Below are positions 1 to 64,000 of a stretch of DNA of 64,000 nucleotides, piece by piece. The stretch is from contig OY970290.1 of the NCBI GenBank assembly GCA_963716205.1, forward strand, positions 367,417-431,416, given 5' to 3'. Position numbers and translations under genes: made by a program. The first letter of the stretch is position 1. Every line of letters begins with the position of its first letter. The DNA comes from an uncultured bacterium. GTDB taxonomy: Bacteria; Patescibacteriota; Minisyncoccia; Phycocordibacterales; GWA1-40-21. Below the pieces are notes generated by a model. That model ran no database searches. It worked only from the letters and a program-made list of their open reading frames with translations, and had not been told where the DNA came from.

Positions 1-24
1 TATAAGCCAAGTTAATTATTCTTA

Positions 25-336
25 TTATTCTGACCCGAGGAGATAGCCGTTTTCAGTGTGAGTTCCCTTTCTTTCGTTAAAGTCCTTATCAACATCTTCC
101 CACTGATTGTTTGAATTATCCATCGCTCGTTCAGCCGCGTGAATAACAAACTCCATCAGAAGGCCATAATCATCATAATTATCCAGCATTGCCCAATGCA
201 TTCTTTCCAACTCAAGATCAGTCAACTCCCGTTCAACATTTTCTTCTACCATCCCCTTAATCATATCTGCGGTAATCATATACAATACTGGTGATTCCCA
301 TTTATCTTGTGAATAATAATCTTTACGTAGTGCCAT
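25..336 (-). CDS. hypothetical protein (103 aa)
   Basis: ORF directly downstream of the integrase gene on the same strand. No motif recognised. Confidence 0.3.
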   Translation of the reverse strand: MALRKDYYSQDKWESPVLYMITADMIKGMVEENVERELTDLELERMHWAMLDNYDDYGLLMEFVIHAAERAMDNSNNQWEDVDKDFNERKGTHTENGYLLGSE

Positions 337-349
337 AAAATTTTTTAGT

Positions 350-1462
350 TTATTTTAATTTTTTTAATAAATTATCGAGCGATTCCTTCTCCTCTGATGA
401 AAGAGTTACACTGCCGTTGCTATCTTGCCCGGTCTGTATTTCCCTGACAATTTTTGTCGCATCCTTGTCGCTGATATTTCCATACCCATATGACCCAAAA
501 GTCGTTCCAACATTTTCGTGTCCGAGACACAGACTTATTGCCCGTTTTTCTTTTTCCGTCAGTCTTATCTCACTCATCATATGAACAATGAGGTGTCGAA
601 ATGAGTGCGGATTAAAATATGACACTTTTGCGTCCGCACATCTTTTCACGAAAATTTTTCTTGCCCCACCACTGTCACACCAAGATTTTTTAGTTACAAA
701 TTCTTTGGCATGACCAACGTCTTCATTACTCGGCTTATTTGATGTTGATGGAAAGATGGGATCATCAGGTTCGTAATTTTTTGATTTAAGATATGCGATC
801 CATTCCATAACATATTTCTCTGGTTCATTCCATCCGATAGGAAAGAATGTGGAAAGAATTTTTTTAGAAGCTTTCGTCTTGACACCATCACCCGGATTCT
901 GATAAATTTCTTTTGTCCGTTCATTGAAATTTTTCATCTTCAAAGTAATGATAGCAGATATACGCATTCCTGTAATTAGAGCAAAAGAGATCAATGCTCT
1001 ATCCCTCCTATCTATCTCATTCTTTACTTCGATAGTGTCAATAATTTTTTTCACTTCCTCAAAGGTCGGCATGAGTCTCGTGGTGCCAGCAGTCGCAATA
1101 CTAACTTCATTATTGGGAAGGCGTAAAAATTCTACATTGTTTTTTAGCACTTTATTTTTGTAGCCGGGTTGATCTGAAAGCCACATAAAGAATTTTTTAA
1201 TTCTTCGCAAATAATTATACTGCGTCACAATGGTTAAAATTCCCAATTTCGTTTTTGTTTCTTTAACCTTCATCCACTTTATAAAGTCTATCGCTTTAGA
1301 CTTACTAAAGTTAGAAAAATCCTCATACTCAGAGAATGTTTCCCATAAAGAAACAGCTTCTGCGAACGAATCCAATGAACCTTCAACAAACCCCTTGGCA
1401 TACTTTAGATGTTCCAAAAAACTTCTCTTAATTTCCTCGTTTTTGTAATTTGTGTTTGGCAT
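350..1462 (-). CDS. tyrosine recombinase / phage-type integrase
   Basis: C-terminal catalytic motifs are present: R in RDRALISFALITGMRISA, HSFRHLIVH (HxxR) and LGHENVGTTFGSYGY (catalytic Tyr). There is an N-terminal SAM-like region. Confidence 0.75.
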   Translation of the reverse strand: MPNTNYKNEEIKRSFLEHLKYAKGFVEGSLDSFAEAVSLWETFSEYEDFSNFSKSKAIDFIKWMKVKETKTKLGILTIVTQYNYLRRIKKFFMWLSDQPGYKNKVLKNNVEFLRLPNNEVSIATAGTTRLMPTFEEVKKIIDTIEVKNEIDRRDRALISFALITGMRISAIITLKMKNFNERTKEIYQNPGDGVKTKASKKILSTFFPIGWNEPEKYVMEWIAYLKSKNYEPDDPIFPSTSNKPSNEDVGHAKEFVTKKSWCDSGGARKIFVKRCADAKVSYFNPHSFRHLIVHMMSEIRLTEKEKRAISLCLGHENVGTTFGSYGYGNISDKDATKIVREIQTGQDSNGSVTLSSEEKESLDNLLKKLK

Positions 1463-1463
1463 T

Positions 1464-1886
1464 TTAATGATTGTTAGGACTGTTGTTAAAAAAGGACATT
1501 TGGACTGGAGATACGGTTATCTTATAGTCCTTTTTGGCGAGCTTAATTGTCCTGCATACTTTTCCCTTACAGACAGAACATATACCCATCTTATTACCGT
1601 TACGAATACGGGCGGAGCCTCTTTTTGCGGTAGTTGGACCCCTACATGTAAAGCACCAAAATTCATTTGGTTTTAATCTCGCATTCTTTTTTGAATCTTT
1701 ATTTTTCAAAAATTCTTTCAGATCAAAACCATTAATAAGCATTGAATGTTTTCTATCACCAACGGTTCTCAATCCAATTTTTATCCATCGTAAGCAGGTT
1801 TTTTCAACTACACCCAAGAGATCTGGAATTTCTTTAACCAAGTAGCTCCTATGGATATGAATTTTTTTTGAATTGATTTTCGTCAT
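1464..1886 (-). CDS. excisionase-family HTH DNA-binding protein with C-terminal CxxC zinc ribbon
   Basis: KEIPDLLGVVEKTCLRWIKIGL resembles the Xis/MerR-like HTH (..LLGVS..T.YRW...G). A CFTC...CSVCKGKVC zinc ribbon follows. The gene sits immediately upstream of the integrase with a 2-bp gap. Confidence 0.5.
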   Translation of the reverse strand: MTKINSKKIHIHRSYLVKEIPDLLGVVEKTCLRWIKIGLRTVGDRKHSMLINGFDLKEFLKNKDSKKNARLKPNEFWCFTCRGPTTAKRGSARIRNGNKMGICSVCKGKVCRTIKLAKKDYKITVSPVQMSFFNNSPNNH

Positions 1887-2113
1887 AGAGAATTTTTCTG
1901 TGATGATTCCCTATTTTGTTTTTCATCTGATTCATAGAGAGCTGTTATTGCAAAACGTGAAAGCCTCAATAAAGAAAAACCGAAACGATTTGCTTCTTCG
2001 TCCGTCAAATCAATCCCATAATCATGCTTGATTATTATTTTGAATTTTTGTATACTTCCAGCACTAAGTTTTCTTGGTGCTCCGGAATTATTTTTATAAT
2101 TTCGATCTTGCAC
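1883..2113 (-). CDS. small hypothetical protein (GTG start), doubtful
   Basis: The ORF overlaps the Xis-like gene by 4 bp. It has a GTG start and no recognisable motif. Confidence 0.2.
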   Translation of the reverse strand: MQDRNYKNNSGAPRKLSAGSIQKFKIIIKHDYGIDLTDEEANRFGFSLLRLSRFAITALYESDEKQNRESSQKNSL

Positions 2114-2137
2114 ATGCTGATTTTAGAATAAAAAAAA

Positions 2138-2160
2138 TTCCACAAGGGTAGTTGTGAAAA
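2138..2160 (-). terminator. second hairpin (ttccacaa gggtag ttgtgaa) with a T8 run on the minus strand. It shares the TTCACAA/TTGTGAA motif
   Basis: Inverted repeat plus a poly-T run on the minus strand, about 60 bp downstream of the first hairpin. Confidence 0.35.
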
Positions 2161-2225
2161 AATTGTGAATTTACTTAAATTTATTCATCTGGACACTATC
2201 GGATACAGTGTGATGAGGTAGAAAA

Positions 2226-2257
2226 AATTCACAAGTTTCTGTTAAAACTTGTGAATT
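2226..2257 (-). terminator. rho-independent terminator hairpin (aattcacaagttt...aaacttgtgaatt) followed by a T-run on the minus strand. It overlaps the stop of the 2256..3149 gene
   Basis: Perfect 13-bp inverted repeat. On the minus strand it is followed by TTTTTT. Confidence 0.5.
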
Positions 2258-3149
2258 AGAATTTTTTCTTTCTTTGTCGAGCTCTTTTTCTGATGCAGTC
2301 TATATTTTCTCTTATATCGGGGCAGTATTTACCATTATAATCAAACGGTAATGGTTTACTGCAACAATTACATATACTGGATGCTTTGTATAAAGCAACC
2401 ATTTCTTCTGTCATTAAAGACTCCAAATCTTTTGCTATAGCTACAGTGATAAATTTTTTGGTTTCCTCACCCTTATTTTCAATAATTTTCTCAAGATTAT
2501 TCAGAGAATCAGTATTATTAAAACAGACTATTCCATTTTCATTTCCTTCGTCTAACGCTTTCCATAATTTTGAGTATGGTATGTTGACATAAAAAACTGG
2601 TGGCTGTTTTAAATTACTGAAATTTTCCCACAGACCAGTTTTTGTATTCATTATCTGATTATATTTCTTTTTAACGGATGGTTTCAGTCCATCAATAAAA
2701 TAATAATTTACCTCACGTAATTTTAATTCTTCTACAATTTGTTCCTTATTTTCATCTGTATAATTCATAATTTTCCAAAATAGAGGTATCTGTATCATCC
2801 CGGTATAGCTATATAAAGTCAATTGAAAAGCAGAGCCGTAAGAAGATCCAAAAGTTCCGGTAGGAATAAATTTTCTTAAATTATCACCCGCCTGATTAGC
2901 CCATTCTTTTGTTCCACCCAATTTTGGTATAACGCAAAGTTTATTTTCATATTGATCCTCATAACTAATTGCCGTATACATTGTGTATAAATCTTTCACA
3001 TCCAGCGGTTTTATTTTAATAAAATCTATTAGTTGAGACCAGAGAGAGTTTCTCCTCGATAATTCAAAGTCATCGATAATATCATTATTATGATGGTCAG
3101 ACACTAAAATGGCATATCGGATAGGAAATTCATTCGGTAGGCTTTTCAT
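2256..3149 (-). CDS. hypothetical protein (297 aa) with C-terminal Cys cluster
   Basis: Long ORF ending at a terminator hairpin. The C-terminal CNCCSKPL...CPDIRENIDC is possibly a zinc finger. No family recognised. Confidence 0.5.
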   Translation of the reverse strand: MKSLPNEFPIRYAILVSDHHNNDIIDDFELSRRNSLWSQLIDFIKIKPLDVKDLYTMYTAISYEDQYENKLCVIPKLGGTKEWANQAGDNLRKFIPTGTFGSSYGSAFQLTLYSYTGMIQIPLFWKIMNYTDENKEQIVEELKLREVNYYFIDGLKPSVKKKYNQIMNTKTGLWENFSNLKQPPVFYVNIPYSKLWKALDEGNENGIVCFNNTDSLNNLEKIIENKGEETKKFITVAIAKDLESLMTEEMVALYKASSICNCCSKPLPFDYNGKYCPDIRENIDCIRKRARQRKKKF

Positions 3150-3376
3150 CCCCCTACTTTACGTTACAAAACAATAAAATTCAACGCTTCCAATTTTTAT
3201 CGTTATGAGCTATCATTGCGAAGACAATTGAATAAGCAAGTAATCTAAACCGGCGAGCGATTGCTGGCATGATGAAAAGAAAGTCCTACGAAGACAAAAG
3301 ACCCATTATATGGGGTTTGTCTTCGTAGGCCGTATCGGGAAACCGGTGCGAGTGACGCAAGTCACTAACCCATGTA

Positions 3377-3676
3377 ATGGGCCTTTTGTCTGTCGGCAAA
3401 AACCTCCTTGGGTATTATCAGTTTTTAGCATTAAATAAAGTGGAAAAATCACCAAAATTGAGACTCACCGCATTATTATTGTGTTGGTTTTTTGGAGTAT
3501 TTGGCATACATCGTTTCTATGTCGGAAAAGTAGGCACCGGCATACTTTGGCTTTTCACTTTAGGATGTTTCGGGATAGGCGCATTGGTTGATCTCATTAT
3601 GATCGCTTCGGGTTCGTTCAGAGACGGACAAGGTAGACTTGTTCTGCAATGGACCAATTCAGCGACTAAAAACTAA
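3377..3676 (+). CDS. TM2 domain membrane protein
   Basis: The GVFGIHRFYVGKVGTGILWLFTLGCFGIGALVDLIMI pattern is typical of the TM2 domain: two TM helices with a G-rich core. Confidence 0.6.
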   Translation: MGLLSVGKNLLGYYQFLALNKVEKSPKLRLTALLLCWFFGVFGIHRFYVGKVGTGILWLFTLGCFGIGALVDLIMIASGSFRDGQGRLVLQWTNSATKN

Positions 3677-3687
3677 CAAATAAAACT

Positions 3688-4647
3688 ATGGAAACACTTT
3701 TTGTATTTCTCATGCTCGCATCAGTCGTCGGATTGATTGTCGGCCTAACAAAGCCGGAAACAGTGCATTTGAACTCTCGCGGCAAAGTCGGGTTATTTTT
3801 CGGCGGAGCGATTGTGATATTCATCATTCTCACTGGTGCCGGTTCGACGACTCAAACTCAATCAACACCCATTACTGCAACGGCGACGGTTTCAACCACA
3901 ACTTCAAATACATCTCCGGTTGCAACAACTTCCACGTCAACACCAATCGTGCAACCTGTTACTCAAACTCCATCAGTCACAAAAAAGCCTGTGGCAGTTC
4001 AGACGACTCAGCCAGTCGTTTCAACTCCAGTTCAAACTCCTACACCAGTCATAGCACCTGCGCCACAAGCTCCGGCACCATTTACCATCTCAGGCACGGG
4101 ACAAACTGCATCTCGTCAGTTTACTCTCCAGCAAGGACTTGCGATTTTTACAATGAATTATAGCGGAGCTGGTAATTTCATTGTTGACCTTTTGGATAGC
4201 AGTGGGAACGAAGTAGCCAATCTTGCGAATCAGATCGGCAATTACAGCGGTTCTCAGGCGGTCCAAATTCCTGGGACAGGTTCATACATTTTCAATGTGC
4301 AGGCAGGAAGCGCCACTGAAAGCGGATCGTGGAGTATTACAACCAGCCAGCCGATTCCCACCAATGTCTCATCAGTAACTACGCTTACCGGCACTGGTGA
4401 CAAAGCTACTCAATTTTTCAGTCTCTCATCAGGACTCCATACCTTCAACATGAGCTATAACGGCAGTGGTAACTTCATTGTCAGTCTTTTGGACCAGAAT
4501 GGAAACGAGGTGCAGGGACTTGAAAATGTTATTGGTAGTTTCACTGGATCAACTGCCGTTGGCATTGATGCCTCAGGTCCATACCTGCTCAATGTGACGG
4601 CGGGATCGGCAAATTCGGCTGGAAATTGGAGTATCAGTATACAGTAA
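3688..4647 (+). CDS. membrane-anchored surface protein. It has a Thr/Pro/Val-rich linker and two tandem ~95-aa repeat domains
   Basis: There is an N-terminal TM helix and a low-complexity TTSTSTP/QTPTPV linker. Two homologous modules are present: FTISGTGQTASRQFTLQQG...GNFIVDLLDSSGNEV... and LTGTGDKATQFFSLSSG...GNFIVSLLDQNGNEV... Confidence 0.6.
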   Translation: METLFVFLMLASVVGLIVGLTKPETVHLNSRGKVGLFFGGAIVIFIILTGAGSTTQTQSTPITATATVSTTTSNTSPVATTSTSTPIVQPVTQTPSVTKKPVAVQTTQPVVSTPVQTPTPVIAPAPQAPAPFTISGTGQTASRQFTLQQGLAIFTMNYSGAGNFIVDLLDSSGNEVANLANQIGNYSGSQAVQIPGTGSYIFNVQAGSATESGSWSITTSQPIPTNVSSVTTLTGTGDKATQFFSLSSGLHTFNMSYNGSGNFIVSLLDQNGNEVQGLENVIGSFTGSTAVGIDASGPYLLNVTAGSANSAGNWSISIQ

Positions 4648-4668
4648 CCAAACTCAATAATTTAAATT

Positions 4669-5544
4669 ATGCAGTATCCTAAAATAATAACGAAAGAAAT
4701 TCCACTTGATCAAATTCATCCAGATCCGAAACAACCTAGAGGAGATTTGGGAACAGAGGCAGATAATAACAAAAATCGTTTGTTGTTATCTATGAAAGAC
4801 TTTGGATTGCGATCCCCCATCGCTGTTGCAAAGATTGGCGAAAATAAATACAGTATCGTCAATGGTGTTCGTCGTTATCGTTGTGCTCAATTGCTCGGCT
4901 GGGAAACTATACGGTCTGAAATTCACCCCGAATCGAGTATAGGAGATATTAAGCGAATCAGGTTTGATCTTCAAAATAATGTGCGTCCGTGGAAAGCCCT
5001 TGAACGTTCTGGTGAGATCAAGGAAATTAAAAATTCTTTGAAACTCAAAACGAACAAGGAACTTGCTGAATATCTTCACTTTCCTCAAAATTTACTCGCC
5101 GTTTCCCTCTCACTCCAGAAGAGACGTGAGGAGTATCAGGATTTAATGGACGAATATGAACTTTCTGAAAGTTATCAGGAAGAATTTGTTGGCCTTGAGC
5201 CGAAAATCAGACCAATCAAAGATTTTACTAAAGATAACATCATACGTAATCTTCTCGACAGAGTAAAACATATGATTATAAAAAGTGCGAAGGATTTTTA
5301 TAAATTAGGTAGTATTTTTCTCAAAGCTCACCGAAACGAAAAGGAAATTCATAACTTCTTGAAGGACCCGGATATGCGAGTATCGGAGCTTGTAGAAAGA
5401 ACAATTCAAGATGGCTATATGAAGGATTTGGAAAATATCATAAAATTGACAAGCACGAAGATTAGCGAAGGATATGTATTTTCTCCCGAGATAAAAAAAA
5501 TACTTAATCAATTTAGAAACTTATTAACTAAAGCTATTGATTAG
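4669..5544 (+). CDS. ParB-like nuclease domain protein
   Basis: N-terminal PLDQIHPDPKQPRG...IVNGVRRYRCAQLLG matches the ParB/Srx N-domain (GxRRxxA motif). A long helical C-terminus follows. Confidence 0.55.
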   Translation: MQYPKIITKEIPLDQIHPDPKQPRGDLGTEADNNKNRLLLSMKDFGLRSPIAVAKIGENKYSIVNGVRRYRCAQLLGWETIRSEIHPESSIGDIKRIRFDLQNNVRPWKALERSGEIKEIKNSLKLKTNKELAEYLHFPQNLLAVSLSLQKRREEYQDLMDEYELSESYQEEFVGLEPKIRPIKDFTKDNIIRNLLDRVKHMIIKSAKDFYKLGSIFLKAHRNEKEIHNFLKDPDMRVSELVERTIQDGYMKDLENIIKLTSTKISEGYVFSPEIKKILNQFRNLLTKAID

Positions 5545-5546
5545 AT

Positions 5547-6917
5547 ATGTTTACTATTGACGAAAAAAATCTTCCGAAAAAAGCTGTAGCATATTATAGA
5601 CATTCGGCGGAAGACAAACAGGAAAATTCAGTGCCCATCCAGCGTGAGCACGCTGTAAAATTCGCTTCCCAACACGGAATAGAAATTATTCATGAGGAAG
5701 CCGATGAAGGAATAAGTGGATTATCGGGTCTGGACTCAAGACCTAGTTTCAAAAGATTGTTTGAAGAATGGATTGAAAATCCAAAAGCTCCTAAATTTGA
5801 TTATGTGCTTGTGCTTGATGAATCACGTTGGGGAAGATTTCAAAATCCTGACGAAGCAGGACATTTGCAATTTCGTTGTAGTCAACAAGATAAACAAGTG
5901 ATTTATATTGATAGTGGTTTCCCTAGAAAAGATCAACCACTCATGAATAATCTAGCTACTTCTATGAAACGAGCTATGGCCGCCGAGTATAGTCGCAATT
6001 TGAGCGAAAAAGTGATTCGTGGATGTATAGAAATTTCAAGACAGGGATATTCTGCCGGTGGTTGTCCTTGTTATGGCATGGCTCGTATGCTTCTCGATGC
6101 TGAGAAAAAACCAATGTATGTATTAAAACCCGGCGAGCATAAAGCAATTGCCAATGCCCGTGTTACCTTTGTGCCAGCCGAGGACGGAACCAAAGAAGTT
6201 GTTCAAGATATTTTTGCGATGTTTGTCAAAGAACAGAAGACGATGAAAGAAATTGCAGAGGTTCTCAACGAAAAAGGTATTCCCTCTCCGAAAAATAAAA
6301 ATTGGGATGATAATAAGATAGCTCGCATCCTTACCAACGAATCATACATTGGCACAAAGACATATAATAAAACGTGGCATCGTCTCAAACAAAAATCAAA
6401 GAAAAATCCTAAAAGTGATTGGGTTATCGTGCCAAACGCTTTTCCAGCAATTATTGATGTCACAACTTTCAATAGTGCTCAAGAAACCATTCATTGGATG
6501 ATGACAAAACACAGAAAGGGTGGCTACTATCTCATCCTAAGAACACAGCGTCGTGTCGAAAAGGAATTAACAGAATTTTTAATACAGAATGGAATTGATC
6601 CGAATGAATCGCTCGTAGCACTGAATCGCTTCCCTATCATTTACAGTGTTGCTTTATTAAACCAGTCTTCTCCTCAATGGTGTTTTGTCGTGCCAGATAA
6701 AATGATGGGCAGTAATTTAGTATTAGGTGTTGGAATTGGTGCAGATAAATCAGAAAAGAATGAGCGCATATTTGCTATTCCCACAAATGAATTAGGGCTG
6801 GTGAATTTCTGTATGTTTTCAGAGAAAGATGATGACTACTCGCGTTATTTTGTGAAAGAGGAACAAGTTGGAGATACAGTTCTATCTATCACCAAAGAGT
6901 TAATAAACGCTATATAA
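5547..6917 (+). CDS. large serine recombinase
   Basis: Resolvase-type N-domain motifs are present: AVAYYRHSAEDKQ (catalytic Ser), EGISGLSGLDSRPSFKRL and VLVLDESRWGR. A recombinase domain and a Cys-containing region follow. The start is 3 bp after the ParB-like gene. Confidence 0.75.
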   Translation: MFTIDEKNLPKKAVAYYRHSAEDKQENSVPIQREHAVKFASQHGIEIIHEEADEGISGLSGLDSRPSFKRLFEEWIENPKAPKFDYVLVLDESRWGRFQNPDEAGHLQFRCSQQDKQVIYIDSGFPRKDQPLMNNLATSMKRAMAAEYSRNLSEKVIRGCIEISRQGYSAGGCPCYGMARMLLDAEKKPMYVLKPGEHKAIANARVTFVPAEDGTKEVVQDIFAMFVKEQKTMKEIAEVLNEKGIPSPKNKNWDDNKIARILTNESYIGTKTYNKTWHRLKQKSKKNPKSDWVIVPNAFPAIIDVTTFNSAQETIHWMMTKHRKGGYYLILRTQRRVEKELTEFLIQNGIDPNESLVALNRFPIIYSVALLNQSSPQWCFVVPDKMMGSNLVLGVGIGADKSEKNERIFAIPTNELGLVNFCMFSEKDDDYSRYFVKEEQVGDTVLSITKELINAI

Positions 6918-6949
6918 ATTTATAATTATTTTGTATTAAAATAAACAGT

Positions 6950-7222
6950 ATGAAGCGAAAAAGTAAAAAGCGATTGAAAAAGAAATCCACTAAGATAAAA
7001 GATGAGGTGGATAAATTATCTTTAAAGCGTTATCAAGACATTGAGAACGGAAAAGTTTTACCGACATTTATAGAATTTTTCAAACTTTGTATTATTTTTG
7101 ATATAGCGGAAAACGTAAATCTAAAATGGTCCTATCCGTCGCTTTACAAAGACCTGAAACGAAAGATTGATGCGAGGAAAAAAGAAATAGATACTTTAAA
7201 GGTCTTGAAAAAGAAGCAATAA
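6950..7222 (+). CDS. small basic protein, possible XRE-like HTH
   Basis: LKRYQDIENGKVLPTFIEFFKLCIIFDI resembles the C-terminal half of the Cro/C1 HTH (E.G...P....L.K.......). Confidence 0.3.
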   Translation: MKRKSKKRLKKKSTKIKDEVDKLSLKRYQDIENGKVLPTFIEFFKLCIIFDIAENVNLKWSYPSLYKDLKRKIDARKKEIDTLKVLKKKQ

Positions 7223-7299
7223 AATAGTTGAAATAAAACTTGATATGTGACATTATGTAATTGAAAAGCGTAATTGCTACTAGCATAAAATAATTAAAT

Positions 7300-7869
7300 A
7301 TGGATAAAGATATAAAAATTGGAATCGCAGTAATTATCGGTATCGCTCTAATAACCGGAGCTTATTTAATTGGACAAAAATCAAACACTTCTTCTCAACA
7401 AGAAGTAAGTGTGCCGAATCCAACTTCTTCAGAAGTGACAGCACAAACTCAACCCAGCACTGCTAATAATCAAACTGCGGAAGATAATACTTCGAATACT
7501 AATAATGACTTATTTAATAAACAACAGACATGTTCACAAATACTAAATAATTTTGAGGAGGAGCAACAATCACAATACACTAAACTTGGCGTAACTTCTT
7601 TTACACTTACAAATTTTGTTGTCGGTTACAGTCCTATACTAAATGTTTGTGTTGGAGGATATAATGCTGTTAGTCAACCGGGTGGAAACTTTGCTGGCAT
7701 TCTTAGTCAGTATACGATTATAAACTTAAACACAAACCAAGCCCTTGCTGTTCCCGGTGAAGGTTCAATCACTACTTATATAGAAGATAGTAATCCTTCT
7801 TATCCAAATCATCAATATCAGCAATATCTTAACGAACTGTCTTATTTAACAAATGGGGAAATTCATTGA
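7300..7869 (+). CDS. membrane-anchored or secreted S/T/N/Q-rich protein
   Basis: N-terminal TM or signal sequence (IGIAVIIGIALITGAYLIG) followed by a low-complexity polar region. Confidence 0.4.
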   Translation: MDKDIKIGIAVIIGIALITGAYLIGQKSNTSSQQEVSVPNPTSSEVTAQTQPSTANNQTAEDNTSNTNNDLFNKQQTCSQILNNFEEEQQSQYTKLGVTSFTLTNFVVGYSPILNVCVGGYNAVSQPGGNFAGILSQYTIINLNTNQALAVPGEGSITTYIEDSNPSYPNHQYQQYLNELSYLTNGEIH

Positions 7870-7898
7870 TTAGAATTGAATGCAAATTATCTTGTTCT

Positions 7899-10800
7899 TT
7901 ACATTAGTGAAGTAAAATTAAGAAGTGGTCCGTGCTTAACAATAAGCCCAGACTGGATCATCTCGTCCACAATATCTTTAACCCGATCTGCTTCCTCTGG
8001 ATCAATCCTCGGCACTTGGAAAATTAATCTGATACTCTGTATTGCGTTATCATACGCCAAGCCAAACTGATCTTTTATTAAAAAATTAATCGCATTTTTA
8101 ATTTCAATAGCTGGAATTTCCCCCAAACGCCTAACAAGACCATCATCACCAGGAACTCTAAAATATGTGCAATCCTTAGAGGTTGGATATAAAAATCCCT
8201 TATCTGATTTATTTTTTTCTACATACCCTTCTTTTATCACTCTTTTGATTGCATTATCAAAATTATCGCTAATATTTGAACCTACCCTTCCAATGTTTGA
8301 TAATTCTCTCACTCTTTCTAAAAGCACGTCCTGATGTATAGGACCCTCCTCTTCTATAATCGTGAGAAGTGCGTGTGAAAAATTGTGGTTTTTACTTGGA
8401 GTCATCAAATCTTTTCTGTTTATTTTAAACGATGATTTTTCGTATCTTTTGCCTACTTTTTGCACTCTCAGTGGAATTTCAGTTAAAATATAGTCCTGAT
8501 CCAAAGTAGTTGTGTTTGGTTTATCCGATTTAGGACTGCTCCGATGATCATTCTTAATTGCCAAGTTGACATTCTCAACTAAACGCTGAAGAGCTTCATC
8601 CCTGTTTCTAAACCACTCGGTTGACCAAATCCTATATAATTTCCAACCCATTCCAAGCAATATTTCTTGTCTGAGAATATCTCTGTCCCTTGCAGATTTT
8701 GAGCTGTGGTATGTTGCACCGTCACACTCAATGCCGATAATGTAGCTTTGTGGATTTTTTGGATCCTTTACAGCAAGATCAATTTTAAAGGAACCGACTC
8801 CCACTTGAGGATCAACAACAAAACCTCTTGCTTCAAGTTCTCTCCGCACGGAATCCTCAAAATCATTTGTTTCTTCGTTTAAAACTTTTGGCGATTCTTT
8901 ATTACTCAAAAAGCCATTTTCTGCATATTGAATATAGTTTTTTAAACCGACAGGACCGAGATTATCCGGATTGATACCAACCAATTCAGAAGATCGTATG
9001 GAAGTTATTAAAATAGTTTTCCACTTTGCTCTGGTAACAAGAACGTTCAATCGCCTCCATCCTCCCGCTGTATTGATTGGTCCAAAATTCAGAGTCATTT
9101 TTCCATCGGCGGCTTTGCCATAACCAATGCTAATCATTATGACGTCTCGCTCGTCTCCCTGGACATTTTCCAACGATTTTACGAAAAAAGGATTCGTTCT
9201 TTCTGGATCCAAAAGAGGAGCAAGGTCTTTGTTTTCTGTCTGTTGCAGTTCTTCCTCCAAAGCTTCCTGAATCGCCTCTTTTTGAGACGAGTTTAAGGCG
9301 ACCACGCCGAGTGTTTTCTCCGGTTCTGTTTTGAAATGCTTAACAATAAGTTTTGCAGTGTGCCGTGCTTCTTTTCTATTTACTCTACTGCCACCCCGAT
9401 CCCATACACCATCGGAAACGTATTCTAGGATGACGCCGCCTGAACTGGCATCAGACGGAGTTGGAAATGTTATAAGCTGACCGTTGTAATAATAATGATT
9501 AGAAAAATTGATCAATCTTTCGTTACGGCTACGGTAGTGCCATTGCAGATCAGTTTCTGAAAATGCTGGAATTGACGCTTTGCAGTCATCCAAAAGAGAT
9601 TCAAGATCATCTGACTGCTGTTCATCCCATTCATCAGAATCATCCAAGATATTGGTTCTGAAAAAAGAGGTTGGTGGCAACTGTTTTGAATCTCCGGCGA
9701 CAATTACTTGTTTTGCCCTCAGGATTGCTGGAATTGCCTCTGGGGTTGGCAATTGTGAAGCTTCATCAAAGATAACGAGATCAAAATTAAACGCTCCTGG
9801 TTTCAAAAAGGTTGATACCGACAAAGGACTCATTAAAAAGCATGGTTTCAAAGCCTGCAATATCTGCGGAATCTCATTAAACAAGACTCTTAACGGCTTC
9901 AATTTTTTCTTTTTCTCCATCTCTTTTCTCAATATTCCGACGCCGTTGGAGGTGCCAATATTTGCGTGTGCAATCCTCACTTGTCTCGCTGTCTGTGCTG
10001 GTTCGGCTATCAAATTTATAGCGGCGAGGCGAGTAATTCGCTCGTCCAGTATTTTATATTTGCTGATCAGCTCCACTTGGGACATCTGTGAAAATTCACT
10101 GAGAATTGGTTTTGAATAGATCATCGCATCTATCCACAGCGAATAAAATCTCTTCTTGAAAATTTCAGTTGATTTTTCAAAATTCTGATGTCCTATCTTT
10201 TCCAAAAATGGCATCAGCTTATTCTCGTGGCAACGTGAAATTATCCTAGAGATTATCTGCTGTTCCCTAGCGCCTTTTTGATTTAGATTCGGCAAAATGA
10301 GATTTAGATATTTGACAGCATCGAATAATTTCAAAGTTTCAATCTTAAAATTATCAAGGAAGCCGTTCGGCCAAAAAGTATTAATCTCCTGGAGAATTTT
10401 CTTAACTTCCTCCTTATTGGCATTCAAAAAATCAACAAGTTTTGCAATATCATTTGAAACTGAAGCGTTAAATACTGTTTTTTCAGGTATGGTGGCGTTG
10501 ATATTGTTTGCCCAGTTTTTGAGATTGATGGCGGTTTTGGTTTCCAATTTGACAGTGGAAAGATTCTTTAAAATCGTTTGGTCTGAATCGTTATGCAGGT
10601 TTAATTCTTTGAATTTTAAAAAAATCTCATCGTCAAGGATAACTATTTTTTGTGAAATATCAAAAGCTTGTGCAAGATCGCCAAACCGAAAAGATTTTAA
10701 ATTATCCAACATTTGCAATACCGCCTTTTTATCTGAGAAATATTTTAACTTGATTCGTGAATACCAGTTTTTATATGTCTCAAAAAACAAATTAGACCCA

Positions 10801-12629
10801 TCAATAATATCTTTTGGATTGTGTGACGAAAACGACTTTAACTGTTTTTGTAAATCTATTCTGGATTCACAAATTTTTGATAAATCGTCAATTTTCAATA
10901 TCGCATTGTCTAACGTTTCAGTGGTCGTTGTATTCCAACCAACAGGCAGGTTTTGCACCTCGGATAATTCTTTGAAAATACTGAGCGAGGAAAGAATTAC
11001 TGGGATTGGCAAATCAAGACCTCTGACAAAATTGGATATTTTTTCCGTATCTTTATTAAATGACTCGCAAAAAATTTTTAGATTATTCAGATATTCATAC
11101 AAAGATTCCAAAACTGATAGATTAGTGCCATCTGCTTTCATTCCCTTCAGAGGATGTTGATCCCTGACTGAGAAAAGCTGGGCATTTTTATCAACATCAG
11201 AAAGAATTTCCAAGGAATGATCCAATTCACTTTTTGATACTTCTAAAATGTTACTCCATGGCAATGTGGCTTTTATAAGCTCAATGTTTTTTAGCTCTTC
11301 GTATTTACCGTATGCAGAGAAAAGATGTATGGTGAGTGGATTGTTAGTATCGTAAATACTTTTGGTGTAGTCATTCAATCTGTTACGAGCTTCAACCAAC
11401 TTAGAAATATCCTCTTTTAGATTTTTAGCCACTTTAATTTCCTCGTTTGATTCCAGAGTTTTTTTCAATTCGTCAATGACTTTTCTTTTGCCAGATTTGA
11501 CTCCGTGTGCTTCCAAACAGAACGGTCCGAAACCAATTTCTTGCAACCTATTATAAACAACACTGAGTGCAGCCATCTTGGAACTAACAAATAGCACTTT
11601 CTTATTCTGACCCAAAGCATTGGCGATAATTGCTGTGATAGTCTGACTTTTGCCCGTTCCAGGCGGGCCATGAATAACAAGATTAGAACCAAGAGACGAA
11701 AGTGTTAACGCCCTCAATTGACTGGAATCCATTTGAACTACAGGCACTGGAACCTGCTCGGGTGTTTCCAGTGAATCCAGATCACTGTCTAATTTCAGAT
11801 TTTCAATAACGTCATTTCTTAAATGAGCAAGTGCTTGGACCAAAATATTGTTTCTTGCCTGACCATCAAGCAATTTCAAATCTTGATAGATAGCCAGGGC
11901 CTCAAAACTAAAAACGCCCAGCCAAGAACGTCCTGTGACTTTCCAATCGCTTGCCTGGACCGTATTTTTAACCTTATTCAAATATTCGTCTATTTTTTTA
12001 TCATCAAGTGAAAAACTTTCTTCCGTTGTTTCCTTATTGGAATTATTAAAAAGTTCTGGTATGTCTATCTCTTCTCGTTCTTTCAAATAATATTTCAGAG
12101 CCGGATTGATAACAACATCCTCGTCAGCCATAATCAAACTTAAAGCCCTCGTTCCTCCTTTCTGTTCAAGACTGCACGGTATCATTATCAAAGGACTTTC
12201 CGATCTGCCCATGAGGGGATCTTCCCACTCCAGACACCCAATCGTTAAATAAAGTGTATTAACACCACGTTCGTTTAAAGTGCTTTTTGAATTATCATAA
12301 ATTTTCCTGATTTTTCCTCTCAGCTCTTTTGCACCGGAGTATAAAAAAGACATCTCGCCTTCATGCAATATGTAATCTTCGGCAGATTCATCTTCGGAAA
12401 ATAAATCCTTCTTTTTTATTTTTTTCTGAACAAACGGTAATGTGACAGCACTATCATCGGTATATAAAGTTTTCAACAAATATTCAAAATCTGGTTTATC
12501 CAATTCCAGTTTGGCTGCTCTGGAACGATTCAAACCTAACAATGGGTTTGATTTTGAGACATCAATTAAGCGTTCTTGCCAACGCTTTAATACTGCACCG
12601 ATCTTTTCGGATATGGAACTATCATTCAT
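7899..12629 (-). CDS. 1576-aa multidomain protein: N-terminal DUF4011-like region, SF1 (Upf1-like, AAA_11/AAA_12) helicase, DUF559-like (Vsr/PD-(D/E)xK) endonuclease, and DUF3320-like C-terminus
   Basis: Walker A LVIHGPPGTGKSQTI, Walker B/DEAD-like VIFDEASQL, helicase motifs YRSRNERLINF and GWRRLNVLVTRAK. The nuclease motif is IGIECDGATYHSSKSARDRD...GWKLYRIWSTEWFRN. Confidence 0.8.
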   Translation of the reverse strand: MNDSSISEKIGAVLKRWQERLIDVSKSNPLLGLNRSRAAKLELDKPDFEYLLKTLYTDDSAVTLPFVQKKIKKKDLFSEDESAEDYILHEGEMSFLYSGAKELRGKIRKIYDNSKSTLNERGVNTLYLTIGCLEWEDPLMGRSESPLIMIPCSLEQKGGTRALSLIMADEDVVINPALKYYLKEREEIDIPELFNNSNKETTEESFSLDDKKIDEYLNKVKNTVQASDWKVTGRSWLGVFSFEALAIYQDLKLLDGQARNNILVQALAHLRNDVIENLKLDSDLDSLETPEQVPVPVVQMDSSQLRALTLSSLGSNLVIHGPPGTGKSQTITAIIANALGQNKKVLFVSSKMAALSVVYNRLQEIGFGPFCLEAHGVKSGKRKVIDELKKTLESNEEIKVAKNLKEDISKLVEARNRLNDYTKSIYDTNNPLTIHLFSAYGKYEELKNIELIKATLPWSNILEVSKSELDHSLEILSDVDKNAQLFSVRDQHPLKGMKADGTNLSVLESLYEYLNNLKIFCESFNKDTEKISNFVRGLDLPIPVILSSLSIFKELSEVQNLPVGWNTTTTETLDNAILKIDDLSKICESRIDLQKQLKSFSSHNPKDIIDGSNLFFETYKNWYSRIKLKYFSDKKAVLQMLDNLKSFRFGDLAQAFDISQKIVILDDEIFLKFKELNLHNDSDQTILKNLSTVKLETKTAINLKNWANNINATIPEKTVFNASVSNDIAKLVDFLNANKEEVKKILQEINTFWPNGFLDNFKIETLKLFDAVKYLNLILPNLNQKGAREQQIISRIISRCHENKLMPFLEKIGHQNFEKSTEIFKKRFYSLWIDAMIYSKPILSEFSQMSQVELISKYKILDERITRLAAINLIAEPAQTARQVRIAHANIGTSNGVGILRKEMEKKKKLKPLRVLFNEIPQILQALKPCFLMSPLSVSTFLKPGAFNFDLVIFDEASQLPTPEAIPAILRAKQVIVAGDSKQLPPTSFFRTNILDDSDEWDEQQSDDLESLLDDCKASIPAFSETDLQWHYRSRNERLINFSNHYYYNGQLITFPTPSDASSGGVILEYVSDGVWDRGGSRVNRKEARHTAKLIVKHFKTEPEKTLGVVALNSSQKEAIQEALEEELQQTENKDLAPLLDPERTNPFFVKSLENVQGDERDVIMISIGYGKAADGKMTLNFGPINTAGGWRRLNVLVTRAKWKTILITSIRSSELVGINPDNLGPVGLKNYIQYAENGFLSNKESPKVLNEETNDFEDSVRRELEARGFVVDPQVGVGSFKIDLAVKDPKNPQSYIIGIECDGATYHSSKSARDRDILRQEILLGMGWKLYRIWSTEWFRNRDEALQRLVENVNLAIKNDHRSSPKSDKPNTTTLDQDYILTEIPLRVQKVGKRYEKSSFKINRKDLMTPSKNHNFSHALLTIIEEEGPIHQDVLLERVRELSNIGRVGSNISDNFDNAIKRVIKEGYVEKNKSDKGFLYPTSKDCTYFRVPGDDGLVRRLGEIPAIEIKNAINFLIKDQFGLAYDNAIQSIRLIFQVPRIDPEEADRVKDIVDEMIQSGLIVKHGPLLNFTSLM

Positions 12630-12672
12630 GGACTAATTCTAGCAAAAAATCATTCTAATATCTAATCAAAAA

Positions 12673-13449
12673 TTATGCCGTTGGATAACCGAATGAGCGA
12701 AGTATAGCAAGCCAGCTTAAAGATAAAAACCAATCAATCGGTAAATTCGGATATACTTTTATGAGGGGTGATTTTCCTTCCTTATCCTCCCAAATAAGTA
12801 TGTAAGGATCCTTTCTAAGATGTTGAGTTCCTAATGAATGTGAAAATCCAGATCGCATTGCACCGTATATATCTCCAATAACTTCTTCAATGGTGGCAAA
12901 TGATTTTTTGCCTGTTTCTTGTTCCATACCTCTATAATGTTTGATAGCATCTTTCTTTTCCTTTTCTGTAAGCCATTGCGAATAAAATTTTTTTGATCGA
13001 GCAGCATTTTTAGGGAATAATGATTCATGTTTTTTAGAAAATTTACTGATATCTTCCGGGGTCTTTATGTCTTTAAAATTCTCTTTTAAAAATGAAATGA
13101 AACTTTGTGTTTTACTTAAAGCGGTTCTATTTTCTACGATTGAAAACATAACGTGTAGAGCAAGAGTGGATCGCACTATGTTTTCATAATATCCAATACT
13201 TTTTCCTCTCCCATCTTGTTTGAATAGAAGCAACGGTTCCATATAAGTTCTAAAAAAAATTAAGTATCCGCAAAGTTCCGTTTTATCTGATTGTTTTAAT
13301 GCATCAATTATTGAAACCAATAAATTTTTATTCAAAGCTGGGCAAGGATTTTGCAAACATTTATCCAATGTTTCTATTGTATACTCTGCAATTTCAATTG
13401 ATGTTGAATTTATAGATAAATACTTCATATATATTATATCAAGAACCAC
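12673..13449 (-). CDS. hypothetical protein (258 aa), middle gene of the three-gene operon
   Basis: The ORF is flanked at 8 bp and 43 bp by co-oriented genes. No family recognised. Confidence 0.5.
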   Translation of the reverse strand: MVLDIIYMKYLSINSTSIEIAEYTIETLDKCLQNPCPALNKNLLVSIIDALKQSDKTELCGYLIFFRTYMEPLLLFKQDGRGKSIGYYENIVRSTLALHVMFSIVENRTALSKTQSFISFLKENFKDIKTPEDISKFSKKHESLFPKNAARSKKFYSQWLTEKEKKDAIKHYRGMEQETGKKSFATIEEVIGDIYGAMRSGFSHSLGTQHLRKDPYILIWEDKEGKSPLIKVYPNLPIDWFLSLSWLAILRSFGYPTA

Positions 13450-13456
13450 TTCCTAT

Positions 13457-13948
13457 TTAAGTCTTTTCCTCAAACTCCATAAGAAGCGAGAGATAATGCT
13501 TTTGTTTTTCAGTATCAATCCAGGAACTTAAAAGCGGTGATATATTTCCATTTGAAGTAATGATGCGATTTATAGCATCAAAGAAAAAACCTTCTGGTGT
13601 AGCAAGAAAAAGCCATGCAACATTCCAGTGTTCACGCACCTGTTTTGCTATGTTTATGATCTCCTCCGAGGTTGAAGAATGACGATATTTCACCTCAACG
13701 AGATATACTTGGGAACGGTCTTGGGTAATGATTATAAAATCAGGCGCATGGCGTATATTATCCAAAACTTGTTTTACTTCAATGACATGCTGATACTGCG
13801 CTACCTCCGGCACAGTCTTTTCATAACCAAATGGAAGGATAGTAAATTTACCGCAGTCACGAAACATCTGCTCAAAGATAACCTCTGCGATCTTTCCCTT
13901 CAGGAGATCACGGGAAAATGATATTTCTTTGTTTAATGATTTTTCCAC
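13457..13948 (-). CDS. small PD-(D/E)xK nuclease-fold protein (Hjc/Mrr-like)
   Basis: Motif order is E (AEVIFEQ) ... PDFIIIT ... VYLVEVKYR, i.e. E-PD-(D/E)xK. Confidence 0.5.
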   Translation of the reverse strand: MEKSLNKEISFSRDLLKGKIAEVIFEQMFRDCGKFTILPFGYEKTVPEVAQYQHVIEVKQVLDNIRHAPDFIIITQDRSQVYLVEVKYRHSSTSEEIINIAKQVREHWNVAWLFLATPEGFFFDAINRIITSNGNISPLLSSWIDTEKQKHYLSLLMEFEEKT

Positions 13949-14013
13949 AACTGAATATTTTTTATAAACGTCTAATTATTATGGGGATGTCCTAGTTTAA
14001 GGTAGTGAATAAA

Positions 14014-14268
14014 TTATTGTTCAAACTCATTTCTCAATTCTTCTTTTAGTTCTTTTTTTGTATCCTTTAATACTGCGCCAAGTATTGTGTCAAAACCCAA
14101 GAATACACCGAGGTAAAAGACTATGAAAAATATCAAGAACCAAACAAAGTTTTCCTGTACGGCATTTACTATTGCAAAATAAAGCCCTATCGGTGGCAAT
14201 AATATGGATAAGACCTTAATGAGCCAGTCTAAAGCATCCCATAACCACCAATTTTTCCAGTTTTTCAT
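14014..14268 (-). CDS. small membrane protein (passenger in the IS-bounded segment)
   Basis: Two predicted TM helices (WWLWDALDWLIKVLSILLPPIGLYFAIV..FLIFFIVFYLGVFLGF). Confidence 0.4.
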   Translation of the reverse strand: MKNWKNWWLWDALDWLIKVLSILLPPIGLYFAIVNAVQENFVWFLIFFIVFYLGVFLGFDTILGAVLKDTKKELKEELRNEFEQ

Positions 14269-14293
14269 ATACCTAGATTATATCCTTATCCTT

Positions 14294-15154
14294 TTATTCC
14301 CACAAGTTAGGTTGATATTCTTGCCCCATCATTCTGTTGTAGTTATTTTCAAACTTGCGCTTGTCTCCAGAAACTTTAAGGGTTGCTACTACTTGCCATA
14401 TTTGTGAACGAATAGCGGGTAATCCAACCTTTTCACTTAAGTGAGAGTGATGTCTTTTTTTTCTTGATTTTGTAGATGTTGTTGGATTTTTTTCGTCCAA
14501 AACTTTCAACACTTCTCCTTTTTCAAAGGGTTCATAAATATATTTTCGTATGAACCCAGCATAGTATAATGGTCTATTACGAGAAGTTGTTTTTTGATTT
14601 CCATAAATGCGGTCCATTTGATAAAAAAGTTCATCGGGAAATTCTTTTGACCATTTTCTAACTTCTTCAGCTAGATAACTTTCAACGAGCATTCTGAATG
14701 CTTCGGGATGTTTGAATTTTTCGTATCCCAACTGTTCATAAATAAGAGCAGTAATACCTACCGCAGAAAATGCGTCAGACATTGTCTCACAAACTGTGGC
14801 AGTAGGTAACTGATTTTTGGTTAATACCCCTGCTCTTTCAGCATCACGATATACGCGACAAATCAACGGGAGTATTTTTGCATCATATCCAGTAGAAAGC
14901 CGTCCTCCATCATAAAACTCTATTCCTTTCAGCATCTCATCTAATTCAGGACGAATAAATTTTTGAAGATTCATCGCTCCGATAAAACTAGGTTTATCTG
15001 TCCTACTTGAACCTTTCCATGCTCTTCCTAACGCTTTCATCATCTTACCTTTATTCAAAATTGGAGTACCATCTTCAAGTACCGCACAATCTATCTCTAC
15101 CCCGTTCAATGTGATTGGACCGCTTCCCCATGCTTTTGGTATATTTTTTTCCAT
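14294..15154 (-). CDS. hypothetical protein (286 aa), passenger gene, possibly phage-associated
   Basis: Long ORF between the transposase and the IRL. No confident family. Confidence 0.45.
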   Translation of the reverse strand: MEKNIPKAWGSGPITLNGVEIDCAVLEDGTPILNKGKMMKALGRAWKGSSRTDKPSFIGAMNLQKFIRPELDEMLKGIEFYDGGRLSTGYDAKILPLICRVYRDAERAGVLTKNQLPTATVCETMSDAFSAVGITALIYEQLGYEKFKHPEAFRMLVESYLAEEVRKWSKEFPDELFYQMDRIYGNQKTTSRNRPLYYAGFIRKYIYEPFEKGEVLKVLDEKNPTTSTKSRKKRHHSHLSEKVGLPAIRSQIWQVVATLKVSGDKRKFENNYNRMMGQEYQPNLWE

Positions 15155-15172
15155 AAATGGCTTTAATTAAGG

Positions 15173-16045
15173 TTAATTTGATTGGACCGCTTGTAATACT
15201 AATGTATCAAACATTCCTGCATCGCCACGCTTATTGTATCGGAAACAAAACTCGTTGATGTAGGCGTTCAAATGCTTTGCTGTTACATGATGATACTGAC
15301 CGATAATACCACGTTTCAAAAGCGACCAAAAACTTTCAATCGTGTTTGTGTGGGCAATACCAGTAACATAGTTTCCTTTACCATGATTGACTTTACTGTG
15401 TTCAAAGTTCTTTTTGTCCAGTCCATTGTATGCACCCCATTCGTCCGTCATAATATGAGAACCTTTTTTTACATTTTGATTGATGAGCATTTGAAGCGAG
15501 CGAGCATTCACATTGTTTACTTTCTGCGCGCGGACTTCACCACCTCTTTTCAAAACTCCAAAAACTGGCGTTTTGTCTTTTGTACTTCTGCCTTGTCCGC
15601 CCTTTGTTTTATCGTTCCAGTGTTTATTTTTGTTTTTTCCACCGACATACGTTTCGTCCGCCTCAACGATACCCTCTAGCAATGCTCCCTGTTCTCGCAT
15701 AGCTCGGCGAATACGCATGAGCATGAGCCATGCAGTATTCTTGTTGACTTCGATGTCGCGAGCAAGCTGACGTGAACTCATCCCTTTTTTGGCGTTAAGG
15801 ATAAGAGAGATAGCAAGAAACCATTTCTGTAAGTCCAGTTTCGTCTTGTGAAAAATTGTTTTGACCGTTATACTAAAAGATGTATTGCAGGCATTGCAGT
15901 GGTATCGGCTTTCTTTTATAAATTTGGTAACTCGAAGCGAGTTACAATATGGACATTTTGGCTCGCCATTCCATCTGACTTTTTCTAGATGGTCTAGGCA
16001 ATCCTGCTGTGTCGGAAACTGTTTGTATACTTGTATTATGTTCAT
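15173..16045 (-). CDS. IS1595-family (ISXO2-like) DDE transposase
   Basis: N-terminal zinc ribbon CPYC...CNAC. The ETYVGGK, MTDEWGAY and HTNTIESFWSLLKR motifs are typical of IS1595 Tnp. Confidence 0.8.
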   Translation of the reverse strand: MNIIQVYKQFPTQQDCLDHLEKVRWNGEPKCPYCNSLRVTKFIKESRYHCNACNTSFSITVKTIFHKTKLDLQKWFLAISLILNAKKGMSSRQLARDIEVNKNTAWLMLMRIRRAMREQGALLEGIVEADETYVGGKNKNKHWNDKTKGGQGRSTKDKTPVFGVLKRGGEVRAQKVNNVNARSLQMLINQNVKKGSHIMTDEWGAYNGLDKKNFEHSKVNHGKGNYVTGIAHTNTIESFWSLLKRGIIGQYHHVTAKHLNAYINEFCFRYNKRGDAGMFDTLVLQAVQSN

Positions 16046-16161
16046 GGTTTTTTATTACTACCTTTATCTAGGTATAGTACACCATGACGAGACTTGCAGT
16101 CAAGACAATTTCTGTGTTGTAACTGTTTTATTCACTACCTTAAACTAGGACATCCCCATTA

Positions 16162-16806
16162 TTATTTCTTAACCTTATAAAATTTCATCTCTACTCCACT
16201 GTATCGCTCGATCAATCCCTCATAAATTAAACCTTCAAGGGGTTCATAATCCTGATATTGATCTATCTGTGCCAATGCATTTCTATAATCATCTTTATTT
16301 TCTTTTTCGATTTTTATGGATATACCGACTAATCCGTATCTCTCCAAAATCAGATTTGCCGCTAATCGTGCCGTTCGTCCGTTCCCTTCTCTAAAAGGAT
16401 GGACGTTGGTAATCAGATGGTGGAGCCATGCCGCAGTTCGTATAATCTTTTCAATCGCATCAAGCACTTCTTCCGTTACATCTTTGGCAATAATCAGTCC
16501 TTCAACTTTCTCCAAATTTTTTAATCGTATGATAAGTTCGTCCTTCGCTTTTTTCATATATTCATGCACCTGTGAATGATGCGGCGGCAGATGTTTTGAA
16601 TCAGTTATTTCCAGATTTTCATCACGATACTTTCCGGCAATTTCAGGCCACGCATGTTCAAAAATGCACTTATGAATTTCTGATATGGTATCTATGGTGA
16701 TCGGTTTGTGAGAATGGGCGTAGGTTCTCACAAAACGAGAAGCGCGGATAACTCCAATCGCTTCTCGTTTCTGCATTTCCTGTTCGTCTTTCGGTCTTTC
16801 CACCAT
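16162..16806 (-). CDS. Fic/Doc family protein (AMPylase-type toxin core)
   Basis: Fic active-site motif HPFREGNGRTARL. Confidence 0.8.
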   Translation of the reverse strand: MVERPKDEQEMQKREAIGVIRASRFVRTYAHSHKPITIDTISEIHKCIFEHAWPEIAGKYRDENLEITDSKHLPPHHSQVHEYMKKAKDELIIRLKNLEKVEGLIIAKDVTEEVLDAIEKIIRTAAWLHHLITNVHPFREGNGRTARLAANLILERYGLVGISIKIEKENKDDYRNALAQIDQYQDYEPLEGLIYEGLIERYSGVEMKFYKVKK

Positions 16807-17016
16807 TTATTTTACGTCTTTAGCTAGTTTCTCAAATTCTTTACGGCCTAATTTACTTCCTTCAAGAGCACTTGAATAATATGCATGTTCAACATCCCAT
16901 GCTTTTTCAATTTCAGATTTTTGAGCAGGGGTAAGTTTTGAAAGTTGTTTCTGGGCTGTTTGTGCCACGGAAAAAAGCTCTCTTGCTAATGTTTTGTTTC
17001 CATTCATTGTTGTCAT
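16807..17016 (-). CDS. Fic_N / FicA-like antitoxin (69 aa) carrying the inhibitory SxxxEG motif
   Basis: YYSSALEGSKL matches the (S/T)xxxE(G/N) inhibitory helix. It is in the same frame as the fic core, separated by a single TAA directly followed by ATG. Confidence 0.5.
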   Translation of the reverse strand: MTTMNGNKTLARELFSVAQTAQKQLSKLTPAQKSEIEKAWDVEHAYYSSALEGSKLGRKEFEKLAKDVK

Positions 17017-17190
17017 ATTATTATAATGTTATTATAACATCTCAATGTTACTATAGAGCACTGGTTTAATCAAGACTGAGTTAAATCACTACTTTTGGCT
17101 TGCTGTGGTCCTCGTGGTTGCGACTTTTACCATTAGTTGTGATATTATCCGTTTAACCCAGAAATAGGCTCATTTGGCTTAGAAACGTAT

Positions 17191-17222
17191 GTTCTTACAT
17201 CGTTCAACATTCGGAGCAGAAA
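17191..17222 (+). repeat. cassette-boundary repeat R0 (degenerate copy)
   Basis: gttcttacatcgttcaacattcggagcagaa, compared with the consensus gttctaacttcctctatccannggagcagaa. Confidence 0.5.
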
Positions 17223-17291
17223 TTAGACAAATATTATTTATTTTGATAATCTAAATTTGGAAGCAGTTATCTTATTTGAAGGGGTGAGATT

Positions 17292-17480
17292 GTGGAAATT
17301 AAAGGAAACTACGTAAAGGTTGTCTATAGTTCTGAATCAGTCCTTTTGAATACGCCGGCAACGATTGATATTTATGAGAAAGGTAAACTAATTGTAAAAT
17401 TAAACGCAACGGTTGTACCACAAACAGGAGCTGATTCAAAACAATATCCATCCGTTCAAATTAAGGTGACTAGTCCTTAG
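17292..17480 (+). CDS. small hypothetical protein (cassette 0)
   Basis: RBS aggggtgag upstream of a GTG/TTG start. Confidence 0.3.
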   Translation: MEIKGNYVKVVYSSESVLLNTPATIDIYEKGKLIVKLNATVVPQTGADSKQYPSVQIKVTSP

Positions 17481-17513
17481 ATGTTAAATTTAAGTGAAAG
17501 GAAGTGATGAAAA

Positions 17514-17777
17514 ATGTCAGAGCATTTGATATATTTCTGTAAGAGTTGCGGTAAAATGAGGGCCGAAGCAAAGGATACTCGTTGTGCCGAATGCGAGAAA
17601 TTATTGAATCCTCCCATCGCTGATATCGTTGATAAAGACGCTGAAATTCAGAGATTAAGAGATGAGAATGCAAGACTTGAGGAAAAGATTAAGTCTCTTG
17701 AGAGCGACGAAAGAGCTAAGAGCGAATATCGGGAATATATGAGTGCCGTCGGCAAAGACACTGTAGCTGGTGGATAG
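17514..17777 (+). CDS. zinc-ribbon (CxxC...CxxC) coiled-coil protein (cassette 0)
   Basis: CKSCGK...CAECEK. RBS gaaaggaagtga. A terminator-like hairpin follows. Confidence 0.45.
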   Translation: MSEHLIYFCKSCGKMRAEAKDTRCAECEKLLNPPIADIVDKDAEIQRLRDENARLEEKIKSLESDERAKSEYREYMSAVGKDTVAGG

Positions 17778-17846
17778 TTCACCTTTTAGTAGAAAATAAG
17801 CTCCGGATCTAAATGATTCGGGGCTTTTATATTCTCCAATTACCTA

Positions 17847-17885
17847 CCAAACAAGTTCTAACTTCCTCTATCCAAGGGAGCAGAA
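17847..17885 (+). repeat. cassette-boundary repeat R1
   Basis: ccaaacaagttctaacttcctctatccaagggagcagaa. Confidence 0.7.
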
Positions 17886-17913
17886 TAATATCAACTTTGA
17901 TATACTCTTGTAC

Positions 17914-18429
17914 ATGCAGAAAAGCATTCAAGAGGTAATTGAAATTATAAAAACTAAAGAGAAAACTTTGTTTATTTTGTGCGGTCTTCCCTATTCTGGC
18001 AAAACATACATAGCCAAAGAAATTATGAAATATGTTCCTATGATCTATGTCAGCATTGATAATATTTTCCACGAGCATGGCTATGATTGGAATGTTAATA
18101 AACTACCGGATGAAATAGCTTGGACAGAAATATTTGATGTATCGTATGAGAAAGCTCGTAAAGCACTCAATCAATCCTTAAATGTTTTATATGATTCCAC
18201 AAACCACACTAAGATTAGTCGCGATGATTTACGTAAAGTAGCTGGGAGTGTAGGAGCAGATACAAACGTTATTTTTATAGATGTTCCAGTTGATACTATT
18301 TATAAAAGATGGGAGGAAAACAAAGTTAATAAAACAAGATCGATAGTTGATAGAAAGTTGGTAGATATGACTATAAAGGCTTTTGAAAAACCTATAAAGG
18401 GTGAAAATGTATTAATTTTGGCTAATTAA
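17914..18429 (+). CDS. P-loop kinase (AAA_33 / zeta-toxin-like / polynucleotide-kinase-like) (cassette 1)
   Basis: Walker A ILCGLPYSGKTYIAKE and a DSTNHT region. The ATG at 17914 lies 7 bp after an extended -10 (TGaTATACT), so the mRNA is probably leaderless. Confidence 0.55.
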   Translation: MQKSIQEVIEIIKTKEKTLFILCGLPYSGKTYIAKEIMKYVPMIYVSIDNIFHEHGYDWNVNKLPDEIAWTEIFDVSYEKARKALNQSLNVLYDSTNHTKISRDDLRKVAGSVGADTNVIFIDVPVDTIYKRWEENKVNKTRSIVDRKLVDMTIKAFEKPIKGENVLILAN

Positions 18430-18430
18430 T

Positions 18431-18464
18431 AAGGTTCTAACTTCCTCTATCCATGGGAGCAGAA
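18431..18464 (+). repeat. cassette-boundary repeat R2 (between convergent genes)
   Basis: aaggttctaacttcctctatccatgggagcagaa. Confidence 0.7.
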
Positions 18465-18479
18465 ATAGATTTTGTTTTA

Positions 18480-18923
18480 TCATTCAATTTTTTTACCCCA
18501 TTTTTGCCTATACTCTTCTTCACCCTTTCTCAGTGTTTCTTTAAGGTCATTAATTGATTTTTCTAATTTTTCAGCTATATCTAAACCCATGTGTGAATTA
18601 TAAAAATTAAATTCGTCTGTTTTTACTTTTTCTTTAATTACACCCTCTGTCTTTTCATGAGACTCTTTTTCTGTTGTCGTATTAGTATAAACTTTATTCT
18701 CACCTTGAATTAATCTTTCGTAGGCATTATTTATATTTTGTGTAATCTCAGTTGCCCTTGGATCGGTATTAACATCAGGGTGTAATTTTTTTAATAAGTC
18801 CATCCACGTGTTTTTAATATCCTCAGGTGTAGCTGTTTCTTCCAATCCCAATACTTCATAAGGATTAGCGCTATAAAATTGGTCATAATTTTCTTGGTTT
18901 GTATTTGGTGATTCAAAACTCAT
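18480..18923 (-). CDS. J-domain (DnaJ-like) protein, 147 aa (cassette 2)
   Basis: NPYEVLGLEETATPEDIKNTWMDLLKKLHPDVN with the HPD tripeptide. Confidence 0.65.
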   Translation of the reverse strand: MSFESPNTNQENYDQFYSANPYEVLGLEETATPEDIKNTWMDLLKKLHPDVNTDPRATEITQNINNAYERLIQGENKVYTNTTTEKESHEKTEGVIKEKVKTDEFNFYNSHMGLDIAEKLEKSINDLKETLRKGEEEYRQKWGKKIE

Positions 18924-18961
18924 ATCAAAAGTATATCAAAAAATATCTAATTTACTAGAAA

Positions 18962-18996
18962 ACATTTTCTAACTTTCTTTATCTAAGGGAGTAAAA
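18962..18996 (+). repeat. cassette-boundary repeat R3 (degenerate)
   Basis: cattttctaactttctttatctaagggagtaaaa. Confidence 0.5.
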
Positions 18997-19070
18997 ATTA
19001 ATACTTGACACTGTATTATATTATGTGCTATTATTTACTCGGCTAAATTTACAGTAAGAAGGAGACGGAA

Positions 19071-19469
19071 ATGAAATTAATATCTTTGCTGTTTTGTTCC
19101 TTGTTGTTTACAGGCTGTGCAGCAATCCGAGATCAAGTTCAAGCTCCGCAAGGTAAAATTGTTATTAAACACAGCGGAATTGAAGAAAAACTCCAACAAA
19201 AAATTCAAGAAGTTAAAAAGTATTGGGGAGTTCGACAAGTTGGCGTCGGGTATCCGAATAAATGGAGTCCTGATGAAATGTCGGCAGAAGTAACAGCTGA
19301 GTATCGCGCCAAAGTAGATTATATGGAAAAAGTTCTCCATAAAGACTCTGCGGTGCTTGTTGGTATTGGGGTCGATTATGTCCTTGATGACCACTATAAA
19401 GTTTATGCCGCAATCGCGTTTGACATCAAAAAGAAACTTTTTGGCAAACGCAAAAGCCCTCATTCGTGA
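19071..19469 (+). CDS. lipoprotein (cassette 3)
   Basis: Signal peptide with lipobox LLFTGC. Promoter TTGACA-18-TATTAT and RBS aaggagacgg. The terminator at 19455-19484 overlaps the TGA stop. Confidence 0.55.
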   Translation: MKLISLLFCSLLFTGCAAIRDQVQAPQGKIVIKHSGIEEKLQQKIQEVKKYWGVRQVGVGYPNKWSPDEMSAEVTAEYRAKVDYMEKVLHKDSAVLVGIGVDYVLDDHYKVYAAIAFDIKKKLFGKRKSPHS

Positions 19470-19484
19470 GGGTTTTTCTTTTAT
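19455..19484 (+). terminator. rho-independent terminator (ccctca ttcg tgaggg + TTTTTCTTTT)
   Basis: Stem-loop followed by a T-run. Confidence 0.6.
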
Positions 19485-19492
19485 CTAATTCC

Positions 19493-19534
19493 CCACCAAA
19501 CAAGTTCTAACTTCCTCTATCCATGGAAGCAGAA
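19493..19534 (+). repeat. cassette-boundary repeat R4
   Basis: ccaccaaacaagttctaacttcctctatccatggaagcagaa, followed by TTGACA-17-TAAACT. Confidence 0.7.
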
Positions 19535-19613
19535 ATAAAACTTGACAAAAACATTATTTGATATTAAACTATTAGTAGGAAAGAAATCAAATTATAACTG
19601 GTTGGAGGAGAAA

Positions 19614-19841
19614 ATGTTTACTTACCTAAGATCGCCGTTGGGATACGTCCTCATAACAGTTTTTGTTGTCGGTTTTTTCCTTTTAATTTTGCCGTTTCAT
19701 TTTGGTTTCCATTGGTGGATTATCATTACCACCATTATCGGCTCAGCTCTCTGTGCTTGGAGTGGGCTCTTAATGTATGGAATTTATGATATCGAAAAAG
19801 AAGACAGACATTTTTTAGATATCGAAATGAAAAAATTATAA
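19614..19841 (+). CDS. small two-TM membrane protein (cassette 4)
   Basis: The ATG is preceded by ggttggaggag. The hydrophobic core is VLITVFVVGFFLLILPF...WWIIITTIIGSALCAW. Confidence 0.45.
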   Translation: MFTYLRSPLGYVLITVFVVGFFLLILPFHFGFHWWIIITTIIGSALCAWSGLLMYGIYDIEKEDRHFLDIEMKKL

Positions 19842-19980
19842 AGTGACGATCCCCCGCCCCTTGTTCTTAGGAACTTGTGGGCGGTTTTCTTTTACCCAAA
19901 TCAATATATTCCTCCAGCAAGAGGGAGGCAGAAAAGAAAAACCCTGCATTACACAGGATTTTTCCAATGCAATACAGGGT

Positions 19981-20349
19981 TTACGAAGAATCTCTAAGAA
20001 AACGTTGCCAGCGATGAGTCTCTTCCTTCTGTTTGTTAGAGCATTCATCCCACACTTTTGCTAGTTCACTAAGACGCGCAATGGACATGGGTAGTTCGAA
20101 ACGTTTTTCAGAATATGTATACGTCTCGTCCAACATTCGATAATTCTTTTCGGCACGTTTTCTTTCCTTAGGATCTTGATCATCTCTGGCGATTATTTGA
20201 GCACCGTACCACGCTCTCCTAATGAGATCTTCAAGTATCGTTCTACCCACCATTTTCTCATTATAGAGAAGAGCTTCTTTTGTTCTTCCGTGTTTCCGAC
20301 CAAACCAATAAACGAACATTAGAGCGACGAGCAACGCTATGATTTCCAT
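19981..20349 (-). CDS. N-terminally membrane-anchored hypothetical protein (cassette 4, convergent)
   Basis: The MEIIALLVALMFVYWF TM anchor is followed by a charged domain. Confidence 0.4.
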   Translation of the reverse strand: MEIIALLVALMFVYWFGRKHGRTKEALLYNEKMVGRTILEDLIRRAWYGAQIIARDDQDPKERKRAEKNYRMLDETYTYSEKRFELPMSIARLSELAKVWDECSNKQKEETHRWQRFLRDSS

Positions 20350-20425
20350 AAAATCTCCTTTTAGAAAGATCAACTTCTTTTACTAAAATTTACATTACCC
20401 CTTAAGATTTATTTAGTCAAATGTT

Positions 20426-20463
20426 AAAACAGGTTCCAACTTCCTCTATCCATCGGAGCAGAA
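20426..20463 (+). repeat. cassette-boundary repeat R5
   Basis: aaaacaggttccaacttcctctatccatcggagcagaa, followed by TTGACA-17-TATTGT. Confidence 0.7.
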
Positions 20464-20569
20464 CATATTATTGACAATTAATTTAATATCTGATATTGTA
20501 ATGATTAGTTGTTACTAGCGATTATTTCCCAAAAAATCGCTAAATTTAAAATTTTTGGAGGTTTTGACA

Positions 20570-20976
20570 TGAGGAGTTTTAGCAATAAAGTAACACTGGA
20601 AGAAGTGAGACTTCTTTTGTATCAAAATTATAACCCCGAAAGAGAGTCATATAATCCTTCTGAACATTGGAGAGGATGCAAAGGTCTACTTATGTTTGCT
20701 GATTATATTGAACGCTGGATCGGAGATAATATCTTTGATTGGTCAAAAAAGAAAAATGACCTTTTATGGTTACCAATTTGTGATTTTGTTGACCATTATC
20801 CTGTTTCAGCTCATACCATGAAGTTGCTGCAAAAGTATTACCAAAACGCTGGAGAATGTACTATGTATCTTTTTCTTGGAGGGAAAATCAATTTTCGGAA
20901 ACATAAGGGTGTTGGAAAGAAAGCTATTTTAGAAGTCAAAAAAGCTTTCGCCAGTTGTGGTTTCCGTTTCCTCTAA
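20570..20976 (+). CDS. small protein with C-terminal helix-hairpin-helix-like motif (cassette 5)
   Basis: LGGKINFRKHKGVGKKAILEVKKAF resembles an HhH GxG motif. RBS ggaggttttgacATG. Confidence 0.4.
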
Positions 20977-21117
20977 GAAGTTCTTTGGTTACTGGTTGAT
21001 GCCTCCTGAACCATCTGTGGCCATTCTTTCCAAAAAAAGGATTCGCCCAAGAAAATAACAGAGTTAAAAGTTAAGATTCCAAACCTTAACTGATGACTGT
21101 AGTTATAACCGGGAGTT

Positions 21118-21157
21118 AGGCGGTCTTCTCTACCAAGAAGAACCGCCTATTTTATTG
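21118..21157 (+). terminator. orphan rho-independent terminator (ggcggtcttct...agaagaaccgcc + ATTTTATT) about 140 nt after the cassette-5 ORF
   Basis: Strong hairpin and T-rich tail. There is no ORF of 60 aa or more between 20977 and 21117. Confidence 0.45.
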
Positions 21158-21160
21158 CAT

Positions 21161-21198
21161 AAAACAAGTTCTCACTTCCTCTATCCAAGGGAGCAGAA
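21161..21198 (+). repeat. cassette-boundary repeat R6
   Basis: aaaacaagttctcacttcctctatccaagggagcagaa. Confidence 0.7.
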
Positions 21199-21273
21199 AT
21201 TATTTGACTAATTATTTAATTATAGTAGTTTAGACATTAAATTTGTTCTTAATAAAGAAAGGTGGTGATTTTT

Positions 21274-21498
21274 ATGTCAACGAACACTGAGGTAAAACAA
21301 TTTACCGATGATGAAAAAAGGAAAATTGCCCTTAAGATTTTGAATTCTAAACTTAAGGATATGGGCGTTATGCTTGCTAAAAACCAAGATGTAGGGCTTT
21401 ACTTTATCAAGAAAGAACTTGGGCTTTCTGACGAAGACACCAAGGCTTTTGCCGAGGGACTTCTTTCTGGTAATTTTTTTAATTCACTTTTCAAGTAA
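21274..21498 (+). CDS. small hypothetical protein, 74 aa (cassette 6)
   Basis: RBS aaaggtggtga 8 nt before the ATG. Terminator at 21521-21549. Confidence 0.4.
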   Translation: MSTNTEVKQFTDDEKRKIALKILNSKLKDMGVMLAKNQDVGLYFIKKELGLSDEDTKAFAEGLLSGNFFNSLFK

Positions 21499-21520
21499 TA
21501 ATTTCTATCAAAGTAATGAA

Positions 21521-21549
21521 AAGCCCCTGAGTAATTGAGGGGCTTTTTT
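21521..21549 (+). terminator. rho-independent terminator (agcccct...aggggct + TTTTTT)
   Basis: 7-bp stem followed by a T6 run. Confidence 0.6.
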
Positions 21550-21566
21550 CATGTCTAATTTCCTTT

Positions 21567-21604
21567 CAACCAGGTTCCAACTTCCTCTATCCATCGGAGC
21601 AGAA
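21567..21604 (+). repeat. cassette-boundary repeat R7 (between two convergent terminators)
   Basis: caaccaggttccaacttcctctatccatcggagcagaa. Confidence 0.7.
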
Positions 21605-21618
21605 GTTTATAAATAAAA

Positions 21619-21642
21619 CGAGCCCCGTTAAATTGGGGCTCG
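21619..21642 (-). terminator. minus-strand terminator (cgagcccc gttaaatt ggggctcg, T-rich tail on the minus strand) for gene 21662..22618
   Basis: Perfect 8-bp stem. On the minus strand TTTTATTTAT follows. Confidence 0.55.
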
Positions 21643-21661
21643 GTGATACAAAATGATACAG

Positions 21662-22618
21662 TTATTTTTCCTCGATTTCAAGAATTTTTTTCTTGAGGAC
21701 TACCGTTTCCTCCTTAGTGAATGGTAGCCTTCCAGAATTCCATCCCCGGAGGGACTGCGCATCTGTTAGTTTACGTTCCTCCGCGATTGCTATATCCTCA
21801 ACTATATTTCCAACACGGAACAGAAAATTATCTAAGGAAGAAATATATCCCTTAGTTTCGTAAAGCCAGCATTCGCGTTTCCCGTCTTTTTTTGCTATTT
21901 CGAGGGTACTATTCAAAGCTTCTGGAAGTAAATAATCTTGTGAGGCTCTGCGAGATCCTCCGCCACTATTTTCCCAGATACAGTATTCAGGCATTGCCAA
22001 CGGTTTTTCCTTTATTACTAGAGGATCTAGAGTGGTCCTAAAATCACTGAAAACAGACATTCTCTGTCGCATGATGTCAAATCGTTCCTCTCTTTCTTTT
22101 ATCTGTTTTTCAACTGAGTTAAAAAACTCTGTTAAAAGCCAAATCAAAGAGTTGCGAAGCGCGACCTTTTTCATGAAGACAGTATCTTCGATAAACTTGG
22201 CTAAATTAGTTTTATGACCAAGCGATCGAACCAAAAACACATGCGATTTTTTGACGATTTGTTCTGCAAGCTTGGCTGAACTGTAAAAGGAAAAAGTTTT
22301 TTCCTCCCTCACAATCCACTCACCAGATCGTCCAAGAGCGATGTCCATAAAACTGGAATGATCGCTTAATAATCTGATTGCTCGGCAGTTCCTAAATTGT
22401 TCCTGAACCTCGCAATAAAATGTTTCAGTTATTTTTTTACCCAGCCATTGAACAAGTGGTAAAAGTATTTTAACCACCTCTTCAAGGACAACGGTCAAAT
22501 TTTCAGCAGTGAAATCGAAATCCATTTCTTTTCCGATGTTCATCGCTTGAAATCTTTCACGTGCAGATAATTCTTGCAACTGTGAAGCTTCCTTCAAATT
22601 TTGTTTAGGCGTACCCAT
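21662..22618 (-). CDS. hypothetical protein, 318 aa (cassette 7)
   Basis: Long ORF with a terminator. No family recognised. Confidence 0.5.
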   Translation of the reverse strand: MGTPKQNLKEASQLQELSARERFQAMNIGKEMDFDFTAENLTVVLEEVVKILLPLVQWLGKKITETFYCEVQEQFRNCRAIRLLSDHSSFMDIALGRSGEWIVREEKTFSFYSSAKLAEQIVKKSHVFLVRSLGHKTNLAKFIEDTVFMKKVALRNSLIWLLTEFFNSVEKQIKEREERFDIMRQRMSVFSDFRTTLDPLVIKEKPLAMPEYCIWENSGGGSRRASQDYLLPEALNSTLEIAKKDGKRECWLYETKGYISSLDNFLFRVGNIVEDIAIAEERKLTDAQSLRGWNSGRLPFTKEETVVLKKKILEIEEK

Positions 22619-22757
22619 GTTACTACCTCCATGAGAAGTGCATAGTGGAACAGTAAGACACTTGGCGAACCATTTATGCCTTTATTGAACCGTACCATTT
22701 TCAATGAACTATCTCATTGGCGATAATATAACAATAATAGAATAAGTCAATTTGTTA

Positions 22758-22778
22758 CCAAACAAGTTCTAACTTCCT
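22758..22778 (+). repeat. truncated repeat copy R8 (left 21 nt only)
   Basis: ccaaacaagttctaacttcct, followed by unrelated sequence. Confidence 0.5.
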
Positions 22779-22810
22779 GGATTGAACAATCATTTAGTAG
22801 TTGTCGTGGA

Positions 22811-22924
22811 ATGTCCACGTACAATTGCACTAAATGTGATACCTCAGTTCCCGCTGGTCTTTTTACGAAAAGAAGGGAAAATTCAATTTGCACAGGAAAG
22901 CCTAAAAAATTTTCTCGATTTTGA
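22811..22924 (+). CDS. candidate 37-aa Cys-containing micro-protein (MSTYNCTKCDTSVPAGLFTKRRENSICTGKPKKFSRF)
   Basis: This ORF is below the 60-aa threshold of the track. It ends 20 nt before a strong terminator at 22945-22987. The RBS is weak. Confidence 0.25.
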   Translation: MSTYNCTKCDTSVPAGLFTKRRENSICTGKPKKFSRF

Positions 22925-22944
22925 GAACTCAAGTAAATATATTA

Positions 22945-22987
22945 CCCGCCAAACGAGAAAAACTCGTTTCGGCGGGTTTTTCTTTTA
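22945..22987 (+). terminator. rho-independent terminator (cccgccaaacgag aaaaa ctcgtttcggcggg + TTTTTCTTTT)
   Basis: 13-bp stem followed by a T-run. Confidence 0.55.
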
Positions 22988-22988
22988 C

Positions 22989-23026
22989 CTCAAACACGTT
23001 CTAACTTCCTCTATCCAAGGGAGGAG
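22989..23026 (+). repeat. cassette-boundary repeat R9 (last copy, abuts the core genome)
   Basis: cctcaaacacgttctaacttcctctatccaagggaggaga. Confidence 0.65.
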
Positions 23027-23087
23027 ATGAATTTGGTGAATCCGACCTGTTTCCGCCAAAAACCAAAATCATAAAACATTCTTATTT

Positions 23088-23351
23088 TTAGCCATTTTTA
23101 CGATGAGGACAGCCTGGCCAGCAGCATGGACGACGCATACCCTTAATAAGCTCGTCTCGCACCCGCCTAATATGATCGCGTCTTGTTTCTTCTTGCTTGA
23201 CAGAAATAGTCCAGCAAATCCATTCATTGCGCGCAAGCGGCGTAATATTTTCCCACGCTGATAGAGCTTTTGGAGAAGCCAAAAGAGCCTTGCGCAAATC
23301 CGCAGGCACTTTATGTATATTTGCCAAACCTTCTGATATTTTTTTTACCAT
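23088..23351 (-). CDS. YdeI/OmpD-associated family protein
   Basis: VPADLRKALLASPKALSAWENITPLARNEWICWTISVKQEETRRDHIRRV matches the YdeI C-terminal pattern. Confidence 0.5.
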   Translation of the reverse strand: MVKKISEGLANIHKVPADLRKALLASPKALSAWENITPLARNEWICWTISVKQEETRRDHIRRVRDELIKGMRRPCCWPGCPHRKNG

Positions 23352-23905
23352 ATAAATAGGATTAAAGTTTTTGTTTTTTTCTTGTATTCAGGATATTCAT
23401 TCGGAAAAAGCTGCTGCATATATTTTTCTTCCACGGGAATCCGATACAGGAAATTGATGCAACAGATGATAAAAATCATAAGATAGAGGATGCCCCCGGC
23501 AAGTACTGATCCAAAAAGAGCAAGAAGTATTCCAGTATAGATTGGATGACGTACAAAATGATACGGACCCGATGTTATAAGCTCATGATCTTCTTTCATA
23601 GATGGAGTTCCACTCCAGTTTCTTCCAAGATCTCGTCTTGCCCAGATTGCAAAGCTAAGGCCGATGGCGCAAAGAATAACACCGATTATTTGGACAGCAT
23701 AACTGAATTGATATCCAAATTTCCAGAATGAATTTATCTGAAGCAATATGATCATAACAACAATCAGCATAATACGAATTGCAGCGTTTTTTCGCCATTC
23801 TTTTGTACGGATATTCTTCTTGACCCCGATTGCGGAGACGAGCCAATAGAGAATAAAGATGAGCCAGAAAATACCGAGAAGATTGGTAAAAATTGATGAA
23901 TGCAT
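23345..23905 (-). CDS. membrane methyltransferase of the ICMT/PEMT family
   Basis: Multi-TM protein with GPYHFVRHPIYTGILL (RHPxY motif). Confidence 0.6.
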   Translation of the reverse strand: MHSSIFTNLLGIFWLIFILYWLVSAIGVKKNIRTKEWRKNAAIRIMLIVVMIILLQINSFWKFGYQFSYAVQIIGVILCAIGLSFAIWARRDLGRNWSGTPSMKEDHELITSGPYHFVRHPIYTGILLALFGSVLAGGILYLMIFIICCINFLYRIPVEEKYMQQLFPNEYPEYKKKTKTLILFIW

Positions 23906-23908
23906 AAA

Positions 23909-24232
23909 TTATTCAACGACCACTGCGGTGCCATAACAGAGCACTTCTGTCACTCCTTGCATCATTTCCGTCGTATCGTAGCGAATGCCGATAACCGCAT
24001 TTGCTCCTTTTTCCGTTGCGTGTTTGATCATGAGATCATACGATTCTTCCCTCGTCTTTTCGCACAATTCAGTGAATAAGCTGATATTGCCGCCGACAAT
24101 TGTCTGCAAAGCTCCGCCGATTGAACCGACAATCGATCGTGAACGGACGATAATTTCTTTTACGATGCCGAGATTTTTCGTAATCTTCTTTCCCGGCAAA
24201 TCAAATGCCGTTGTTGTATTGTTGTGATCCAT
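23909..24232 (-). CDS. YbjQ/UPF0145 family protein
   Basis: [15 protein letters not shown]...[10 protein letters not shown] is the typical YbjQ C-terminus. Confidence 0.65.
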
Positions 24233-24287
24233 ACTGAGGATTATAGCAGATTTTTAGAAGATGCGCTGAATAAAAAAATCTTCTTAT

Positions 24288-24737
24288 TTGGAACAGAAAT
24301 TTTGGCTATATTTTCAATCTTTTGATATAATACCTTCAGGTCAATTTAATAATTATAATAAAATTAGCATGGATATTACCACTGTTCTCACTCAAATATT
24401 AGGAATTATCTTTTTGGTTCTCGGTGTGTCGATGTTTATCAACAGCAGGAACGAAGTTTCCGTTCTCGGATCGATCGATTCAAATAAAGGTTTGATGTGG
24501 GCGTACGGGTTTATTGCTTTGACAATGGGAGCGACAATTATCGCATTAAATAATATCTGGACTTCCGGCTGGCCACTAGTCATTACTATTATCGGCTGGC
24601 TCTGTTTGCTCAAAGGAGTGTGTATTTTGGTTTTTCCGCAGTCAATGGTTTCAATTTATAAAAAATGGAATAAACCGGGCTTGATCGGCTTTACCGGATT
24701 CGTGATAATTGTTTTAGGTTTAATTTTTCTTTTATAG
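24288..24737 (+). CDS. multi-TM membrane protein
   Basis: Hydrophobic segments throughout. The start may be an internal Met near 24370. Confidence 0.4.
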   Translation: MEQKFWLYFQSFDIIPSGQFNNYNKISMDITTVLTQILGIIFLVLGVSMFINSRNEVSVLGSIDSNKGLMWAYGFIALTMGATIIALNNIWTSGWPLVITIIGWLCLLKGVCILVFPQSMVSIYKKWNKPGLIGFTGFVIIVLGLIFLL

Positions 24738-25029
24738 AAAAATTTTTGTTTTTATCTGAATGCAAAAGCCATCAATACGATAGTCAAAGCATTGAGAATC
24801 ACCAATGCTAATACCAATGCCGTTTTCGAGTGCATTTCGCTAGGATTCATTAAAATATAGATCGTGTAGATTATTGCCACAATGGCTGCACCGAGAAAAT
24901 TTCCTTTTACCATGCTTACAATGTAACATCAAATATCTTTGAAGGCAAGAAAAAGCAAATTTGATTTATACAAATATGTGATGTAGACTATTGTTCAGCA
25001 AAGTTCTTTTATAAACAAGGAGACAAAAC

Positions 25030-25353
25030 ATGAATGATACAGTCACTGTTTTTAATCTGCCAGAATACAAGGAAATGTCCGAGCGTTTGTTGTTAAAGAT
25101 TGGTAATAAACCTTTTCAACAGGAATTTTACCAAATCTTGTTAAAACATGCGGGTCAGGCACGAATTCCCCGCGGCGTAGTTACCATGCTGTCATCGGCT
25201 ATTGATGTCTACATGAGTCAGGAGAAAAGACCATTGATTTATAAAACGTTACTCTATAAGCAAATTCCCGGAATCATTGATGTTCTTGTCCGTGATATTA
25301 AATTAGCTAAAGAAACAAAAAAACTTTGGAAAGAAAAAGATTCTCGGGTATGA
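25030..25353 (+). CDS. hypothetical protein (107 aa)
   Basis: RBS caaggagacaaaacATG. A terminator hairpin lies at about 25373-25410 (aaagccc...gggctttttttt). Confidence 0.4.
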   Translation: MNDTVTVFNLPEYKEMSERLLLKIGNKPFQQEFYQILLKHAGQARIPRGVVTMLSSAIDVYMSQEKRPLIYKTLLYKQIPGIIDVLVRDIKLAKETKKLWKEKDSRV

Positions 25354-25745
25354 GCCCGACAATCAAGAATTTTAAAGCCCTTTTTCATGAGGGGCTTTTT
25401 TTATACAAAAAAACCGGCATATTCCAGTTTCAATCGTCTCATTAAATAAAGATGAAGCTGAAAATAATCCGGCTGTCGCGAGATTTCTTATTGGGTTTAA
25501 CCCTGATTAAGAATCGCGATATTTTTAAATACTCGGTTCCCTTTTAACCTGCAGATATATTATCATGTTTATATATTTTGTCAACTACTTTTTAATTTTC
25601 TTTTTCAAATATTAAATATAAGCTTATTTTAAGCCATATTTCCCTATTGTGTATAACCGTTTGACTATTTTTTTATAGAATATAAAATATAAAGAAGATA
25701 AGTCGATTATCATAATAATTATTAGTAATAAATATTATAAATAAT

Positions 25746-25910
25746 ATGAAAGGTACGCTCGTAACACTTGGCATTATTTTATTAATCATTGGAATTATTG
25801 GCATTGCTTCAAGCTATGCCACCGGTTGGATGTGGTTTCTCGTAGTTTTAGGTGTCATCGGTCTTTTGTGGGGTTGGTCAATGAAAGGCAAGGGTACAAC
25901 AACAATGTAA
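25746..25910 (+). CDS. 54-aa two-TM micro-protein (MKGTLVTLGIILLIIGIIGIASSYATGWMWFLVVLGVIGLLWGW...)
   Basis: Not in the ORF track. It is followed by the terminator aaaagcgcccgttacaggcgctttt at 25927-25957. Confidence 0.35.
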   Translation: MKGTLVTLGIILLIIGIIGIASSYATGWMWFLVVLGVIGLLWGWSMKGKGTTTM

Positions 25911-25986
25911 GTAAATTGTTTGCGATCCAAAAGCGCCCGTTACAGGCGCTTTTGATTTGCATATATCCTGTTATAATACACATATG

Positions 25987-26478
25987 AATAATGCCGAAAT
26001 CTACATACGTAATATTATTTTTGGTATTACTGACAGCTTAGTTTCCACAGTCGGTCTTCTCGCTGGTATTGATATTGGCGGTACGACGAGGCATGCGATT
26101 ATCATGACGGGTATTGTCTATGCATTCGTAGAAGCTTTTTCAATGGCAATCGGCAGTTTCCTTTCCGAAGAATCAACCGAGGAATATGAAGTTAAAGGCG
26201 AAGTCTCCGGCATGAAAGCAGTCCTTTCGGGAATAATCATGTTTATTTCTTTTATTGTCGCATCATTTATTCCTATCCTTCCGTATATCTTTTTTAGCTT
26301 CACTGTTGCACTTCTTTTTTCAATATTGTTTTCAATCATCGCGCTCTTTATCGTCGGCATCATTAATGCTAAACTTTCAAAAGTGAACGTAATGAAACAC
26401 AGTTTGAAAATGGTGATCCTTGGCGGCTCGGCGATCGTCATCGGCGTCATCGTCGGAAAATTTATTAAAGTTTCCTAA
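25987..26478 (+). CDS. VIT1/CCC1 family membrane protein
   Basis: ITDSLVSTVGLLAGI..AFVEAFSMAIGSFLSEES is a VIT-family pattern. Confidence 0.5.
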   Translation, partial: NNAEIYIRNIIFGITDSLVSTVGLLAGIDIGGTTRHAIIMTGIVYAFVEAFSMAIGSFLSEESTEEYEVKGEVSGMKAVLSGIIMFISFIVASFIPILPYIFFSFTVALLFSILFSIIALFIVGIINAKLSKVNVMKHSLKMVILGGSAIVIGVIVGKFIKVS

Positions 26479-26487
26479 CAGAATTAC

Positions 26488-27540
26488 ATGTCAATAGAAT
26501 CAACTTCGACAAAAGAAAAAGTTCAAGGAAAAAAAGAAGAAATTATTGAAAATCTTTTTTTATTTTTGAAGGAAAAAAGAGAAAAAGAAGAAAAAGACAT
26601 TGAAGAAAATTTTCCGGAAATCATGAAAAGTCTGCCGAAAGATCTCCGCAATTTTATTGAGGAAGATTTTCAGCGGTTCAAGTCATACAATCTTACCGCC
26701 GAGCAATTACTTTCGGAATTGAAACATGATGTAGAAACAATGAAAATAGCCTACGAAGATAAACGGTTTGAAATTCCCAACGGCAGTTATATGCGTTATG
26801 AAATAAAACACGGCATTGATGAACTGGTTGCAAATTTCAGCGATGAAAAGATAAATTTCATGAAAATAAAAGGTTTGGGAATCATCAGTCTTGATGTCAA
26901 CGGCTTGAAAACCGTCAATGACATGATTAGCCACGAAGCCGGCAATGAATACTTGAGAAGAATCGTGAACGTATTTAAAAAAGGTGCGACGACAAAAGAA
27001 CTTGAAGATAAACGCATCAATGTATTCATTTCTTCAAACGGTGGCGATGAATTTTCAATTATTTTGAGTGATGATGTCAATCTTATGGAAACCGCCGGCA
27101 GATCGACTTTTATAGAAAGTATTTTAAAAAAATATCAAAAAGAAGTCTCTGAAATAGACACCGGCGATCTTATCGATTTTAATAAGCCGGAAATATCCGA
27201 AAAATTAAAAGCATTTATTATTCCGGAAAAATTCAAATTCACCCCGACTATTTCCGGTGGCACCGCATGCATTGAAGAAGTGCTTGTCGGCAACGGATTT
27301 ATTCCCAATGAAACGGCGGGATATTCCGACAATCTTAATTTTATCATCAACAGTCTTTTTGAACTTGCCGACAAGCGAAACAGAGAGGATAAAAATACAT
27401 TCAAGGAAGAGCTTGAAAACAGTGCCGATCCACAGAAAAATTTTTTGGCGGTTTTGCTGAAAAGAAATATTGAAATAGCGGTTATTGAGGAGGAAAATAA
27501 AAAACTGAAGCTTATCGTTGAAAAGCTCAAGAAAAAATAA
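26488..27540 (+). CDS. GGDEF-domain protein (diguanylate cyclase-like)
   Basis: SLDVNGLKTVNDMISHEAGNEYLRR and ISSNGGDEFSIIL (GGDEF motif). Confidence 0.55.
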   Translation: MSIESTSTKEKVQGKKEEIIENLFLFLKEKREKEEKDIEENFPEIMKSLPKDLRNFIEEDFQRFKSYNLTAEQLLSELKHDVETMKIAYEDKRFEIPNGSYMRYEIKHGIDELVANFSDEKINFMKIKGLGIISLDVNGLKTVNDMISHEAGNEYLRRIVNVFKKGATTKELEDKRINVFISSNGGDEFSIILSDDVNLMETAGRSTFIESILKKYQKEVSEIDTGDLIDFNKPEISEKLKAFIIPEKFKFTPTISGGTACIEEVLVGNGFIPNETAGYSDNLNFIINSLFELADKRNREDKNTFKEELENSADPQKNFLAVLLKRNIEIAVIEEENKKLKLIVEKLKKK

Positions 27541-27904
27541 TTCGGTAGCTTCTTTTCTCGTTTCAGGGTATACTGATCAAACAATTTATTGGCATTAATC
27601 ATAATTATTTTTATATGGCAAAAAGAGGCACAACATTGAGTTCAAAAAAAGGAAGATCACATCATTCGCCGAAAACCGCAAAGCGGCTCGATGCAAAAAA
27701 AATAATGATTGCAAAAAAGCTCGCGAGAACGTATGCAAAAATGCACTATTCTAAAAAATAGATTTTTTGAAAAATCGGTTTGATATTTCATCTACTAAAG
27801 CATGGGTGCAAAAACCATATCGTTTTGTATTTTGCAGACCAACCGATAAGATGATAAAATAATACAGCATTCGTATTATTTTATTCATAATAATTTTAAA
27901 AAAT

Positions 27905-28186
27905 ATGGCAAAACAAATTATAAAAAGCGATGGAAACAAGATGCCGATTTTAAAAGCAAAAATCGACCGCGCTATCAGCCGTGCGGCAAATGATGCCAAG
28001 CTCGGTATGGATGAAATCAACAAACTCGTCAGCAAGGTTTCTGATAACATAATGCAGTTTATAGAATCAAAAGACAAAGTTACCACACGCGAAGTAAAAG
28101 AAAAAATCTTATTGGAACTCGATGCAATTGCCCCAAAAGTATCGGAAGAATGGAGAAAGTTTGATCAGAAAAATAATAAAAAATAA
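27905..28186 (+). CDS. ATP-cone domain protein
   Basis: IIKSDGNKMPILKAKIDRAISRA matches the ATP-cone N-terminus (KxDGxxxxFxxxKI). Confidence 0.5.
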   Translation: MAKQIIKSDGNKMPILKAKIDRAISRAANDAKLGMDEINKLVSKVSDNIMQFIESKDKVTTREVKEKILLELDAIAPKVSEEWRKFDQKNNKK

Positions 28187-28194
28187 TTTATTCT

Positions 28195-28800
28195 ATGAAC
28201 AAAATACACAGGACGATTGTTATGATCGCCAAATGCCTTTGGATGCTGTTTCGTCCGATTCCCGCGGTTATCGCAGCGTGCCTCTTATGGTATTTTGTTT
28301 TTTTCAGAAATAATCTCTATTCAAGCGAAAATCTTGAAATTATCATGATTTGGATTTCCGTCTTTGGAATTCTCTACGGTCTTATCGAAGCTGTCATTTT
28401 GACGACGGTCTGGAACGAATACAAAACAATGAGAATTGCCGTCAAGCGGTATGATTTTGACACATTTGTTGATCTGCGCGATGAAGAAATATCCCCTCTT
28501 GTTCACACACTTACGTTTGTTCTCTCCGGAGCAATACTTTTGGCTTTCATGTGCTTGAAATACGTCAGTCTTCAAAGCGGATTGCTTTTTATCGGAAGCA
28601 CGACGTATCTTTTTGTCCTAATCTTTTTTGTTATTTATGAAATTGATGATCCGTGCGCCGGACTTTGGTATATTCGCAATATTCCAAAAGAATGGCTTGA
28701 GATTGATGTAAAAAAGTTCCGCCATGAGGAACGTTATCAAAAAGCCCATCCGCTTTTTTTGGAAAAACATAAGCAAAGATTAGAAAAATATGAGAAATAA
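28195..28800 (+). CDS. membrane protein (201 aa)
   Basis: Four predicted TM segments. Confidence 0.4.
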   Translation: MNKIHRTIVMIAKCLWMLFRPIPAVIAACLLWYFVFFRNNLYSSENLEIIMIWISVFGILYGLIEAVILTTVWNEYKTMRIAVKRYDFDTFVDLRDEEISPLVHTLTFVLSGAILLAFMCLKYVSLQSGLLFIGSTTYLFVLIFFVIYEIDDPCAGLWYIRNIPKEWLEIDVKKFRHEERYQKAHPLFLEKHKQRLEKYEK

Positions 28801-30088
28801 TATCGTTTATAAAGGAGCTGATGAACTTACCTATGAAATACGCGAGATTGTCGAGGTGGCAAAAAAAATAGAAAAAACTGGTGTTGAAATCTTGTGGGAA
28901 AATATCGGCGATCCTGTTGCAAAGGGCGAAAAAATTCAATTATGGATAAAAAATATCGTCGCTGATACGGTAAAAAATAATGATGAAAGTTTTGCCTATT
29001 CTCCGACACGGGGACTTTTGGAAACGCGCGAATACATCGCACGGGAACGCAATCTCGAAGGTGGAATACAAATTACCGCAAATGATATCCTGTTTTTCAA
29101 CGGTCTTGGCGATGCAATTTCAAAAATTTATACGTATCTCAATTCAAAAGCTCGCGTCATTGGTCCGAATCCGGCGTATTCGACACATTCTTCTGCGGAA
29201 GCCGCCCATGCAAGCGCTCCGCATATCACCTATAAGCTTGATCCGCTGAACAATTGGTATCCGGATCTTGCCGATATGCGCGAGAAAATAAAAAACAATA
29301 AACATATCAGTGCGATTCTTGTTGTCAATCCTGATAATCCGACTGGCATGGTCTATCCGGAAAAAGTTTTGAGACAAATCGTCGATATTGCTAAAGAATT
29401 CAAATTATTCATCATCTCCGATGAAATTTATTCAAATCTTTTTTACGGAGTAAATCATAAAAAACTTGCATCTATTATTGGCGATGTTCCCGGACTCGCC
29501 ATGCGCGGCATATCAAAAGAATTTCCGTGGCCAGGCTCGCGATGCGGCTGGGTGGAATTTTATAATACTGATCGCGACAACGATTTTGCACGTTATGCAA
29601 AAACGCTTCTTGATGCGAAGATGCTCGAGGTCTGCTCAACGACTTTGCCGCAAAAAGTTTTGCCAAAAGTGATGAGTGATCCGAGATATTATCCGTATTT
29701 GACCGAACGGAACAAAAATTATCAGAAAAAAGCTGATATGGCTTATGAAATATTCTCGCAAATTCCTGAGCTTATCATTCACAAGCCAAACGGCGCTTTT
29801 TATATGACGATTGTTTTCAAAAATGGAGTGCTCAATGGCAAACAAAGTTTGAAGCCGGCAAATTCGGAGGCGGAAAAAATTGTAAAAGAAATTTCAAAAA
29901 CGGATAAATTGGACAAGCGATTTGTCTATCAGCTTCTCGCTTCAACGGGTATTTGTGTCGTTCCCCTTTCTTCCGGTTTCAATTCGGACTTGTTCGGTTT
30001 CCGTATGACTCTTCTTGAACCCGATGAAATAAAATTCAAAAGAATTGTCGAGACGATAGCCGGTGCGATAAAAGAATATATCCGATGA
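28790..30088 (+). CDS. PLP-dependent aminotransferase, class I/II (alanine aminotransferase-like)
   Basis: ILVVNPDNPTGMVY, IISDEIYSNLFY and SKEFPWPGSRCGW (PLP-Lys region). Confidence 0.8.
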   Translation: MRNNIVYKGADELTYEIREIVEVAKKIEKTGVEILWENIGDPVAKGEKIQLWIKNIVADTVKNNDESFAYSPTRGLLETREYIARERNLEGGIQITANDILFFNGLGDAISKIYTYLNSKARVIGPNPAYSTHSSAEAAHASAPHITYKLDPLNNWYPDLADMREKIKNNKHISAILVVNPDNPTGMVYPEKVLRQIVDIAKEFKLFIISDEIYSNLFYGVNHKKLASIIGDVPGLAMRGISKEFPWPGSRCGWVEFYNTDRDNDFARYAKTLLDAKMLEVCSTTLPQKVLPKVMSDPRYYPYLTERNKNYQKKADMAYEIFSQIPELIIHKPNGAFYMTIVFKNGVLNGKQSLKPANSEAEKIVKEISKTDKLDKRFVYQLLASTGICVVPLSSGFNSDLFGFRMTLLEPDEIKFKRIVETIAGAIKEYIR

Positions 30089-31182
30089 AAAAGAAAAAAA
30101 GTTTTCTTAAAAATTCCTATTTCTGGCTGACACTAAGCTTGCTGTATTTGGTCATTGTCATTATTTTCGGATTTTTTCATATTGAAACTTCTTCTCCGGA
30201 AGCGATTTCAAATATTGTCAAAGATCTTTTTATTCCGCCGAAATATCCTTCTCTTGATAAAGCGGATTATGATCTGCGCATGGACAAGCTTGCACATATT
30301 TTGCCCGCAGATGCTACAAATACTTTGTCGCTTATTTCAACATCAACTGCGAGCTCGACACGCTTGTGGCCCGTTCAGGCGCCATATCCGCTTCCTGGCG
30401 CAATTCTTCCATTCAAACGCATTATTGCCTATTATGGAAACTTTCTTTCAACGGGAATGGGTGTGCTTGGACAATATCCGCCGGATCAAGTATTGAGCAT
30501 GCTTGCTGCTGAAGTTACAAAATGGAATGCGGCGGATCCATCTACGCCTGCTCTGCCGGCAATACAATATATTGCCGTAACAGCCCAAGGATACCCGGGA
30601 GCTGATGGAAAATATCGTGCTCGGATGCCGGATGACCAAATACAAAAAGCAATTTCGATGGCTGCGCAAATAAACGGTATTGTCATTCTTGATGTGCAGA
30701 TTGGGCAAAGCACTTTGGAAGATGAAATCCCTCTGCTTGAAAAATATCTAGAAATGCCGCAGGTGCATCTCGCAATTGATCCGGAATTCGCAATGAAACC
30801 GGGGCAGATTCCCGGAGATCAATATGTCGGCACGATTGATGCGAAAGATATCAATTTTGTCATTGAGTATCTCGCGCAAATAGTGAAGGAATACAATCTC
30901 CCGCCGAAAATTCTGGTTATTCACCGCTACCGGCAGAATATGGTGACAAATTCAAATGAAATTGAAACGATCCCTGAAGTGCAAGTTGTCATGAACATGG
31001 ACGGCTGGGGCACACCAAGCGGTAAAACCGCGATTTATGACGAATATATAAAAGATCAGCCGGTCCAATTCACCGGCATCAAGCTCTTTTATCACAATGA
31101 CACGATCGGGGGCTCGACGATGATGACGCCCGATGAAATTTTGAATTTGACTCCATCGCCAATTTATATCCAATATCAATAG
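30085..31182 (+). CDS. N-terminally anchored hypothetical protein (365 aa)
   Basis: TM anchor followed by a large soluble domain. The start overlaps the upstream TGA (ATGA). Confidence 0.45.
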   Translation: MKKKKSFLKNSYFWLTLSLLYLVIVIIFGFFHIETSSPEAISNIVKDLFIPPKYPSLDKADYDLRMDKLAHILPADATNTLSLISTSTASSTRLWPVQAPYPLPGAILPFKRIIAYYGNFLSTGMGVLGQYPPDQVLSMLAAEVTKWNAADPSTPALPAIQYIAVTAQGYPGADGKYRARMPDDQIQKAISMAAQINGIVILDVQIGQSTLEDEIPLLEKYLEMPQVHLAIDPEFAMKPGQIPGDQYVGTIDAKDINFVIEYLAQIVKEYNLPPKILVIHRYRQNMVTNSNEIETIPEVQVVMNMDGWGTPSGKTAIYDEYIKDQPVQFTGIKLFYHNDTIGGSTMMTPDEILNLTPSPIYIQYQ

Positions 31183-31183
31183 A

Positions 31184-31768
31184 TCATTTTATGCTTCTGA
31201 ATCTCGTCTTATAAATGAGATATCCGATAAAAATAACAACTGGCACAATTGCAAAAAGCCATAACTCGGTCAAAAACTTTTGCCAATAATTCCCCACTAG
31301 ATATCCGGCAAGGGCAAAAAAAAGCACATCGGTCAAATTCCCTAAAATGTCAAAAATGAGGAATTTCCAAAATGGAATTTCAATGAGTCCTGAAACAAAA
31401 TTGACTAGAGGTCCGAACGGTCCGATGATTTTACAGAAATAAATCGTTCCATAAGCATAATTTTCCAAATACTTTTTCACTTTAAAAAAGCCGGCATCTT
31501 TTCTGATGCGAAGAACGTGGAAAACCGCATCGCCATAATGATACGCCAGAAAATAAGCAAAAACGTCGGCGGCGACATTGGTAAAAAACGAAATGACGAT
31601 AATGGCAATTATGTTCATTTTTCCGGCGCTGGCAAAAGCTCCGGCGACAAGAATAATCTCATTGAGCGGCACCGGCACAATGAATGATCCGGAAAAAACA
31701 ATGACGAACAGGGCAAGATACTTGTACGCAATCAGATATGAGGTGAATGAAGAGACGAGAAAAATCAT
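31184..31768 (-). CDS. DedA/TVP38 family membrane protein (paralog 1)
   Basis: VPVPLNEIILVAGAFAS is the DedA signature. Confidence 0.65.
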   Translation of the reverse strand: MIFLVSSFTSYLIAYKYLALFVIVFSGSFIVPVPLNEIILVAGAFASAGKMNIIAIIVISFFTNVAADVFAYFLAYHYGDAVFHVLRIRKDAGFFKVKKYLENYAYGTIYFCKIIGPFGPLVNFVSGLIEIPFWKFLIFDILGNLTDVLFFALAGYLVGNYWQKFLTELWLFAIVPVVIFIGYLIYKTRFRSIK

Positions 31769-31794
31769 TGGAGAAATTATACTATATTAAAAAA

Positions 31795-32388
31795 TTATTG
31801 TGAATCAAGCTTCTTTTTTATTTTTGCCTTATAGATAACATAGATGACAAAAATAACCGTGACGACAATGGTTACAATCCAAATATCGTCAAGAAATACC
31901 TGCCAATAATTCCCTAGTATGTATCCGGCGGCAAAGAAAAATAGTGCGCCGATGCCGTTGCCCAGAAAATCAGCCAGAACAAATTTTGGATACGGAACGC
32001 CAATGAGTCCCGAAAGAAAATTGACATACGGTGCAAATGGTCCAGCAATCCTTGTCAGAAAAACCGTTCCGAATGCATATTGCCTTAAATATTTTTCGAT
32101 ATTAAAAAATTTTCCGCTCCATTTTGGAATAAGCTTGTTGATGACGACTTGCCCATACCGATAGGTCAGGAAAAATCCGAATGAATCGGCGCAAACATTG
32201 GTAACGACGGTCAAAGAAAGCGCACATGGAGCATTTAAATACCCCTGGCTCGCAAATGCTCCCATGGCGGTAATGATTGCGTTTGCCGGAAGTGGTAAAA
32301 GAAAGGATGCGGAAAAAATAATGACAAAAATTGCCCAATATTTATAGAGCAGGATAAAAGACAAAAATGAAGATAAAAATAAAGTCAT
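31795..32388 (-). CDS. DedA/TVP38 family membrane protein (paralog 2)
   Basis: LPLPANAIITAMGAFAS. Homologous along its whole length to the adjacent gene. Confidence 0.65.
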   Translation of the reverse strand: MTLFLSSFLSFILLYKYWAIFVIIFSASFLLPLPANAIITAMGAFASQGYLNAPCALSLTVVTNVCADSFGFFLTYRYGQVVINKLIPKWSGKFFNIEKYLRQYAFGTVFLTRIAGPFAPYVNFLSGLIGVPYPKFVLADFLGNGIGALFFFAAGYILGNYWQVFLDDIWIVTIVVTVIFVIYVIYKAKIKKKLDSQ

Positions 32389-32389
32389 A

Positions 32390-32779
32390 TCAATGAACGG
32401 TAAAATAATCCGAGACGGCTTTTTTTATTTCCGCAATAAATTGAACTTCATTCAGCTTGTGATTATTAACATATTTTGAAATTGGAATTCGTGGATAATC
32501 TGTATCCGAAATAGCAAGCGTATTTTTCAAATAATCGCTCGGCAATGCAAAAATTCTATTAATATAATCGAAGGTCATCCATGAACTTATCAGATCGACA
32601 TTTTGAGCGGTCAAAGCACCGTGATACGTGGCGATTTTCTGCGATAATGCCTTTTTATATACTGCTATGATATGTGCCCGCTCGAGTCGTGCATATTCTC
32701 TCGCGCAAAAAGCAAATGAAAAAATAATAATGATACAAAGAATGATAGCGAGCGGTTTTGAAATCTCCTTTTTATTCAT
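32390..32779 (-). CDS. membrane-anchored hypothetical protein
   Basis: N-terminal TM helix. The gap to the DedA gene is 2 bp. Confidence 0.4.
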   Translation of the reverse strand: MNKKEISKPLAIILCIIIIFSFAFCAREYARLERAHIIAVYKKALSQKIATYHGALTAQNVDLISSWMTFDYINRIFALPSDYLKNTLAISDTDYPRIPISKYVNNHKLNEVQFIAEIKKAVSDYFTVH

Positions 32780-32855
32780 GGCTATATTTTAACACATTTT
32801 TTTAACACAAAAAAGTATATCTTTTCATAAAATTATTTTATATAATTGGCATTCT

Positions 32856-35516
32856 ATGAAAAAAAATAAAAAATATGTGTATGCGTTTGAGGAAGGCAAC
32901 AAGGATATGAAGGAAATTTTGGGCGGAAAAGGCGCTAATCTCGCTGAGATGAAATCGCTTGGCATCAATGTGCCTCCGGGCTTTACCATTACGACTGAAG
33001 CATGCCGGCTTTATTATGAAGTAGGTAAAAAGATCAATACAGAAGTGAAAAAGCAGACTGATCTCGGTCTCGCCGCTCTCGAAAAGAAAATGAAAAAGAA
33101 ACTGGGTGATGCAAATGATCCCCTCCTTGTTTCCGTGCGATCCGGCGCGGCAGCTTCCATGCCGGGTATGATGGATACTATTTTAAATTTAGGACTTAAT
33201 GACAAATCAGTTCTTGGTTTGGCGAAAAATACTGGCAATCCCCGATTTGCATGGGATTCATATCGAAGACTGATGCAAATGTTCGGTTCTGTTGTCATGG
33301 AAATGGAACATTCCGACTTCGAACACATTCTGGAATCAATGAAAGAAACAAAAGGTGCACACTATGATACTGATTTGACCGCAGAAGATTTGAAAGAACT
33401 TGTTATAAAATACAAAGTAAAAATAAAAGAAGTAAAAGGAAAAGAATTTCCGCAGGATCCGATTGAACAAATGTATATGGCGATCAATGCAGTCTTTAAT
33501 TCATGGAACAATTATCGCGCAATCAGATATCGGGAAATAAATTCTATTAAAGGATTGATCGGCACTGCAGTCAATATCCAGTCTATGGTCTTCGGCAATC
33601 TCGGAAATGATTCCGGTACCGGCGTCTGCTTCACGAGAAATCCTTCGACCGGTGAAGCAAAATTCTACGGCGAATATCTGATGAACGCGCAAGGCGAGGA
33701 TGTTGTCGCTGGCATCAGAACACCGCTTGCAGTCTCCGCACTGGCAAAACAGGATCCAAAAATTTACAAAGAGCTCGTCACGACGTGCAACAAAGTCGAA
33801 AAGCATTACAAAGACATGCAGGATATGGAGTTTACTATTGAGCGCGGAAAGTTGTATATATTGCAGGCGCGAAGCGGCAAGAGAACTGCTGCGGCATCAG
33901 TTCAGATTGCTGTTGATTTGGTGAAAGAAAAATTAATCACGCTTGAAACAGCAATTTTGAGAATCGACCCGAATCAGCTTAATCAGCTTCTTCACAAACA
34001 GCTTGATTCGATCGCGCTCGCAAAAGCAGAATCAATCGCACAAGGTCTTCCCGCATCTCCGGGAGCTGCAGTTGGTGAAATTGTTTTTACTGCAAATGAA
34101 GCGTTTGAAAAAGCAAAGTCTGGCCTTGCAGTTATTCTTGTTAGAACAGAAACTTCACCGGAAGACATCGATGGCATGCATTCCGCAAAAGGTATTCTTA
34201 CCGCTAGGGGTGGTATGACATCTCATGCGGCTGTTGTCGCCCGAGGTATGGGCACCTGCTGCGTTGCTGGGTGTTCGGACTTGGATATTAATGAAAAAAA
34301 TAAAACCCTCACAATCAAAAGTAAAGATATAATCTTGAAAGAGGGAGATTTTATTTCTCTAGACGGCTCGACTGGAAAAGTCTATGCGGGTAAGCTCAAT
34401 ACACAGGATCCTTCCCTCTCCGGCAATTTTGGCACACTGATGAAATGGTCTGACAAATTCCGCAAGATCGGTGTAGAAACAAACGCTGACACGCCGCATG
34501 ATGCGGAAGTTGCAAGAAAATTTGGTGCGGAAGGTATTGGTCTTTGTAGAACTGAACATATGTTTTTTGAAGGCGCTCGCATTAAAGCTATCCGTGAAAT
34601 GATTTTGGCAAAGGACTTGGAAGCACGAAAAAAAGCTTTGGCAAAACTCTATCCGTATCAGAAAGATGACTTTACCGGACTTTTTGAAACGATGAATGGC
34701 TTTTCAGTTACCATCCGTCTTTTGGATGCGCCGCTTCATGAATTCTTGCCAAAAGAAACTAAAGATATTGAGGAGCTGGCAAAAGAATTAAATGTCAGCG
34801 TTAAAACACTGGAGGCAAAGATTGCCGACTTACATGAATTTAACCCGATGCTCGGACACCGAGGCTGCCGGCTTGCCATCACCTATCCGGAGATCTACGA
34901 CATGCAGGCAGAGGCGATCATTGACGCTGCTGTTGAAGTGAAGAAAAATAAGAAAGCAAAGGACGTGAAGCCCGAGATTATGATTCCAATTATCGCAACA
35001 ACCAAAGAATTTACTATTCTAAAAGATCGGATTGTCAAAATTGTTGAAGAAAAGATCAAAGCGTCTGGTGTGAAAATTGATTACAAGATTGGCACCATGA
35101 TTGAAGTTCCGCGAGCGGCTCTCATTGCCGACAAACTTGTCCAGGCTGGGGCGCAATTCTTTTCATTCGGCACGAATGACCTCACGCAGATGGGCGCCGG
35201 ACTTTCACGCGATGATGCAGGGAAATTTTTGAAAGAATATGTCGCACAGGATATTTTCGCCTATGATCCTTTTGAAGTGCTCGACCAAGAAGGTATCGGT
35301 GAACTCATCAGAATTGCAGTCAAAAAAGGACGATCAGTAAATAAGAATCTGAAGATCGGCATTTGTGGGGAGCATGGTGGCGAACCAAAAACAGTGGAAT
35401 TCTGCCACCGCGAAGGTTTGAGTTATGTTTCCTGCTCGCCGTTCCGAGTGCCAATTGCCCGCCTTGCCGCAGCGCAAGCAGTGGTAAGAGAGAAAGTTGA
35501 AAAGAAAAAGAAATAA
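32856..35516 (+). CDS. ppdK: pyruvate, phosphate dikinase
   Basis: 886 aa. N-terminal YAFEEGNKDMKEILGGKGANLAEM, catalytic His region GGMTSHAAVVARGMG and PEP-utilising NPMLGHRGCR. Confidence 0.9.
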   Translation: MKKNKKYVYAFEEGNKDMKEILGGKGANLAEMKSLGINVPPGFTITTEACRLYYEVGKKINTEVKKQTDLGLAALEKKMKKKLGDANDPLLVSVRSGAAASMPGMMDTILNLGLNDKSVLGLAKNTGNPRFAWDSYRRLMQMFGSVVMEMEHSDFEHILESMKETKGAHYDTDLTAEDLKELVIKYKVKIKEVKGKEFPQDPIEQMYMAINAVFNSWNNYRAIRYREINSIKGLIGTAVNIQSMVFGNLGNDSGTGVCFTRNPSTGEAKFYGEYLMNAQGEDVVAGIRTPLAVSALAKQDPKIYKELVTTCNKVEKHYKDMQDMEFTIERGKLYILQARSGKRTAAASVQIAVDLVKEKLITLETAILRIDPNQLNQLLHKQLDSIALAKAESIAQGLPASPGAAVGEIVFTANEAFEKAKSGLAVILVRTETSPEDIDGMHSAKGILTARGGMTSHAAVVARGMGTCCVAGCSDLDINEKNKTLTIKSKDIILKEGDFISLDGSTGKVYAGKLNTQDPSLSGNFGTLMKWSDKFRKIGVETNADTPHDAEVARKFGAEGIGLCRTEHMFFEGARIKAIREMILAKDLEARKKALAKLYPYQKDDFTGLFETMNGFSVTIRLLDAPLHEFLPKETKDIEELAKELNVSVKTLEAKIADLHEFNPMLGHRGCRLAITYPEIYDMQAEAIIDAAVEVKKNKKAKDVKPEIMIPIIATTKEFTILKDRIVKIVEEKIKASGVKIDYKIGTMIEVPRAALIADKLVQAGAQFFSFGTNDLTQMGAGLSRDDAGKFLKEYVAQDIFAYDPFEVLDQEGIGELIRIAVKKGRSVNKNLKIGICGEHGGEPKTVEFCHREGLSYVSCSPFRVPIARLAAAQAVVREKVEKKKK

Positions 35517-35571
35517 AATACTAAAAAATGCCTTATTTAAGGGCATTTTTTAGTTATCCACAGTTATATAT

Positions 35572-35602
35572 TTGACAGGTGAACTATCGTTCACCTATAA
35601 TG
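35572..35602 (+). promoter_or_regulatory. sigma-70-like promoter (TTGACA-18-TATAAT) with a Cheo-type LexA box (GAAC tatc GTTC) embedded in the spacer
   Basis: ttgacaggtGAACtatcGTTCacctataat. It lies upstream of the small-ORF + lexA operon. Confidence 0.55.
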
Positions 35603-35641
35603 GTAGTAGTTAAAAGTTATCAGTTTTAAACAATAAACATT

Positions 35642-35857
35642 ATGTCAAAAATAACTTTGGAAAAAACGATACGTGAGGAGTTGCACAAACTCAACAATAT
35701 TATTGACGTGAAAATTCTTAAAGGTCTCTCATATAAACGAGAAGCTTTGAGACACCGTTTCCTCCTCTCCCGCCTCTCCGACATGCATCATTTGAAGAAA
35801 TTTAATTCAAATTGGCTCAAACGAGCAATGAATATAATGGCAACCTTTGTCCTCTAA
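35642..35857 (+). CDS. small hypothetical protein, first gene of the putative SOS-regulated operon
   Basis: 71-aa ORF overlapping the lexA start. Confidence 0.3.
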   Translation: MSKITLEKTIREELHKLNNIIDVKILKGLSYKREALRHRFLLSRLSDMHHLKKFNSNWLKRAMNIMATFVL

Positions 35858-36422
35858 AACTATGGAAGATTACAAAGATAAAATCATGGGTTTCTATCGG
35901 GAGAATAAGCGCATGCCAGTCTATACCGAGATCATGAAACTCTTGGGATTTAAGTCAAAGAATGCCGTTTTTAAGCTCGTGAATAATCTGGTGGATGAGG
36001 GTGTAGTTAAAAAAGATTCTAAAGGTTTTTTGATTCCCAATAAATCATTCGGTGAGATCCCACTCCTTGGTCTTGTGGAGGCTGGTTTCCCTACCCTGGT
36101 AGATTCCCTGACTGATACCATCAGTCTTGATGACTACTTGATCGGCGACAAATCTGCAAGCTATGTACTCGAAGTCAAAGGCGACTCAATGATTGATGAA
36201 GGTATTCGTGAAGGCGATTTAGTTGTTGCAGAACGGAAAAAAGAACCAAAAGACGGTGATATTGTCATCGCATACATTGATGGCGGTTGGACGATGAAAT
36301 TTCTTAAAAAAAGTGGCGGCAAAACATGGCTCGAACCCGCCAACAAAAACTATAAACCAATTCATCCCAAACACGAGCTTCAAATCGCTGCGGTGGTAAA
36401 AGGAGTAATTAGAAAGTATTAA
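35847..36422 (+). CDS. lexA: LexA repressor (S24 peptidase)
   Basis: N-terminal wHTH. C-terminal GDSMIDEGIREGDLVV...DGDIVIAYIDGGWTMKFL with Ser-Lys dyad context. Confidence 0.85.
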   Translation: MSSKTMEDYKDKIMGFYRENKRMPVYTEIMKLLGFKSKNAVFKLVNNLVDEGVVKKDSKGFLIPNKSFGEIPLLGLVEAGFPTLVDSLTDTISLDDYLIGDKSASYVLEVKGDSMIDEGIREGDLVVAERKKEPKDGDIVIAYIDGGWTMKFLKKSGGKTWLEPANKNYKPIHPKHELQIAAVVKGVIRKY

Positions 36423-37795
36423 AGCAATGAATTCAACAGTCTCTTCATTGACACGGTTGCCACACCGACCACATCATCCGCTCCGCCATAATAAATAAAA
36501 AGTGTGTCACCACGAAGTGTGGTACCGCACGGAAACACAACATTTGGCATCACACCATTTTTTTCATAAGGCATTTCCGGATCAAAAATAGGTGGAATCG
36601 CCCGCGCCAAAATTTTTCTCGGATTTTTCAAATCAAGTAAAGCAATTCCAACTCTATATGTGTGATGATTACTGGAAACGCCATGATACAAAACAAGCCA
36701 TCCCTTTTTGGTTTTTATTGGAGGTGCGGTAATACCGACTTTTTCGCTATCCCATTCTCCGGCTCTTGGCAGCATGATCGGCGTACCGCCGATAAGCGCC
36801 AAATTAGAAAAATTAAAAGAATTGACGGCATCCAAACAAATATTTGAATTGATCCGGTGAAGAACAAAATAACTGTTGCCAATTTTCTCTGGAAAAATAC
36901 ATGCGTCTTTGTCATCAAGACCTTTGGGTGAAATCAAAAAGGGTTTTGTCCAAAGCCAATTTTTATCCAAAAAATCCTGTAAGCGGATAGATGTGAGAGC
37001 GACGCGCGGAGGATTGCTGCCATCATAAGCTGTATAACACATATAAATAATATTGCCGATGCGCGTCAAGCGCGGATCTTCACAACCAGAATTTCCCGGA
37101 TGAGTTTTCATTTCAAACCGTTCGCGCGGCACATAAATCGGCTTATCGCCCCGCTCGGATATTACAAACCCGTCTTCACTTCTTGCATAGCCTATTGATG
37201 AGGTATCGTCACTCGACATTGCCCGATATAAAATATGTGTTGTATTTTCTATTTTGATTGATGCAGGATTAAAAACTCCATGTGCTTCCCAATCGACACC
37301 AGCCCGCGCAATAAGAATTGGGTTTTTTTTATATCTGGTGACATACGTTTCCATCGCATCTGGATGCATATTGAAAAGCAGATTATCTAGATTGACCGTC
37401 GCCTTGCAGCAAAATGTATCTGCGGCACCATAATAAATTTCCAATATATTTTTATTTATCAAAGCACCGGAAGGAAAAATAACATTCAAAACTTGACCAC
37501 TTTTCTCATATATTTCAGTTGGCGCAAGGATTGGACCTCTCGTTTTACCGATAATTTTCCTTGGATCATTTAAATCCAAAAGCAGGGTCTCAATACCGAA
37601 GACAAGCTTGAACGGATTATTTTCCCGATGATAATTTTCAATATAGCTGTATATTAAAAGCCAGCCGTCTTTTGTTTTTATTGGCACAGCGCCAATTTCA
37701 ATATGATCCATTATGGATCTTCTCGGATCGATAATATGCACATTCACTTCCGCGTACCATTTTTTCCAAAAATCATTACTGAACATTTCTTCCAT
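36419..37795 (-). CDS. GH130-like (DUF377) beta-propeller glycosidase/phosphorylase-like protein (two-module)
   Basis: GVFNPASIKIENTTHILYRAMSSDDTSSIGYARSEDGF, and a second module GPILAPTEIYEK... Confidence 0.5.
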   Translation of the reverse strand: MEEMFSNDFWKKWYAEVNVHIIDPRRSIMDHIEIGAVPIKTKDGWLLIYSYIENYHRENNPFKLVFGIETLLLDLNDPRKIIGKTRGPILAPTEIYEKSGQVLNVIFPSGALINKNILEIYYGAADTFCCKATVNLDNLLFNMHPDAMETYVTRYKKNPILIARAGVDWEAHGVFNPASIKIENTTHILYRAMSSDDTSSIGYARSEDGFVISERGDKPIYVPRERFEMKTHPGNSGCEDPRLTRIGNIIYMCYTAYDGSNPPRVALTSIRLQDFLDKNWLWTKPFLISPKGLDDKDACIFPEKIGNSYFVLHRINSNICLDAVNSFNFSNLALIGGTPIMLPRAGEWDSEKVGITAPPIKTKKGWLVLYHGVSSNHHTYRVGIALLDLKNPRKILARAIPPIFDPEMPYEKNGVMPNVVFPCGTTLRGDTLFIYYGGADDVVGVATVSMKRLLNSLL

Positions 37796-39183
37796 ACGCG
37801 ATCAGTATCTTCGGTATGAAGATTGTGAAGGATAGCATATTTGCCGTTGATTTTTTCCGGAAATAAAACCCAGTTTTTATGTCTGCCGACCGGCGAAATA
37901 AATTTCATCTCGCTCCAGTTCCATCTTTTGTTGATAAAATCATTTTGAGAAATGGAAATCATACCGACACGGATATTGTTCCAGTTGTCAAAGGCGTTAA
38001 ATGTTAGATAAATCCTCTTTCCAATTTTAACCATTCTCGGATCTTCGCATCCTCCCCAGCTTCCGCCAGAAGGATACATGACTGGATCAAATTTCTTTTC
38101 AACCGGACGCAAACCGAATTTTGAATATTCCAAAGCAAAAATCGGTTCCGGATAGATTTCATCAATATGCAGACCATCTTTGCTTTTTGCATAGCCGATA
38201 CGGGAAATGCCGTCCTTGCCCATCGCACGGAAAAGCAAATGTATCGTCCCGTCGATATTAACCGCAGCAGGATTGAGCGTGGCTGCGGATGCCCACCACT
38301 TTTCTGCACTCGGCGCGACAATCGGATTTTTCTCGCTTCGTTTTATTTTATCCGACACTTTGAGAATGGATGAATTCCCGAAAGGCATGCGTATTGAAGA
38401 TGAAATCATACCCTCTTTTTCTGAATACCAATAAATGGCAATAGTGTCATCGAAAAATAACGCACCGACACATTCCCTGTCCGCTTCATAAGGAACTTTT
38501 TTCTCAAAAAGCGGAGCATCGCATCTCCAAATAACTTTTTTCGGATCAAGCGGAGAAATCAATGCGGCGCCAATCTGCAATTTGGTATGTTCACCAACAT
38601 GGAAGGATGCATCGTAAAAAACTAAAATTCCCTTTTCACATGGCTTTGACGCTATGAATTTGATATGGTCATTGTCAAAAAAACCAGGTCTTGATTTCAA
38701 CACCGGCTCTTTGAATTTTGTCCAGACTTTCAGATTTTTTGAAACAGCAGCCCAAATGGAAGATTCGCCATAATATGCCACATGTCCGCTTGTACCGAGA
38801 AAATCCGAGACAATGCCACCTTTTTCATTTATGGCAGATAACGGTCCATGAACAGACCAGAGATTTTCTTTTCTGTGATCCGCAATAAACAGTCGCTGTG
38901 TTTTACCGGCAGTATAAAGAAAAGTTATGAAGATCCGTCTGCCGATCTTTGAAGAAACAATATGCCGTATGTAGGCAGGATTAAATTTTGTATCTTCGGA
39001 ATAAATAAATTCGATGTCCTTTTGTTTTTTTGAAAAATGAACCGGCGAATCTTTTGTGTTTGATATCAAAAATATCTTTTCTGGGTTTTCCGCATTTCTC
39101 GCAAAAATTGAGGCTTTGGTACCGTCGTTCAAAAAACCAATAGGATACACGATTTCCGTTTTATGGTGAGTTGTTTTTTCCAT
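37744..39183 (-). CDS. GH130-like (DUF377) glycosidase/phosphorylase-like protein, paralog
   Basis: ATLNPAAVNIDGTIHLLFRAMGKDGISRIGYAKSKDGLH. Overlaps the downstream paralog by about 50 bp. Confidence 0.5.
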   Translation of the reverse strand: MEKTTHHKTEIVYPIGFLNDGTKASIFARNAENPEKIFLISNTKDSPVHFSKKQKDIEFIYSEDTKFNPAYIRHIVSSKIGRRIFITFLYTAGKTQRLFIADHRKENLWSVHGPLSAINEKGGIVSDFLGTSGHVAYYGESSIWAAVSKNLKVWTKFKEPVLKSRPGFFDNDHIKFIASKPCEKGILVFYDASFHVGEHTKLQIGAALISPLDPKKVIWRCDAPLFEKKVPYEADRECVGALFFDDTIAIYWYSEKEGMISSSIRMPFGNSSILKVSDKIKRSEKNPIVAPSAEKWWASAATLNPAAVNIDGTIHLLFRAMGKDGISRIGYAKSKDGLHIDEIYPEPIFALEYSKFGLRPVEKKFDPVMYPSGGSWGGCEDPRMVKIGKRIYLTFNAFDNWNNIRVGMISISQNDFINKRWNWSEMKFISPVGRHKNWVLFPEKINGKYAILHNLHTEDTDRVWKKCSVMIFGKNGTRK

Positions 39184-39440
39184 TATTAATATTAAGAATA
39201 ACTACGTGATAATCATGAAATCGCCGGTCATGTGCCAATCTCTCTACACGTTACACAGATTTTTTCAAAGACACAGAATTGGTTTAGTTAAAATAAAAAA
39301 TATTTTGATCGAAACGGAATATTCAAGAAGACCGAATAAACTGGATACCGAATTGTCAAATAATATTATATAAATCTTCAAAACAAAGCACAAGCTGTTG
39401 ATAACTGGCGTTTCAGAATAAATGCCGATATAATGAAGTA

Positions 39441-40190
39441 ATGAAAAAAGCGATTATATTTGACCTTGACGGAACGCTTGCAGAAAGCAAACAAAGCCTA
39501 GATGGCGAAATGGCCATTTTACTCTCTCAGCTTTTATACGTGAAGAAGGTTGGAATAGTTTCAGGCGGCGGAATGCCGCAGCTCGAAAAACAGGTTATCA
39601 GTAGAATTCCTTTTGATGCGGAAAAGTTTAAAAATTTTATTATTTTTCCGACCAAAGGTGCGGCAATGTATGAATTTGATGGAAAAGATTGGAAACAAAT
39701 ATATCAAAAATTATTGTCCGACGAACAAAAACAAAATATCCGAGATGCTTTCGAGAAAGTTTTGAAGGAGATTGATTTCATACCCGAGAAACATTACGGA
39801 AAACTTCTTGAAGACAGAGGAACGCAATTTACCTTTTCAGCACTCGGACAGGATGCTCCGCCGGAATTGAAAAAAGAGTGGGATCCGAATGTTGAGAAAA
39901 GACAGCGAATCAGAAAACTTCTCGAACAATATATTCCAGAATTTGAAATTGAAATTGGTGGCAGCACATCGATCGATATCACAGAAAAAGGAATCGATAA
40001 AGCATTTGCTCTCGAACAGCTTTGTGAATATGAAAAAATAATGATTGCTGATATTCTCTATATTGGCGATGCGCTCTTCCCTGGCGGAAACGATCATGCG
40101 GTTGTGAAAACCGGCGTAGACACCATTGCTGTCAAAGATTATAATGAGACCAAAGACGTTATCAGAAAAATAATCGCCGGAAACATATGA
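39441..40190 (+). CDS. HAD-superfamily hydrolase (IIB, phosphomannomutase-like)
   Basis: Motif I IIFDLDGTLAES. C-terminal IGDALFPGGNDHAV. Confidence 0.6.
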   Translation: MKKAIIFDLDGTLAESKQSLDGEMAILLSQLLYVKKVGIVSGGGMPQLEKQVISRIPFDAEKFKNFIIFPTKGAAMYEFDGKDWKQIYQKLLSDEQKQNIRDAFEKVLKEIDFIPEKHYGKLLEDRGTQFTFSALGQDAPPELKKEWDPNVEKRQRIRKLLEQYIPEFEIEIGGSTSIDITEKGIDKAFALEQLCEYEKIMIADILYIGDALFPGGNDHAVVKTGVDTIAVKDYNETKDVIRKIIAGNI

Positions 40191-40528
40191 AAACAAAAAA
40201 AGATATTAGACCATGGGGTGAAGAAGAAATTTTCACCACCAATGAAAAAACAACAGTAAAAATTCTCACGATTAATCCTGCTGAGCGATGTTCTCTGCAG
40301 TACCATAATCACCGAAAAGAATTTTGGAAAATTATTGAAGGAGAAGCGATCTTGCAAATCGGAGAAAAGCAGATCGACTCAATGGTTGGCGATGAATACG
40401 AGATCGGCATCGGCGTGGAGCACCGTATCATCGGCAAGGACAAGCCAGCAAAAATCCTTGAGATTTCTTTTGGAGATTTTGATGAAAACGATATTGTCCG
40501 ATTGGAGGATGATTACGGGAGGGAATAA
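40187..40528 (+). CDS. cupin-domain protein (mannose-6-phosphate isomerase type II-like)
   Basis: RPWGEEEIF...CSLQYHNHRKEFWKIIEGEA cupin His motifs. Confidence 0.6.
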   Translation: MKTKKDIRPWGEEEIFTTNEKTTVKILTINPAERCSLQYHNHRKEFWKIIEGEAILQIGEKQIDSMVGDEYEIGIGVEHRIIGKDKPAKILEISFGDFDENDIVRLEDDYGRE

Positions 40529-40532
40529 TAGT

Positions 40533-41765
40533 CTAAAAAATCCTTCTATGGCTTGATTTCGGTTTCTCCATTTTCACGGATTTTAATATTCGAAATGTTC
40601 TCAACCGCTCTGCCATATCTGCCATTTCATCGGTCGGAACAACGAGAACTTTCACCTTTGAATCACTTGCGCTGATATCGGCAAATGTGCCGACAGTTTT
40701 ATTATTGGCCTCTGAATCAATTTTTATTCCCATATAATCAAGTCCGGTGCAGATTTTCTCGCGCATGATGAACGACCGCTCGCCGATCGTCCCTGAAAAC
40801 ACAACGGTATCAAGCCCGTCCATCTCCGCCGCATACGAACCGAGATATTTTTTCACACCGATGACAAATTTTTGTAATGCAAGTTTCGCGTCCGGATTGC
40901 CTTTTTTCTCTGCTTCAATGACATCCCGCGTATCGGAGCTGACACCGGAAAGTCCGACAAGTCCGCATTCGGTATTCAAATACAGTTCAAGCGCAGTCGT
41001 ATTTTTCTTTAATTTCTGCCCTAGGTATAGTGCTGCGACCGGATCGATATCGCCCGATCGCGTGGAAGTAACGAGTCCTTGGAGCGGAGTGTATCCCATG
41101 GAAGTGTCGAAACTTTTTCTGTCTTTGACCGCTGTGATGCTCGATCCCCCGCCGAGATGACAAATAATAAGTTTGTTTGGTAATTTTTTCTCGAGAGTTA
41201 GTTTGTTTACGATCGAGCCAACGGAAATGCCGTGATAGCCATAATGATAAATCTCAAATTCATCCGCTACTTTTTTGGGTATCGCATAATATTTTGAAAA
41301 ATCCGGCGCGTCTTTGTGAAATGCGCTGTCGGAAATACCGACGATCGGCGTGCTCTTGAAAAGCTTCCGCAATTCATCGATCTCCTTGAGCGTCACCTGT
41401 ACATGAAGCGGTGCTTCTTCCTTTTCCTCGATGATATTGTCCATGAAAAATGAATCGATGATCCGGTCGGTCTGGAAATACACGCCGGGCGCGACCACGC
41501 GCACACCGATCGATGAAATATCTTCTTTGTTTTCTATAATTTTCTTCTCAATCGCCTTTTCAATAAAATATTCAAGCGGATGAGCAAAAATGTCTTGCGT
41601 GATATGTTCCACCCGCTCACTTCCCTTCCTTCCGGTATCAAAAAATCCAACGATCGGCTTGCCTTCCTTTATCTCAAACGAAGCAAAAAAAAGTTCCGCA
41701 AGTTCCGAATAGATAGAAAATTTTGCTGAAACACTGCCTGTATTTACGATTAAGTATTTGTTCAT
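40533..41765 (-). CDS. ackA: acetate kinase
   Basis: YLIVNTGSVSAKFSIY, YHYGYHGIS and ICHLGGGSSI. Confidence 0.85.
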   Translation of the reverse strand: MNKYLIVNTGSVSAKFSIYSELAELFFASFEIKEGKPIVGFFDTGRKGSERVEHITQDIFAHPLEYFIEKAIEKKIIENKEDISSIGVRVVAPGVYFQTDRIIDSFFMDNIIEEKEEAPLHVQVTLKEIDELRKLFKSTPIVGISDSAFHKDAPDFSKYYAIPKKVADEFEIYHYGYHGISVGSIVNKLTLEKKLPNKLIICHLGGGSSITAVKDRKSFDTSMGYTPLQGLVTSTRSGDIDPVAALYLGQKLKKNTTALELYLNTECGLVGLSGVSSDTRDVIEAEKKGNPDAKLALQKFVIGVKKYLGSYAAEMDGLDTVVFSGTIGERSFIMREKICTGLDYMGIKIDSEANNKTVGTFADISASDSKVKVLVVPTDEMADMAERLRTFRILKSVKMEKPKSSHRRIF

Positions 41766-41771
41766 GATTTT

Positions 41772-44171
41772 TTATTTTTTACCCTTCCACTTCCAATTCA
41801 AAATCTCTTCCGGATCTTCGCCGATTTTCACAATGTATTCCTTGTGTTCCTTGATTTTATTTTGATATTTTTCAATGATTTTTTCTGCTTTTTCTTTTGC
41901 AATCACGCCATTTTTCAAAACTTTTTGCACCGCTTCAATTGTTAAATTATATCTATCAGTTTTGTTTCTAATGTGCAGATCGAGTGCCGTCGTCGTCGAG
42001 CCGCTCTCCATGTATCCGTGAACGCTAAATCTGTCGAGACTGTTCACATAATAGAACAAGACCTGCTCGAGCGTTTCTGGATAGCCGTGGAAATTGAATA
42101 TCGCCGGTTTGTCTTTGGTGAAATACTGTTCAAATTCTCCCTCGGATAATTTATTTTTCCCGCCCGGAGTATTCGGCGAGAGTTCCAAAATATTCACAAA
42201 TCGTATTTTTATTTCTGGTGCTTCTTCTTTCAATATTTGTACTGCTGCAAGAGCTTCTTTCACTAGGTACTGCCCACAACCAACCATCACAACGTCCGGA
42301 TTTTCATCTGATGCAAAATCCCAAATAGAAATTCCTTTTTCTAGTTCTTTTTTCGCCTCTCCAATAGAAAGCCAAACCGGCTCTGGAGTTTTCTCGGAAA
42401 CGATCACGTTGATCTCATTTTTCGATGATAAACATTTCTCGGTCACAAGCACTGCTTCATTTTCATCTGCCGGGAAATACACATTGATGAAATCATGCTT
42501 CTTGAGCAAAATATCGCCAATAAAACCCGGGTTTTGATGCGAAAATCCATTATGCTCCTGTCTCCAACCGCTTGAGGTAATAATATAATTTAACGATGGT
42601 ACATCCCCTCGCCACTCGGTCTTCCTTGCAATCTTCAAAAATTTACTGAACTGGTCCGCCATACTCGCCACAACCATAATGAATGATTCGTATGAAGGGA
42701 AAATAGAAAATCTACCGGTGAGTGTGTAGCCTTGTGCCAGACCGTGCAGAGAATTTTCAGAAAGCATTTCGATCACTCTGCCGTCGCGGGCGAGATCCAT
42801 ATCCCATTTCTCAAGCTTGCCGGCAAATGCGCGCGGCGTCGCATCAAATATATAGTGCAATCGGTTTGAATACGTTTCATCCGGACTAAACATTCTGAAA
42901 TTTCTTTTTTCTTTGTTGAGCTTCACCACTTCGCCAAAATATTCGCCAACTTTTTGCATCGCACCGGCGGAAACTTCCCCAGCGCCATTTGTCTTTGTTT
43001 CAAATTTGGAAATATCCGGCAAAATTAGATCTCTTGATGTATCACCTTTTTTGATTCCAAATACATGCTGATTGTCGCCCATTCTCAAACCTTCCTTTGG
43101 AATATTCGCTTCAATATCTTTTATAAAACCAGTTTGTGAATTAAATAATTCTTCAAACTTGTAGGATTTCATCCATGCCTCGAGTGCGATAAGTTCGTTT
43201 GCGTCCGTTTTCATTTCTCTGCCGACGACTTGATGTGAAAGACAATTTCCCTCCACTTTGCCATCAAATGCTTTACCACGACCCTCGAGCGACCAACTCA
43301 TCAAATGTTTGATACCAGTCCAACCTTTTGGAGTTTTCAAAATAATCATCGGAAAATGAAAATAATCATCGAGCTTTTTGTTTGGATTGGCTCGTGCTTC
43401 TTTTTGGATCTTTCTGATCGATGCGTACGCTGTGTCGAGCGCTTTCACCATTTTTGCATAAACTTTGTCATCATCGCCTTCCACAATGATTGGCTCGTAA
43501 CCATAACCTTTGAACAATGATTTCAAATCTTCATTTTTCATTCTGCCGAAAACTGTCGGTCCGGAAATTTTGTAACCATTGAGATGCAATATCGGAAGCA
43601 CTGCGCCATTTTTAGCGGGATCGATGAATTTGGAAAGATGCCACGCCGTCGCCGAGCTTGCCGTTTCATTTTCACCATCGCCGACAAGGCAGGTCACGAT
43701 GAGGTCTGGATTGTCCAAAACCGCCCCGTACGAGGTCGAAAGTGAGTATCCGAGCTCTCCACCTTCGAGGATGACACCCGGCGTCGCAGGACTCGAATGA
43801 CTTGGAAACTGATACGGCCAGGAGAAATTGTGCATGATATAGCCGATGCCGTTTTCATTCTTTTGCGCTTCCGGATAATATTTGCCGAGCGTGCCTTCGA
43901 GAAATGAATTCGCCTGCACTGCCGGAAAGCCGTGACCGGGTCCGAGCACAAACATCATGTTTACGCCGGTTTTGTTGATAAGATTATTCAAACATGCGTA
44001 GGTGAAATTAATCCCCGGACATGTGCCCCAGTGACCGAGCAAGCGAGTCTTGATATGGTCAAAGGTAAGTTTTTCTTTTAATAAAAAGTTTCCTTCCAAA
44101 TAGATCTGCCCCGCTGACAAATAATTCGCCGCGCGGACGTATTTCTTGATTCGTTCAATTTCAGATGACAT
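41772..44171 (-). CDS. xfp: xylulose-5-phosphate/fructose-6-phosphate phosphoketolase
   Basis: About 800 aa. GHWGTCPG, GPGHG and EGGELGY. The likely start is MSSEIERIKKY. The track ORF extends to 44246. Confidence 0.9.
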   Translation of the reverse strand: MSSEIERIKKYVRAANYLSAGQIYLEGNFLLKEKLTFDHIKTRLLGHWGTCPGINFTYACLNNLINKTGVNMMFVLGPGHGFPAVQANSFLEGTLGKYYPEAQKNENGIGYIMHNFSWPYQFPSHSSPATPGVILEGGELGYSLSTSYGAVLDNPDLIVTCLVGDGENETASSATAWHLSKFIDPAKNGAVLPILHLNGYKISGPTVFGRMKNEDLKSLFKGYGYEPIIVEGDDDKVYAKMVKALDTAYASIRKIQKEARANPNKKLDDYFHFPMIILKTPKGWTGIKHLMSWSLEGRGKAFDGKVEGNCLSHQVVGREMKTDANELIALEAWMKSYKFEELFNSQTGFIKDIEANIPKEGLRMGDNQHVFGIKKGDTSRDLILPDISKFETKTNGAGEVSAGAMQKVGEYFGEVVKLNKEKRNFRMFSPDETYSNRLHYIFDATPRAFAGKLEKWDMDLARDGRVIEMLSENSLHGLAQGYTLTGRFSIFPSYESFIMVVASMADQFSKFLKIARKTEWRGDVPSLNYIITSSGWRQEHNGFSHQNPGFIGDILLKKHDFINVYFPADENEAVLVTEKCLSSKNEINVIVSEKTPEPVWLSIGEAKKELEKGISIWDFASDENPDVVMVGCGQYLVKEALAAVQILKEEAPEIKIRFVNILELSPNTPGGKNKLSEGEFEQYFTKDKPAIFNFHGYPETLEQVLFYYVNSLDRFSVHGYMESGSTTTALDLHIRNKTDRYNLTIEAVQKVLKNGVIAKEKAEKIIEKYQNKIKEHKEYIVKIGEDPEEILNWKWKGKK

Positions 44172-44255
44172 GCGGAAATTATACCATATTGAAATAAATT
44201 TGTGGAAATAAAAAACCACCGGAAGTCTTTCGACGACCGGTGGCAAACAACAAAA

Positions 44256-44756
44256 CTAATACTTTGCTTTTTCAACCCCTGCTATTTGTTGAAACTTACA
44301 AAACAGATCATAAAGCTCTTTCGCTTTATGATAATCTTCATATGAACTGCTTGAGCTAGGATGAAAAGACGGATAATAGCTAATTGGATTAAGTAGATCA
44401 TTCTCCGTTGGAAAACCACAGGTGAACTCAAAGTTAATTATGTGTGCTATTTCTGTGGTTAAAGGCGAAGATCCAAGAATTAAAGGAGCTATTATACTTC
44501 CCTTTTCTGCCACCCAGACATGTTTCTTAAAAAAATGTCCAAAGATGTGAAATTCTTGTTTAGGCCATCCAACTGGTCTAACAAATACCTTGACCTGAGA
44601 AAAATCATTGCTAAAGAATTTAGCCATGTTTAGCCCATTGTAAATTCGCAGACCAAATGGATTTGTTTTACCGACAAACCAATTTGATACAGCATTCACA
44701 TAATTCATAATTGCATAATCAAGTGAATTTAATTCTTGATGTTGTATATGTTTCAT
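44256..44756 (-). CDS. hypothetical protein (166 aa)
   Basis: ORF immediately upstream of xfp. No family recognised. Confidence 0.4.
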   Translation of the reverse strand: MKHIQHQELNSLDYAIMNYVNAVSNWFVGKTNPFGLRIYNGLNMAKFFSNDFSQVKVFVRPVGWPKQEFHIFGHFFKKHVWVAEKGSIIAPLILGSSPLTTEIAHIINFEFTCGFPTENDLLNPISYYPSFHPSSSSSYEDYHKAKELYDLFCKFQQIAGVEKAKY

Positions 44757-44986
44757 CTTTCACCTCTATCACAGAAGTACGTTGAGGATCGCTCCTCTAA
44801 CGCGCTGACATCACGCCAGCAATTTAACAAGATTTTTATCCGATCAAATCGCTAACGTGATTGTGTAAAAGAACTGAACATATTATACATATAGTTATTG
44901 CTTTGTCAACTTTACTTCCCTTTTTATAAAAATATGCTATAAATAAGCCTCAAACGCGCCTCGGCGCATTTTAATTTGAAACTGTA

Positions 44987-46774
44987 ATGGAAATACGAAA
45001 CATCGCAATCATCGCGCACGTTGACCACGGCAAGACGACCCTCACGGACGCCATTTTGAGGCAGACAGGCATGGTCACGGGAGACGTGAGTATGGACTCC
45101 AACAAACTCGAACAAGAGCGCGGTATTACCATTTATGCGAAAAACACCTCGATTTTCTACAAAGATACCAAGATCAATATTGTCGATACTCCCGGCCACG
45201 CAGACTTCGGCTCGGAAGTTGAGCGCGTGCTCCGCTCCATCGACACCGTGCTTCTTGTCGTCGACGCGCAGGAAGGTCCGATGCCACAGACCAGATTTGT
45301 TTTGAAGAAATCTTTGGAGCTCGGTCTCAAGCCGATCGTCGTCATCAATAAAATCGACAAAGCTGCCGCACGACCAGAAGAAGTGCATGAAGAAGTTTTG
45401 GAATTATTCCTCGAGCTTGGAGCAAATGATGAACAGCTCAATTTTCCATATATTTATGCTATCGGCAGAAAAGGTGTTGCGATGCGGGAATTGAAAGATG
45501 AACAAAAAGATCTCACTCCGCTTTTGGATTTGATCTTGGAAAAGGTTCCCGCAGCAACGACTCCGGAAAATCTTGCGCAGCCTTTTTCCGCGCAGATTTT
45601 CAATCTCGCATATGATAACTTCCTCGGCAGACTTGGAATCGCAAGAATTTATACTGGAAAAGTAAAAGACGGGCAGACAATCTTCGTCAAAGATATGGAC
45701 GGCAAAAGCAGACAGGCAAGAATCACGAAACTCTACACGTTCAAAGGCATTCAAAAAGATGCTGTTGTGGAAGCTTCTGCCGGTGACATTGTGATGATCG
45801 CAGGTATTACTGATGCATATATCGGCGAGACACTTTGTGAAAATGATACGCAAACTCCTCTTCCGTCTATTAATATTGACGAACCAACTATTTCTATGAG
45901 TTTCTTGGTCAATGATTCCCCATTTGCCGGCAAAGAAGGAAAATTTGTCACTGGACGGCAGATTCGCGAACGACTTGAAAAAGAGCTCGAAGTGAACGTT
46001 GGTCTGAAAGTTGATTTCTCGAGCGAACCAATGACCGTTTATGGTCGTGGTGAACTTCATATTGCGATTTTGATAGAAAATATGCGCCGCGAAGGATTTG
46101 AGCTCCAAGTTTCCCAGCCGCAAGCAATTATCAAAGAAATTGATGGTGTTAAATCTGAGCCATTTGAAGAAGTGATCGTCGACGTACCATCAGAATTCCA
46201 AGGAACTATCATTGAAAAGCTCGGCAAAAGAAAAGGTATCATGAAAGACATGAAGATCAAGGATAATCAGGTCAGAATGATTTTTGAAATACCGACTCGC
46301 GGACTCTTGGGCTATCGCGGCTCATTCGTCGTCGATACCAAGGGTCTCGGCATCCTTTCCTCGCGATTCATCGGCTTCCGACCGTATGCAGGAGAAATAC
46401 AAAAGCAGGAATTCGGCTCGATGACCTCGATGGTTTCCGGCAAAGCTATGGCATATTCACTTTGGAACTTGCAAGAACGCGGCGTACTTTACATTGACCC
46501 AGCAATTGATATCTATGAAGGTATGGTCATCGGCCATGTGCTCAATGGCGAAGACCTTGAAGTTAATCCGATTAAAAATAAAACTCTCACCAACGTCCGC
46601 GCCTCGTCATCAGATGAAGCACTGTATCTCGTCCCGCCAATGCGAATGGATATTGAAAAAGGATTGGAGATCATGCAAGGCGATGAATATCTCGAAATCA
46701 CTCCAAAAAATGTCCGCCTGCGCAAAAAGTTTTTGACAAAACAAGAGAGAGATAGGAATAGAAGGAAAGAATAA
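44987..46774 (+). CDS. typA: translational GTPase TypA/BipA
   Basis: RNIAIIAHVDHGKTTL, DTPGHADF and NKIDK. 595 aa. Terminator at 46785-46823. Confidence 0.9.
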   Translation: MEIRNIAIIAHVDHGKTTLTDAILRQTGMVTGDVSMDSNKLEQERGITIYAKNTSIFYKDTKINIVDTPGHADFGSEVERVLRSIDTVLLVVDAQEGPMPQTRFVLKKSLELGLKPIVVINKIDKAAARPEEVHEEVLELFLELGANDEQLNFPYIYAIGRKGVAMRELKDEQKDLTPLLDLILEKVPAATTPENLAQPFSAQIFNLAYDNFLGRLGIARIYTGKVKDGQTIFVKDMDGKSRQARITKLYTFKGIQKDAVVEASAGDIVMIAGITDAYIGETLCENDTQTPLPSINIDEPTISMSFLVNDSPFAGKEGKFVTGRQIRERLEKELEVNVGLKVDFSSEPMTVYGRGELHIAILIENMRREGFELQVSQPQAIIKEIDGVKSEPFEEVIVDVPSEFQGTIIEKLGKRKGIMKDMKIKDNQVRMIFEIPTRGLLGYRGSFVVDTKGLGILSSRFIGFRPYAGEIQKQEFGSMTSMVSGKAMAYSLWNLQERGVLYIDPAIDIYEGMVIGHVLNGEDLEVNPIKNKTLTNVRASSSDEALYLVPPMRMDIEKGLEIMQGDEYLEITPKNVRLRKKFLTKQERDRNRRKE

Positions 46775-46848
46775 AAAAACAAAGGAGGGTTTTCGCGAAG
46801 CGAAAGCCCTCCTTTGTTTTAGGATTATATTTTGCTACAATATCTTTC

Positions 46849-47943
46849 ATGCCAGACAAAGAAAATAAACCAAAAATCAGCACCGAGCCGTACAAGGGTG
46901 TGCGGGATTTTTATCCGGAGGATATGGCTATCCAGAACTATATTTTTGGTGTTTGGAAAACAACTGCCGAGAGCTTTGGTTATAGCGAATACGGCGCATC
47001 AATTCTTGAGCCGACAGAACTCTACAAAGCAAAATCCGGTGATGAGCTGGTAAATGAACAAACATATTCATTCAAAGACCGCGGTGAGCGAGATGTAACC
47101 CTTCGCCCAGAAATGACCCCGACCGTTGCACGTATGATTGCTGCAAAAAGAAAGGAATTGCGATTTCCTCTTCGTTGGTATTCAATTCCAAATCTTTTCA
47201 GGTATGAAAAGCCACAACGTGGACGACTGCGTGAATTCTATCAGTTCAATGCCGATATTTTTGGTGTGGAAGAAATTGAGGCAGATACTGAAATCATTTC
47301 TCTTTCATATCAAATTATGAAAAATTTTGGTCTGGCTGAAAAACAATTTGAAATCCGGATAAGCTTTGGTTCGGGTGCATCAAAAGATGATGTGATGAAA
47401 TTGATAGAAAAACTGAAAAAAATTGGAATAAAAAATACCGTTTTTGATGAAACAATTGCACGAGGAATGCAATATTACACGGGAATTGTGTTTGAAATCT
47501 ACGATACGAATCCAGAAAATTCTCGAGCACTCTTTGGTGGCGGGCGATATGACAATCTTCTTGATGTTTTTGGCGTAGAAAAAATTCCTGCAGTTGGAAT
47601 TGGCTCTGGAGATGTCGGTATCAAAAATGTTTTAGAAACATATCACCTCATACCTGAAATTAATTCAACGACAAAAATATATATGTGCCCAATGTCAGCA
47701 AAGCAGATCCCGTATGCACAAGAACTGGCGCAAAAAATCCGGATACACAATATATCAGTTGCTGTAGATTATTCAGTCAAGAAGGTCGGCGATCAGATCA
47801 AATATGCCGACAAAAATAAAATTCCATATGTTTTAATTATTGGTGAAGAAGAAGTAAAGAGCGATACATTTAAAATAAAAGAACTCGCAACTGGGACGGA
47901 AACCGAAGTTACTGAAAAAACCATCGCCGAGGTTCTCAACTAA
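46849..47943 (+). CDS. hisS: histidyl-tRNA synthetase
   Basis: Motif 2 RYEKPQRGRLREFYQFN. Motif 3 region GGGRYDNL. C-terminal anticodon-binding domain. 364 aa. Confidence 0.8.
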   Translation: MPDKENKPKISTEPYKGVRDFYPEDMAIQNYIFGVWKTTAESFGYSEYGASILEPTELYKAKSGDELVNEQTYSFKDRGERDVTLRPEMTPTVARMIAAKRKELRFPLRWYSIPNLFRYEKPQRGRLREFYQFNADIFGVEEIEADTEIISLSYQIMKNFGLAEKQFEIRISFGSGASKDDVMKLIEKLKKIGIKNTVFDETIARGMQYYTGIVFEIYDTNPENSRALFGGGRYDNLLDVFGVEKIPAVGIGSGDVGIKNVLETYHLIPEINSTTKIYMCPMSAKQIPYAQELAQKIRIHNISVAVDYSVKKVGDQIKYADKNKIPYVLIIGEEEVKSDTFKIKELATGTETEVTEKTIAEVLN

Positions 47944-47944
47944 T

Positions 47945-48520
47945 ATGAAAAAAATCGTCTTTGATATTGAAACAAGCAATGATTTCGTTGCTGCTGGCTC
48001 AAGTGATCCGGCGGCACTTGATATGTCATGCGTTTGTATTTATGATTACGAAACCGACAAGTATTCCAGTTTTACACAAGAAAATATCAAAGATATCTGG
48101 CCTATTTTTGAAAAAGCGGATTTGCTCATCGGCTTCAACAGCGATCATTTTGATATTCCAATTCTGAACAAATATTATTCCGGAGATCTGACAAAGATCA
48201 AAAGCTTGGATTTGCTCAAAGAAGTGAAAAATTCCCTCGGCAGAAGGATCAAGCTTGATACCATCGCGGAAGCGACACTTGGCAGAAATAAGACCGGACA
48301 CGGTATGGATGCAATCATCTGGTGGAAAGCAGGTGAAAAGCAAAAAGTCATTGACTACTGCATTGAGGACGTAAAAATTACGAAAGAGGTCTATGAATAT
48401 GCACTGAAAAATAAATCTTTGAAGTATATGGATGGAAAAGAAATAAAGGAAATCAAGATTGATACTTCAAACTGGGATACAAAAAAGGATTCAGGAATAA
48501 CCTTTACGCTTCCGTTTTAG
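47945..48520 (+). CDS. predicted 3'-5' exonuclease (RNase H-like / YprB-type)
   Basis: KIVFDIETSND (DEDD motif I) and FNSDHFDIPIL. Confidence 0.5.
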   Translation: MKKIVFDIETSNDFVAAGSSDPAALDMSCVCIYDYETDKYSSFTQENIKDIWPIFEKADLLIGFNSDHFDIPILNKYYSGDLTKIKSLDLLKEVKNSLGRRIKLDTIAEATLGRNKTGHGMDAIIWWKAGEKQKVIDYCIEDVKITKEVYEYALKNKSLKYMDGKEIKEIKIDTSNWDTKKDSGITFTLPF

Positions 48521-49512
48521 TTATTCAAATATTTTGCTTGGTTTGCATTTTGCTCGGCAAGCGTCGTCGCATAGTGCATATTTCCTTGACTGTCGCTTAA
48601 AAAATACAAATAGGGGGTTTGTGTCGGTGTTATCGCATCGCCTATCGCCGAAAGTCCAGGATTTGAAATCGGAGTGGGCGGCAAACCTTGATGATTATAA
48701 GAATTATACGGCGAGTCCGACTGCAAGTTTTCCAAAGTCGTCGTGCCGAGAAGATAGTTAATGTATTTGAAAGATGAATCCACCTGAAGCGCCATACCAA
48801 GCTGGATGCGCTTCCACAAAATCCCAGCGATTATTCTGCGGGAATCATCCGTGCTCGCCTCGTCTTCAAGAATCGACGCCATTTTGATGACATCAGATTG
48901 TGATTTGCCGAATATTTTGATAGCAGTTTGAAGCGTCTGGATTTTTTCATTAAAATTATTATTCATAATCGTGATGACATCATTTTCATCGGCATTGGGC
49001 ATAAAAAAATATGTATCAGGAAAAAGATATCCTTCAAAATTTTGACTTTGAACAATGGCGAGAAATTTTTGAGAATTGAACAACGGGAGATCTTTTTGAA
49101 AAATTTCCGCCATTTGAAATGAGCTCAATCCTTCCGGGATGGTGATTTTCACCGGCTTGATATCGAGATCGCCGTAAGAAAATCTCCATGCCAATTCAAA
49201 CACGTTTTGCCGCGCATACAATGCATAATCTCCGGCAATCGTTTTCCGTTCGCCAAAAGAAAAAAGGTAGATGAATGTCTTAAACCAAAATGGCGAACGT
49301 ATCGCGCCCATGTCGAGCAAATTATAAGCGGTTTCGGTATATGTCTGTCCGGATTTCAAATCATATGCTGAGGCAAGAGGAAAAGCGGAAGGTGGCGACC
49401 AGAAAAATGCATAAAAAAGAACAGCGATAATGCCGATGCTGAATATTAAAAATTCTCTTGTTAGGAATTTTTGATAGTGCTTGCATCGTTCCAAAAGATT
49501 GGAATACCACAT
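48517..49512 (-). CDS. mltG: endolytic murein transglycosylase MltG (YceG-like)
   Basis: N-terminal TM, YceG domain and GLPPTPISNPG motif. Confidence 0.65.
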   Translation of the reverse strand: MWYSNLLERCKHYQKFLTREFLIFSIGIIAVLFYAFFWSPPSAFPLASAYDLKSGQTYTETAYNLLDMGAIRSPFWFKTFIYLFSFGERKTIAGDYALYARQNVFELAWRFSYGDLDIKPVKITIPEGLSSFQMAEIFQKDLPLFNSQKFLAIVQSQNFEGYLFPDTYFFMPNADENDVITIMNNNFNEKIQTLQTAIKIFGKSQSDVIKMASILEDEASTDDSRRIIAGILWKRIQLGMALQVDSSFKYINYLLGTTTLENLQSDSPYNSYNHQGLPPTPISNPGLSAIGDAITPTQTPYLYFLSDSQGNMHYATTLAEQNANQAKYLNN

Positions 49513-49514
49513 GG

Positions 49515-50855
49515 CTATATCGGAAGATTTGACGGGGCTTCCGACTTTTTGGATTCGACTCGTTTGAGCGTCGGCGTCTGAGAAACGATTCCGCCTGGGA
49601 AATGAAACATGGTGGCAAGCTCTTCCGTATTCATGATGAATGGCTTTGCTTTATAATGCTTATATGGCCACTGAAAAAATGAGCGGAGTTTGTATGCGTG
49701 AAGGAGATTCTTTTTATATAAGGAGATTCTTTCATCGTTTGATTTTTTCAAAAAAGGGAGAATTCTGGTCAAATCTTTTCTTTCATCGCTGATATCTGCT
49801 GAAATCGGCCTGAAGCTGTTCAGATCTCCAGAACCGTATTGTCGCAGACAACCGATCAGACCGCCGATATTCGCTGAATTAAAAGCGTCTTTTTTAGCAA
49901 TATAAACGCTTCGTATCATGCAGTCAAAGGCCGTTTTGCCCATACTTCGTTCAAGTGCGGCGATTCTTTCATTTTGACCTTTTGTCGGATTTGGAAATCT
50001 TGGCATCTCATAATCACCTTTCGATTCCGGTATTGCTTCTTTTCTTATTTTTTCTATTTCCTCTTTGTGCTCATCCTTAATTTTTCTCGCTTTGCCAAAA
50101 ATCGGAATCATTAGTTTCTTAAAAAAGCCGTCTTTTTTCTCATCAGATTCCAGTGCCAAAACTCCGTGCTTCCAGCTTTCTGATTCATGTTTCTCGATAA
50201 GAATCTGTATCCATGCATTTTCTCCCGCTTTGAGTGAACCGAGAAACTCTAAAACTGAGGTTATGGGATCTATTTTATGCTCATCTTTCGGATTCTGATC
50301 AAGTCCATAATCAATATATGTTTTTATCGGATATGGATCGGATTTAGCAAATTTGTACTGCGTGGCAGCCATATTATATTTTTCCATATTGAAACTGACG
50401 GCGTTCGTATAATCAGCCGATTGATCAACTGCATAGATTTCAAGATTCGGATACTGCGCATATAGCTGCGCTTCCACAAGATTTTTAAATTTATCTTGGC
50501 TACACCAGATAAAAAATCTGACTTGTCCTCCTGTCGAGACAAGCTCACAGGAAAACCAAGGACGAGTTTTTCCGTCGATAAATGCCTCGCCCCAATTCCC
50601 CGCCCCAGACTGCCATAGATATGAAAAGAATATTTCCATTCCTGCCGGCGATTTTAAAATTTCCTTCGGCAGCTTGATCTCGAGCAAGCACGGCTTTTGT
50701 GCTTCGACAAATTTGAGCGTCAGCCATCTGAAACGCAGAATCCAAAAAACGATAATAAGAATAATGGGCAAGAAAATAGGTAGCAGGATAACGAGCAACT
50801 TGATAACGACTGGAAAAAGCCCTTGATTGATTGAGTTTAAAAATGTATTCAACAT
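49515..50855 (-). CDS. membrane-anchored hypothetical protein (446 aa)
   Basis: N-terminal double TM followed by a large domain. The gap to mltG is 2 bp. Confidence 0.4.
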   Translation of the reverse strand: MLNTFLNSINQGLFPVVIKLLVILLPIFLPIILIIVFWILRFRWLTLKFVEAQKPCLLEIKLPKEILKSPAGMEIFFSYLWQSGAGNWGEAFIDGKTRPWFSCELVSTGGQVRFFIWCSQDKFKNLVEAQLYAQYPNLEIYAVDQSADYTNAVSFNMEKYNMAATQYKFAKSDPYPIKTYIDYGLDQNPKDEHKIDPITSVLEFLGSLKAGENAWIQILIEKHESESWKHGVLALESDEKKDGFFKKLMIPIFGKARKIKDEHKEEIEKIRKEAIPESKGDYEMPRFPNPTKGQNERIAALERSMGKTAFDCMIRSVYIAKKDAFNSANIGGLIGCLRQYGSGDLNSFRPISADISDERKDLTRILPFLKKSNDERISLYKKNLLHAYKLRSFFQWPYKHYKAKPFIMNTEELATMFHFPGGIVSQTPTLKRVESKKSEAPSNLPI

Positions 50856-50924
50856 CGCAGTAATGACAATTATATCAAATATGCATAATAAAAGAAAATC
50901 CCGTTTTCACGGGTTTTTCTTTTA

Positions 50925-51959
50925 TTATTTGATTACTTCGTATTTTCCATCTTTGTTTTTTCTGAAATATTTTTTATTTTGCAGATTGATGACAATAGTG
51001 TTTTCCTTGACGTATCTTTCTTTCATGACTTTGTCCACGATTTCTTTCTTGGTCAACGGACCATTTTTCTCTATGAGCTTTCGGATGACATCTTTGACAA
51101 CTCCGCTCATATAACCCCATTCTGAAAGCGCATATAATCCCCGGCCGACGAGGACAAAGCGCGGATCTTTGATCAATTCATTATGAGTCGTTGCAACATG
51201 GGCTTTTTTGTTGAAAACCGTTGTGATTGCTTTTGCAACTTCCCGGAAATGGATCGGTGAGCCATGCTTTCTGATGACCAAATATGCATAATCGCGCATG
51301 CCTTTTGTGCTGATATTCGGAGATTTTGTTTTTCCCCATTCGCCAAGCGGATTCTTTGAAACTTTTTTTGAAAGATTCATCCATCGTTTCGCGATTTCTT
51401 CGGTGCGGTATTGGTCGGCAACATTTTCGACATAGCCAAGAAATTTCTTGATCATTTCTTGTTCTGAAACAAGCTCGTCATCTTTTAAGCTTTCATAGAG
51501 TTTCTTGAGCGAGCCTTCAATTTTTTCCCTCAAGTCTTTGTCGATAAACCATCGGTGCTTGAAATCTTCGTCTTCCTTCATTTTATTGAACGGATGGCCA
51601 ACAACGAGCAAAAAGTTCATTTGATTCTGCGTGCTTTCATCTTTGGAAACATGGTCGAGGAGATCCTGTTCAACCACAATACCACCAAGATCACGGATAA
51701 GTTTTTCCAATTCATCGAATACCGCTTTTTCTTCGTTATAATTTTTGGATTTTCGTATAACTGCAATCGCATGATTTTCTATCTGTCTGACTCTTTCTCT
51801 CGTAATGCCATAGGTCTTGCCGATGGCGTCGAGGGTCATTTGATCCGAACTTTTTCCCAAACCATATCGTTTGGTGATGATATCGCGTGATCTCTCGCCG
51901 AGAGCGAGGAGTAATTTTTTGACTGATTGTTTTGGCTTGAAATTCAACGCGGTTTTCAT
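50925..51959 (-). CDS. DNA-binding protein with N-terminal sigma-70 region-4 HTH and C-terminal HARE-HTH
   Basis: LDAIGKTYGITRERVRQIENHAIAVIRK (region 4.2-like). The C-terminal IHFREVAKAI...RFVLVGRGLYALSEW fits a HARE-HTH. Confidence 0.55.
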   Translation of the reverse strand: MKTALNFKPKQSVKKLLLALGERSRDIITKRYGLGKSSDQMTLDAIGKTYGITRERVRQIENHAIAVIRKSKNYNEEKAVFDELEKLIRDLGGIVVEQDLLDHVSKDESTQNQMNFLLVVGHPFNKMKEDEDFKHRWFIDKDLREKIEGSLKKLYESLKDDELVSEQEMIKKFLGYVENVADQYRTEEIAKRWMNLSKKVSKNPLGEWGKTKSPNISTKGMRDYAYLVIRKHGSPIHFREVAKAITTVFNKKAHVATTHNELIKDPRFVLVGRGLYALSEWGYMSGVVKDVIRKLIEKNGPLTKKEIVDKVMKERYVKENTIVINLQNKKYFRKNKDGKYEVIK

Positions 51960-52050
51960 GCTTTTGATAAATTAATAATACAATATATTTGACTGATGTC
52001 TTGTCAAGCCATACTATCACCTATTTGAAAAGAAGTCAACATCCTCTTGA

Positions 52051-54468
52051 CTAGCCGAGAACAAAGTTGATTATTCTGTTTTTAACGAAGATTTTTTTGA
52101 TAATCCGTTTGCTGGAAACCCACTTGACAACATCTTGATTCTGTAAAGCGATTTTCTCTACAAATTCCTGTGGGGAATCCGCAGGGACGTCAAGAGTAAC
52201 GCGAACTTTTCCGTTTATCTGAACAATGATGTTTGCATTTCTTGATTTCAATTTGCTTTCATCATATTTCGGCCAGCTCTCATTGATTATCATTTTTTTG
52301 CTGCTAAGTTTTGACCAAATTTCTTCGCAGACATGCGGAGCAAACGGAGAAAGAATCTTGATAAATAATAGATATGTTTCTTTGCTTATTTTTTCAGCTG
52401 TTTCAAGTTTATTTACTAAAATCATCATGGAAGAAATCGCTGTATTGAAACTCATCTGCTCAATATCATCTGAGACTTTTTTTATCGTCTGATGTAAAAG
52501 CATGACTCTGTTTTCGCTGTCGGTAAAATTTTCCACCAATTTTTCCTGGAGTTTCCAAACCTTGTCAAGAAATCTTCTTGAACCGACGATATTGTCCGAA
52601 CTCCATGCAATTGATTGGTCAAACGGTCCCATGAACATCTGATAAATACGAAGTGAATCCGCACCGAGATTTTTCACGATTTCATCAGGATTGATGACAT
52701 TTCCCCTCGATTTTGACATTTTTTCGCCATCTTCGCCCAAAACAAATCCTTGCGAGGTTCGCTTTTGATACGGTTCATTTGTCGGAACAAGTTTCAAATC
52801 ATAAAGAAATTTGTGCCAAAATCTTGAATACAAAAGATGCAATGTCGTATGCTCCATTCCGCCGTTATACCAGTCAACGGGAGTCCAATATTTCAAATTT
52901 TTCATATCCGCAAACTCTTTTGAATTTTTCGGATCCGTGTATCGTAAATAATACCATGATGAGCCTGCCCAGTTTGGCATCGTATCGGTTTCCCGTTTCG
53001 CTTTTCCTCCGCATTTTGGGCATGTCGTGTTCACCCATTTTGTAATCAAAGCCAAAGGCGATTCCCCCGTATCGGTCGGCTGATAATTTTTCACCATAGG
53101 GAGCTTGAGCGGCAAATCTTTTTCGGAAAGCGGAACAATGCCGTCTTTTTCACAATGAACGACCGGAATCGGCTCGCCCCAATAATGCTGCCGTGAAAAA
53201 ACCCAATCGCGAAGCTTGTATGTCGTGACCATTTTCCCTCCGGCAAATTCAGTGATCAGCTTCATTGCATCAACATTATTCATTCCGTTGAATTTTCCGG
53301 AATTAATCATTTTTCCATTTTCAGTATATGCAGATTTTGAAATATCTCCGCCTGCAATCACCTCTCGTATCGGCAAATGATATTTCTTTGCAAATGTAAA
53401 ATCACGGTTATCATGCGCCGGCACCGCCATGACAGCTCCCGTGCCATAATTGGCAAGGACGTAATCCGCGATGAATACCGGGACTTCTTCTTTACTGACC
53501 GGATTGACAGCTTGTATTCCTTCGAGAATAATTCCCGTTTTTTCTTTATTTTCCGCAGTTCTTTCTATTTCCGGCTTATTTTTTATTTCCTGTATATATT
53601 TTTCGATATCATTCCAATTTTTTATTTTTGGTTTTAATTCCTGCACCAACTCGCTTTCAGGGGCAATGACAACATATGAAAGACCGAAAAGTGTGTCTGG
53701 GCGTGTAGTGAATACTTTTATATCTTTACTGAAATCCTTTATCTTGAAACTTATTTCTGCACCCCCGCTTTTGCCGATCCAGTTTCTCTGCTGAATTTTT
53801 ATTTTTTCCAAAAAATCCACCTCGTCCAGATCTTTATCTAATCGATCCGCGTATTTCGTAATGGCAAGCATCCATTGCTCTTTTTCTTTTTTTTCCACCG
53901 GAGTGCCGCAACGTTCGCAGCAGCCGTTCACAACTTCTTCATTTGCAAGACCGATCTTGTCTTTCGGACACCAATTGATCGCCATCTTTTTTTTGTAGGC
54001 AAAACCGTGCTCGAAAAGCTTTAGGAAAATCCACTGTGTCCATTTGTAATATGCTGGATCTGACGTATTTATTTCCCGAGACCAGTCAAATGAAAAACCG
54101 ATGGATTTCAATTGTCTGCTGAAAGTCTTGGTATTCTTTTTTGTGACAATGGTCGGATGAATTCCGGTTCTAATCGCATAATTTTCCGTCGGTAAACCAA
54201 ATGCATCCCAGCCGATCGGATACAGCACGTTGTATCCTTCCATTCTTCTTTTCCGGCAAATGACATCCATTGCCGTATCCGTCCTGACATGACCCATGTG
54301 AATGCCATCACCCGATGGATACGGAAATTCTATTAGGCCGTAAAACTTTTCTTTTTTCGGATCTTCCTTTGCAACAAAAGATTTCCTCTTTTCCCATTCC
54401 TTTTGCCACTTTTTTTCAATTTTCACGTGGTCGTAATAGTTTTTCTTGTCCTTCATCTCTTTTTTCAT
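52051..54468 (-). CDS. leuS: leucyl-tRNA synthetase
   Basis: HMGHVRTDTAMDV (HIGH-type), KMSKS in GEKMSKSRGNV and a CP1 editing region. 805 aa. Confidence 0.9.
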   Translation of the reverse strand: MKKEMKDKKNYYDHVKIEKKWQKEWEKRKSFVAKEDPKKEKFYGLIEFPYPSGDGIHMGHVRTDTAMDVICRKRRMEGYNVLYPIGWDAFGLPTENYAIRTGIHPTIVTKKNTKTFSRQLKSIGFSFDWSREINTSDPAYYKWTQWIFLKLFEHGFAYKKKMAINWCPKDKIGLANEEVVNGCCERCGTPVEKKEKEQWMLAITKYADRLDKDLDEVDFLEKIKIQQRNWIGKSGGAEISFKIKDFSKDIKVFTTRPDTLFGLSYVVIAPESELVQELKPKIKNWNDIEKYIQEIKNKPEIERTAENKEKTGIILEGIQAVNPVSKEEVPVFIADYVLANYGTGAVMAVPAHDNRDFTFAKKYHLPIREVIAGGDISKSAYTENGKMINSGKFNGMNNVDAMKLITEFAGGKMVTTYKLRDWVFSRQHYWGEPIPVVHCEKDGIVPLSEKDLPLKLPMVKNYQPTDTGESPLALITKWVNTTCPKCGGKAKRETDTMPNWAGSSWYYLRYTDPKNSKEFADMKNLKYWTPVDWYNGGMEHTTLHLLYSRFWHKFLYDLKLVPTNEPYQKRTSQGFVLGEDGEKMSKSRGNVINPDEIVKNLGADSLRIYQMFMGPFDQSIAWSSDNIVGSRRFLDKVWKLQEKLVENFTDSENRVMLLHQTIKKVSDDIEQMSFNTAISSMMILVNKLETAEKISKETYLLFIKILSPFAPHVCEEIWSKLSSKKMIINESWPKYDESKLKSRNANIIVQINGKVRVTLDVPADSPQEFVEKIALQNQDVVKWVSSKRIIKKIFVKNRIINFVLG

Positions 54469-54590
54469 ACGTTCATATTACAATAAATAGACCTATAAAT
54501 AAAGCTTTATTTCCTGTTGACAAATGAGCGTGATGTTGCAACAATTGCGGTGGTTAGACTGTCAGTGAGACAGTCGGAAAGGATAAAACC

Positions 54591-54744
54591 AATGAAACTC
54601 GTTTATATATTGGTAAATAAAAATGGCGAACGGATTCGTCAAGAAAAAGAAATTGATTCTGCGGAAGTTCAAAAAGAAATTCAGCAACTTTTGAAACAAG
54701 CTGAAGAAGATGGCGATACAATCAAAAGTGTTATACCAGTCTAA
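54591..54744 (+). CDS. small hypothetical protein (about 51 aa from ATG 54591. The track ORF starts at 54517)
   Basis: RBS ggaaaggataaaaccaATG. A terminator hairpin aacctcatacattg...cagtgtatgaggtt + T-run lies at 54743-54786. Confidence 0.3.
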
Positions 54745-54783
54745 CCTCATACATTGTTCGCAGGCAGTGTATGAGGTTATTTT

Positions 54784-55833
54784 TTAATCCTCTACTTCTG
54801 GCTTTGCAATTTCTAAAATTTCAAATTCTGAATCGACACCGGTAATTTTTACCACATCTTTATCTATCTTTTTAAATTCTTTGTTTGAATTATTAAAATG
54901 GCTGACGGTCGTCGAAAGCGCATTGCCAAGCTTTTGGTGATATTCCTCGTAGCTTCGCAAATGCTTCTGCAGAGCTTCCACATTTTTTTTGATATCTTTT
55001 GCCGATTCCTCTATCTGAAGTGCTTTCAAACCTTGTAAAACTGTTTGCAGATATGCGAGAAACGAAGTCGGCGAAACAATGATGACATGCTTTTCTTTGA
55101 ACGCATATTCCACGAGATCACGAGTATTTACTTTGATCGCACCGACTTGCGAGACCAAAAGATCATAATAAATTGCCTCATGCGGAATGAACATAAATGC
55201 AAAATCCATTGTTCCTTCGCCTGGCTTCACGTATTTTGCGGTCTCATCAATCCTCTTTTTCAAATCTTCTTTGAATAATTTTTCCAGCCGTTCCTTTTCT
55301 GCAGGATTTTTCTCATCTACCAGACGATTATAATTTTCAAGCGAAAACTTTGAGTCAATCGGAATTATTTTATCTTTTACAAAAACAACTGCGTCCACAA
55401 TCGTGCCGTCTTTAAACGGATACTGCATTTGATAGCTCCCCGTCGGCAAAACATTTTTCAAAAGCGTTTCGAGATAATATTCACCGAGGATTCCCCGCTG
55501 TTTCGGATTCTTTAAAATATCCTGCAAGGATTGAAGTTGATCAGCAAAAGAAATGACTTGCTTGTTTGTCTCATCAAGCCGAGTGAGCTTTTCTGTGATA
55601 TCGCGGATGATATTGAATGACTGGCTGGATTGATTCTGGATCGACTCACGCATCTGCTTTGAACTCTCGCCTATTTTGGTATCCACAGTCCTGTTGAGCT
55701 CGTTAATTTGCTCGAGAATGAGTTTCAGACCCATGTCATCACTTTTTTTCTCATTAGTATTTTTCTTTGAAACAAGGATAAAAATAAGAAATGCAACAAT
55801 GATGAGCAGTAGAATAATAATGGCTGATGTCAT
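54784..55833 (-). CDS. rmuC: DNA recombination protein RmuC
   Basis: N-terminal TM, coiled coil and RmuC C-domain (FMFIPHEAIYYDLL). Confidence 0.7.
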   Translation of the reverse strand: MTSAIIILLLIIVAFLIFILVSKKNTNEKKSDDMGLKLILEQINELNRTVDTKIGESSKQMRESIQNQSSQSFNIIRDITEKLTRLDETNKQVISFADQLQSLQDILKNPKQRGILGEYYLETLLKNVLPTGSYQMQYPFKDGTIVDAVVFVKDKIIPIDSKFSLENYNRLVDEKNPAEKERLEKLFKEDLKKRIDETAKYVKPGEGTMDFAFMFIPHEAIYYDLLVSQVGAIKVNTRDLVEYAFKEKHVIIVSPTSFLAYLQTVLQGLKALQIEESAKDIKKNVEALQKHLRSYEEYHQKLGNALSTTVSHFNNSNKEFKKIDKDVVKITGVDSEFEILEIAKPEVED

Positions 55834-55877
55834 GAAGCCATTGTATCAAAAATATAAAAATATGCTAAAATTGCGGC

Positions 55878-56330
55878 ATGACAATACACCAACAAATCAA
55901 GGACGGGATCAAGGAAGCGATGATCAAAAAAGATGCGCTTCGCCTTACCGTCTTGCGCGGGCTTCTCGCCGCTTTTATGAATGAAATGATCGCCAAGAAA
56001 ATTACCGGTGATGTACTTTCCAATGAGGATGCAATCGTAGTCATTCGCAGAGCAGTCAAACAGCGAAAAGATTCCATCGAGCAATTTGAAAAAGGCGGAC
56101 GAAAAGATCTCGCTGACAATGAGAAAGCTGAAATGAAAATTCTCGACACTTTCCTGCCCCAGCTTATGAATAAAGAAGAAATTGAAAAAGTGGTAAAAGC
56201 AAAAGTTGCCGCAGTCGGAACTATCGACAAAGTAAAGCTCGGACAATTTATCGGCGGCATTATGAAAGAATTGAAAGGCAAAGCTGACGGAGCGCTAGTG
56301 AAAGAAATTGTGGAGGAAATGGTACAGTAG
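55878..56330 (+). CDS. GatB/YqeY domain protein
   Basis: IKDGIKEAMIKKDALRLTVLRGLLAAF and the C-terminal VGTIDKVKLGQFIGGIMKELKGKADG pattern. Confidence 0.7.
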   Translation: MTIHQQIKDGIKEAMIKKDALRLTVLRGLLAAFMNEMIAKKITGDVLSNEDAIVVIRRAVKQRKDSIEQFEKGGRKDLADNEKAEMKILDTFLPQLMNKEEIEKVVKAKVAAVGTIDKVKLGQFIGGIMKELKGKADGALVKEIVEEMVQ

Positions 56331-56359
56331 TTGACAAAAAACATTATTTTTTATTAAAT

Positions 56360-56674
56360 ATGAAACAGGGTATCGAAACATCAGAGCAGATTGGAGATGA
56401 AATGAAAAAGGAGAATTTGATTCAAGGTTTTCTCAATTTTTATGTTGACCTGATCAACAATAAAAAAATGACTGAAGACCAGGCATACAAAAAGATACGG
56501 GATTCAGCATACAAGGTATCTTTTGAAATAGGAACGCGGATTGATGTCGAATTGGGCAGAAAGCCTCGGGAAAATCATCAAGCGGATGAACCGGGAGAAG
56601 ATCATGATGATTTGGTTCGAGAAATTAAGAAGGTCGGGAAAGAAAGAAATAATTGGGCTCATGGACGCTACTAA
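56360..56674 (+). CDS. hypothetical protein (104 aa)
   Basis: ORF with a hairpin terminator at about 56677-56715. Confidence 0.35.
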   Translation: MKQGIETSEQIGDEMKKENLIQGFLNFYVDLINNKKMTEDQAYKKIRDSAYKVSFEIGTRIDVELGRKPRENHQADEPGEDHDDLVREIKKVGKERNNWAHGRY

Positions 56675-57012
56675 GGGAACGAAGCTGGCAACTTCTTCCC
56701 TTTTTTTATTTGCTTTTTGAAAAGTTTTATGTTATAAAGTAAAAGAGTGAATTTTAGTTCGGGAGAAGATACATTGGAAATACAAAAAGAAAAGAAAATA
56801 AATGGGGTGCGTTGCGTTCAGATACAAGTACCTCAAAGAAAAAAAGTATCTGAATTTCGTGCTTCAAAAAAACGACCTTTAAAACATCATTATTCTACTC
56901 AACGACCAATCGTTGGACATTGGAGTCCACGATAATAAATTGAGAACGGGGACTTTCACAAGTCCCCTTTTTGTTTGTCTAAAATAGAAAAAATGGTATA
57001 TTTGCTTTCGCT

Positions 57013-57087
57013 GGCTCCATCGTCTAACGGTTAGGACACGGCCTTCTCAAGGCTGGAATCGGGGTTCGATTCCCCGTGGAGTCACCA
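57013..57087 (+). tRNA. tRNA-Glu (anticodon CUC), CCA encoded
   Basis: Manual fold: acceptor stem ggctcca/tggagtc, anticodon stem cggcc/ggctg with loop ttCTCaa, T-arm cgggg-ttcgatt-ccccg, then discriminator A + CCA. Confidence 0.8.
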
Positions 57088-57179
57088 ATTCGTGCGCGCA
57101 CGAGAAGCCTTATTTTTAAGGCTTCTTTCGCAATCAAGATTAATAACCCTTTCAGGGAATCGAACCCAAGGTAGGATCA

Positions 57180-57977
57180 TTAGTGAAGATCAAAATCAAC
57201 AAAGAGCGGCAAATGATCCGACACGACATCGGGAAGAACTTTGAAATCATTGATCTTGATATCGGGGGATACAAAGATATAATCTGCAAACCTCGGGCCG
57301 TCTTTGAATCTCCTATAAAGCTCCGTGCGTGTGGAAGTAACGCCATGTTCAGTCACGAGATTTTTCATTCCGGTCTTCTCTATCATTTTAATACTTTCCG
57401 TTTCGGGTAGTAAATTGAAATCCCCGACCAAAATCTTGGGACAATCGAACATCGCTAGGAAATCAACAATGACACCTGACTGTTTGAGCCTTTTCGGGCT
57501 ATCACTCTTACCTTGTGGTCGGTGAGTAAGGTGAGCATTCACCAGAAGCAGATTTTTGCCGTCGATCTTAAGTTCAAGCCACTGAATCTTTCGATGATGG
57601 TCTTTCGTTTCTGCATCATTGTTGGTTTCCCAGTCTCCGCGATGAACAAATGTTTCTCCTCTGTCGATGATTTTGACCTTTGATCTGGTGAAAGTTGCGA
57701 GACCATATACCTCTTTAAATGTCTGGCAAAACTCGCCAACGTAATCGGGCAAATGCGATTGGAGTGTCTTGAAGAGATCAAGATCTGGCTCAAGACCCGG
57801 CACACGGACATTGCTTTCAGAAAGTTTATTCGCACCATGAAAGATTTCCTGAAAGCACCAGATATCAATATCTCGGTGTACATCGAAAAATTCCTCAAGT
57901 TTTTTCACCCTTCCACCCCAGAGATTCAAGGTTGTTAATTTCATATTAATTGCTAACTTCGTGGTACTCAGATCCAT
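57180..57977 (-). CDS. endonuclease/exonuclease/phosphatase (EEP) family protein
   Basis: LNLWGG...WCFQEI, a DxH-containing core and the C-terminal SDHLPL motif. Confidence 0.6.
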   Translation of the reverse strand: MDLSTTKLAINMKLTTLNLWGGRVKKLEEFFDVHRDIDIWCFQEIFHGANKLSESNVRVPGLEPDLDLFKTLQSHLPDYVGEFCQTFKEVYGLATFTRSKVKIIDRGETFVHRGDWETNNDAETKDHHRKIQWLELKIDGKNLLLVNAHLTHRPQGKSDSPKRLKQSGVIVDFLAMFDCPKILVGDFNLLPETESIKMIEKTGMKNLVTEHGVTSTRTELYRRFKDGPRFADYIFVSPDIKINDFKVLPDVVSDHLPLFVDFDLH

Positions 57978-58048
57978 TTATTCTCTTGTAAGAATCTAAT
58001 CACTTTTCCAAATATCTTTTCATGCCCGCTGAAGCCTCACATATTTAT

Positions 58049-58345
58049 TTAAGCAGCTTTAATATGTAAAATATCCATTATTTTTTCTGCGGCAGTTTCA
58101 AAATCTCCAGATATAATAGAAAATTTTATCTCAGGATTATTTAAAGCAATTTCCCTGAATTTTTTTCCATATTCCGAAGCCATATTTGCTTCTTTAAGAT
58201 GTCTTTCGGTATCATTTTTGTAGGAAATTCCTTTTTTCATTTCTCCAATAAGAAAACCCTGAAAAGGATCAAATTTACTGTTAAAATCATCTAATTCTTT
58301 TTGTTGCTCTTCAGTTTTTATATCTTCCGGATTCATATTTAACAA
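58049..58345 (-). CDS. hypothetical protein (98 aa)
   Basis: ORF between the EEP gene and murF. No family recognised. Confidence 0.35.
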   Translation of the reverse strand: MLNMNPEDIKTEEQQKELDDFNSKFDPFQGFLIGEMKKGISYKNDTERHLKEANMASEYGKKFREIALNNPEIKFSIISGDFETAAEKIMDILHIKAA

Positions 58346-58357
58346 TTATACTCCGAG

Positions 58358-59647
58358 CTATTTCTTTTTCCACTCCTCATCTTGTCTAACAAGCATTTCC
58401 TTGGCTTTTTGCGGATCTGCCATAAGTTCTTCGACAATACGTTCTAAACGCATAGATTGCGAACCTTTAACGAGAATAATATCGCCTTCCTGAATTATTT
58501 CTTGAATATCTCGTTTTACTTCCATTGAATCATCAAATTGAAAAATATTTGTATCATCCATTTCTGTATCAAGTGCGCCCTCAGCTATTTTTCTCGATCG
58601 AATACCAACAGCAACAAGAATATCGCACGACTGTGCTGCTATCTTTCCGACTTCATAATGCTCATCTATGGAATGTTTTCCAAGCTCCATCATGTCGCCA
58701 AGCATTGCGATTTTTCTGCCTTTCGTTTTTATACTTTTGAGTGTATTGAGCGCAGAAATAGCCGCAACCGGTGAAGAATTATATGTATCATCGATAATAA
58801 TCGTGTTTTCGACACCTTGAATTATTTTCATCCTGCCTTTCGGAGTTTCGTGATTCATCAGCGCTTCACCCGCCTGTATCAGATTTATTTTCTGCGAAAG
58901 CCCGACGGCAAGCGCCGCGAGAGACGCGTAAATATTTTGCATGCCGAGTGAACCGAGCGTGACGATTGGCACAATATTGTTTTCATATTGGACTTTGAAT
59001 GTCATTCCCGCCGGTTTCCCCTTTTCATAATATACCTGAGCATCGGAAGCGATAAGATTTGCCATGGCATCCGTACCGTAAATAATTGAAATATTTTTCG
59101 AAGAATCTTTTATCTTCATGGCATCATCGTCATCGCCGTTCACTACGAGCACGCCGTCGTGCTTGAGAGCATCCACTAGATATTTTTTCTCGCGGATGAT
59201 CGCTTCCCTGCCGGTAAAAAATTCGATATGCACCGGCACTTTTGCAAACGCCGTGAGAACGACGACATCCGGCTTGAGCCACTGCGTTATCTTTTGTATA
59301 TCCTTCGGCCTGTCCGCGCCGATTTCAAGCACGAGCCATTTCGGATAATCGGTTTGGAAAAGCAAAGTGGAAAATCCCGAAAAAATATTGCGAATCCAAA
59401 GTATTGGATCATACCACGCATTCGGACAGCCCAAAATGGTCAGCGGAATTCCAATATCGCTGTTGAAACTTTTCTCGCTTTTGCGGATATAGAAAAATTT
59501 TGACATAACCGAAAAAATGGCATCCTTGGTCGAAGTTTTTCCTACACTTCCCGTCACAGCTATGATTTTCGGCTTGTATTTTTTTAAAATAAGCTTTGCC
59601 TGCCACTCGATGACCTGTGAAATTATTTTTTTGAATGTCGATTTCAT
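58358..59647 (-). CDS. murF: UDP-N-acetylmuramoyl-tripeptide--D-alanyl-D-alanine ligase
   Basis: Mur-ligase P-loop AVTGSVGKTSTKD. It lies in the dcw cluster after ftsI. Confidence 0.8.
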   Translation of the reverse strand: MKSTFKKIISQVIEWQAKLILKKYKPKIIAVTGSVGKTSTKDAIFSVMSKFFYIRKSEKSFNSDIGIPLTILGCPNAWYDPILWIRNIFSGFSTLLFQTDYPKWLVLEIGADRPKDIQKITQWLKPDVVVLTAFAKVPVHIEFFTGREAIIREKKYLVDALKHDGVLVVNGDDDDAMKIKDSSKNISIIYGTDAMANLIASDAQVYYEKGKPAGMTFKVQYENNIVPIVTLGSLGMQNIYASLAALAVGLSQKINLIQAGEALMNHETPKGRMKIIQGVENTIIIDDTYNSSPVAAISALNTLKSIKTKGRKIAMLGDMMELGKHSIDEHYEVGKIAAQSCDILVAVGIRSRKIAEGALDTEMDDTNIFQFDDSMEVKRDIQEIIQEGDIILVKGSQSMRLERIVEELMADPQKAKEMLVRQDEEWKKK

Positions 59648-59696
59648 GATAATATTCTTACATTAATATATATTCTTCTTTTGCGCAAAATTCCAT

Positions 59697-61454
59697 TTAT
59701 CGGTCCGGCGGAATTTCATAATAATTGATAAGGAATTTCGTGATATCAAAAAATGGATCAGTCAGCGTTTGCGAAGCATAATTGACATGCTGCGGCTCAT
59801 AAGTGTAAAGAAAAATGAGAAAACGTGGATTATACGCCGGAAAATAACCGAAAAATGAATGCAGATATTCGTCCGGATAATATCCGCCGCCTTGATTTGC
59901 CGGTCGCGCGATCTGGGCAGTTCCCGTCTTTGCGGCAACGCTGTAATCTTTTAGATTTGCCGCAGGATTTATTTTTACGAGCTCTTGGTCGACGACATTC
60001 ACCAACATTTGGGTGACAATTGCCGCCGTTGACGGCTTGATGATTTGCTTCGCTTCATCGGTATAATCAATCGTTTTGGTAAAACCAGTGATATAATTGA
60101 TTTTGTCCACAACGTGTGGCGTAATGAGTTTGCCACCGTTTGCAAGCACCGCAAGGGCACGCGCCGTTTGAATCGGGGTCATGGAAATTCCTTGACCAAA
60201 AGATGCCGTGTCGTATTCAACCTGTTTTTGATTGGTCAGATTGTCCAAAAGATTGGTGATGTCTCCAGATGCTTCATCCGGCAAATCAATGCCAGTCTCG
60301 GAGCCGATGCCGTAATTTTCAAAATATGCGAGCATGGTCGGCTTGCCGGTCTTTGTGGCAATATATGAAGCGCCGACATTGAGCGAGTCGTTCAAAATAG
60401 TCTGCATCGGTATGATTCCGTACGGTCCGTGCGTGGCGTCGTCAAAATTATGTATCGTGCTTCCATCAACGGTGATGAAACCTGTATCATCATACGTGCT
60501 TGTTGATGTGATGGCTCCACTGTCGATGCCGGCTGCCATAGTCAAAGGTTTGATAATCGATCCCATTTCATATGCATTGGAAACAAGAGGATCGGCGTAA
60601 ATACTAACGTTCGTCTGGCTTCCGAAATCGTTCAGATTGAAACTCGGATACATTGCCATTGCATAAATTTTGCCGGTATTCGGATCCATGACGATTGCTC
60701 CGGTAGCCTGTGAGCTCCATTTTGCATTTGCAGCCGCGATTTCTTTTTCCACATATGCCTCGACTTCCGGATCAATACTCGTCACGATATCGCCTTCCAT
60801 CTTATCGTCCTCTATGAAATTTGTTTTGATATCGGAAAATAATTCTGCAAACGTGTTCACATACATGCTGCTGTCATCGCGCGAAAGTACGTCATCGTAA
60901 TATTTTTCAAGCCCGTATCTCCCCGTCAAGTTTGTGCCGGTGTCGTCATACCCGACAAAACCGATAACTTGCGCCGCAAGATCGTCTCCGGGATAATATC
61001 TCCATTTTTCATTTTCAATGATCACTCCGGGTAAATCAAGTGCGCTGATTTTCTGTATCTCATCCGCCGGAACTTCTTTTGCAATTTCAACATACGTATC
61101 GCTTTGATCCGCAGTCTTGGAATAAAAATCTGATGCATCAATCGGGATGATATTTGAAATTTCTTTGTAATATGTTTCCGAATCAGTCGCCATGACGGTA
61201 TCATTCACGGCAAGAATATATCCAGTTTGCAGCCCTGCCGCAGTTATCAAAGAGCCATTATTGTCCTCAAAAAAAATATTTCCGCGGTCAAACGTATCGT
61301 TGGATACGCTGACATACTGGCTGTCGGCTTTTTCGCTGTAATTATCACCATGCACGACCTGCAAAAAATATAATCGCACAATCATCAGAAATGCGAAGAC
61401 AGCCAAACAGCCGAAAATCAGTCTGATTCTGTTTTGAAAGCGGTTAGTTTTCAT
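59697..61454 (-). CDS. ftsI: penicillin-binding protein (FtsI/PBP2-type transpeptidase)
   Basis: N-terminal TM. SxxK in GSIIKPL and KTG in AAKTGTAQ. Confidence 0.85.
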   Translation of the reverse strand: MKTNRFQNRIRLIFGCLAVFAFLMIVRLYFLQVVHGDNYSEKADSQYVSVSNDTFDRGNIFFEDNNGSLITAAGLQTGYILAVNDTVMATDSETYYKEISNIIPIDASDFYSKTADQSDTYVEIAKEVPADEIQKISALDLPGVIIENEKWRYYPGDDLAAQVIGFVGYDDTGTNLTGRYGLEKYYDDVLSRDDSSMYVNTFAELFSDIKTNFIEDDKMEGDIVTSIDPEVEAYVEKEIAAANAKWSSQATGAIVMDPNTGKIYAMAMYPSFNLNDFGSQTNVSIYADPLVSNAYEMGSIIKPLTMAAGIDSGAITSTSTYDDTGFITVDGSTIHNFDDATHGPYGIIPMQTILNDSLNVGASYIATKTGKPTMLAYFENYGIGSETGIDLPDEASGDITNLLDNLTNQKQVEYDTASFGQGISMTPIQTARALAVLANGGKLITPHVVDKINYITGFTKTIDYTDEAKQIIKPSTAAIVTQMLVNVVDQELVKINPAANLKDYSVAAKTGTAQIARPANQGGGYYPDEYLHSFFGYFPAYNPRFLIFLYTYEPQHVNYASQTLTDPFFDITKFLINYYEIPPDR

Positions 61455-61779
61455 TTAAGGACAATGTTCTCGCACCCTCCGGAGCAATGACTGCAAAAGT
61501 ATCTTCCGGAACCGAAACATATCCTTTTGAAAGTGCGAGATCGATTGTAATGTTATTTTCCAAGCCCAAATATTTGAATTCCAAAGAATCTACGCTTGAA
61601 TTAAGCGATGAAATCTGGCTTTGCAGATTTTGTTTTGCCACTGCATTCAATATCGTCCTATTGACAAGAAATCCGTATGCAATGAGCAAAAATGCAAATA
61701 CAAGGAAAAGGCTCCAAAAGATTTTCTTTTCTCTGTATTCGATTTTATCTATTTGATTTTTGATTATTTGTGCCACCAT
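61444..61779 (-). CDS. FtsL-like cell division protein
   Basis: Small single-TM coiled-coil protein at the ftsL position between rsmH and ftsI. Confidence 0.5.
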   Translation of the reverse strand: MVAQIIKNQIDKIEYREKKIFWSLFLVFAFLLIAYGFLVNRTILNAVAKQNLQSQISSLNSSVDSLEFKYLGLENNITIDLALSKGYVSVPEDTFAVIAPEGARTLSLNEN

Positions 61780-61783
61780 ATGT

Positions 61784-62674
61784 TTATATTTTTTCTATCA
61801 CTCTCAATTTTGCGCTTCTCGACCTTGGATTTTCTTGTATCTCATCTTCCGTCGGCGTAATCGGTTTTTTGTTTATTAATTTTCCCCGTTTTTCTTTTGC
61901 TTTGTCCCGAAAAAAACTCTTCACTTCCCTGTCTTCAACGCTGTGAAATGAAATGATTGCCATCCGCCCTTCTATATTTAAAACTTCCCAGCCTTTTGCC
62001 ATTCCCTCTTTGAGCGCTGTAATCTCGTCATTGACCGCGATGCGAAGTGCCTGAAATGTTTTTGTCGCAAAATGTATTTTGCCTCTTGTATATACCGCCG
62101 GAACTGCGCTTCGGATGATTTCCACCAATTCATCCGTCATTTTGATCTCTTTCGTCTTACGAGCTTCCACCACCGCTCTTGCAATCCTTCGCGCGTATCG
62201 CTCGTCCGAGTAACCGTATAAAATATCCGCGATCGTTTCCTCCTTCCAATTATTCAAAATTATTTCTGCCGTCACTTTCTGATCTTTGTTTTCGGAAAAT
62301 GTCATCAAAAGCGGTTCGTTGTTTTTGAAAGAAAATCCGCGGCCGGAAGCATCAAGCTCATCGGATGAAAGTCCAAGGTCAAGCAGGATTGCATCAACTT
62401 TTTTTATTCCAAGCTTTGCGAGCACAACATCAATATTTCGGTAATCCGAAATGATGAAGTGATGATTCTTCCCGAGCTTCGAAAAAATATCTTGCGCGTG
62501 CTTCACTGCACTTTCGTTTTTGTCCGTACCGATGATTTCCACTTTATTGCCGAATCTTTTAAAAACTTCCTGTGCATGTCCTGCGGCTCCGAGCGTGCCG
62601 TCAAAATAGATCCGGCCGATTTTCAAGTTGAGATTATCTATTGATTCATGTAAAAGAACTGTGCGGTGTATCAT
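61784..62674 (-). CDS. rsmH: 16S rRNA (cytosine1402-N4)-methyltransferase
   Basis: HRTVLLHESIDNL...YFDGTLGAAGHAQ is the RsmH N-terminal signature. Confidence 0.85.
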   Translation of the reverse strand: MIHRTVLLHESIDNLNLKIGRIYFDGTLGAAGHAQEVFKRFGNKVEIIGTDKNESAVKHAQDIFSKLGKNHHFIISDYRNIDVVLAKLGIKKVDAILLDLGLSSDELDASGRGFSFKNNEPLLMTFSENKDQKVTAEIILNNWKEETIADILYGYSDERYARRIARAVVEARKTKEIKMTDELVEIIRSAVPAVYTRGKIHFATKTFQALRIAVNDEITALKEGMAKGWEVLNIEGRMAIISFHSVEDREVKSFFRDKAKEKRGKLINKKPITPTEDEIQENPRSRSAKLRVIEKI

Positions 62675-62685
62675 AAATCTCTGAT

Positions 62686-63120
62686 TTATAATGCACCCGC
62701 CTGACCCAATTTCTCCGCTAATTGATCCGCCCGCTTCTCCACTCCGCCTTTATATTCTCTCCATGTTTCCTCGTTCCAGATTTCTACGCGGTCTTGGACA
62801 CCAATGACAGACACCTTGCTCTTAAGCTCGGCGCGCTTCACCAAAAACTCGGGCAATAAAATTCTGCCGATCGTATCCACCTCGACTTCAGTCGCGCTGC
62901 CGAACATATAGCGATTGAAGCTGCGGTTATCCGCCTGAAGCATGGAAAACTGTGAGAGCTTGGCAGAAATATCTTTCCATTGCGCAAGGGTGAAAAGCCA
63001 AAGACAATTGTCGAGACCCGCAGTCACGATAATCTTCTTGCCGATTTCTTTGCGGAACTTTACAGGCAAAGAAACCCTTTTCTTTTCGTCGAGCGTATGG
63101 ATATATTCGCCGATAAGCAT
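62686..63120 (-). CDS. mraZ: transcriptional regulator MraZ
   Basis: MLIGEYIHTLDEKKRVSLPVKFR. 144 aa. It sits at the head of the dcw cluster. Confidence 0.85.
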   Translation of the reverse strand: MLIGEYIHTLDEKKRVSLPVKFRKEIGKKIIVTAGLDNCLWLFTLAQWKDISAKLSQFSMLQADNRSFNRYMFGSATEVEVDTIGRILLPEFLVKRAELKSKVSVIGVQDRVEIWNEETWREYKGGVEKRADQLAEKLGQAGAL

Positions 63121-63160
63121 ATTTAGTAAAGTTAAATGAGAAATTGCGGGAAAAACTTTC

Positions 63161-63212
63161 TATCCCACTTATTCCCACCTAATGCATATTTTATAACACT
63201 CTATCCCACAAT
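63161..63212 (-). promoter_or_regulatory. putative MraZ operator with three GTGGGA-type direct repeats upstream of mraZ
   Basis: On the minus strand the repeats are aaGTGGGatag, agGTGGGaat and ttGTGGGatag, at 63164-63168, 63174-63178 and 63205-63209 (spacings 10 and 31 bp). Confidence 0.5.
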
Positions 63213-63298
63213 ACAACAACATGTCACATTTTCTTTTTGCGATTATTCTACAATTTTTGAAAATTTTGTAATAGAAAAATATGGCTTAAAATAAGCGT

Positions 63299-63352
63299 GA
63301 AACTTAAACTGAGCGGAAAAGTTCTAAAGAACTTTTCCGCTCAGTTTAAGTT
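63299..63352. terminator. perfect long palindrome (acttaaactgagcggaaaagttct aa agaacttttccgctcagtttaagt), probably a bidirectional terminator or insulator
   Basis: A stem of about 25 bp with a 2-nt loop, seen directly in the sequence. Confidence 0.5.
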
Positions 63353-63734
63353 ATCAACAGGTTATGAATAATTAGTGTGATCTAAATATTGTATTCCTTA
63401 CCAAGTAGTTCTTTAAATCTTCTCTCTACTTCACTTTTTATAATGTTTAATCTATTAATTTCACCAGAATTTTTTGTATATAATAATTGAACCGTTGAAT
63501 CTGTATATTTTTCCCAATCTTCTAATATACGTAACTTTTTATCTGGTTCATGTGCATACCTTTCGCTTAAAATTAAATAGTTTTTTGCATTGGTAAATAA
63601 AGTTTTTTTCTATCACTATTGTCAGATAGTTCATATATCCTTTTATCAATTTCTCTAGTACGGCTTTCCGCATTTCTTAATTTAATAGAAGTAATAATTC
63701 TTTGAAAGATATTCATATTTTTTAATTTTATTTT

Positions 63735-64000
63735 CTATCCCTTCTTCCTCATAAACGGAAATGTCTGACATTCGCGGATTGGTTTGTCGGCGAGGAAACT
63801 GAAAAGTCGTTCGGAAAGTCCAAAGCCGCATGTCGGCGGCATGCCATATTCAAGTGCTTCGATAAAATCAGCGTCCATCATCTGCGCTTCCTCGTCCCCG
63901 CTTGCGCGGAGCTTCGCCTGATCCTCAAATCTTTCCATCTGGTCGAGGGGGTCATTGAGCTCGCTGAAACCTTTTCCATTTTCACTTCCAGCAAGTATCA
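63735..64000 (-). CDS. class IIb aminoacyl-tRNA synthetase (Lys/Asn/Asp type), C-terminal fragment. The gene continues beyond the window end
   Basis: [17 protein letters not shown]...FPFMRK matches the motif-3 / C-terminal region of LysRS, AsnRS or AspRS. Confidence 0.55.

Follow-up and report, generated by a model that had tools for sequence, protein, structure and literature searches.

Three neighbouring genes on the minus strand raise the question whether they form one multi-gene defence system or came together as separate units in the window, by which we mean the whole 64,000-nucleotide stretch of DNA analysed. The largest gene (7899..12629, ATG start) encodes a 1576-aa helicase-nuclease, the second (12673..13449, GTG start) a 258-aa protein and the third (13457..13948, GTG start) a 163-aa protein. 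An alternative ATG lies seven codons inside the 258-aa gene and would give a 251-aa form (P0001). The first-pass annotation, which proposed the trio as an unnamed defence system, had placed all three reading frames exactly and was right about the 43-bp gap between the 1576-aa and 258-aa genes; the gap between the 258-aa and 163-aa genes is 7 bp and not 8 bp as given there. The genome-wide median gap between genes on the same strand is 15.5 bp in this genome. Because close gaps are the genomic norm, the tight spacing of the co-oriented trio is no evidence for an operon-encoded system. A promoter and terminator scan found no terminator-like sites between the three genes, and it is uninformative since its counts match the shuffle expectation. 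Co-transcription and a local functional interaction of the three genes are possible.

The helicase-nuclease and its relatives

The domain composition read from the 1576-aa protein in the first-pass annotation was borne out by Pfam, with all domains encoded on the minus strand. An N-terminal DUF4011 domain (PF13195, aa 20-182, 12084..12572) matched the full profile (positions 1-158) at 1.3e-24. It is followed by a helicase core (aa 300-1213, 8991..11732), supported by AAA_11 and AAA_12, by PDB sequence matches and by the conservation profile. A Vsr-like restriction-endonuclease-fold domain, REase_MTES_1575 (PF18741, aa 1257-1353, 8571..8861, 4.1e-37), was the best nuclease model with 126.6 bits against a gathering cut-off of 38.2. 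Of the earlier DUF559/Vsr-like call, the Vsr-like part thus stands, while the DUF559 model itself scored just under its cut-off. The last domain is DUF3320 (PF11784, aa 1418-1454, 8268..8378, 1.5e-8), a winged helix-turn-helix according to the literature (PMC3710099).

The core is of the Upf1-like SF1 type, with Walker A, a DExx motif II and the motif VI arginine, and its PDB sequence matches were IGHMBP2, Upf1/Nam7 and Sen1 (4b3g, 2xzl, 5mzn). Four motifs picked out earlier, GPPGTGKS (Walker A, aa 321-328), DEASQ (955-959), VTRAK (1198-1202) and IECDGATYH (1300-1308), are all present in the translation and are invariant or nearly so in 25 homologs. In the nuclease domain, D1284, E1301-C-D-G1304 and Y1307-H1308 are invariant in the same set. 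Between Walker A and DEASQ lies an insert of some 400-500 aa (approximately aa 401-900) in which conservation is poor and reaches its minimum at aa 501-800.

In PADLOC, the protein matched PDC-S37 with E = 0 and 1162 bits, residues 8-1569 aligning with positions 4-1543 of the 1550 in the profile. By this profile match it is a member of a catalogued single-gene candidate family with the same length, the same domain order and no conserved partner gene, from which it shows no structural difference. The architecture had been described as known and widespread, in agreement with the PADLOC entry and with a count of over 7,220 homologs that are about 1,570 aa long and carry the same domains. Its pairing with the two small genes had been held not to be a named defence system; the large protein by itself is listed in PADLOC under PDC-S37. 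Members of the family were found in many genome-reduced lineages of the candidate phyla radiation (CPR), on 465 plasmids and, at near full length, on about a dozen IMG/VR contigs. To our knowledge PDC-S37 is a candidate by bioinformatics only, and a literature search returned neither a validation nor a mention of it. The 1576-aa protein is an ordinary further representative of this already known family, an Hhe-like one that is common in genome-reduced CPR bacteria, and the locus leaves the current understanding of defence systems unchanged.

Hhe is said to have been described by Gao and colleagues in 2020 as a single-gene system with a DUF4011 helicase and a Vsr endonuclease. Like the 1576-aa protein, it joins a DUF4011 domain, an SF1 helicase and a Vsr-like nuclease in a single chain, but it is longer (about 1,800-1,900 aa), and a good alignment is limited to the nuclease and the C-terminal half of the helicase (PADLOC, residues 836-1354, 571 bits). 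The NCBIfam equivalog model for Hhe (NF042953) gave 807.5 bits against a cut-off of 2000, its best stretch being residues 645-1364. Judged by these alignments PDC-S37 is a sister family of Hhe and not its ortholog. Defence against phages has been demonstrated experimentally for Hhe and is lost in the nuclease mutant E1731A (bioRxiv 10.1101/2022.06.16.496414); the ECDG block that corresponds to this essential glutamate is invariant in the family of the 1576-aa protein. A second NCBIfam equivalog, NF058533 ('anti-phage protein ProA'), scored 1123 bits with a cut-off of 1500. Its profile positions 358-1899 of 1903 align with residues 12-1537, and the extra N-terminal region of ProA (about the first 357 positions) has no counterpart here. 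A literature search found no publication defining ProA.

By analogy, an anti-phage role may be proposed for the 1576-aa protein, and this is an extrapolation since it rests on Hhe and on the PADLOC candidate list. What it acts on and how its domains share the work we infer as follows. The Upf1-like motor would load on nucleic acid and translocate with ATP, the variable insert together with DUF4011 and DUF3320 may recognise the target, and the MTES_1575 domain would cut DNA, as suggested by the point mutant in the nuclease of Hhe.

The two small genes and the IS1595 boundary

The 163-aa protein carries the signature GYE (41-43), PD (69-70) and EVK (85-87). Among 33 family members, E43, P69, D70 and K87 of this signature do not vary, and E85 is conserved in 90% or more. 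Its predicted structure has the restriction-endonuclease-like order alpha-beta-beta-beta-alpha-beta of the PD-(D/E)xK fold, and signature and model together uphold the earlier PD-(D/E)xK assignment. On this basis we regard the protein as an independent, stand-alone Hjc-like PD-(D/E)xK nuclease. It does not group with archaeal Hjc or other minimal PD-(D/E)xK nucleases at the sequence level, and it differs from them in a long N-terminal helix, a C-terminal helix and the habitat of its family, which is mobile elements and not recombination operons. The Pfam model Tn7_TnsA-like_N reached 22.3 bits, under its gathering threshold of 26.5. Where its context recurs, the neighbours of the family were a serine recombinase (12 loci), a rolling-circle Rep (nine) and an HTH protein (six); an EcoRII-type restriction-modification locus and a relaxase/T4SS locus were further contexts. 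The family had no match on plasmids and none in IMG/VR, and an exact look-up of the window's own protein returned no record. This well-populated family, whose members frequently neighbour serine-recombinase and Rep genes, is perhaps worth cataloguing.

The 258-aa protein matched nothing in Pfam, NCBIfam, PADLOC or PHROG. It had been annotated as free of recognisable motifs, which holds for these databases and not for its own family, where 15 sequences all have R199, H204 and W246. The first two residues frame the invariant R199-S-G-F-S-H204 (Rx4H) motif (12838..12855, minus strand). The family is rare, with one named member from Candidatus Kaiserbacteria: a word-indexed search returned the protein itself only, and an exhaustive HMMER search 23 representatives. 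None was found in IMG/VR, and a search of metagenomes with a 5-sequence alignment gave no confirmed locus. The genomic contexts of the family come from four exact look-ups, the 15-sequence alignment being too divergent for pattern design. Structure prediction, suggested earlier as a check, gave a confident and mostly alpha-helical AF2 model with a C-terminal beta-hairpin (pLDDT 87.7), and this rare, confidently folded Rx4H family is perhaps worth cataloguing as well.

The motif falls within the Rx4-6H pattern of the HEPN superfamily in all 15 sequences, and the protein may be a HEPN-like RNase. It differs from HEPN toxins (HepT, Las1, the HEPN of Cas13), the minimal ones of which are half its size, and its motif lies at the C-terminal end of its helix, before the beta-hairpin. 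The HEPN families of Pfam matched none of the 15 members, even at E-values as high as 10, a Foldseek search with the model found no match, and hhalign of the family against neighbouring DUF4145 and DUF4238 proteins (candidate HEPN) gave nothing.

The upstream edge of the apparent operon is an IS1595 insertion. This 2,175-bp element (13983..16157, minus strand) encodes a DDE transposase (DDE_Tnp_IS1595, 3.8e-48) with an N-terminal zinc ribbon (5.9e-10) and carries as passengers an 84-aa membrane ORF and a P63C gene. Its terminal inverted repeats of about 31-40 nt are 95% complementary over 40 nt, and it is flanked by two copies of the 8-bp target-site duplication ATTATTAT, read from the sequence at 13975..13982 and 16158..16165. 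Transposase, repeats and duplication agree with what defines the IS1595 family. A stretch of 26 bp separates the insertion and its duplication from the start codon of the 163-aa gene downstream, and the right copy overlaps the stop codon of a Fic gene, which matches PDC-S04/SoFic in PADLOC. The IS element, Fic gene, repeat array and recombinases reported earlier are all present in the window, and the mobile-element and defence-island character ascribed to the region is reflected in the matches to PDC-S04/SoFic and PDC-S37. Shared orientation and minimal gaps do not count as evidence for an operon-encoded system in a compact genome, and here the apparent boundary is set by an IS element.

Co-occurrence and competing explanations

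Conservation of the trio across genomes had been named as a check of the three-gene system, with absence of co-occurrence elsewhere as the finding that would speak against it. A set of 206 fetched loci was searched with HMMs for all three families; 114 of the loci belong to the 1576-aa family, six to the 258-aa family and 86 to the 163-aa family. At 74 loci of the 1576-aa family the sequence extended at least 1.5 kb upstream; for the 163-aa family, 53 loci reached 1 kb or more on the downstream side and 24 reached 5.6 kb or more. No gene of the 163-aa or 258-aa family was present at any of the 114 loci of the large gene, and neither partner family was found at the six loci of the 258-aa family, for which four distinct contexts were available. 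The 258-aa family was absent from all 86 loci of the 163-aa family, and a helicase-nuclease occurred at one of them, where it is convergent, shorter and different. Across all 206 loci the complete trio was found nowhere but in the window. This is the very finding that was to speak against the three-gene system, which is therefore unsupported, the small genes never having been found with the large gene elsewhere.

The large gene had no recurrent neighbour beyond close taxa in 84 loci. The close CPR relatives examined (at least 60% identity) come from three distinct loci, the other 80 genome loci being 24-44% identical, and neither small gene was found beside the 76%, 74% or 60% ortholog, all three of which have entirely different flanks. 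Immediately upstream of the 76% and 74% orthologs is a serine recombinase gene, the two recombinases being 75% identical to each other. That flanking genes differ between close CPR orthologs suggests movement as a single-gene unit. The region is probably best explained as a patchwork of independently acquired cargo genes of mobile-element or defence type, and not as a three-gene system, in a compact genome that is probably of CPR (Patescibacteria) origin.

Of the competing explanations, the one that survives best holds the 1576-aa protein to be a housekeeping helicase-nuclease of genome maintenance, acting in repair or on replication and recombination intermediates, so that its presence would say nothing about defence. 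A DUF4011 gene is a core gene in every P. aeruginosa isolate (PMC10250203), and the 60% ortholog, from Nomurabacteria, lies among pentose-phosphate genes, the same protein occurring on 24 contigs with one distinct neighbourhood shown. The presence of the family in many reduced-genome CPR lineages would fit as well. Against this, the serine recombinases beside the 74-76% orthologs, in wholly different flanks, indicate mobility; the family is also carried by plasmids and by viral or prophage contigs, its relative Hhe protects against phages experimentally, and both PADLOC and NCBIfam model the closest families as anti-phage. We consider a housekeeping role rather unlikely.

The 163-aa nuclease and the 258-aa Rx4H protein might instead make up a two-gene module of their own, a toxin-immunity or abortive-infection pair that works independently of the helicase. 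The 7-bp gap, the prediction of both products as nucleic-acid enzymes and the predominance of both families in CPR-type metagenomes speak for such a pair, which is nonetheless improbable, as the two families did not meet at any of 86 other loci of the 163-aa family or six of the 258-aa family. The gene downstream of 163-aa homologs differs between loci and shows no relationship to the 258-aa protein, and a 166-aa gene upstream of one 258-aa homolog, considered as a counterpart of the 163-aa gene, is unrelated to that family.

Also very improbable is that this CPR lineage recruited the Hjc-like nuclease and the Rx4H protein to a PDC-S37 helicase-nuclease, with the 258-aa family being an undescribed family of HEPN-like RNases; if true, the locus would be a young three-component system with DNase and RNase effectors. 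Least probable of all is the original proposal of a lineage-specific operon in which the small nuclease and the 258-aa protein serve one defence system as accessory effector or sensor subunits, for co-orientation, close gaps without a predicted terminator, a plausible composition of two nucleases and a possible HEPN protein, and surroundings rich in mobile elements and defence candidates are set against the missing co-occurrence, closest orthologs that lack both small genes, ordinary spacing, an edge made by an IS element and a PADLOC model for a single gene.

Links between the loci through shared mobile elements were also considered. The window's serine recombinase (5547-6917) is unrelated, beyond the superfamily level, to those beside the closest orthologs of the 1576-aa protein, and a common mobile-element backbone was rejected, since the loci of the three families held no homologs for any other window gene except for weak matches. 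These, involving the window's ParB-like gene and its PEMT/ICMT methyltransferase gene, were to one and the same locus.

The trio and its large helicase-nuclease

Three ORFs were found on the minus strand exactly at the coordinates given in the first-pass annotation: the large gene at 7899-12629 (1576 aa), the 258-aa gene at 12673-13449 and the 163-aa gene at 13457-13948. Every motif that it quoted was present in the translations, and its intergenic gap of 43 bp between the large and the 258-aa gene was confirmed; the second gap measured 7 bp instead of the reported 8 bp. The 258-aa gene starts with GTG; the 251-aa form known from another data set begins at an ATG further inside. As the median gap of the 44 same-strand adjacent pairs in the window is 15.5 bp, with 68% at 50 bp or less, the tight spacing of the trio carries no evidential weight here. 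The trio is included in a co-directional run of seven genes. Promoter-like and terminator-like sites were as frequent as in shuffled sequence.

By Pfam, the large protein consists of DUF4011 (residues 20-182), the AAA_11 and AAA_12 domains of a Upf1-like SF1 helicase, a Vsr-like endonuclease (residues 1257-1353, best model REase_MTES_1575, 4e-37, with the DUF559 model marginally under threshold) and DUF3320 (residues 1418-1454). A winged helix-turn-helix overlapping DUF3320 was described by Anantharaman et al. (PMC3710099). Sequence matches in the PDB were IGHMBP2, Upf1/Nam7 and Sen1. Walker A, DEASQ, motif VI and the ECDG...YH nuclease block were invariant in a 25-sequence alignment of the family, and conservation was poor from Walker A to motif II (approximately residues 401-900), with a minimum at 501-800.

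Residues 8-1569 of the protein aligned with positions 4-1543 of the 1550-position PADLOC profile PDC-S37, a single-gene "phage defence candidate", an end-to-end match of 1162 bits. With the PADLOC model of the validated system Hhe (571 bits), only the nuclease and the C-terminal half of the helicase aligned. With the NCBIfam models, 807.5 bits were obtained for Hhe (cut-off 2000) and 1123 bits for "anti-phage protein ProA" (cut-off 1500), whose profile is unmatched over roughly its first 357 positions. Orthology with Hhe or ProA was rejected because both of these scores fall below cut-off; together with the full-length PDC-S37 match, they place the protein as a PDC-S37 member and a sister to both. 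The protein is of an already catalogued kind, and its gene adds a new member to a candidate-defence family known before. Hhe was reported to act against lambda, T3, T7 and PhiV-1, with loss of activity in the Vsr-domain mutant E1731A (bioRxiv 10.1101/2022.06.16.496414); a literature search found no publications on PDC-S37 or ProA.

More than 7,220 homologous proteins were found at E < 1e-30. Among the matches listed, homologs were about 1,450-1,620 aa long with the same domains throughout, and the closest came from CPR lineages including Taylorbacteria, Paceibacterota, Nomurabacteria and Berkelbacteria. The family spans bacterial and archaeal phyla and occurs on 465 plasmids and, near full length, on about a dozen IMG/VR contigs.

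The large protein is probably a stand-alone one, with the 163-aa and 258-aa genes as separate cargo. It would act alone. Judging from its domains and from Hhe, the SF1 motor would move along nucleic acid, recognition would fall to the DUF4011 and DUF3320 modules together with the variable insert, and the Vsr-like nuclease would cut DNA. The genes of the 163-aa PD-(D/E)xK nuclease and the 258-aa Rx4H protein would have become adjacent in a compact, mobile-element-rich genome.

Neighbourhoods of the three families

Co-occurrence was assessed with one HMM per family, scanned against the six-frame ORFs of all fetched loci. No gene of the 163-aa or 258-aa family was detected in the 114 loci of the large family (84 genomic or metagenomic and 30 viral), where 74 of the 85 first-scan hits, including locus L132, had at least 1.5 kb of upstream sequence. 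Three distinct loci with close CPR orthologs of the large gene were examined. In the two closest, at 76% and 74% identity, a large serine recombinase gene in the same orientation lies immediately upstream of the helicase-nuclease gene and the genes downstream are different ones; the helicase-nuclease may travel with the recombinase in this lineage. The spacing between both genes is 37-55 bp (recombinases at L007 5623-6945 and L008/L009 5193-6530); these recombinases share 75% identity and are unrelated to that of the window. The 60% ortholog is flanked by pentose-phosphate genes and a DUF2130 gene. This housekeeping context, and the presence of a DUF4011 gene in the P. aeruginosa core, would agree with a housekeeping repair role for the large protein, but such a role is unlikely given the evident mobility of the gene. 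Clustering of all neighbours of the large gene gave no recurrence beyond close taxa.

For the 163-aa family, 86 loci were scanned, 53 with at least 1 kb and 24 with at least 5.6 kb downstream, and none contained a 258-aa family gene; the gene downstream differs between loci and shows no relationship to the 258-aa protein. A helicase-nuclease was nearby in one of the 86, L132 (2717-6539), the sole other locus examined with this pairing. It is convergent there and combines an SF1 helicase and an MTES_1575 nuclease in 1064 aa, without DUF4011. A large serine recombinase, transcribed divergently, recurs beside the 163-aa family in 12 loci, a rolling-circle Rep (REP_ORF2-G2P) in nine and an HTH protein in six; other copies follow a Dcm-Vsr-EcoRII-C module or have a relaxase on one side and a T4SS coupling protein on the other. 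The 258-aa family was represented by six loci in four distinct contexts, each locus with 600 bp or more upstream and four of the loci with 1 kb or more downstream; none had a gene of the large or the 163-aa family. That the 163-aa and 258-aa proteins, adjacent in the window and apart in these loci, form an independent two-gene module is very improbable.

The flanks of the closest large-gene orthologs weigh decisively against a three-gene system, a lineage-specific version of which we consider very unlikely. With no co-occurrence of the three families in the loci scanned, different ortholog flanks and a varying gene downstream of the 163-aa family, the trio therefore did not recur in the other loci sampled, an outcome that the first-pass annotation had itself set against its proposal of a three-gene defence system; this interpretation is not supported.

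Members of the 163-aa PD-(D/E)xK family lie recurrently beside a divergent HTH gene, a Rep (REP_ORF2-G2P) and a large serine recombinase in L004 (215-4311), L005, L006 and about nine more loci, which suggests that CPR-type metagenomes contain a family of small integrative replicons.

The 258-aa protein

The 258-aa protein appeared to be an orphan in a word-indexed search; an exhaustive HMMER search retrieved 23 representatives of its family among 1.84 billion, one of them from Candidatus Kaiserbacteria. The family is rare and confidently folded. R199, H204 and W246 are invariant in its alignment (A1), the motif RSGFxH corresponding to Rx4H. The protein had zero matches in Pfam, NCBIfam, PADLOC and PHROGs. 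Since Foldseek found no match in the PDB and the HEPN Pfam families did not match any family member at E up to 10, a HEPN-like RNase is put forward tentatively, as a hypothesis rather than an assignment. A DUF4238 gene adjoins one family member (L174 8911-9861) and another lies near an ortholog of the large protein (L008 12379-13299); hhalign did not relate DUF4238 to the 258-aa family.

The IS1595 element and surrounding genes

Upstream, the trio ends at an IS1595 insertion. The complete IS1595-family element spans 2,175 bp (13983-16157), and its terminal inverted repeats measure about 31 nt; it is delimited by a 40-nt inverted repeat with 95% complementarity (13974-14013 and 16127-16166) and flanked by the 8-bp direct repeat ATTATTAT as target duplication (13975-13982 and 16158-16165). 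It encodes a transposase and, as passengers, a P63C/phrog_2384 gene and an 84-aa membrane ORF with two TM segments. It is present in a single copy within the window, between the 163-aa gene and a Fic gene; before insertion, about 26 bp separated the Fic stop codon from the 163-aa start codon downstream of it. The Fic-domain protein gene (16162-17016, minus strand; PADLOC PDC-S04, 2.5e-23, and SoFic, 5.6e-17) is the second defence-candidate gene of the co-directional run, and a 69-aa ORF abutting it immediately upstream may be its partner.

The cassette array mentioned in the first-pass annotation was located at 17191-23042, where a 35-75-nt repeat (core GTTCTAACTTCCTCTATCCAWGGGAGCAGAA) occurs at least eight times at intervals of 400-1,400 bp, with small ORFs in between. 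It looks like a gene-cassette array; no integron-type integrase is directly adjacent. Other mobile-element genes in the vicinity are a tyrosine integrase (350-1462), a ParB-like gene (4669-5544) and a serine recombinase (5547-6917). The other window genes had nothing in common with the loci of the three families, save that one locus (L171) was weakly matched by a PEMT/ICMT methyltransferase gene and by the ParB-like gene. The region is a patchwork rather than a common mobile-element backbone. A full-length LOOT RNA (Rfam RF03000, 3242-3366, plus strand; 85 bits, gathering score 46.4) is intergenic, near the tyrosine integrase and the ParB-like/serine-recombinase pair.

Follow-up and report, generated by a model that had tools for sequence, protein, structure and literature searches.

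A Probable Transporter-Type IS1595 Insertion Sequence with a P63C-Domain Companion Gene within a Fic/Nuclease/Helicase Gene Cluster

The Element and Its Boundaries

Positions 13983-16157 of the window, by which we mean the whole 64-kb stretch of DNA that was analysed, are occupied by a 2,175-bp unit in which three co-oriented open reading frames on the minus strand are enclosed by perfect terminal inverted repeats (IRs). In the direction of transcription these are the transposase gene tnp (ORF1, 290 aa, 15173..16045, minus strand), a gene for a 286-aa P63C-domain protein (ORF2, 14294..15154, minus strand), and an orphan ORF of 84 aa with two predicted transmembrane segments (ORF3, 14014..14268, minus strand); an ORF listing returned the same coordinates and orientation that an earlier, sequence-only reading of the stretch had given for the three. 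The unit is a further example of the already known IS1595 family, and we consider it very probable that it is an intact insertion sequence (IS) of the kind known as a "transporter IS" (tIS), with the mechanism, the insertion site, and the role of the P63C gene as read in the sections below.

The terminal repeats, namely IRR, distal to tnp (13983..14013, plus strand, GGGGATGTCCTAGTTTAAGGTAGTGAATAAA), and IRL, proximal to tnp (16127..16157, minus strand), are each 31 bp long, are exact reverse complements of one another, and both begin with GGGGATG. Each strand of the window contains the 31-mer exactly once, and 100 dinucleotide-preserving shuffles yielded no match even with three mismatches tolerated; IRR scores 33.9 against a position weight matrix (PWM) of the family consensus. 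The repeats had been described earlier as 33 bp long (13981-14013 and 16127-16159), and a repeat search delivers even longer arms of 40 nt (13974-14013 and 16127-16166, 95% complementarity). This apparent reach is due to the near-palindromic, AT-rich nature of the adjoining target-site duplication: the perfect complementarity stands, but the outer 2 bp belong to the duplication. Once the ends of the element are set at GGGG (13983) and CCCC (16157), its flanks form a perfect 8-bp direct repeat, ATTATTAT, of which the cargo-proximal copy (13975..13982) abuts the element end and the tnp-proximal copy (16158..16165) includes the stop codon of the adjoining Fic-domain gene (16162-16164). The duplication had been called ambiguous because the ends had been placed 2 bp too far out. 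Characteristic of the IS1595 family are both the GG-starting terminal IRs, conserved among related elements, and the 8-bp AT-rich duplication on either side, and characteristic of a tIS is the presence of ORF2 and ORF3 between tnp and the IR, inside the unit. The GC composition shows no break at the element, and an Rfam search of positions 13000-17300 gave no match at E ≤ 1.

The transposase itself combines an N-terminal zinc ribbon and HTH with a DDE core, which bears out its earlier assignment to the IS1595 type. It matches Pfam Zn_ribbon_IS1595 (PF12760, E = 5.9e-10), DDE_Tnp_IS1595 (PF12762, the ISXO2-like DDE domain, E = 3.8e-48), and NCBIfam transpos_IS1595 (NF033547, 230.6 bits against a cutoff of 75), with a cross-match to NCBIfam transpos_IS1 (E = 1.6e-8). 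The catalytic residues D130, D201, and E237 are all present, answering the question of an intact triad raised by the sequence-only reading, and are accompanied by K244, seven residues past E237. In an alignment with 20 relatives, C31, C34, C50, and C53, together with D201, N234, E237, K244, and E265, are invariant, and D130 and R269 are at least 90% conserved. An A AAA AAC heptamer (15632-15638) lies at the domain boundary of tnp, with a stop in the -1 frame shortly after it; an IS1-like programmed frameshift at this site was considered and rejected, the heptamer being present in just 2 of 21 relatives.

Relatives, Variable Cargo, and Mobility

The IRs are not peculiar to this locus, as the earlier reading had allowed that they might be: repeats of the same type, with the consensus GGGAATGTCCTAGTTAAAGGTAGT, flank 20 related tnp genes from other genomes. 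Perfect 8-bp AT-rich duplications are found at equivalent positions in 14 of these 20 delimited relatives, which range in size from 1.9 to 3.7 kb, and elements with different third genes still show 8-bp duplications outside their IRs. Members of the lineage with P63C occur in Patescibacteria, Bacteroidota, Proteobacteria, and further phyla.

Variation among these elements is confined to the third slot, with tnp and the P63C gene remaining constant. The slot is occupied in relatives by Bro-N, N6/N4 DNA methylase, Clp-protease-like, or small membrane ORFs, or else is empty, and the minimal elements of 1.9-2.06 kb consist of tnp and the P63C gene alone. In the element described here the slot holds ORF3, a candidate gene whose stop codon directly adjoins the IR on its inner side and whose hydrophobic stretches lie around aa 15-35 and 31-68; it has no match in Pfam, PHROG, PADLOC, or NCBIfam and no homologue among 5.8 billion proteins. 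A comparison of tnp, the P63C gene, and the 84-aa ORF with the defence models of PADLOC-DB 2.0 gave no match at E ≤ 0.01.

With regard to copy number, there is no second copy of the element within the window, and neither a scan of JGI metagenomes with GGGRATGTCCTAGTTTAAGGTAGT nor a scan of IMG/VR with a degenerate IR consensus returned a match. The sole other record of the element is a Logan contig, L001, probably from the source sample, which equals positions 13984-16156 of the window at 100% identity, while another contig, L039, ends at the IS. We rejected the Logan contigs as evidence of multiple copies, since breaks of exactly this kind are expected where a de Bruijn graph with k = 31 meets a perfect IR no shorter than 31 bp, and are uninformative as to copy number. 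The empty site can be reconstructed as ...AACGTCTAATTATTAT|TTCTTAACCTTAT..., and an exact-protein look-up of the flanking genes did not recover it, the Fic protein being found in the same sample alone and the 163-aa protein on the other side returning no record. Neither a second copy nor an empty site was found in these searches, and it is from its intactness and its duplication that we infer that this copy has probably been mobile in recent times.

The single copy in the window might also suggest an immobile fossil, or else a fragment of phage origin, in which P63C and the membrane ORF would be prophage remnants that came to lie beside tnp by chance; the P63C family is typical of phages (phrog_2384, 62 phage records), and the surrounding island is a mosaic in which a serine recombinase, ParB, and defence-type genes lie close by. 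Against this stand the perfect 31-bp IRs, the perfect 8-bp duplication, the intactness of all ORFs and catalytic residues, the absence of a composition break, and the recurrence of the same gene order, IR type, and 8-bp duplications in 14 genomes that are unrelated and come from several phyla, which together make such an origin highly improbable.

The P63C Gene: Cargo, Cofactor, or Companion

ORF2 matches Pfam P63C (PF10546) over aa 156-247 (69.2 bits against a cutoff of 26.1; E = 4.6e-19) and phrog_2384 over its full length (aa 2-280, E = 2.4e-77), and PADLOC, NCBIfam, and Pfam searches gave no defence or function assignment beyond P63C, nor did a Foldseek search against the PDB return anything below E = 1. 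Within this transposase lineage the second place belongs to it constantly: of the 33 related loci that could be assessed, 28 have a P63C gene directly 3' of tnp, and in each of the 20 delimited relatives that gene falls between the IRs; the tnp stop and P63C start codons often overlap among relatives. The earlier description of the unit as a cargo-carrying IS is right in that extra genes do lie between the IRs, but the frequency with which P63C follows tnp means that ORF2 is not arbitrary cargo; judged from its sequence context, the P63C gene is a lineage companion of the transposase. Comparison of ORF2 with its relatives gives dN values of 0.13-0.32 with dS saturated, and the gene is under purifying selection.

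What such a companion does can be approached from the degenerate copies of the lineage. These short forms, which occupy at least four separate positions on a rough P63C tree, have lost the DDE core by deletion at the domain boundary, around aa 126-135, and have kept the N-terminal zinc-ribbon/HTH ORF, the promoter/operator leader, and the P63C gene together, intact and under constraint. Short InsA-like proteins in this lineage are such DDE-core deletions in degenerate copies, with no other route to them seen. The short forms have become fixed beside restriction-modification or helicase genes, and their order, N-terminal ORF followed by P63C, mirrors the order of repressor and P63C in prophages.

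One interpretation of this association is that P63C is an accessory factor or regulator of transposition that acts with the N-terminus of the transposase in the synaptic complex, in target choice, or in the control of activity, and that it is for this reason never parted from tnp in intact elements. The invariable place of the gene directly after tnp, its presence in every delimited element, and the joint retention of the N-terminal ORF, P63C, and promoter/operator after DDE loss would all agree with such a role, as would sub-threshold structural matches that point to DNA-binding proteins of the Bro-N, KilA, and repressor types. Nevertheless, a gene that serves transposition only should decay once the DDE core is lost, whereas in the short forms P63C shows no decay and is still under constraint; a homologue with 81% identity occurs with neither a transposase remnant nor an IR; and the homologues that match over the full length belong to the ordinary accessory genes of phages, with no linkage to transposases. 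We therefore regard a transposition cofactor as unlikely, and as less likely than the reading we prefer. According to the latter, P63C is most likely a phage-derived accessory gene with a role of its own, either regulatory or in inter-element conflict, that rides in the IS and is regulated with it. A homologue is present in 62 phage records, and phage homologues occupy accessory slots of lysogeny modules, beside the repressor or the integrase.

A bolder reading, which we hold to be rather doubtful but would nonetheless put forward, is that the zinc-ribbon/HTH protein and P63C, expressed from a promoter under operator control, could constitute an autonomous two-gene module that is spread by IS1595 elements and outlives them. 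If this were true, P63C proteins would be the effectors of a widespread and uncharacterised mobile-element system, whether regulatory or concerned with exclusion or defence, and the IS1595 lineage described here would count among its vehicles. The recurrent loss of the DDE core with retention of the N-terminus and P63C is the sole unusual lead that the element offers, the element being otherwise ordinary; the survival of P63C beyond the catalytic domain provides a testable handle on an uncharacterised family of phage and mobile-element proteins, and touches on what separates a "core" gene from a "passenger" in an insertion sequence. We found no paper linking P63C to IS1595 transposases in the literature searched.

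Leader Organization and Proposed Mechanism

Between IRL and tnp lies a leader in which a consensus scan places a putative tnp promoter (16074..16103, minus strand), consisting of TTGACT (16103-16098), an 18-nt spacer, and TACTAT (16079-16074). One nucleotide past the -10 hexamer and some 12 nt ahead of the ATG of tnp, the IR core recurs internally as a direct copy, CCTAGATAAAGGTAGT (16057..16072, minus strand), a putative operator whose core PWM score of 23.9 equals that of the terminal IRs. Most relatives have TTGAC-N17/18-TAnnnT at the corresponding place in their leader, a same-strand copy of the IR core is found at element positions 66-86 in 12 of 21 elements, and the order of IR, promoter, internal IR-core copy, and ATG is conserved by position; the internal copy is also retained in one short-form locus (L063). 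Such a conserved layout suggests autoregulation of tnp.

These features can be assembled into a model of how the element would work. At either end of the element, the N-terminus of the transposase would recognise the IR core, CCTAGnTAAAGGTAGT, and the DDE core would cut the two ends and join them into a staggered 8-bp AT-rich target. The sigma-70-like promoter of the leader would transcribe all three genes, and the transposase or its N-terminal domain might repress its own operon through the internal IR-core copy directly past the -10 hexamer, in a manner that would resemble the self-repression of IS1 by InsA.

Insertion into a Co-Directional Gene Cluster

The element interrupts a cluster whose genes, all in the same direction, encode in order a 69-aa protein, a Fic-domain protein, a 163-aa protein, a 258-aa protein, and a 1576-aa helicase-nuclease. 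The Fic gene (16162..16806, minus strand; Pfam Fic, E = 1e-17; PADLOC PDC-S04, SoFic) lies outside the element and immediately upstream of it and is preceded by the 69-aa ORF (16807-17016), also outside, before which there is a promoter-like site (17045-17017) with 10 of 12 consensus matches. The first gene downstream, likewise outside the element, is that of the 163-aa protein (13457..13948, minus strand), which shows weak similarity to TnsA-N and type II restriction endonucleases and whose homologues sit in other neighbourhoods without Fic; it is followed by the 258-aa gene and that of the 1576-aa protein, which resembles PADLOC PDC-S37 (1162 bits). The element therefore does lie just upstream of the nuclease/helicase genes, as had been stated, and the GTG of the 163-aa gene is indeed at 13948, 32 nt from 13981.

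Prior to insertion, only 30 nt would have separated the Fic stop codon from this GTG, and it is this spacer that the element appears to have entered, splitting a tightly spaced co-directional cluster. The Fic ORF is still intact because its stop codon falls in the duplicated 8 bp. The annotation of the region can accordingly be fixed as a complete IS with exact ends that interrupts a Fic/nuclease/PDC-S37-like helicase cluster with no ORF broken, and whoever reads the cluster as a single operon or a single defence system has to reckon with a 2.2-kb insertion.

It had been proposed that the insertion could have displaced a native promoter of the downstream genes, or that read-through or an outward promoter of the element could now drive them. 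With a co-directional cluster and a spacer of 30 nt, displacement of an intergenic promoter is unlikely, and no outward promoter stands out: a scan found 14 promoter-like sites against 11.9 ± 3.5 expected by chance, for a sigma-70 consensus that may not suit a Patescibacteria-type genome. Transcription of the downstream genes would now have to cross the IS or begin within it, and read-through from the IS is possible, since no terminator or stable hairpin is predicted at its exit, between ORF3 and the 163-aa gene. In its broad form, namely that the insertion has rewired the nuclease/helicase genes, whether by driving them through read-through or an outward promoter or by silencing them through polarity or promoter loss, the idea seems to us a tentative one, possible though short of probable. 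It draws on the shared orientation of every gene, on the open exit of the element, and on the short original spacer, which implies dependence on upstream transcription that now crosses 2.2 kb of IS; it is weakened by the chance-level number of promoter-like sites, by the small contribution to be expected from a tnp promoter if autorepressed, and by the uncertain validity of the sigma-70 consensus in what is probably a genome of the Patescibacteria type.

Comparison with Known Systems

In its motif pattern (D, D, E+K7, E..R4) the transposase resembles the ISNwi1 subgroup of the family, to which it may stand close. That subgroup is marked by a DDEK and ER4 motif, by ends of the form ggnnatTAT, and by passenger-carrying derivatives of 1.75-4.75 kb; tnp has E237..K244 and E265..R269, and the ends of the element read GGGGAT-GTC. 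Of the named ISfinder-type transposases seen in annotated plasmids, the closest, ISPepr2, ISRhtr1, and ISRama1, are just 32-37% identical to tnp.

The term "transporter IS" denotes IS1595-family insertion sequences with passenger genes (Siguier, Gagnevin & Chandler 2009, as represented in PMC3129680 and PMC12561309). The element shares with these the zinc-ribbon and DDE transposase, the GG-starting IRs, the 8-bp AT-rich duplications, and the extra genes between tnp and the distal IR, but in the present lineage one "passenger", P63C, is constant and the third slot alone varies. A more compact member of the family is ISApl4, of the IS1016 subgroup, a minimal single-gene IS of 712 bp with 39 copies, which has the IR GGGGCTGTACTAGA and A/T-rich 8-bp direct repeats and often inserts in non-coding regions (PMC12561309). 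Its IR matches GGGGATGTCCTAGT of the present element at 11 of 14 positions, and the A/T-rich 8-bp direct repeats and insertion in non-coding DNA are common to both, whereas the present element has 2,175 bp, three genes, and one copy seen.

IS1, with its InsA repressor and InsAB' transposase, belongs to a family related by the NCBIfam cross-match. Both have the N-terminal zinc-finger/HTH domain, which by analogy may serve here as a stand-alone IR-binding repressor, and an IR-like site at the transposase promoter; the programmed frameshift of IS1, by contrast, finds no support in the present element. The P63C proteins of phages, as exemplified by the members of phrog_2384 in Salmonella phage ST104 (orf23), Streptococcus prophage Javan515 (Javan515_0058), and Burkholderia phage DC1 (gp5), are 30-35% identical to ORF2 at 92-98% coverage, and their genes directly follow, in the same orientation, the gene of a DNA-binding regulator, which is cI in ST104 and the repressor in Javan515. 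In the phages P63C is a stand-alone gene of the lysogeny or early region, whereas here it lies inside the ends of an IS, behind the transposase gene.

Ends of the element and its target site

The feature at 13983–16157 is a real, intact transporter insertion sequence (IS) of the IS1595 family. The sequence-only reading had rightly recognized an IS1595 element here, but its placement of the ends, its treatment of the second gene as a passenger, and its promoter inference needed correction. The arms at 13981–14013 and 16127–16159 are, as it had said, reverse complements of each other without a mismatch; the 31-mer GGGGATGTCCTAGTTTAAGGTAGTGAATAAA within them occurs twice in the 64-kb window, once on each strand, and was matched in none of 100 dinucleotide-preserving shuffles, even with three mismatches permitted. 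Placing the ends at GGGG (13983) and CCCC (16157) leaves the identical 8 bp, ATTATTAT, in direct orientation on either side (13975–13982 and 16158–16165) and gives a length of 2,175 bp and terminal inverted repeats (IRs) of 31 bp, in place of 33-bp IRs ending at 13981 and 16159. Because this duplication is itself near-palindromic, the IRs seem to be 33 bp long, with apparent arms reaching 40 nt at 95% complementarity in a repeat search; for the same reason, and because the ends had been set 2 bp too far out, the duplication had been judged ambiguous. An A/T-rich 8-bp duplication and a GGGG(C/A)TGT(A/C)CTAG end have been described for ISApl4, also of the IS1595 family, and the window element resembles it in both respects (PMC12561309).

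No second copy was found in the 64-kb window or in IR scans of the JGI metagenomes and IMG/VR, and look-ups of the flanking Fic and 163-aa proteins recovered no empty site. Matching Logan contigs were considered as evidence of copy number and set aside, being explained by assembly behavior at the perfect 31-bp IR.

Gene content and relatives

Three co-oriented minus-strand open reading frames (ORFs) lie between the IRs, at the coordinates first reported: the transposase gene tnp (ORF1, 290 aa, 15173–16045), a P63C-domain gene (ORF2, 286 aa, 14294–15154), and ORF3 (84 aa, 14014–14268). The tnp product matches Pfam Zn_ribbon_IS1595 and DDE_Tnp_IS1595 (E 4e-48 for the latter) and scores 230.6 bits against NCBIfam transpos_IS1595 (cutoff 75), its NCBIfam cross-match to IS1 being weaker. 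Alignment to 19 relatives shows that the zinc-ribbon cysteines, D201, N234, E237, and K244 (E+7) are conserved, D130 and R269 are at least 90% conserved, and E265 is invariant; the DDE triad is thus intact, and the proposed IS1595-type transposase with zinc ribbon and DDE (catalytic) domain is upheld.

One genome from each GTDB species was scanned, and 37 loci encoding tnp relatives of 41–77% identity were found, in Patescibacteria, Bacteroidota, Proteobacteria, Acidobacteriota, and others. Among named transposases in annotated plasmids, the nearest are 32–37% identical. Both ends could be delimited in 20 loci, which share the IR consensus GGGAATGTCCTAGTTAAAGGTAGT, so the IR type is not unique to the window locus; 8-bp AT-rich duplications directly outside the IRs are perfect in 14 of these 20, with 7 of 8 bp agreeing in one more. 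A P63C-domain gene directly follows tnp in 28 of the 33 assessable loci (the other four have contigs ending within 155 bp of tnp), the two genes overlapping by 4 nt at the closest and lying a few tens of nucleotides apart at the widest. The smallest elements, of 1.9–2.06 kb (L002, L007, L013, L020, and L026), hold tnp and the P63C gene only, and larger relatives, of up to 3.7 kb, have a third gene ahead of the distal IR, encoding a Bro-N protein, an N6/N4 DNA methylase, a Clp-protease-like protein, small membrane ORFs, or unknowns. Since the minimal relatives consist of the first two genes and the third slot varies, the window element is a two-gene core with one variable cargo ORF. The earlier description of a 2.18-kb cargo-carrying IS therefore stands as regards ORF3, but not as regards two passengers added to a 1-kb IS.

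ORF3 has two hydrophobic segments and no homologue in a search of 5.8 billion proteins; its orphan sequence may or may not be a gene. Small, unrelated membrane ORFs occupy the same slot in the closest relatives. Between ORF3 and the P63C gene, 25 nt (14269–14293, minus strand) include TATAAT together with the tnp-leader 11-mer TATACCTAGAT in inverted orientation (E 0.009), which may be due to chance.

Transposases of 48% identity or less lack the P63C gene and may have other genes downstream. Two sister-lineage IS1595 transposases, 47–49% identical, in Entomospira culicis p28 (L059) and a Bacteroides faecis plasmid (L060), are followed by genes for a 601-aa AAA ATPase and a 423-aa hypothetical protein, respectively, with no P63C. 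Around one related element, on a Bacteroidia MAG contig, lies a 240-bp inverted duplication of 96% identity (L010:1–240 and 3547–3786), which may have arisen by an IS-associated rearrangement or as an artefact of assembly. In Hymenobacter lutimineralis KIGAM108, a perfect 32-bp inverted repeat, GGCCTTCTTATAGCAGCGGGGGGATAAAATTA (L013:4881–4912 and 8734–8765), encloses a related IS and about 1.8 kb more, its left arm ending in the IS target duplication; this IS may sit inside another repeat-bounded unit.

The P63C partner with and without a transposase

Pfam finds in ORF2 a C-terminal P63C domain alone (aa 156–247), and the whole protein matches phrog_2384 (E 2e-77). Full-length homologues, about 30–35% identical, occur in 62 phage records and 20 plasmids; the four phages looked at all have the gene in the lysogeny/early accessory region: ST104 between cI and gene 24, Javan515 between repressor and integrase, and DC1 and Barco beside the integrase. 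An AlphaFold2 model of moderate confidence (pLDDT 73.7), with a confidently predicted beta-rich N-terminal domain, had no significant match in the PDB and only sub-threshold Bro-N, KilA, and repressor-domain matches among viral models, and no PADLOC model was matched by ORF2. Comparison with relatives gave dN of 0.13–0.32 with saturated synonymous sites, which indicates purifying selection.

A set of short forms (L030, L032, L035, L037, L038, the P0027 loci L042–L050, the P0072 loci L051–L055, and L063; for example, L042:3040–4370 and L063:1471–2902) lacks the DDE core: tnp is represented by an ORF of 128–154 aa with the zinc-ribbon/HTH N-terminus, ending at or just before D130. An intact P63C gene lies downstream in every short form whose contig continues, L030 being left out of the count as its contig ends about 140 bp past the short ORF. 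Most keep a remnant of the tnp-proximal IR (L063 also the promoter and internal IR core), and the distal IR is undetectable in all. Over 20 contigs from many samples carry the same protein in a single invariant context, with an MmeI-type restriction-modification gene or a ResIII helicase as its neighbor. Short forms fall at no fewer than four places among full-length elements on a rough P63C neighbor-joining tree without support values, a scatter that points to recurrent loss of the DDE domain. At L036:5001–7398, a short-form pair of N-terminal ORF and P63C gene has a different IS1595-type transposase gene (41% identical) immediately upstream, which may represent a nested insertion or an adjacent one.

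P0004, a P63C protein 81% identical to ORF2 (L061:3501–4364 and L062:1471–2334), has no transposase or IR remnant near it at either locus; its neighbors, HNH, DUF1508, 210-aa ORF, ThsB-TIR, and NUDIX genes, look phage- or defense-island-like. Identity to the window does not run in parallel for the two proteins (transposase 74% and P63C 31% in L002, 72% and 82% in L003, 66% and 82% in L006), and this discordance implies that related elements have exchanged the P63C module. Taken together, the short forms, P0004, and the discordant identities favor a P63C function independent of transposition, and are also compatible with one tied to the DNA-binding N-terminus. This constant partner, surviving in forms without the DDE domain, is the only wider lead from the locus.

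Insertion site and neighboring genes

Upstream of the element, the minus-strand Fic gene (16162–16806; Pfam Fic, motif HPFREGNGRTAR, PADLOC PDC-S04/SoFic-like) has its stop codon (16162–16164) within the right duplication copy. A minus-strand 69-aa ORF abuts it upstream (within 16162–17045), preceded by a promoter-like site at 17045–17017 (10/12 matches); the two genes could be an antitoxin–Fic pair at the head of the IS-interrupted cluster. Downstream, the 163-aa gene, with weak TnsA-N/REase similarity, begins at 13948, as had been proposed, with a GTG; it and a 258-aa gene occupy 12673–13948 on the minus strand, followed on the same strand by a gene (7899–12629) for a 1576-aa protein that combines DUF4011, SF1 helicase (AAA_11/AAA_12), MTES_1575 nuclease, and DUF3320 domains. 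Along its whole length this protein matches PDC-S37, a candidate system in PADLOC (1162 bits), and it matches Hhe as well.

With the IS and one duplication copy removed, 30 nt separate the Fic stop from the GTG, so the element entered a very short spacer of a co-directional run (69-aa ORF, Fic, 163 aa, 258 aa, 1576 aa). The suggestion that it displaced a native promoter is unlikely, because 30 nt leave scant room for a separate one, and the three downstream genes were probably once transcribed from upstream. Their transcription would now have to cross the IS or begin inside it. No outward promoter stood out in a promoter scan. A terminator scan found none at the IS exit, nor did RNA folding of 14045–13935 (MFE −9.4 kcal/mol, z = +1.0), and read-through from the IS is plausible since no terminator is predicted there.

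Elsewhere, homologues of the 163-aa gene follow EcoRII-C/Vsr/Dcm genes, or a Replic_Relax gene ahead of a T4SS coupling protein gene, and are always succeeded by a gene of 237–258 aa (237 aa in L057 and L058; cut at the contig end in L056), with Fic absent (pairs at L056:5001–5899 and L057:1335–2640). This suggests a mobile two-gene module, and the recurrence of the pair without Fic makes the supposed operon a mosaic of modules. On the plus strand, 3688–6917 encodes in a row a 319-aa unknown, a ParB_N-domain protein, and a large serine recombinase (Resolvase and Recombinase domains); the whole region around it may be part of an integrated mobile element.

The tnp leader and comparison with IS1

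An A AAA AAC heptamer, the frameshift site of IS1, lies at 15632–15638 (minus strand), where the DNA-binding domain of tnp meets the DDE domain, and a stop in the −1 frame follows two codons on. An IS1-like frameshift was rejected, the heptamer being present in only 2 of 21 relatives; it probably represents merely Lys/Asn codons of an AT-rich gene.

The stretch from the tnp-proximal IR to the ATG, about 112 nt, has a layout fixed by position across relatives: the IR, TTGAC, 17–18 nt, TAnnnT with a same-strand copy of the IR core immediately behind it, and the ATG about 10 nt further on. On the minus strand of the window this places a putative −35 at 16103–16098, a putative −10 at 16079–16074 (with which a consensus scan agrees), the internal IR-core copy CCTAGATAAAGGTAGT at 16072–16057, and the ATG at 16045. 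The putative transposase-binding motif thus overlies the predicted transcription start, which suggests autorepression: the transposase would bind the internal IR core there and repress its own gene. In IS1 the autorepressor is InsA, and we infer the same kind of control for the window element from the position of the IR-core motif over the predicted start.

Follow-up and report, generated by a model that had tools for sequence, protein, structure and literature searches.

A tRNA-Asn-anchored array of single-gene units divided by co-oriented repeats in an ultra-small CPR bacterium

The SCC composite islands of staphylococci consist of tandem cassettes that have in common a short direct repeat located where a conserved gene has its 3′ end; they use large serine recombinases, and ccr-less pseudo-SCC units exist. 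The ssrA islands (PMC3146451) are also tandem; they have direct repeats preceded by an element-borne motif, units devoid of integrase and a serine-recombinase ORF that overlaps attL. The tandem elements of Prochlorococcus called tycheposons are separated by partial tRNA sequences (10.1101/2020.12.28.424599), and accretion of CIMEs at tRNA genes has been described (PMC5704250). The hotspot analyzed here would be of this known kind, i.e. insertion adjacent to a tRNA gene, and its unusual part appears to be miniaturization to an integron-like density. The array lies in a 64-kb stretch of DNA (the window) from an uncultured bacterium, its host being of the ultra-small CPR type.

The motif GTTCTAACTTCCTCTATCCAnnGGAGC has eight significant copies in the window, together with a truncated copy and a variant site. 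They all lie on the + strand and are confined to 17.2-23.0 kb (Table 1). Its core GTTCYMACTTCCTCTATCCA occurs seven times on this strand at ≤1 mismatch, compared with 0.02 expected by chance. A scan of the 64 kb with an nhmmer profile of 18 copies adds the copy at 18966 (E 7.6e-7) and the truncated copy at 22757-22778 (E 0.005); there is no further match, and the 58 kb outside the array is free of copies. The motif scan of the source organism, whose genome is 682 kb, covered this window. These scans bear out the claim of an earlier note on this DNA that about 10 copies lie in the same orientation over 5.8 kb, and its start positions for the full copies agree with ours once an 8-nt leader (ccaaacaa) is counted. 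The density is 9-10 sites in 5.8 kb, with units of 0.4-1.4 kb.

Table 1. Positions of repeats, array units and associated features in the window.
Feature	Position	Strand	Description
Tyr integrase of ~19-kb element	350..1462	-	in conserved HTH/Tyr-int/large-Ser-recombinase module
variant site GTTCTTACATCGTTCAACATTCGGAGCA	17191..17218	+	attR of ~19-kb element starting at tRNA-Asn
unit 1	17292..17777	+	small ORFs of 62 and 87 aa; 87-aa product coiled-coil-like
core GTTCYMACTTCCTCTATCCA starts	17855, 18434, 19504, 20433, 21168, 21574, 22998	+	≤1 mismatch
motif copy 1	17855..17885	+	tandem junction, upstream of AAA_33 kinase cassette; E 4e-13
unit 2	17908..18429	+	AAA_33/KTI12-like P-loop kinase; E 4e-13
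motif copy 2	18434..18464	+	convergent junction of kinase and DnaJ-domain genes; begins 5 nt past kinase stop codon
unit 3	18480..18923	-	DnaJ (J-domain) protein, 147 aa; E 5e-14
motif copy 3	18966..18996	+	diverged, 7 mismatches; divergent junction DnaJ(-)/lipoprotein(+); E 7.6e-7
unit 4	19071..19469	+	lipoprotein, 132 aa; lipobox LLFTGC
motif copy 4	19504..19534	+	tandem junction; TTGACA-17-TAAACT 7 nt downstream
unit 5	19614..19841	+	membrane protein, 75 aa
unit 6	19981..20373	-	130-aa protein without assignment
motif copy 5	20433..20463	+	divergent junction
unit 7	20569..20976	+	135-aa protein without assignment
motif copy 6	21168..21198	+	tandem junction
unit 8	21274..21498	+	74-aa protein without assignment
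motif copy 7	21574..21604	+	convergent junction, ahead of terminator of 318-aa gene
unit 9	21662..22618	-	318-aa protein without assignment
truncated copy	22757..22778	+	left 21-22 nt only; E 0.005
motif copy 8	22998..23028	+	final copy of array; right end changed to GGGAGGAGATG
remaining variable DNA	23029..25646		OmdA-ICMT-YbjQ operon and small genes; from last motif copy to synteny with L015

The repeat is 28-37 bp long. All copies have a 27-nt layout in common, GTTC-N17-core, ending at (C/G)GGAGC; a test of GTTC-N17-CGGAGC gave 7 matches against 1.09 expected, and the site at 17191 has the same 27-nt architecture. Eight window copies are nearly identical over 28-31 nt, and an identical 32-mer is common to copies 5 and 7. 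In nine copies from other genomes the conserved block extends from GTTC (+1) to GGAGCC (+28), with background on either side. Rather than a variable center between conserved arms, as had been claimed, the block is asymmetric: its left arm is long, and on the right it breaks off sharply at GGAGC. The weak inverted pair reported earlier is real but indeed weak (MFE -4.6 to -9 kcal/mol, z-scores mostly non-significant); it exhibits no covariation, and the sole dyad of the canonical junctions, a weak one, is centered on TCTATCCA. Folding of the copies revealed no stable attC-like hairpin.

There is one motif copy per intergenic junction, independent of the orientation of the genes, as the earlier note had observed; tandem, divergent and convergent junctions number three each, the convergent ones being at 18434, 21574 and 22998. 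The profile scan found no significant copy between units 5 and 6. The truncated copy is followed by ~220 bp containing a terminator and no convincing gene, and is probably a deletion scar. The cargo is accessory in type and entirely different from genome to genome, and one third of the array genes are inverted. The AAA_33 kinase, DnaJ-domain, Fic and lipoprotein assignments of the earlier note stand, while its HhH protein has no match in Pfam, PHROG or NCBIfam. Homologs of unit 9 (33-44% identity) are found in an ordinary chromosomal or core-gene setting in other CPR genomes, where the motif is absent.

The units are regularly built: a predicted promoter follows the site by 2-8 nt, and a terminator precedes the next site by 20 or 30 nt. 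The best-scoring sigma-70-like sites lie directly past the copies at 18966, 19504 and 20433; a TTGACA-like -35 box follows the motif by 2-8 nt in 4-5 copies (a spacing range of 6 nt), and several hairpin-plus-T-tract terminators precede motif copies. The claim that each unit has its own promoter and terminator is borne out in part: in the scan totals, 18 promoters against 20.1 in shuffled sequences is no excess, and 9 terminators against 4.6 is a mild one.

What anchors the array is the 3′ end of tRNA-Asn(GTT), a gene that was not seen in the earlier note because it lies just outside the window. Read from Logan contig L018, whose overlap with the window is identical in sequence, it is located 1.76-1.83 kb to the left of the first window position and, in the orientation of the window, on the + strand. 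Heading the variable region and oriented like the repeats, tRNA-Asn is found in the source genome as well as in L002 and L015. Synteny with the closest relative, L015 (orthologs 73-93% identical), is found only from ~25,650 rightwards, so that the variable region runs to ~25.65 kb, and the array does not abut the core genome at 23.0 kb as had been suggested. The motif core follows the tRNA end of the host: it is GGAGCA in the source, whose tRNA ends GGAGCA, and GGAGCC(A) in a Vogelbacteria MAG whose tRNA ends GGAGCCA. Alignment of the motif with the 3′ end of tRNA-Asn scores 20-25, compared with 10-19 for six other tRNAs, and this score was reached by 2-64 of 5000 shuffles. The identity is limited to GTTC and a 6-7-nt core, and the motif is 5 nt longer. 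Its left arm is loosely similar to a tRNA T-arm, and is identical at 13 of 21 positions to the arm of the element described next.

Between tRNA-Asn and the array lies a ~19-kb element with a tyrosine integrase and a large serine recombinase, bounded on both sides by CGGAGCA, a 7-nt core that it has in common with the tRNA-Asn 3′ end. The site at 17191, which the earlier note took for a degenerate cassette repeat, is marginal against the motif profile (E 3.2) and is instead the attR of this element. The attL is ..ccctactcc CGGAGCA aggttgaac.. and attR (17212) is ..gttcaacatt CGGAGCA gaaatt... The left half of 17191 together with the tRNA-downstream sequence rebuilds an attP, GTTCAACATT-CGGAGC-AAGGTTGAAC, in which 10-bp arms, complementary at 9 of 10 positions, surround CGGAGC. 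This symmetry is not found in the attL, attR or attB of the element, and the canonical motif junctions, unlike the attP, have no clear dyad symmetry around GGAGC. Based on the reconstructed attB, unit 1 was the tRNA-proximal cassette before the 19-kb insertion. LSR#1, the serine recombinase gene of the conserved module, is just left of the window, and its ORF runs into tRNA-Asn. A second gene, LSR#2 (5547-6917), matches the CcrC/CcrB models weakly in a scan of the window, outside which LSR#1 lies. The tyrosine integrase belongs to a large family, and no homolog of it in another genome adjoins a tRNA or the motif.

Among 185,579 species-representative genomes only one was found to carry the motif, and three metagenome contigs gave convincing matches. 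The tight architecture recurs in three other genomes, the copies are co-oriented in every genome, and the motif alone (27-53 nt) is common to the window and the other arrays, whose cargo is unrelated. In L002, tRNA-Asn is followed by two methyltransferase cassettes, each closing with a co-oriented motif copy, and the downstream flank of the tRNA is present again after the distal copy; identity is strong from CGGAGCC (31/32 nt and ~50 nt more), while to its left the alignment of tRNA and motif is loose, with a 5-nt indel. In L015, a 105-aa gene, with a promoter ahead of it and a terminator behind, lies between tRNA-Asn and a diverged motif copy. The motif in L003 is placed between a stop codon and a terminator, and this array carries an Imm5-like immunity gene. 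No tRNA-Asn is present within the short contigs L001 and L003, and the arrays in L002, L003 and L015 have no recombinase for several kb around them. L004 and L006 have one motif copy each, that in L004 being 2.6 kb from a Y1_Tnp gene. Logan contigs of the source sample retrace the window, and excision products, circular junctions or polymorphism between strains were not seen.

The evidence favors boundary elements that mark cassette accumulation by site-specific recombination, because the motif occurs at convergent junctions, is shared without cargo and has the same core as the 19-kb element. This part of the earlier interpretation is retained, and its integron-like frame is not. We consider it probable that the repeats are att-type junctions left by successive site-specific insertions at tRNA-Asn, the single-gene units having no integrase. 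A unit would comprise the right arm (AGAA..), promoter, gene, terminator, a linker of ~20 or ~30 nt, and the 28-nt left arm plus core, the left arm being element-borne. It would enter as a small circular DNA by site-specific recombination, with the crossover in or beside GGAGC. Insertion would be either into the tRNA-Asn site itself or into a junction already in place, so that older units would be pushed away from the tRNA. As none of the units encodes a recombinase, they would depend on mobilization in cis or in trans, with the enzyme supplied by a resident or visiting element; candidates are the large serine recombinase whose ORF enters the tRNA and the adjacent tyrosine integrase.

We note several observations that speak against such serial insertion: no excision product or circular junction and no polymorphism between strains was seen, the motif departs from the tRNA 3′ end outside GTTC and the core, attP-like symmetry is missing from the canonical junctions, tRNA-Asn is missing from the short contigs L001 and L003 and recombinases from the neighborhood of the arrays in L002, L003 and L015, the tyrosine integrase homologs lie away from tRNA and motif, and those of the 318-aa gene are ordinary chromosomal genes.

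Full-size integrase-bearing elements might instead have inserted at tRNA-Asn and each decayed to one or two genes, so that the copies would be inert attR/attL-type scars and the single-gene units never mobile as such. CIMEs usually arise in this way, in three steps (PMC5704250), and the stretch at 22757-22997, with its truncated copy and no convincing gene, shows that deletions occur; the copy at 18966 has decayed, and arrays elsewhere have no adjoining recombinase. Yet scars should drift, whereas eight copies remain nearly identical; the units are regularly built, no recombinase pseudogene fragment was seen in 17.2-23.0 kb, and three further genomes have arrays just as tightly organized around cargo that is unrelated. 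We regard such decay as possible but unlikely. The motif and tRNA could also serve as short homology for RecA-dependent swaps of accessory genes after DNA uptake, by which related genomes exchange genes without a dedicated site-specific recombinase. Competence genes are common in CPR bacteria, the motif is the only sequence common to the arrays, and no dedicated recombinase adjoins them. But homologous recombination is barely efficient over as little as 28-37 bp, and random exchange does not predict a sharp asymmetric edge at GGAGC coinciding with the att core of the 19-kb element; the duplication boundary in L002 also falls at this core. We regard this reading as quite improbable.

The -35 boxes and the three best promoter predictions just past motif copies would be consistent with an operator, UP-like element or insulator that co-regulates accessory genes through a bound regulator. 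Against this, three of the nine copies are flanked by convergent genes and have no co-oriented gene downstream, the motif never flips with gene orientation, the -35 spacing varies, the L003 motif precedes a terminator, and near-perfect asymmetric conservation over 28 nt is atypical for operators; a regulatory role is very improbable. A selfish REP/MITE-like repeat piling up in intergenic DNA, e.g. via an IS200/IS605-type Y1 transposase, would agree with the weak palindrome, the single copies in L004 and L006 and the Y1_Tnp gene in the former. It is highly improbable given the strict clustering and co-orientation in every genome, the copy-free flanking 58 kb, the occurrence of the motif in only one of the species-representative genomes and three convincing metagenome contigs, and the lack of inverted doublets or a stable hairpin. 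Small, mostly single-gene units divided by a co-oriented repeat, with cargo typical of chromosomal integrons, recall a true integron or CALIN in which the repeats are attC sites recombined by IntI. IntI was not found, the best NCBIfam matches being generic Xer models far below cut-offs; the 28-37-nt motif has no R''/L''/L'/R' boxes, there is no attI/Pc arrangement at the array, the units have predicted promoters of their own and one third of the genes are inverted. With no IntI and no attC architecture an integron is effectively refuted, in keeping with the earlier remark that the site is unlike a classical attC and no IntI gene is adjacent.

The closest precedents appear to be tandem islands anchored at tRNA or tmRNA genes and containing cis-mobilizable units, rather than integrons. 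Integrons do resemble the array in their small, mostly single-gene cassettes, each ending in a conserved site with a sharp 3′ edge, in a fixed entry point (the tRNA-Asn 3′ end by analogy with attI) and in accessory, toxin-antitoxin and immunity-type cargo; unlike them, the array has no IntI or folded attC, but has predicted promoters and terminators, inverted genes and a tRNA anchor. The Bacteroidales rAID (PMC12247911) likewise has short accessory genes with conserved intergenic motifs, as well as immunity genes of which the Imm5-like gene in L003 is reminiscent, but its defining features are a neighboring tyrosine recombinase and immunity genes that share one orientation. The array here has no adjacent recombinase, and its gene orientations and functions are mixed. 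To our knowledge no tRNA anchor has been described for rAID. SCC composites differ in their target, rlmH, and in their much larger units.

As in ICE/IME/CIME accretion and in tycheposons, site-specific integration would occur at a tRNA 3′ end with older elements pushed inward; only partial tRNA or att copies lie between elements, integrase-less units keep their att sites, and the position of the island next to the tRNA is conserved. Units in those systems are usually kb to tens of kb and recognizably decayed, and their repeats are genuine partial tRNA copies, whereas a distinct 28-nt consensus is kept between genomes here. The ssrA islands of Dehalococcoides, like this array, have tandem units downstream of a tRNA-like gene, co-oriented repeats related to its 3′ end and, just upstream of the repeat, a conserved element-borne motif that cannot be aligned to the target gene. 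About half of their units have no integration module and are read as cis-mobilizable, and integrase-less units are found here too. Their CcrB-like LSR ORF crosses attL into the target gene, as LSR#1 runs into tRNA-Asn, and ParB-like genes are present in the integration module in both. They differ in that their target is tmRNA rather than tRNA-Asn, their repeat a faithful 20-bp copy rather than a core of 6-7 nt (plus GTTC), and their units multi-kb rather than single genes of 0.4-1.4 kb, while in the present locus a tyrosine integrase stands beside the serine recombinase.

A 20-nt core of the repeat, GTTCYMACTTCCTCTATCCA, occurs seven times between 17,855 and 23,017 with at most one mismatch, always on the plus strand, compared with a chance expectation of 0.02. 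A repeat finder widened the family to 51-75 nt, and added the diverged copy at 18,966 and a truncated copy at ~22,757. An nhmmer profile (consensus GTTCTAACTTCCTCTATCCAnnGGAGC) was built from 18 copies from the window and other genomes. Applied to the 64 kb it identified eight significant copies, with E values between 4e-13 and 8e-7, together with the truncated copy (E = 0.005) and no further copies. The earlier note had described about ten direct repeats across 5.8 kb, and this observation is confirmed. An additional degenerate copy spotted by eye at ~19.90 kb was dropped, as it had no support from the profile.

Nearly every intergenic junction of the 5.8 kb contains one copy of the motif. 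The flanking genes may be tandem, divergent or convergent, yet the orientation of the copies is constant regardless of that of the genes. Three junctions (18,434, 21,574 and 22,998) are convergent, with no co-oriented gene downstream, and the gap between a copy and the next -35 box is 2-8 nt. The proposal that the repeat is a boundary element and not a promoter motif is therefore upheld. In the window the conserved stretch extends from about -7 (AAACA) to +31 (..CAGAA), with fainter similarity back to -20. In nine copies from other genomes it runs exactly from GTTC (+1) to GGAGCC (+28), with background levels of similarity on either side.

We note that the copies at 20432-20463 and 21573-21604 match each other exactly over 32 nt, GGTTCCAACTTCCTCTATCCATCGGAGCAGAA. 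No other pair has the C/TC combination of variants, and a block of two units lies between them; this is the pattern that a recently inserted two-cassette circle would leave. The last copy is changed to GGGAGGAGATG, whereby a Shine-Dalgarno-like GGAGG arises, followed by ATG and a 15-codon ORF, MNLVNPTCFRQKPKS.

Positions of the features discussed, in window coordinates unless a contig is named
Feature	Position	Strand	Remarks
HTH/excisionase-like gene and Tyr integrase	350-1886		module with LSR
Tyr integrase	350-1462	-	
HTH/xis-like gene	1464-1886		140-aa protein
LOOT RNA	3242-3366	+	Rfam RF03000, 85 bits (gathering score 46)
TM2-domain gene	3377-3676		immediately downstream of LOOT RNA
LSR#2	5547-6917		
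Helicase-nuclease	7899-12629	-	1576 aa; DUF4011, AAA_11/12, MTES_1575; full-length PADLOC PDC-S37 match, 1162 bits
IS1595-family element	13974-16166		~37-nt inverted ends (13974-14010 / 16130-16166), 94.6% identical
P63C-domain passenger gene	14294-15154		within IS1595-family element
Transposase gene	15173-16045		within IS1595-family element
Fic protein	16162-16806		match to PDC-S04/SoFic
Variant site	17191		attR of the ~19-kb element
Motif copies	17855, 18434, 18966, 19504, 20433, 21168, 21574, 22998	+	
Truncated motif copy	22757-22778		
OmdA/YdeI-family gene	22998-23351		adjoins motif copy
Changed end of last motif copy, with 15-codon ORF	23018-23075		
Small membrane-protein gene	25,747		shared with L015
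GGDEF-like gene	26,488-27,540		right of array
Part of the module in L018	9285-10991		
Short tRNA-Asn acceptor-end copies, L002	2925-2945, 1295-1315		ACCCGCGGAG
OmdA/YdeI-family gene, L003	5148-5482		adjoins motif copy
Y1_Tnp gene, L004	3146-3586	-	IS200/IS605 type

The array is anchored at a tRNA gene. A Logan contig of the source sample (L018) is identical to the window over their overlap, reaches 1.8 kb past window position 1 and ends in a tRNA-Asn(GTT) with the orientation of the motif copies. To the right of the array the GGDEF-like gene has a 73%-identical ortholog on the 606-kb contig of a relative (L015). The two are syntenic only from ~25,650 rightwards, sharing the small membrane-protein gene, the GGDEF-like and Bestrophin-like genes, an aminotransferase, two VTT genes, PPDK and GH130; nothing to the left of ~25,650 is common to both. 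At the matching place L015 has a tRNA-Asn(GTT), a TTGACA promoter within 11 nt, a 105-aa lipoprotein-like gene, a terminator and a diverged motif copy, CCCAAACAGGTTCTGACTTCCTCCGGCC. In L002, a contig of a Candidatus Vogelbacteria MAG, two cassettes that end in a motif copy directly follow a tRNA-Asn of like orientation. Across three genomes the array therefore falls in a variable region that starts at the 3′ end of tRNA-Asn. No tRNA-Asn is present within the short contigs L001 (from the same MAG) and L003 (from a metagenome), so the anchoring may not be universal. Three features of tandem islands anchored at tRNA genes are found here: a start at a tRNA 3′ end with co-oriented repeats, an att-flanked element that carries an integrase, and a break in synteny.

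The likeness between the motif and the tRNA is confined to short segments. Identity to the 3′ end of tRNA-Asn is limited to GTTC and the 6-7-nt (C/G)GGAGC(A/C) core, and the motif exceeds that part of the tRNA in length by 5 nt. Among nine tRNAs tRNA-Asn is the best match to the motif, scoring 20-25 compared with 10-19 for six other tRNAs, and its score was reached by 2 to 64 of 5000 shuffles (0.0004-0.013). The base that follows GGAGC changes with that of the host tRNA. For the source genome it reads GGAGCA in the tRNA and at seven sites (six motif copies and site 17,191), and in the Vogelbacteria MAG it is GGAGCC(A) in the tRNA, where CCA is encoded, and in three of the four motif copies. 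The motif was rejected as a tRNA fragment, being called by neither ARAGORN nor Rfam, 5 nt too long for the 3′ part of tRNA-Asn and tRNA-like only at its ends; it is probably not a faithful partial tRNA.

The flank of about 130 nt behind the tRNA-Asn of L002 recurs beyond the distal motif copy. From CGGAGCC onwards the identity is strong, at 31 of 32 nt, with ~50 nt more beyond a 41-nt indel. To the left of this core the T-arm of the tRNA matches the motif only loosely, across a 5-nt indel. Such a duplication would be expected if a circle formed between the tRNA site and a downstream motif site of one genome had entered the tRNA site of another. Within the duplicated flank the 3′ acceptor end of tRNA-Asn is present in further short copies, one downstream of the tRNA and one downstream of the distal motif copy, and these may be remnants of additional integration events.

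Site 17,191 had been taken for a degenerate copy of the repeat. Its match to the motif profile is marginal (E = 3.2), and it has the same 27-nt layout as the canonical copies, GTTC-N17-CGGAGC, a pattern with seven matches where 1.09 are expected. The end of the tRNA in the source genome reads ..CCCTACTCC-CGGAGCA-AGGTTGAACAGAC.. and site 17,191 reads ..ATCGTTCAACATT-CGGAGCA-GAAATTAGACA.., i.e. CGGAGCA is present at both ends of ~19 kb. Joining the left half of site 17,191 to the right half of the tRNA end generates an attP, GTTCAACATT-CGGAGC-AAGGTTGAAC, with 10-bp inverted arms (9/10 complementary) about a 6-bp spacer. Neither attL nor attR nor the reconstructed attB shows this dyad symmetry. 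The ~19 kb between is therefore one integrated element, or a composite, of which site 17,191 is the attR and not a repeat copy. In the reconstructed attB the promoter and first small-gene unit directly follow the tRNA, just as they do in L015. The empty site is predicted to read tRNA-Asn..CTCCCGGAGCAGAAATTAGACA, and the circular attP of the element would read ..CGTTCAACATTCGGAGCAAGGTTGAACAG...

The ~19-kb element contains LSR#1 (a large serine recombinase of 568 aa, left of the window), a 103-aa ORF, the Tyr integrase, the HTH/xis-like gene, the LOOT RNA, a ParB-like gene, a second large serine recombinase (LSR#2), the 1576-aa PDC-S37 candidate defence protein, a TnsA-like gene, the IS1595 element and Fic. 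In view of the PDC-S37 and PDC-S04/SoFic matches the element looks like a defence island. In the source genome the ORF of LSR#1 extends into the 3′ end of tRNA-Asn by 13 nt. The Tyr integrase belongs to a family of 372 homologs (55-67% identity among the non-self matches listed), and the module of HTH/excisionase-like gene, ~370-aa Tyr integrase and LSR, which keeps two recombinase classes together, recurs in Patescibacteria (the window together with L018, as well as L019 and L021-L024). At the other Tyr integrase loci examined the same Tyr integrase/LSR module is next to neither a tRNA nor the motif; the Tyr integrase could therefore not be tied to the array.

The motif turns up very rarely in public data. 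In a set of 185,579 species-representative genomes the core pattern was found on only two contigs (L001 and L002) of the one Vogelbacteria MAG, and there were four matches in metagenome contigs (L003-L006). That in L005 was judged to be a chance 20-mer match, lying inside a long ORF of an unrelated contig with no extended similarity; by our estimate a few such matches are expected for a pattern of this length in collections of this size. Viral contigs gave no match to the 20-mer core, a relaxed core or the reconstructed attP, and the 6-kb array had no match in phage and plasmid collections. Only the motif (27-53 nt) is common to the window and the other loci. In L001 two co-oriented copies surround an SDR and a PNPOx-like gene, in L002 each of two copies lies at the end of a methyltransferase gene, and in L003 three copies bound an Imm5-like immunity gene, an AraC/glyoxalase-like gene and an OmdA plus DUF1905 pair. 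The OmdA/YdeI-family genes that adjoin motif copies in L003 and in the window share 53% amino acid identity and have opposite orientations relative to the motif. The largest cargo gene, that of the 318-aa protein, has homologs (33-44%) that are ordinary chromosomal genes; no motif or other repeat lies near them, which weakens the case for cassette mobility.

The array had been likened to an integron. Integron attC sites are 57-141 nt in length, with R″-L″/L′-R′ boxes and a stable, imperfect hairpin that is kept in structure rather than sequence. The conserved block of the motif is 28-37 nt and is kept in sequence. Its hairpins are weak (MFE -4.6 to -9 kcal/mol, with mostly non-significant z-scores; seven copies on the plus strand, five of them on the minus). 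Covariation is absent in 18 copies, in which 80% of cells are paired compared with 78% in shuffles and two of the nine proposed pairs are broken in most copies. The folding that the earlier note had proposed thus gave weak hairpins only, and a folded attC-like or RNA element is rejected on these hairpins and the lack of covariation. In Rfam, neither a gathering-threshold scan of the whole window nor a permissive one of the array yielded more than noise at the motif, which is no known RNA family. Integron cassettes are promoterless and expressed from Pc next to attI; here TTGACA-N17-TATxxT sites lie directly 3′ of the copies at 18966, 19504 and 20433, and three array genes are on the opposite strand. 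No IntI-type integrase adjoins the array. The only Tyr recombinase in the window is 16 kb away with no IntI-specific NCBIfam match, and is generically Xer-like, far under every curated cut-off (XerD 50 bits, cut-off 330 bits). No recombinase was found near the arrays of L002, L003 or L015. With no IntI, no attC structure and cassettes that are self-expressed, the integron-like description is not sustained.

Other repeat systems fare no better. REP/RAYT repeats have many copies genome-wide, a stable palindromic hairpin and an associated Y1 transposase. The 58 kb of the window outside the array are free of motif copies, and in every genome that carries the motif the copies lie together and share one orientation, so that as far as we can see it is not a dispersed REP-like repeat. 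In L004 the single motif copy has a Y1 transposase gene at a distance of 2.6 kb; none was seen among window ORFs at 1-37.8 kb or in the other loci. The pdif modules have a 28-bp 11-6-11 site with a conserved XerD arm and alternate in orientation. Direct reading of the motif revealed no inner palindrome of the ATAA-N6-TTAT type, and all copies have one orientation. Likenesses to dif/Xer sites, CIRCE, the LexA box, ECF promoters and uptake sequences were dropped by eye, the defining consensus or distribution being missing. Bacteroidales rAID arrays are defined as short immunity genes of one orientation, with conserved motifs between them and a tyrosine recombinase directly upstream (PMC12247911). 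The window array has an intergenic motif, but its genes are of mixed orientation, no recombinase adjoins it, and an Imm5-like gene occurs in L003 only.

Cassette accumulation by site-specific recombination, as first proposed, is thus supported in the form of an accretion array anchored at tRNA-Asn, shorn of the integron framing. The motif would comprise an element-borne left arm and the crossover core of an att site, and a unit would consist of right arm, promoter, gene, terminator and a 20- or 30-nt linker, followed by left arm and core. Recombination at or beside GGAGC, with either the tRNA-Asn site or an existing junction as partner, would have brought in the units, each arrival displacing older ones away from the tRNA. 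No unit encodes a recombinase, so that the units would behave like cis-mobilizable elements. Candidate enzymes are LSR#1, whose ORF enters the tRNA, or the adjoining Tyr integrase; an inverted repeat around a short core is compatible with either class. The left arm of the motif is identical to that of the attP of the 19-kb element at 13 of 21 positions (ungapped count). At a circle junction the left arm of one motif copy would be followed by the right flank of an upstream copy, for example the left arm of 18434 by ..GGAGCAGAATAATATC.

The canonical junctions have no clear GGAGC dyad like that of the attP of the 19-kb element. They have a weak dyad of their own centred on TCTATCCA, near which the truncated copy breaks, so that a central crossover may occur there. 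The assembled Logan contigs of one sample (ERR11563597), identical to the window, contain no circular junction, empty site or strain polymorphism; those obtained from exact-protein look-ups break only where two copies share at least 31 nt. The array could still be a set of fossil scars left by larger elements that have decayed; against pure decay stand the near-identity of the eight copies and the regular way in which units are built, which recurs in other genomes. We consider it rather unlikely that the accretion array is a working, independently arisen gene-capture platform of CPR bacteria analogous to the integron, in which the 3′ end of tRNA-Asn would be the fixed entry site (the analogue of attI), the motif a cassette-borne analogue of attC read as double-stranded DNA, and single self-expressed cassettes would be moved one at a time by a recombinase (LSR or Tyr integrase) acting in trans.

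CPR/Patescibacteria have tiny genomes, and their acquisition of accessory genes is poorly understood. We found no description in the literature of such an array in these bacteria. Several related genomes have a hotspot anchored at tRNA-Asn, where self-contained single-gene modules (encoding a kinase, a J-domain protein, a lipoprotein, methyltransferases and an immunity protein) are stacked behind one conserved 28-nt junction. Beside the array is an integrative element that carries defence genes, and its att sites are evident from the sequence. Should the units move singly, a second way of doing what integrons do, namely capturing single genes and stockpiling them, would have evolved independently, with a defined site and two candidate enzymes. 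If they do not, it is a compact and instructive case of tandem accretion and decay at a tRNA gene.

The likeness to integrons and to Bacteroidales rAID arrays (PMC12247911) is functional, and the array lacks the defining features of both. The closest precedents are the tandem islands anchored at tRNA or tmRNA genes. These include the ssrA-GIs of Dehalococcoides, in which repeats lie on the downstream side of ssrA, an element-borne motif precedes the repeat and units lacking an integrase occur (PMC3146451), the accretion of CIMEs (PMC5704250), and tycheposon islands, where elements are separated by partial tRNAs only (10.1101/2020.12.28.424599). In the ssrA-GIs a serine-recombinase ORF overlaps attL, with DsiB running into ssrA (PMC3146451), much as the ORF of LSR#1 runs into tRNA-Asn. 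What is unusual here is the scale, with nine or ten junctions in 5.8 kb and single self-expressed genes in each unit, and the distinct 28-nt junction consensus that is kept between genomes.
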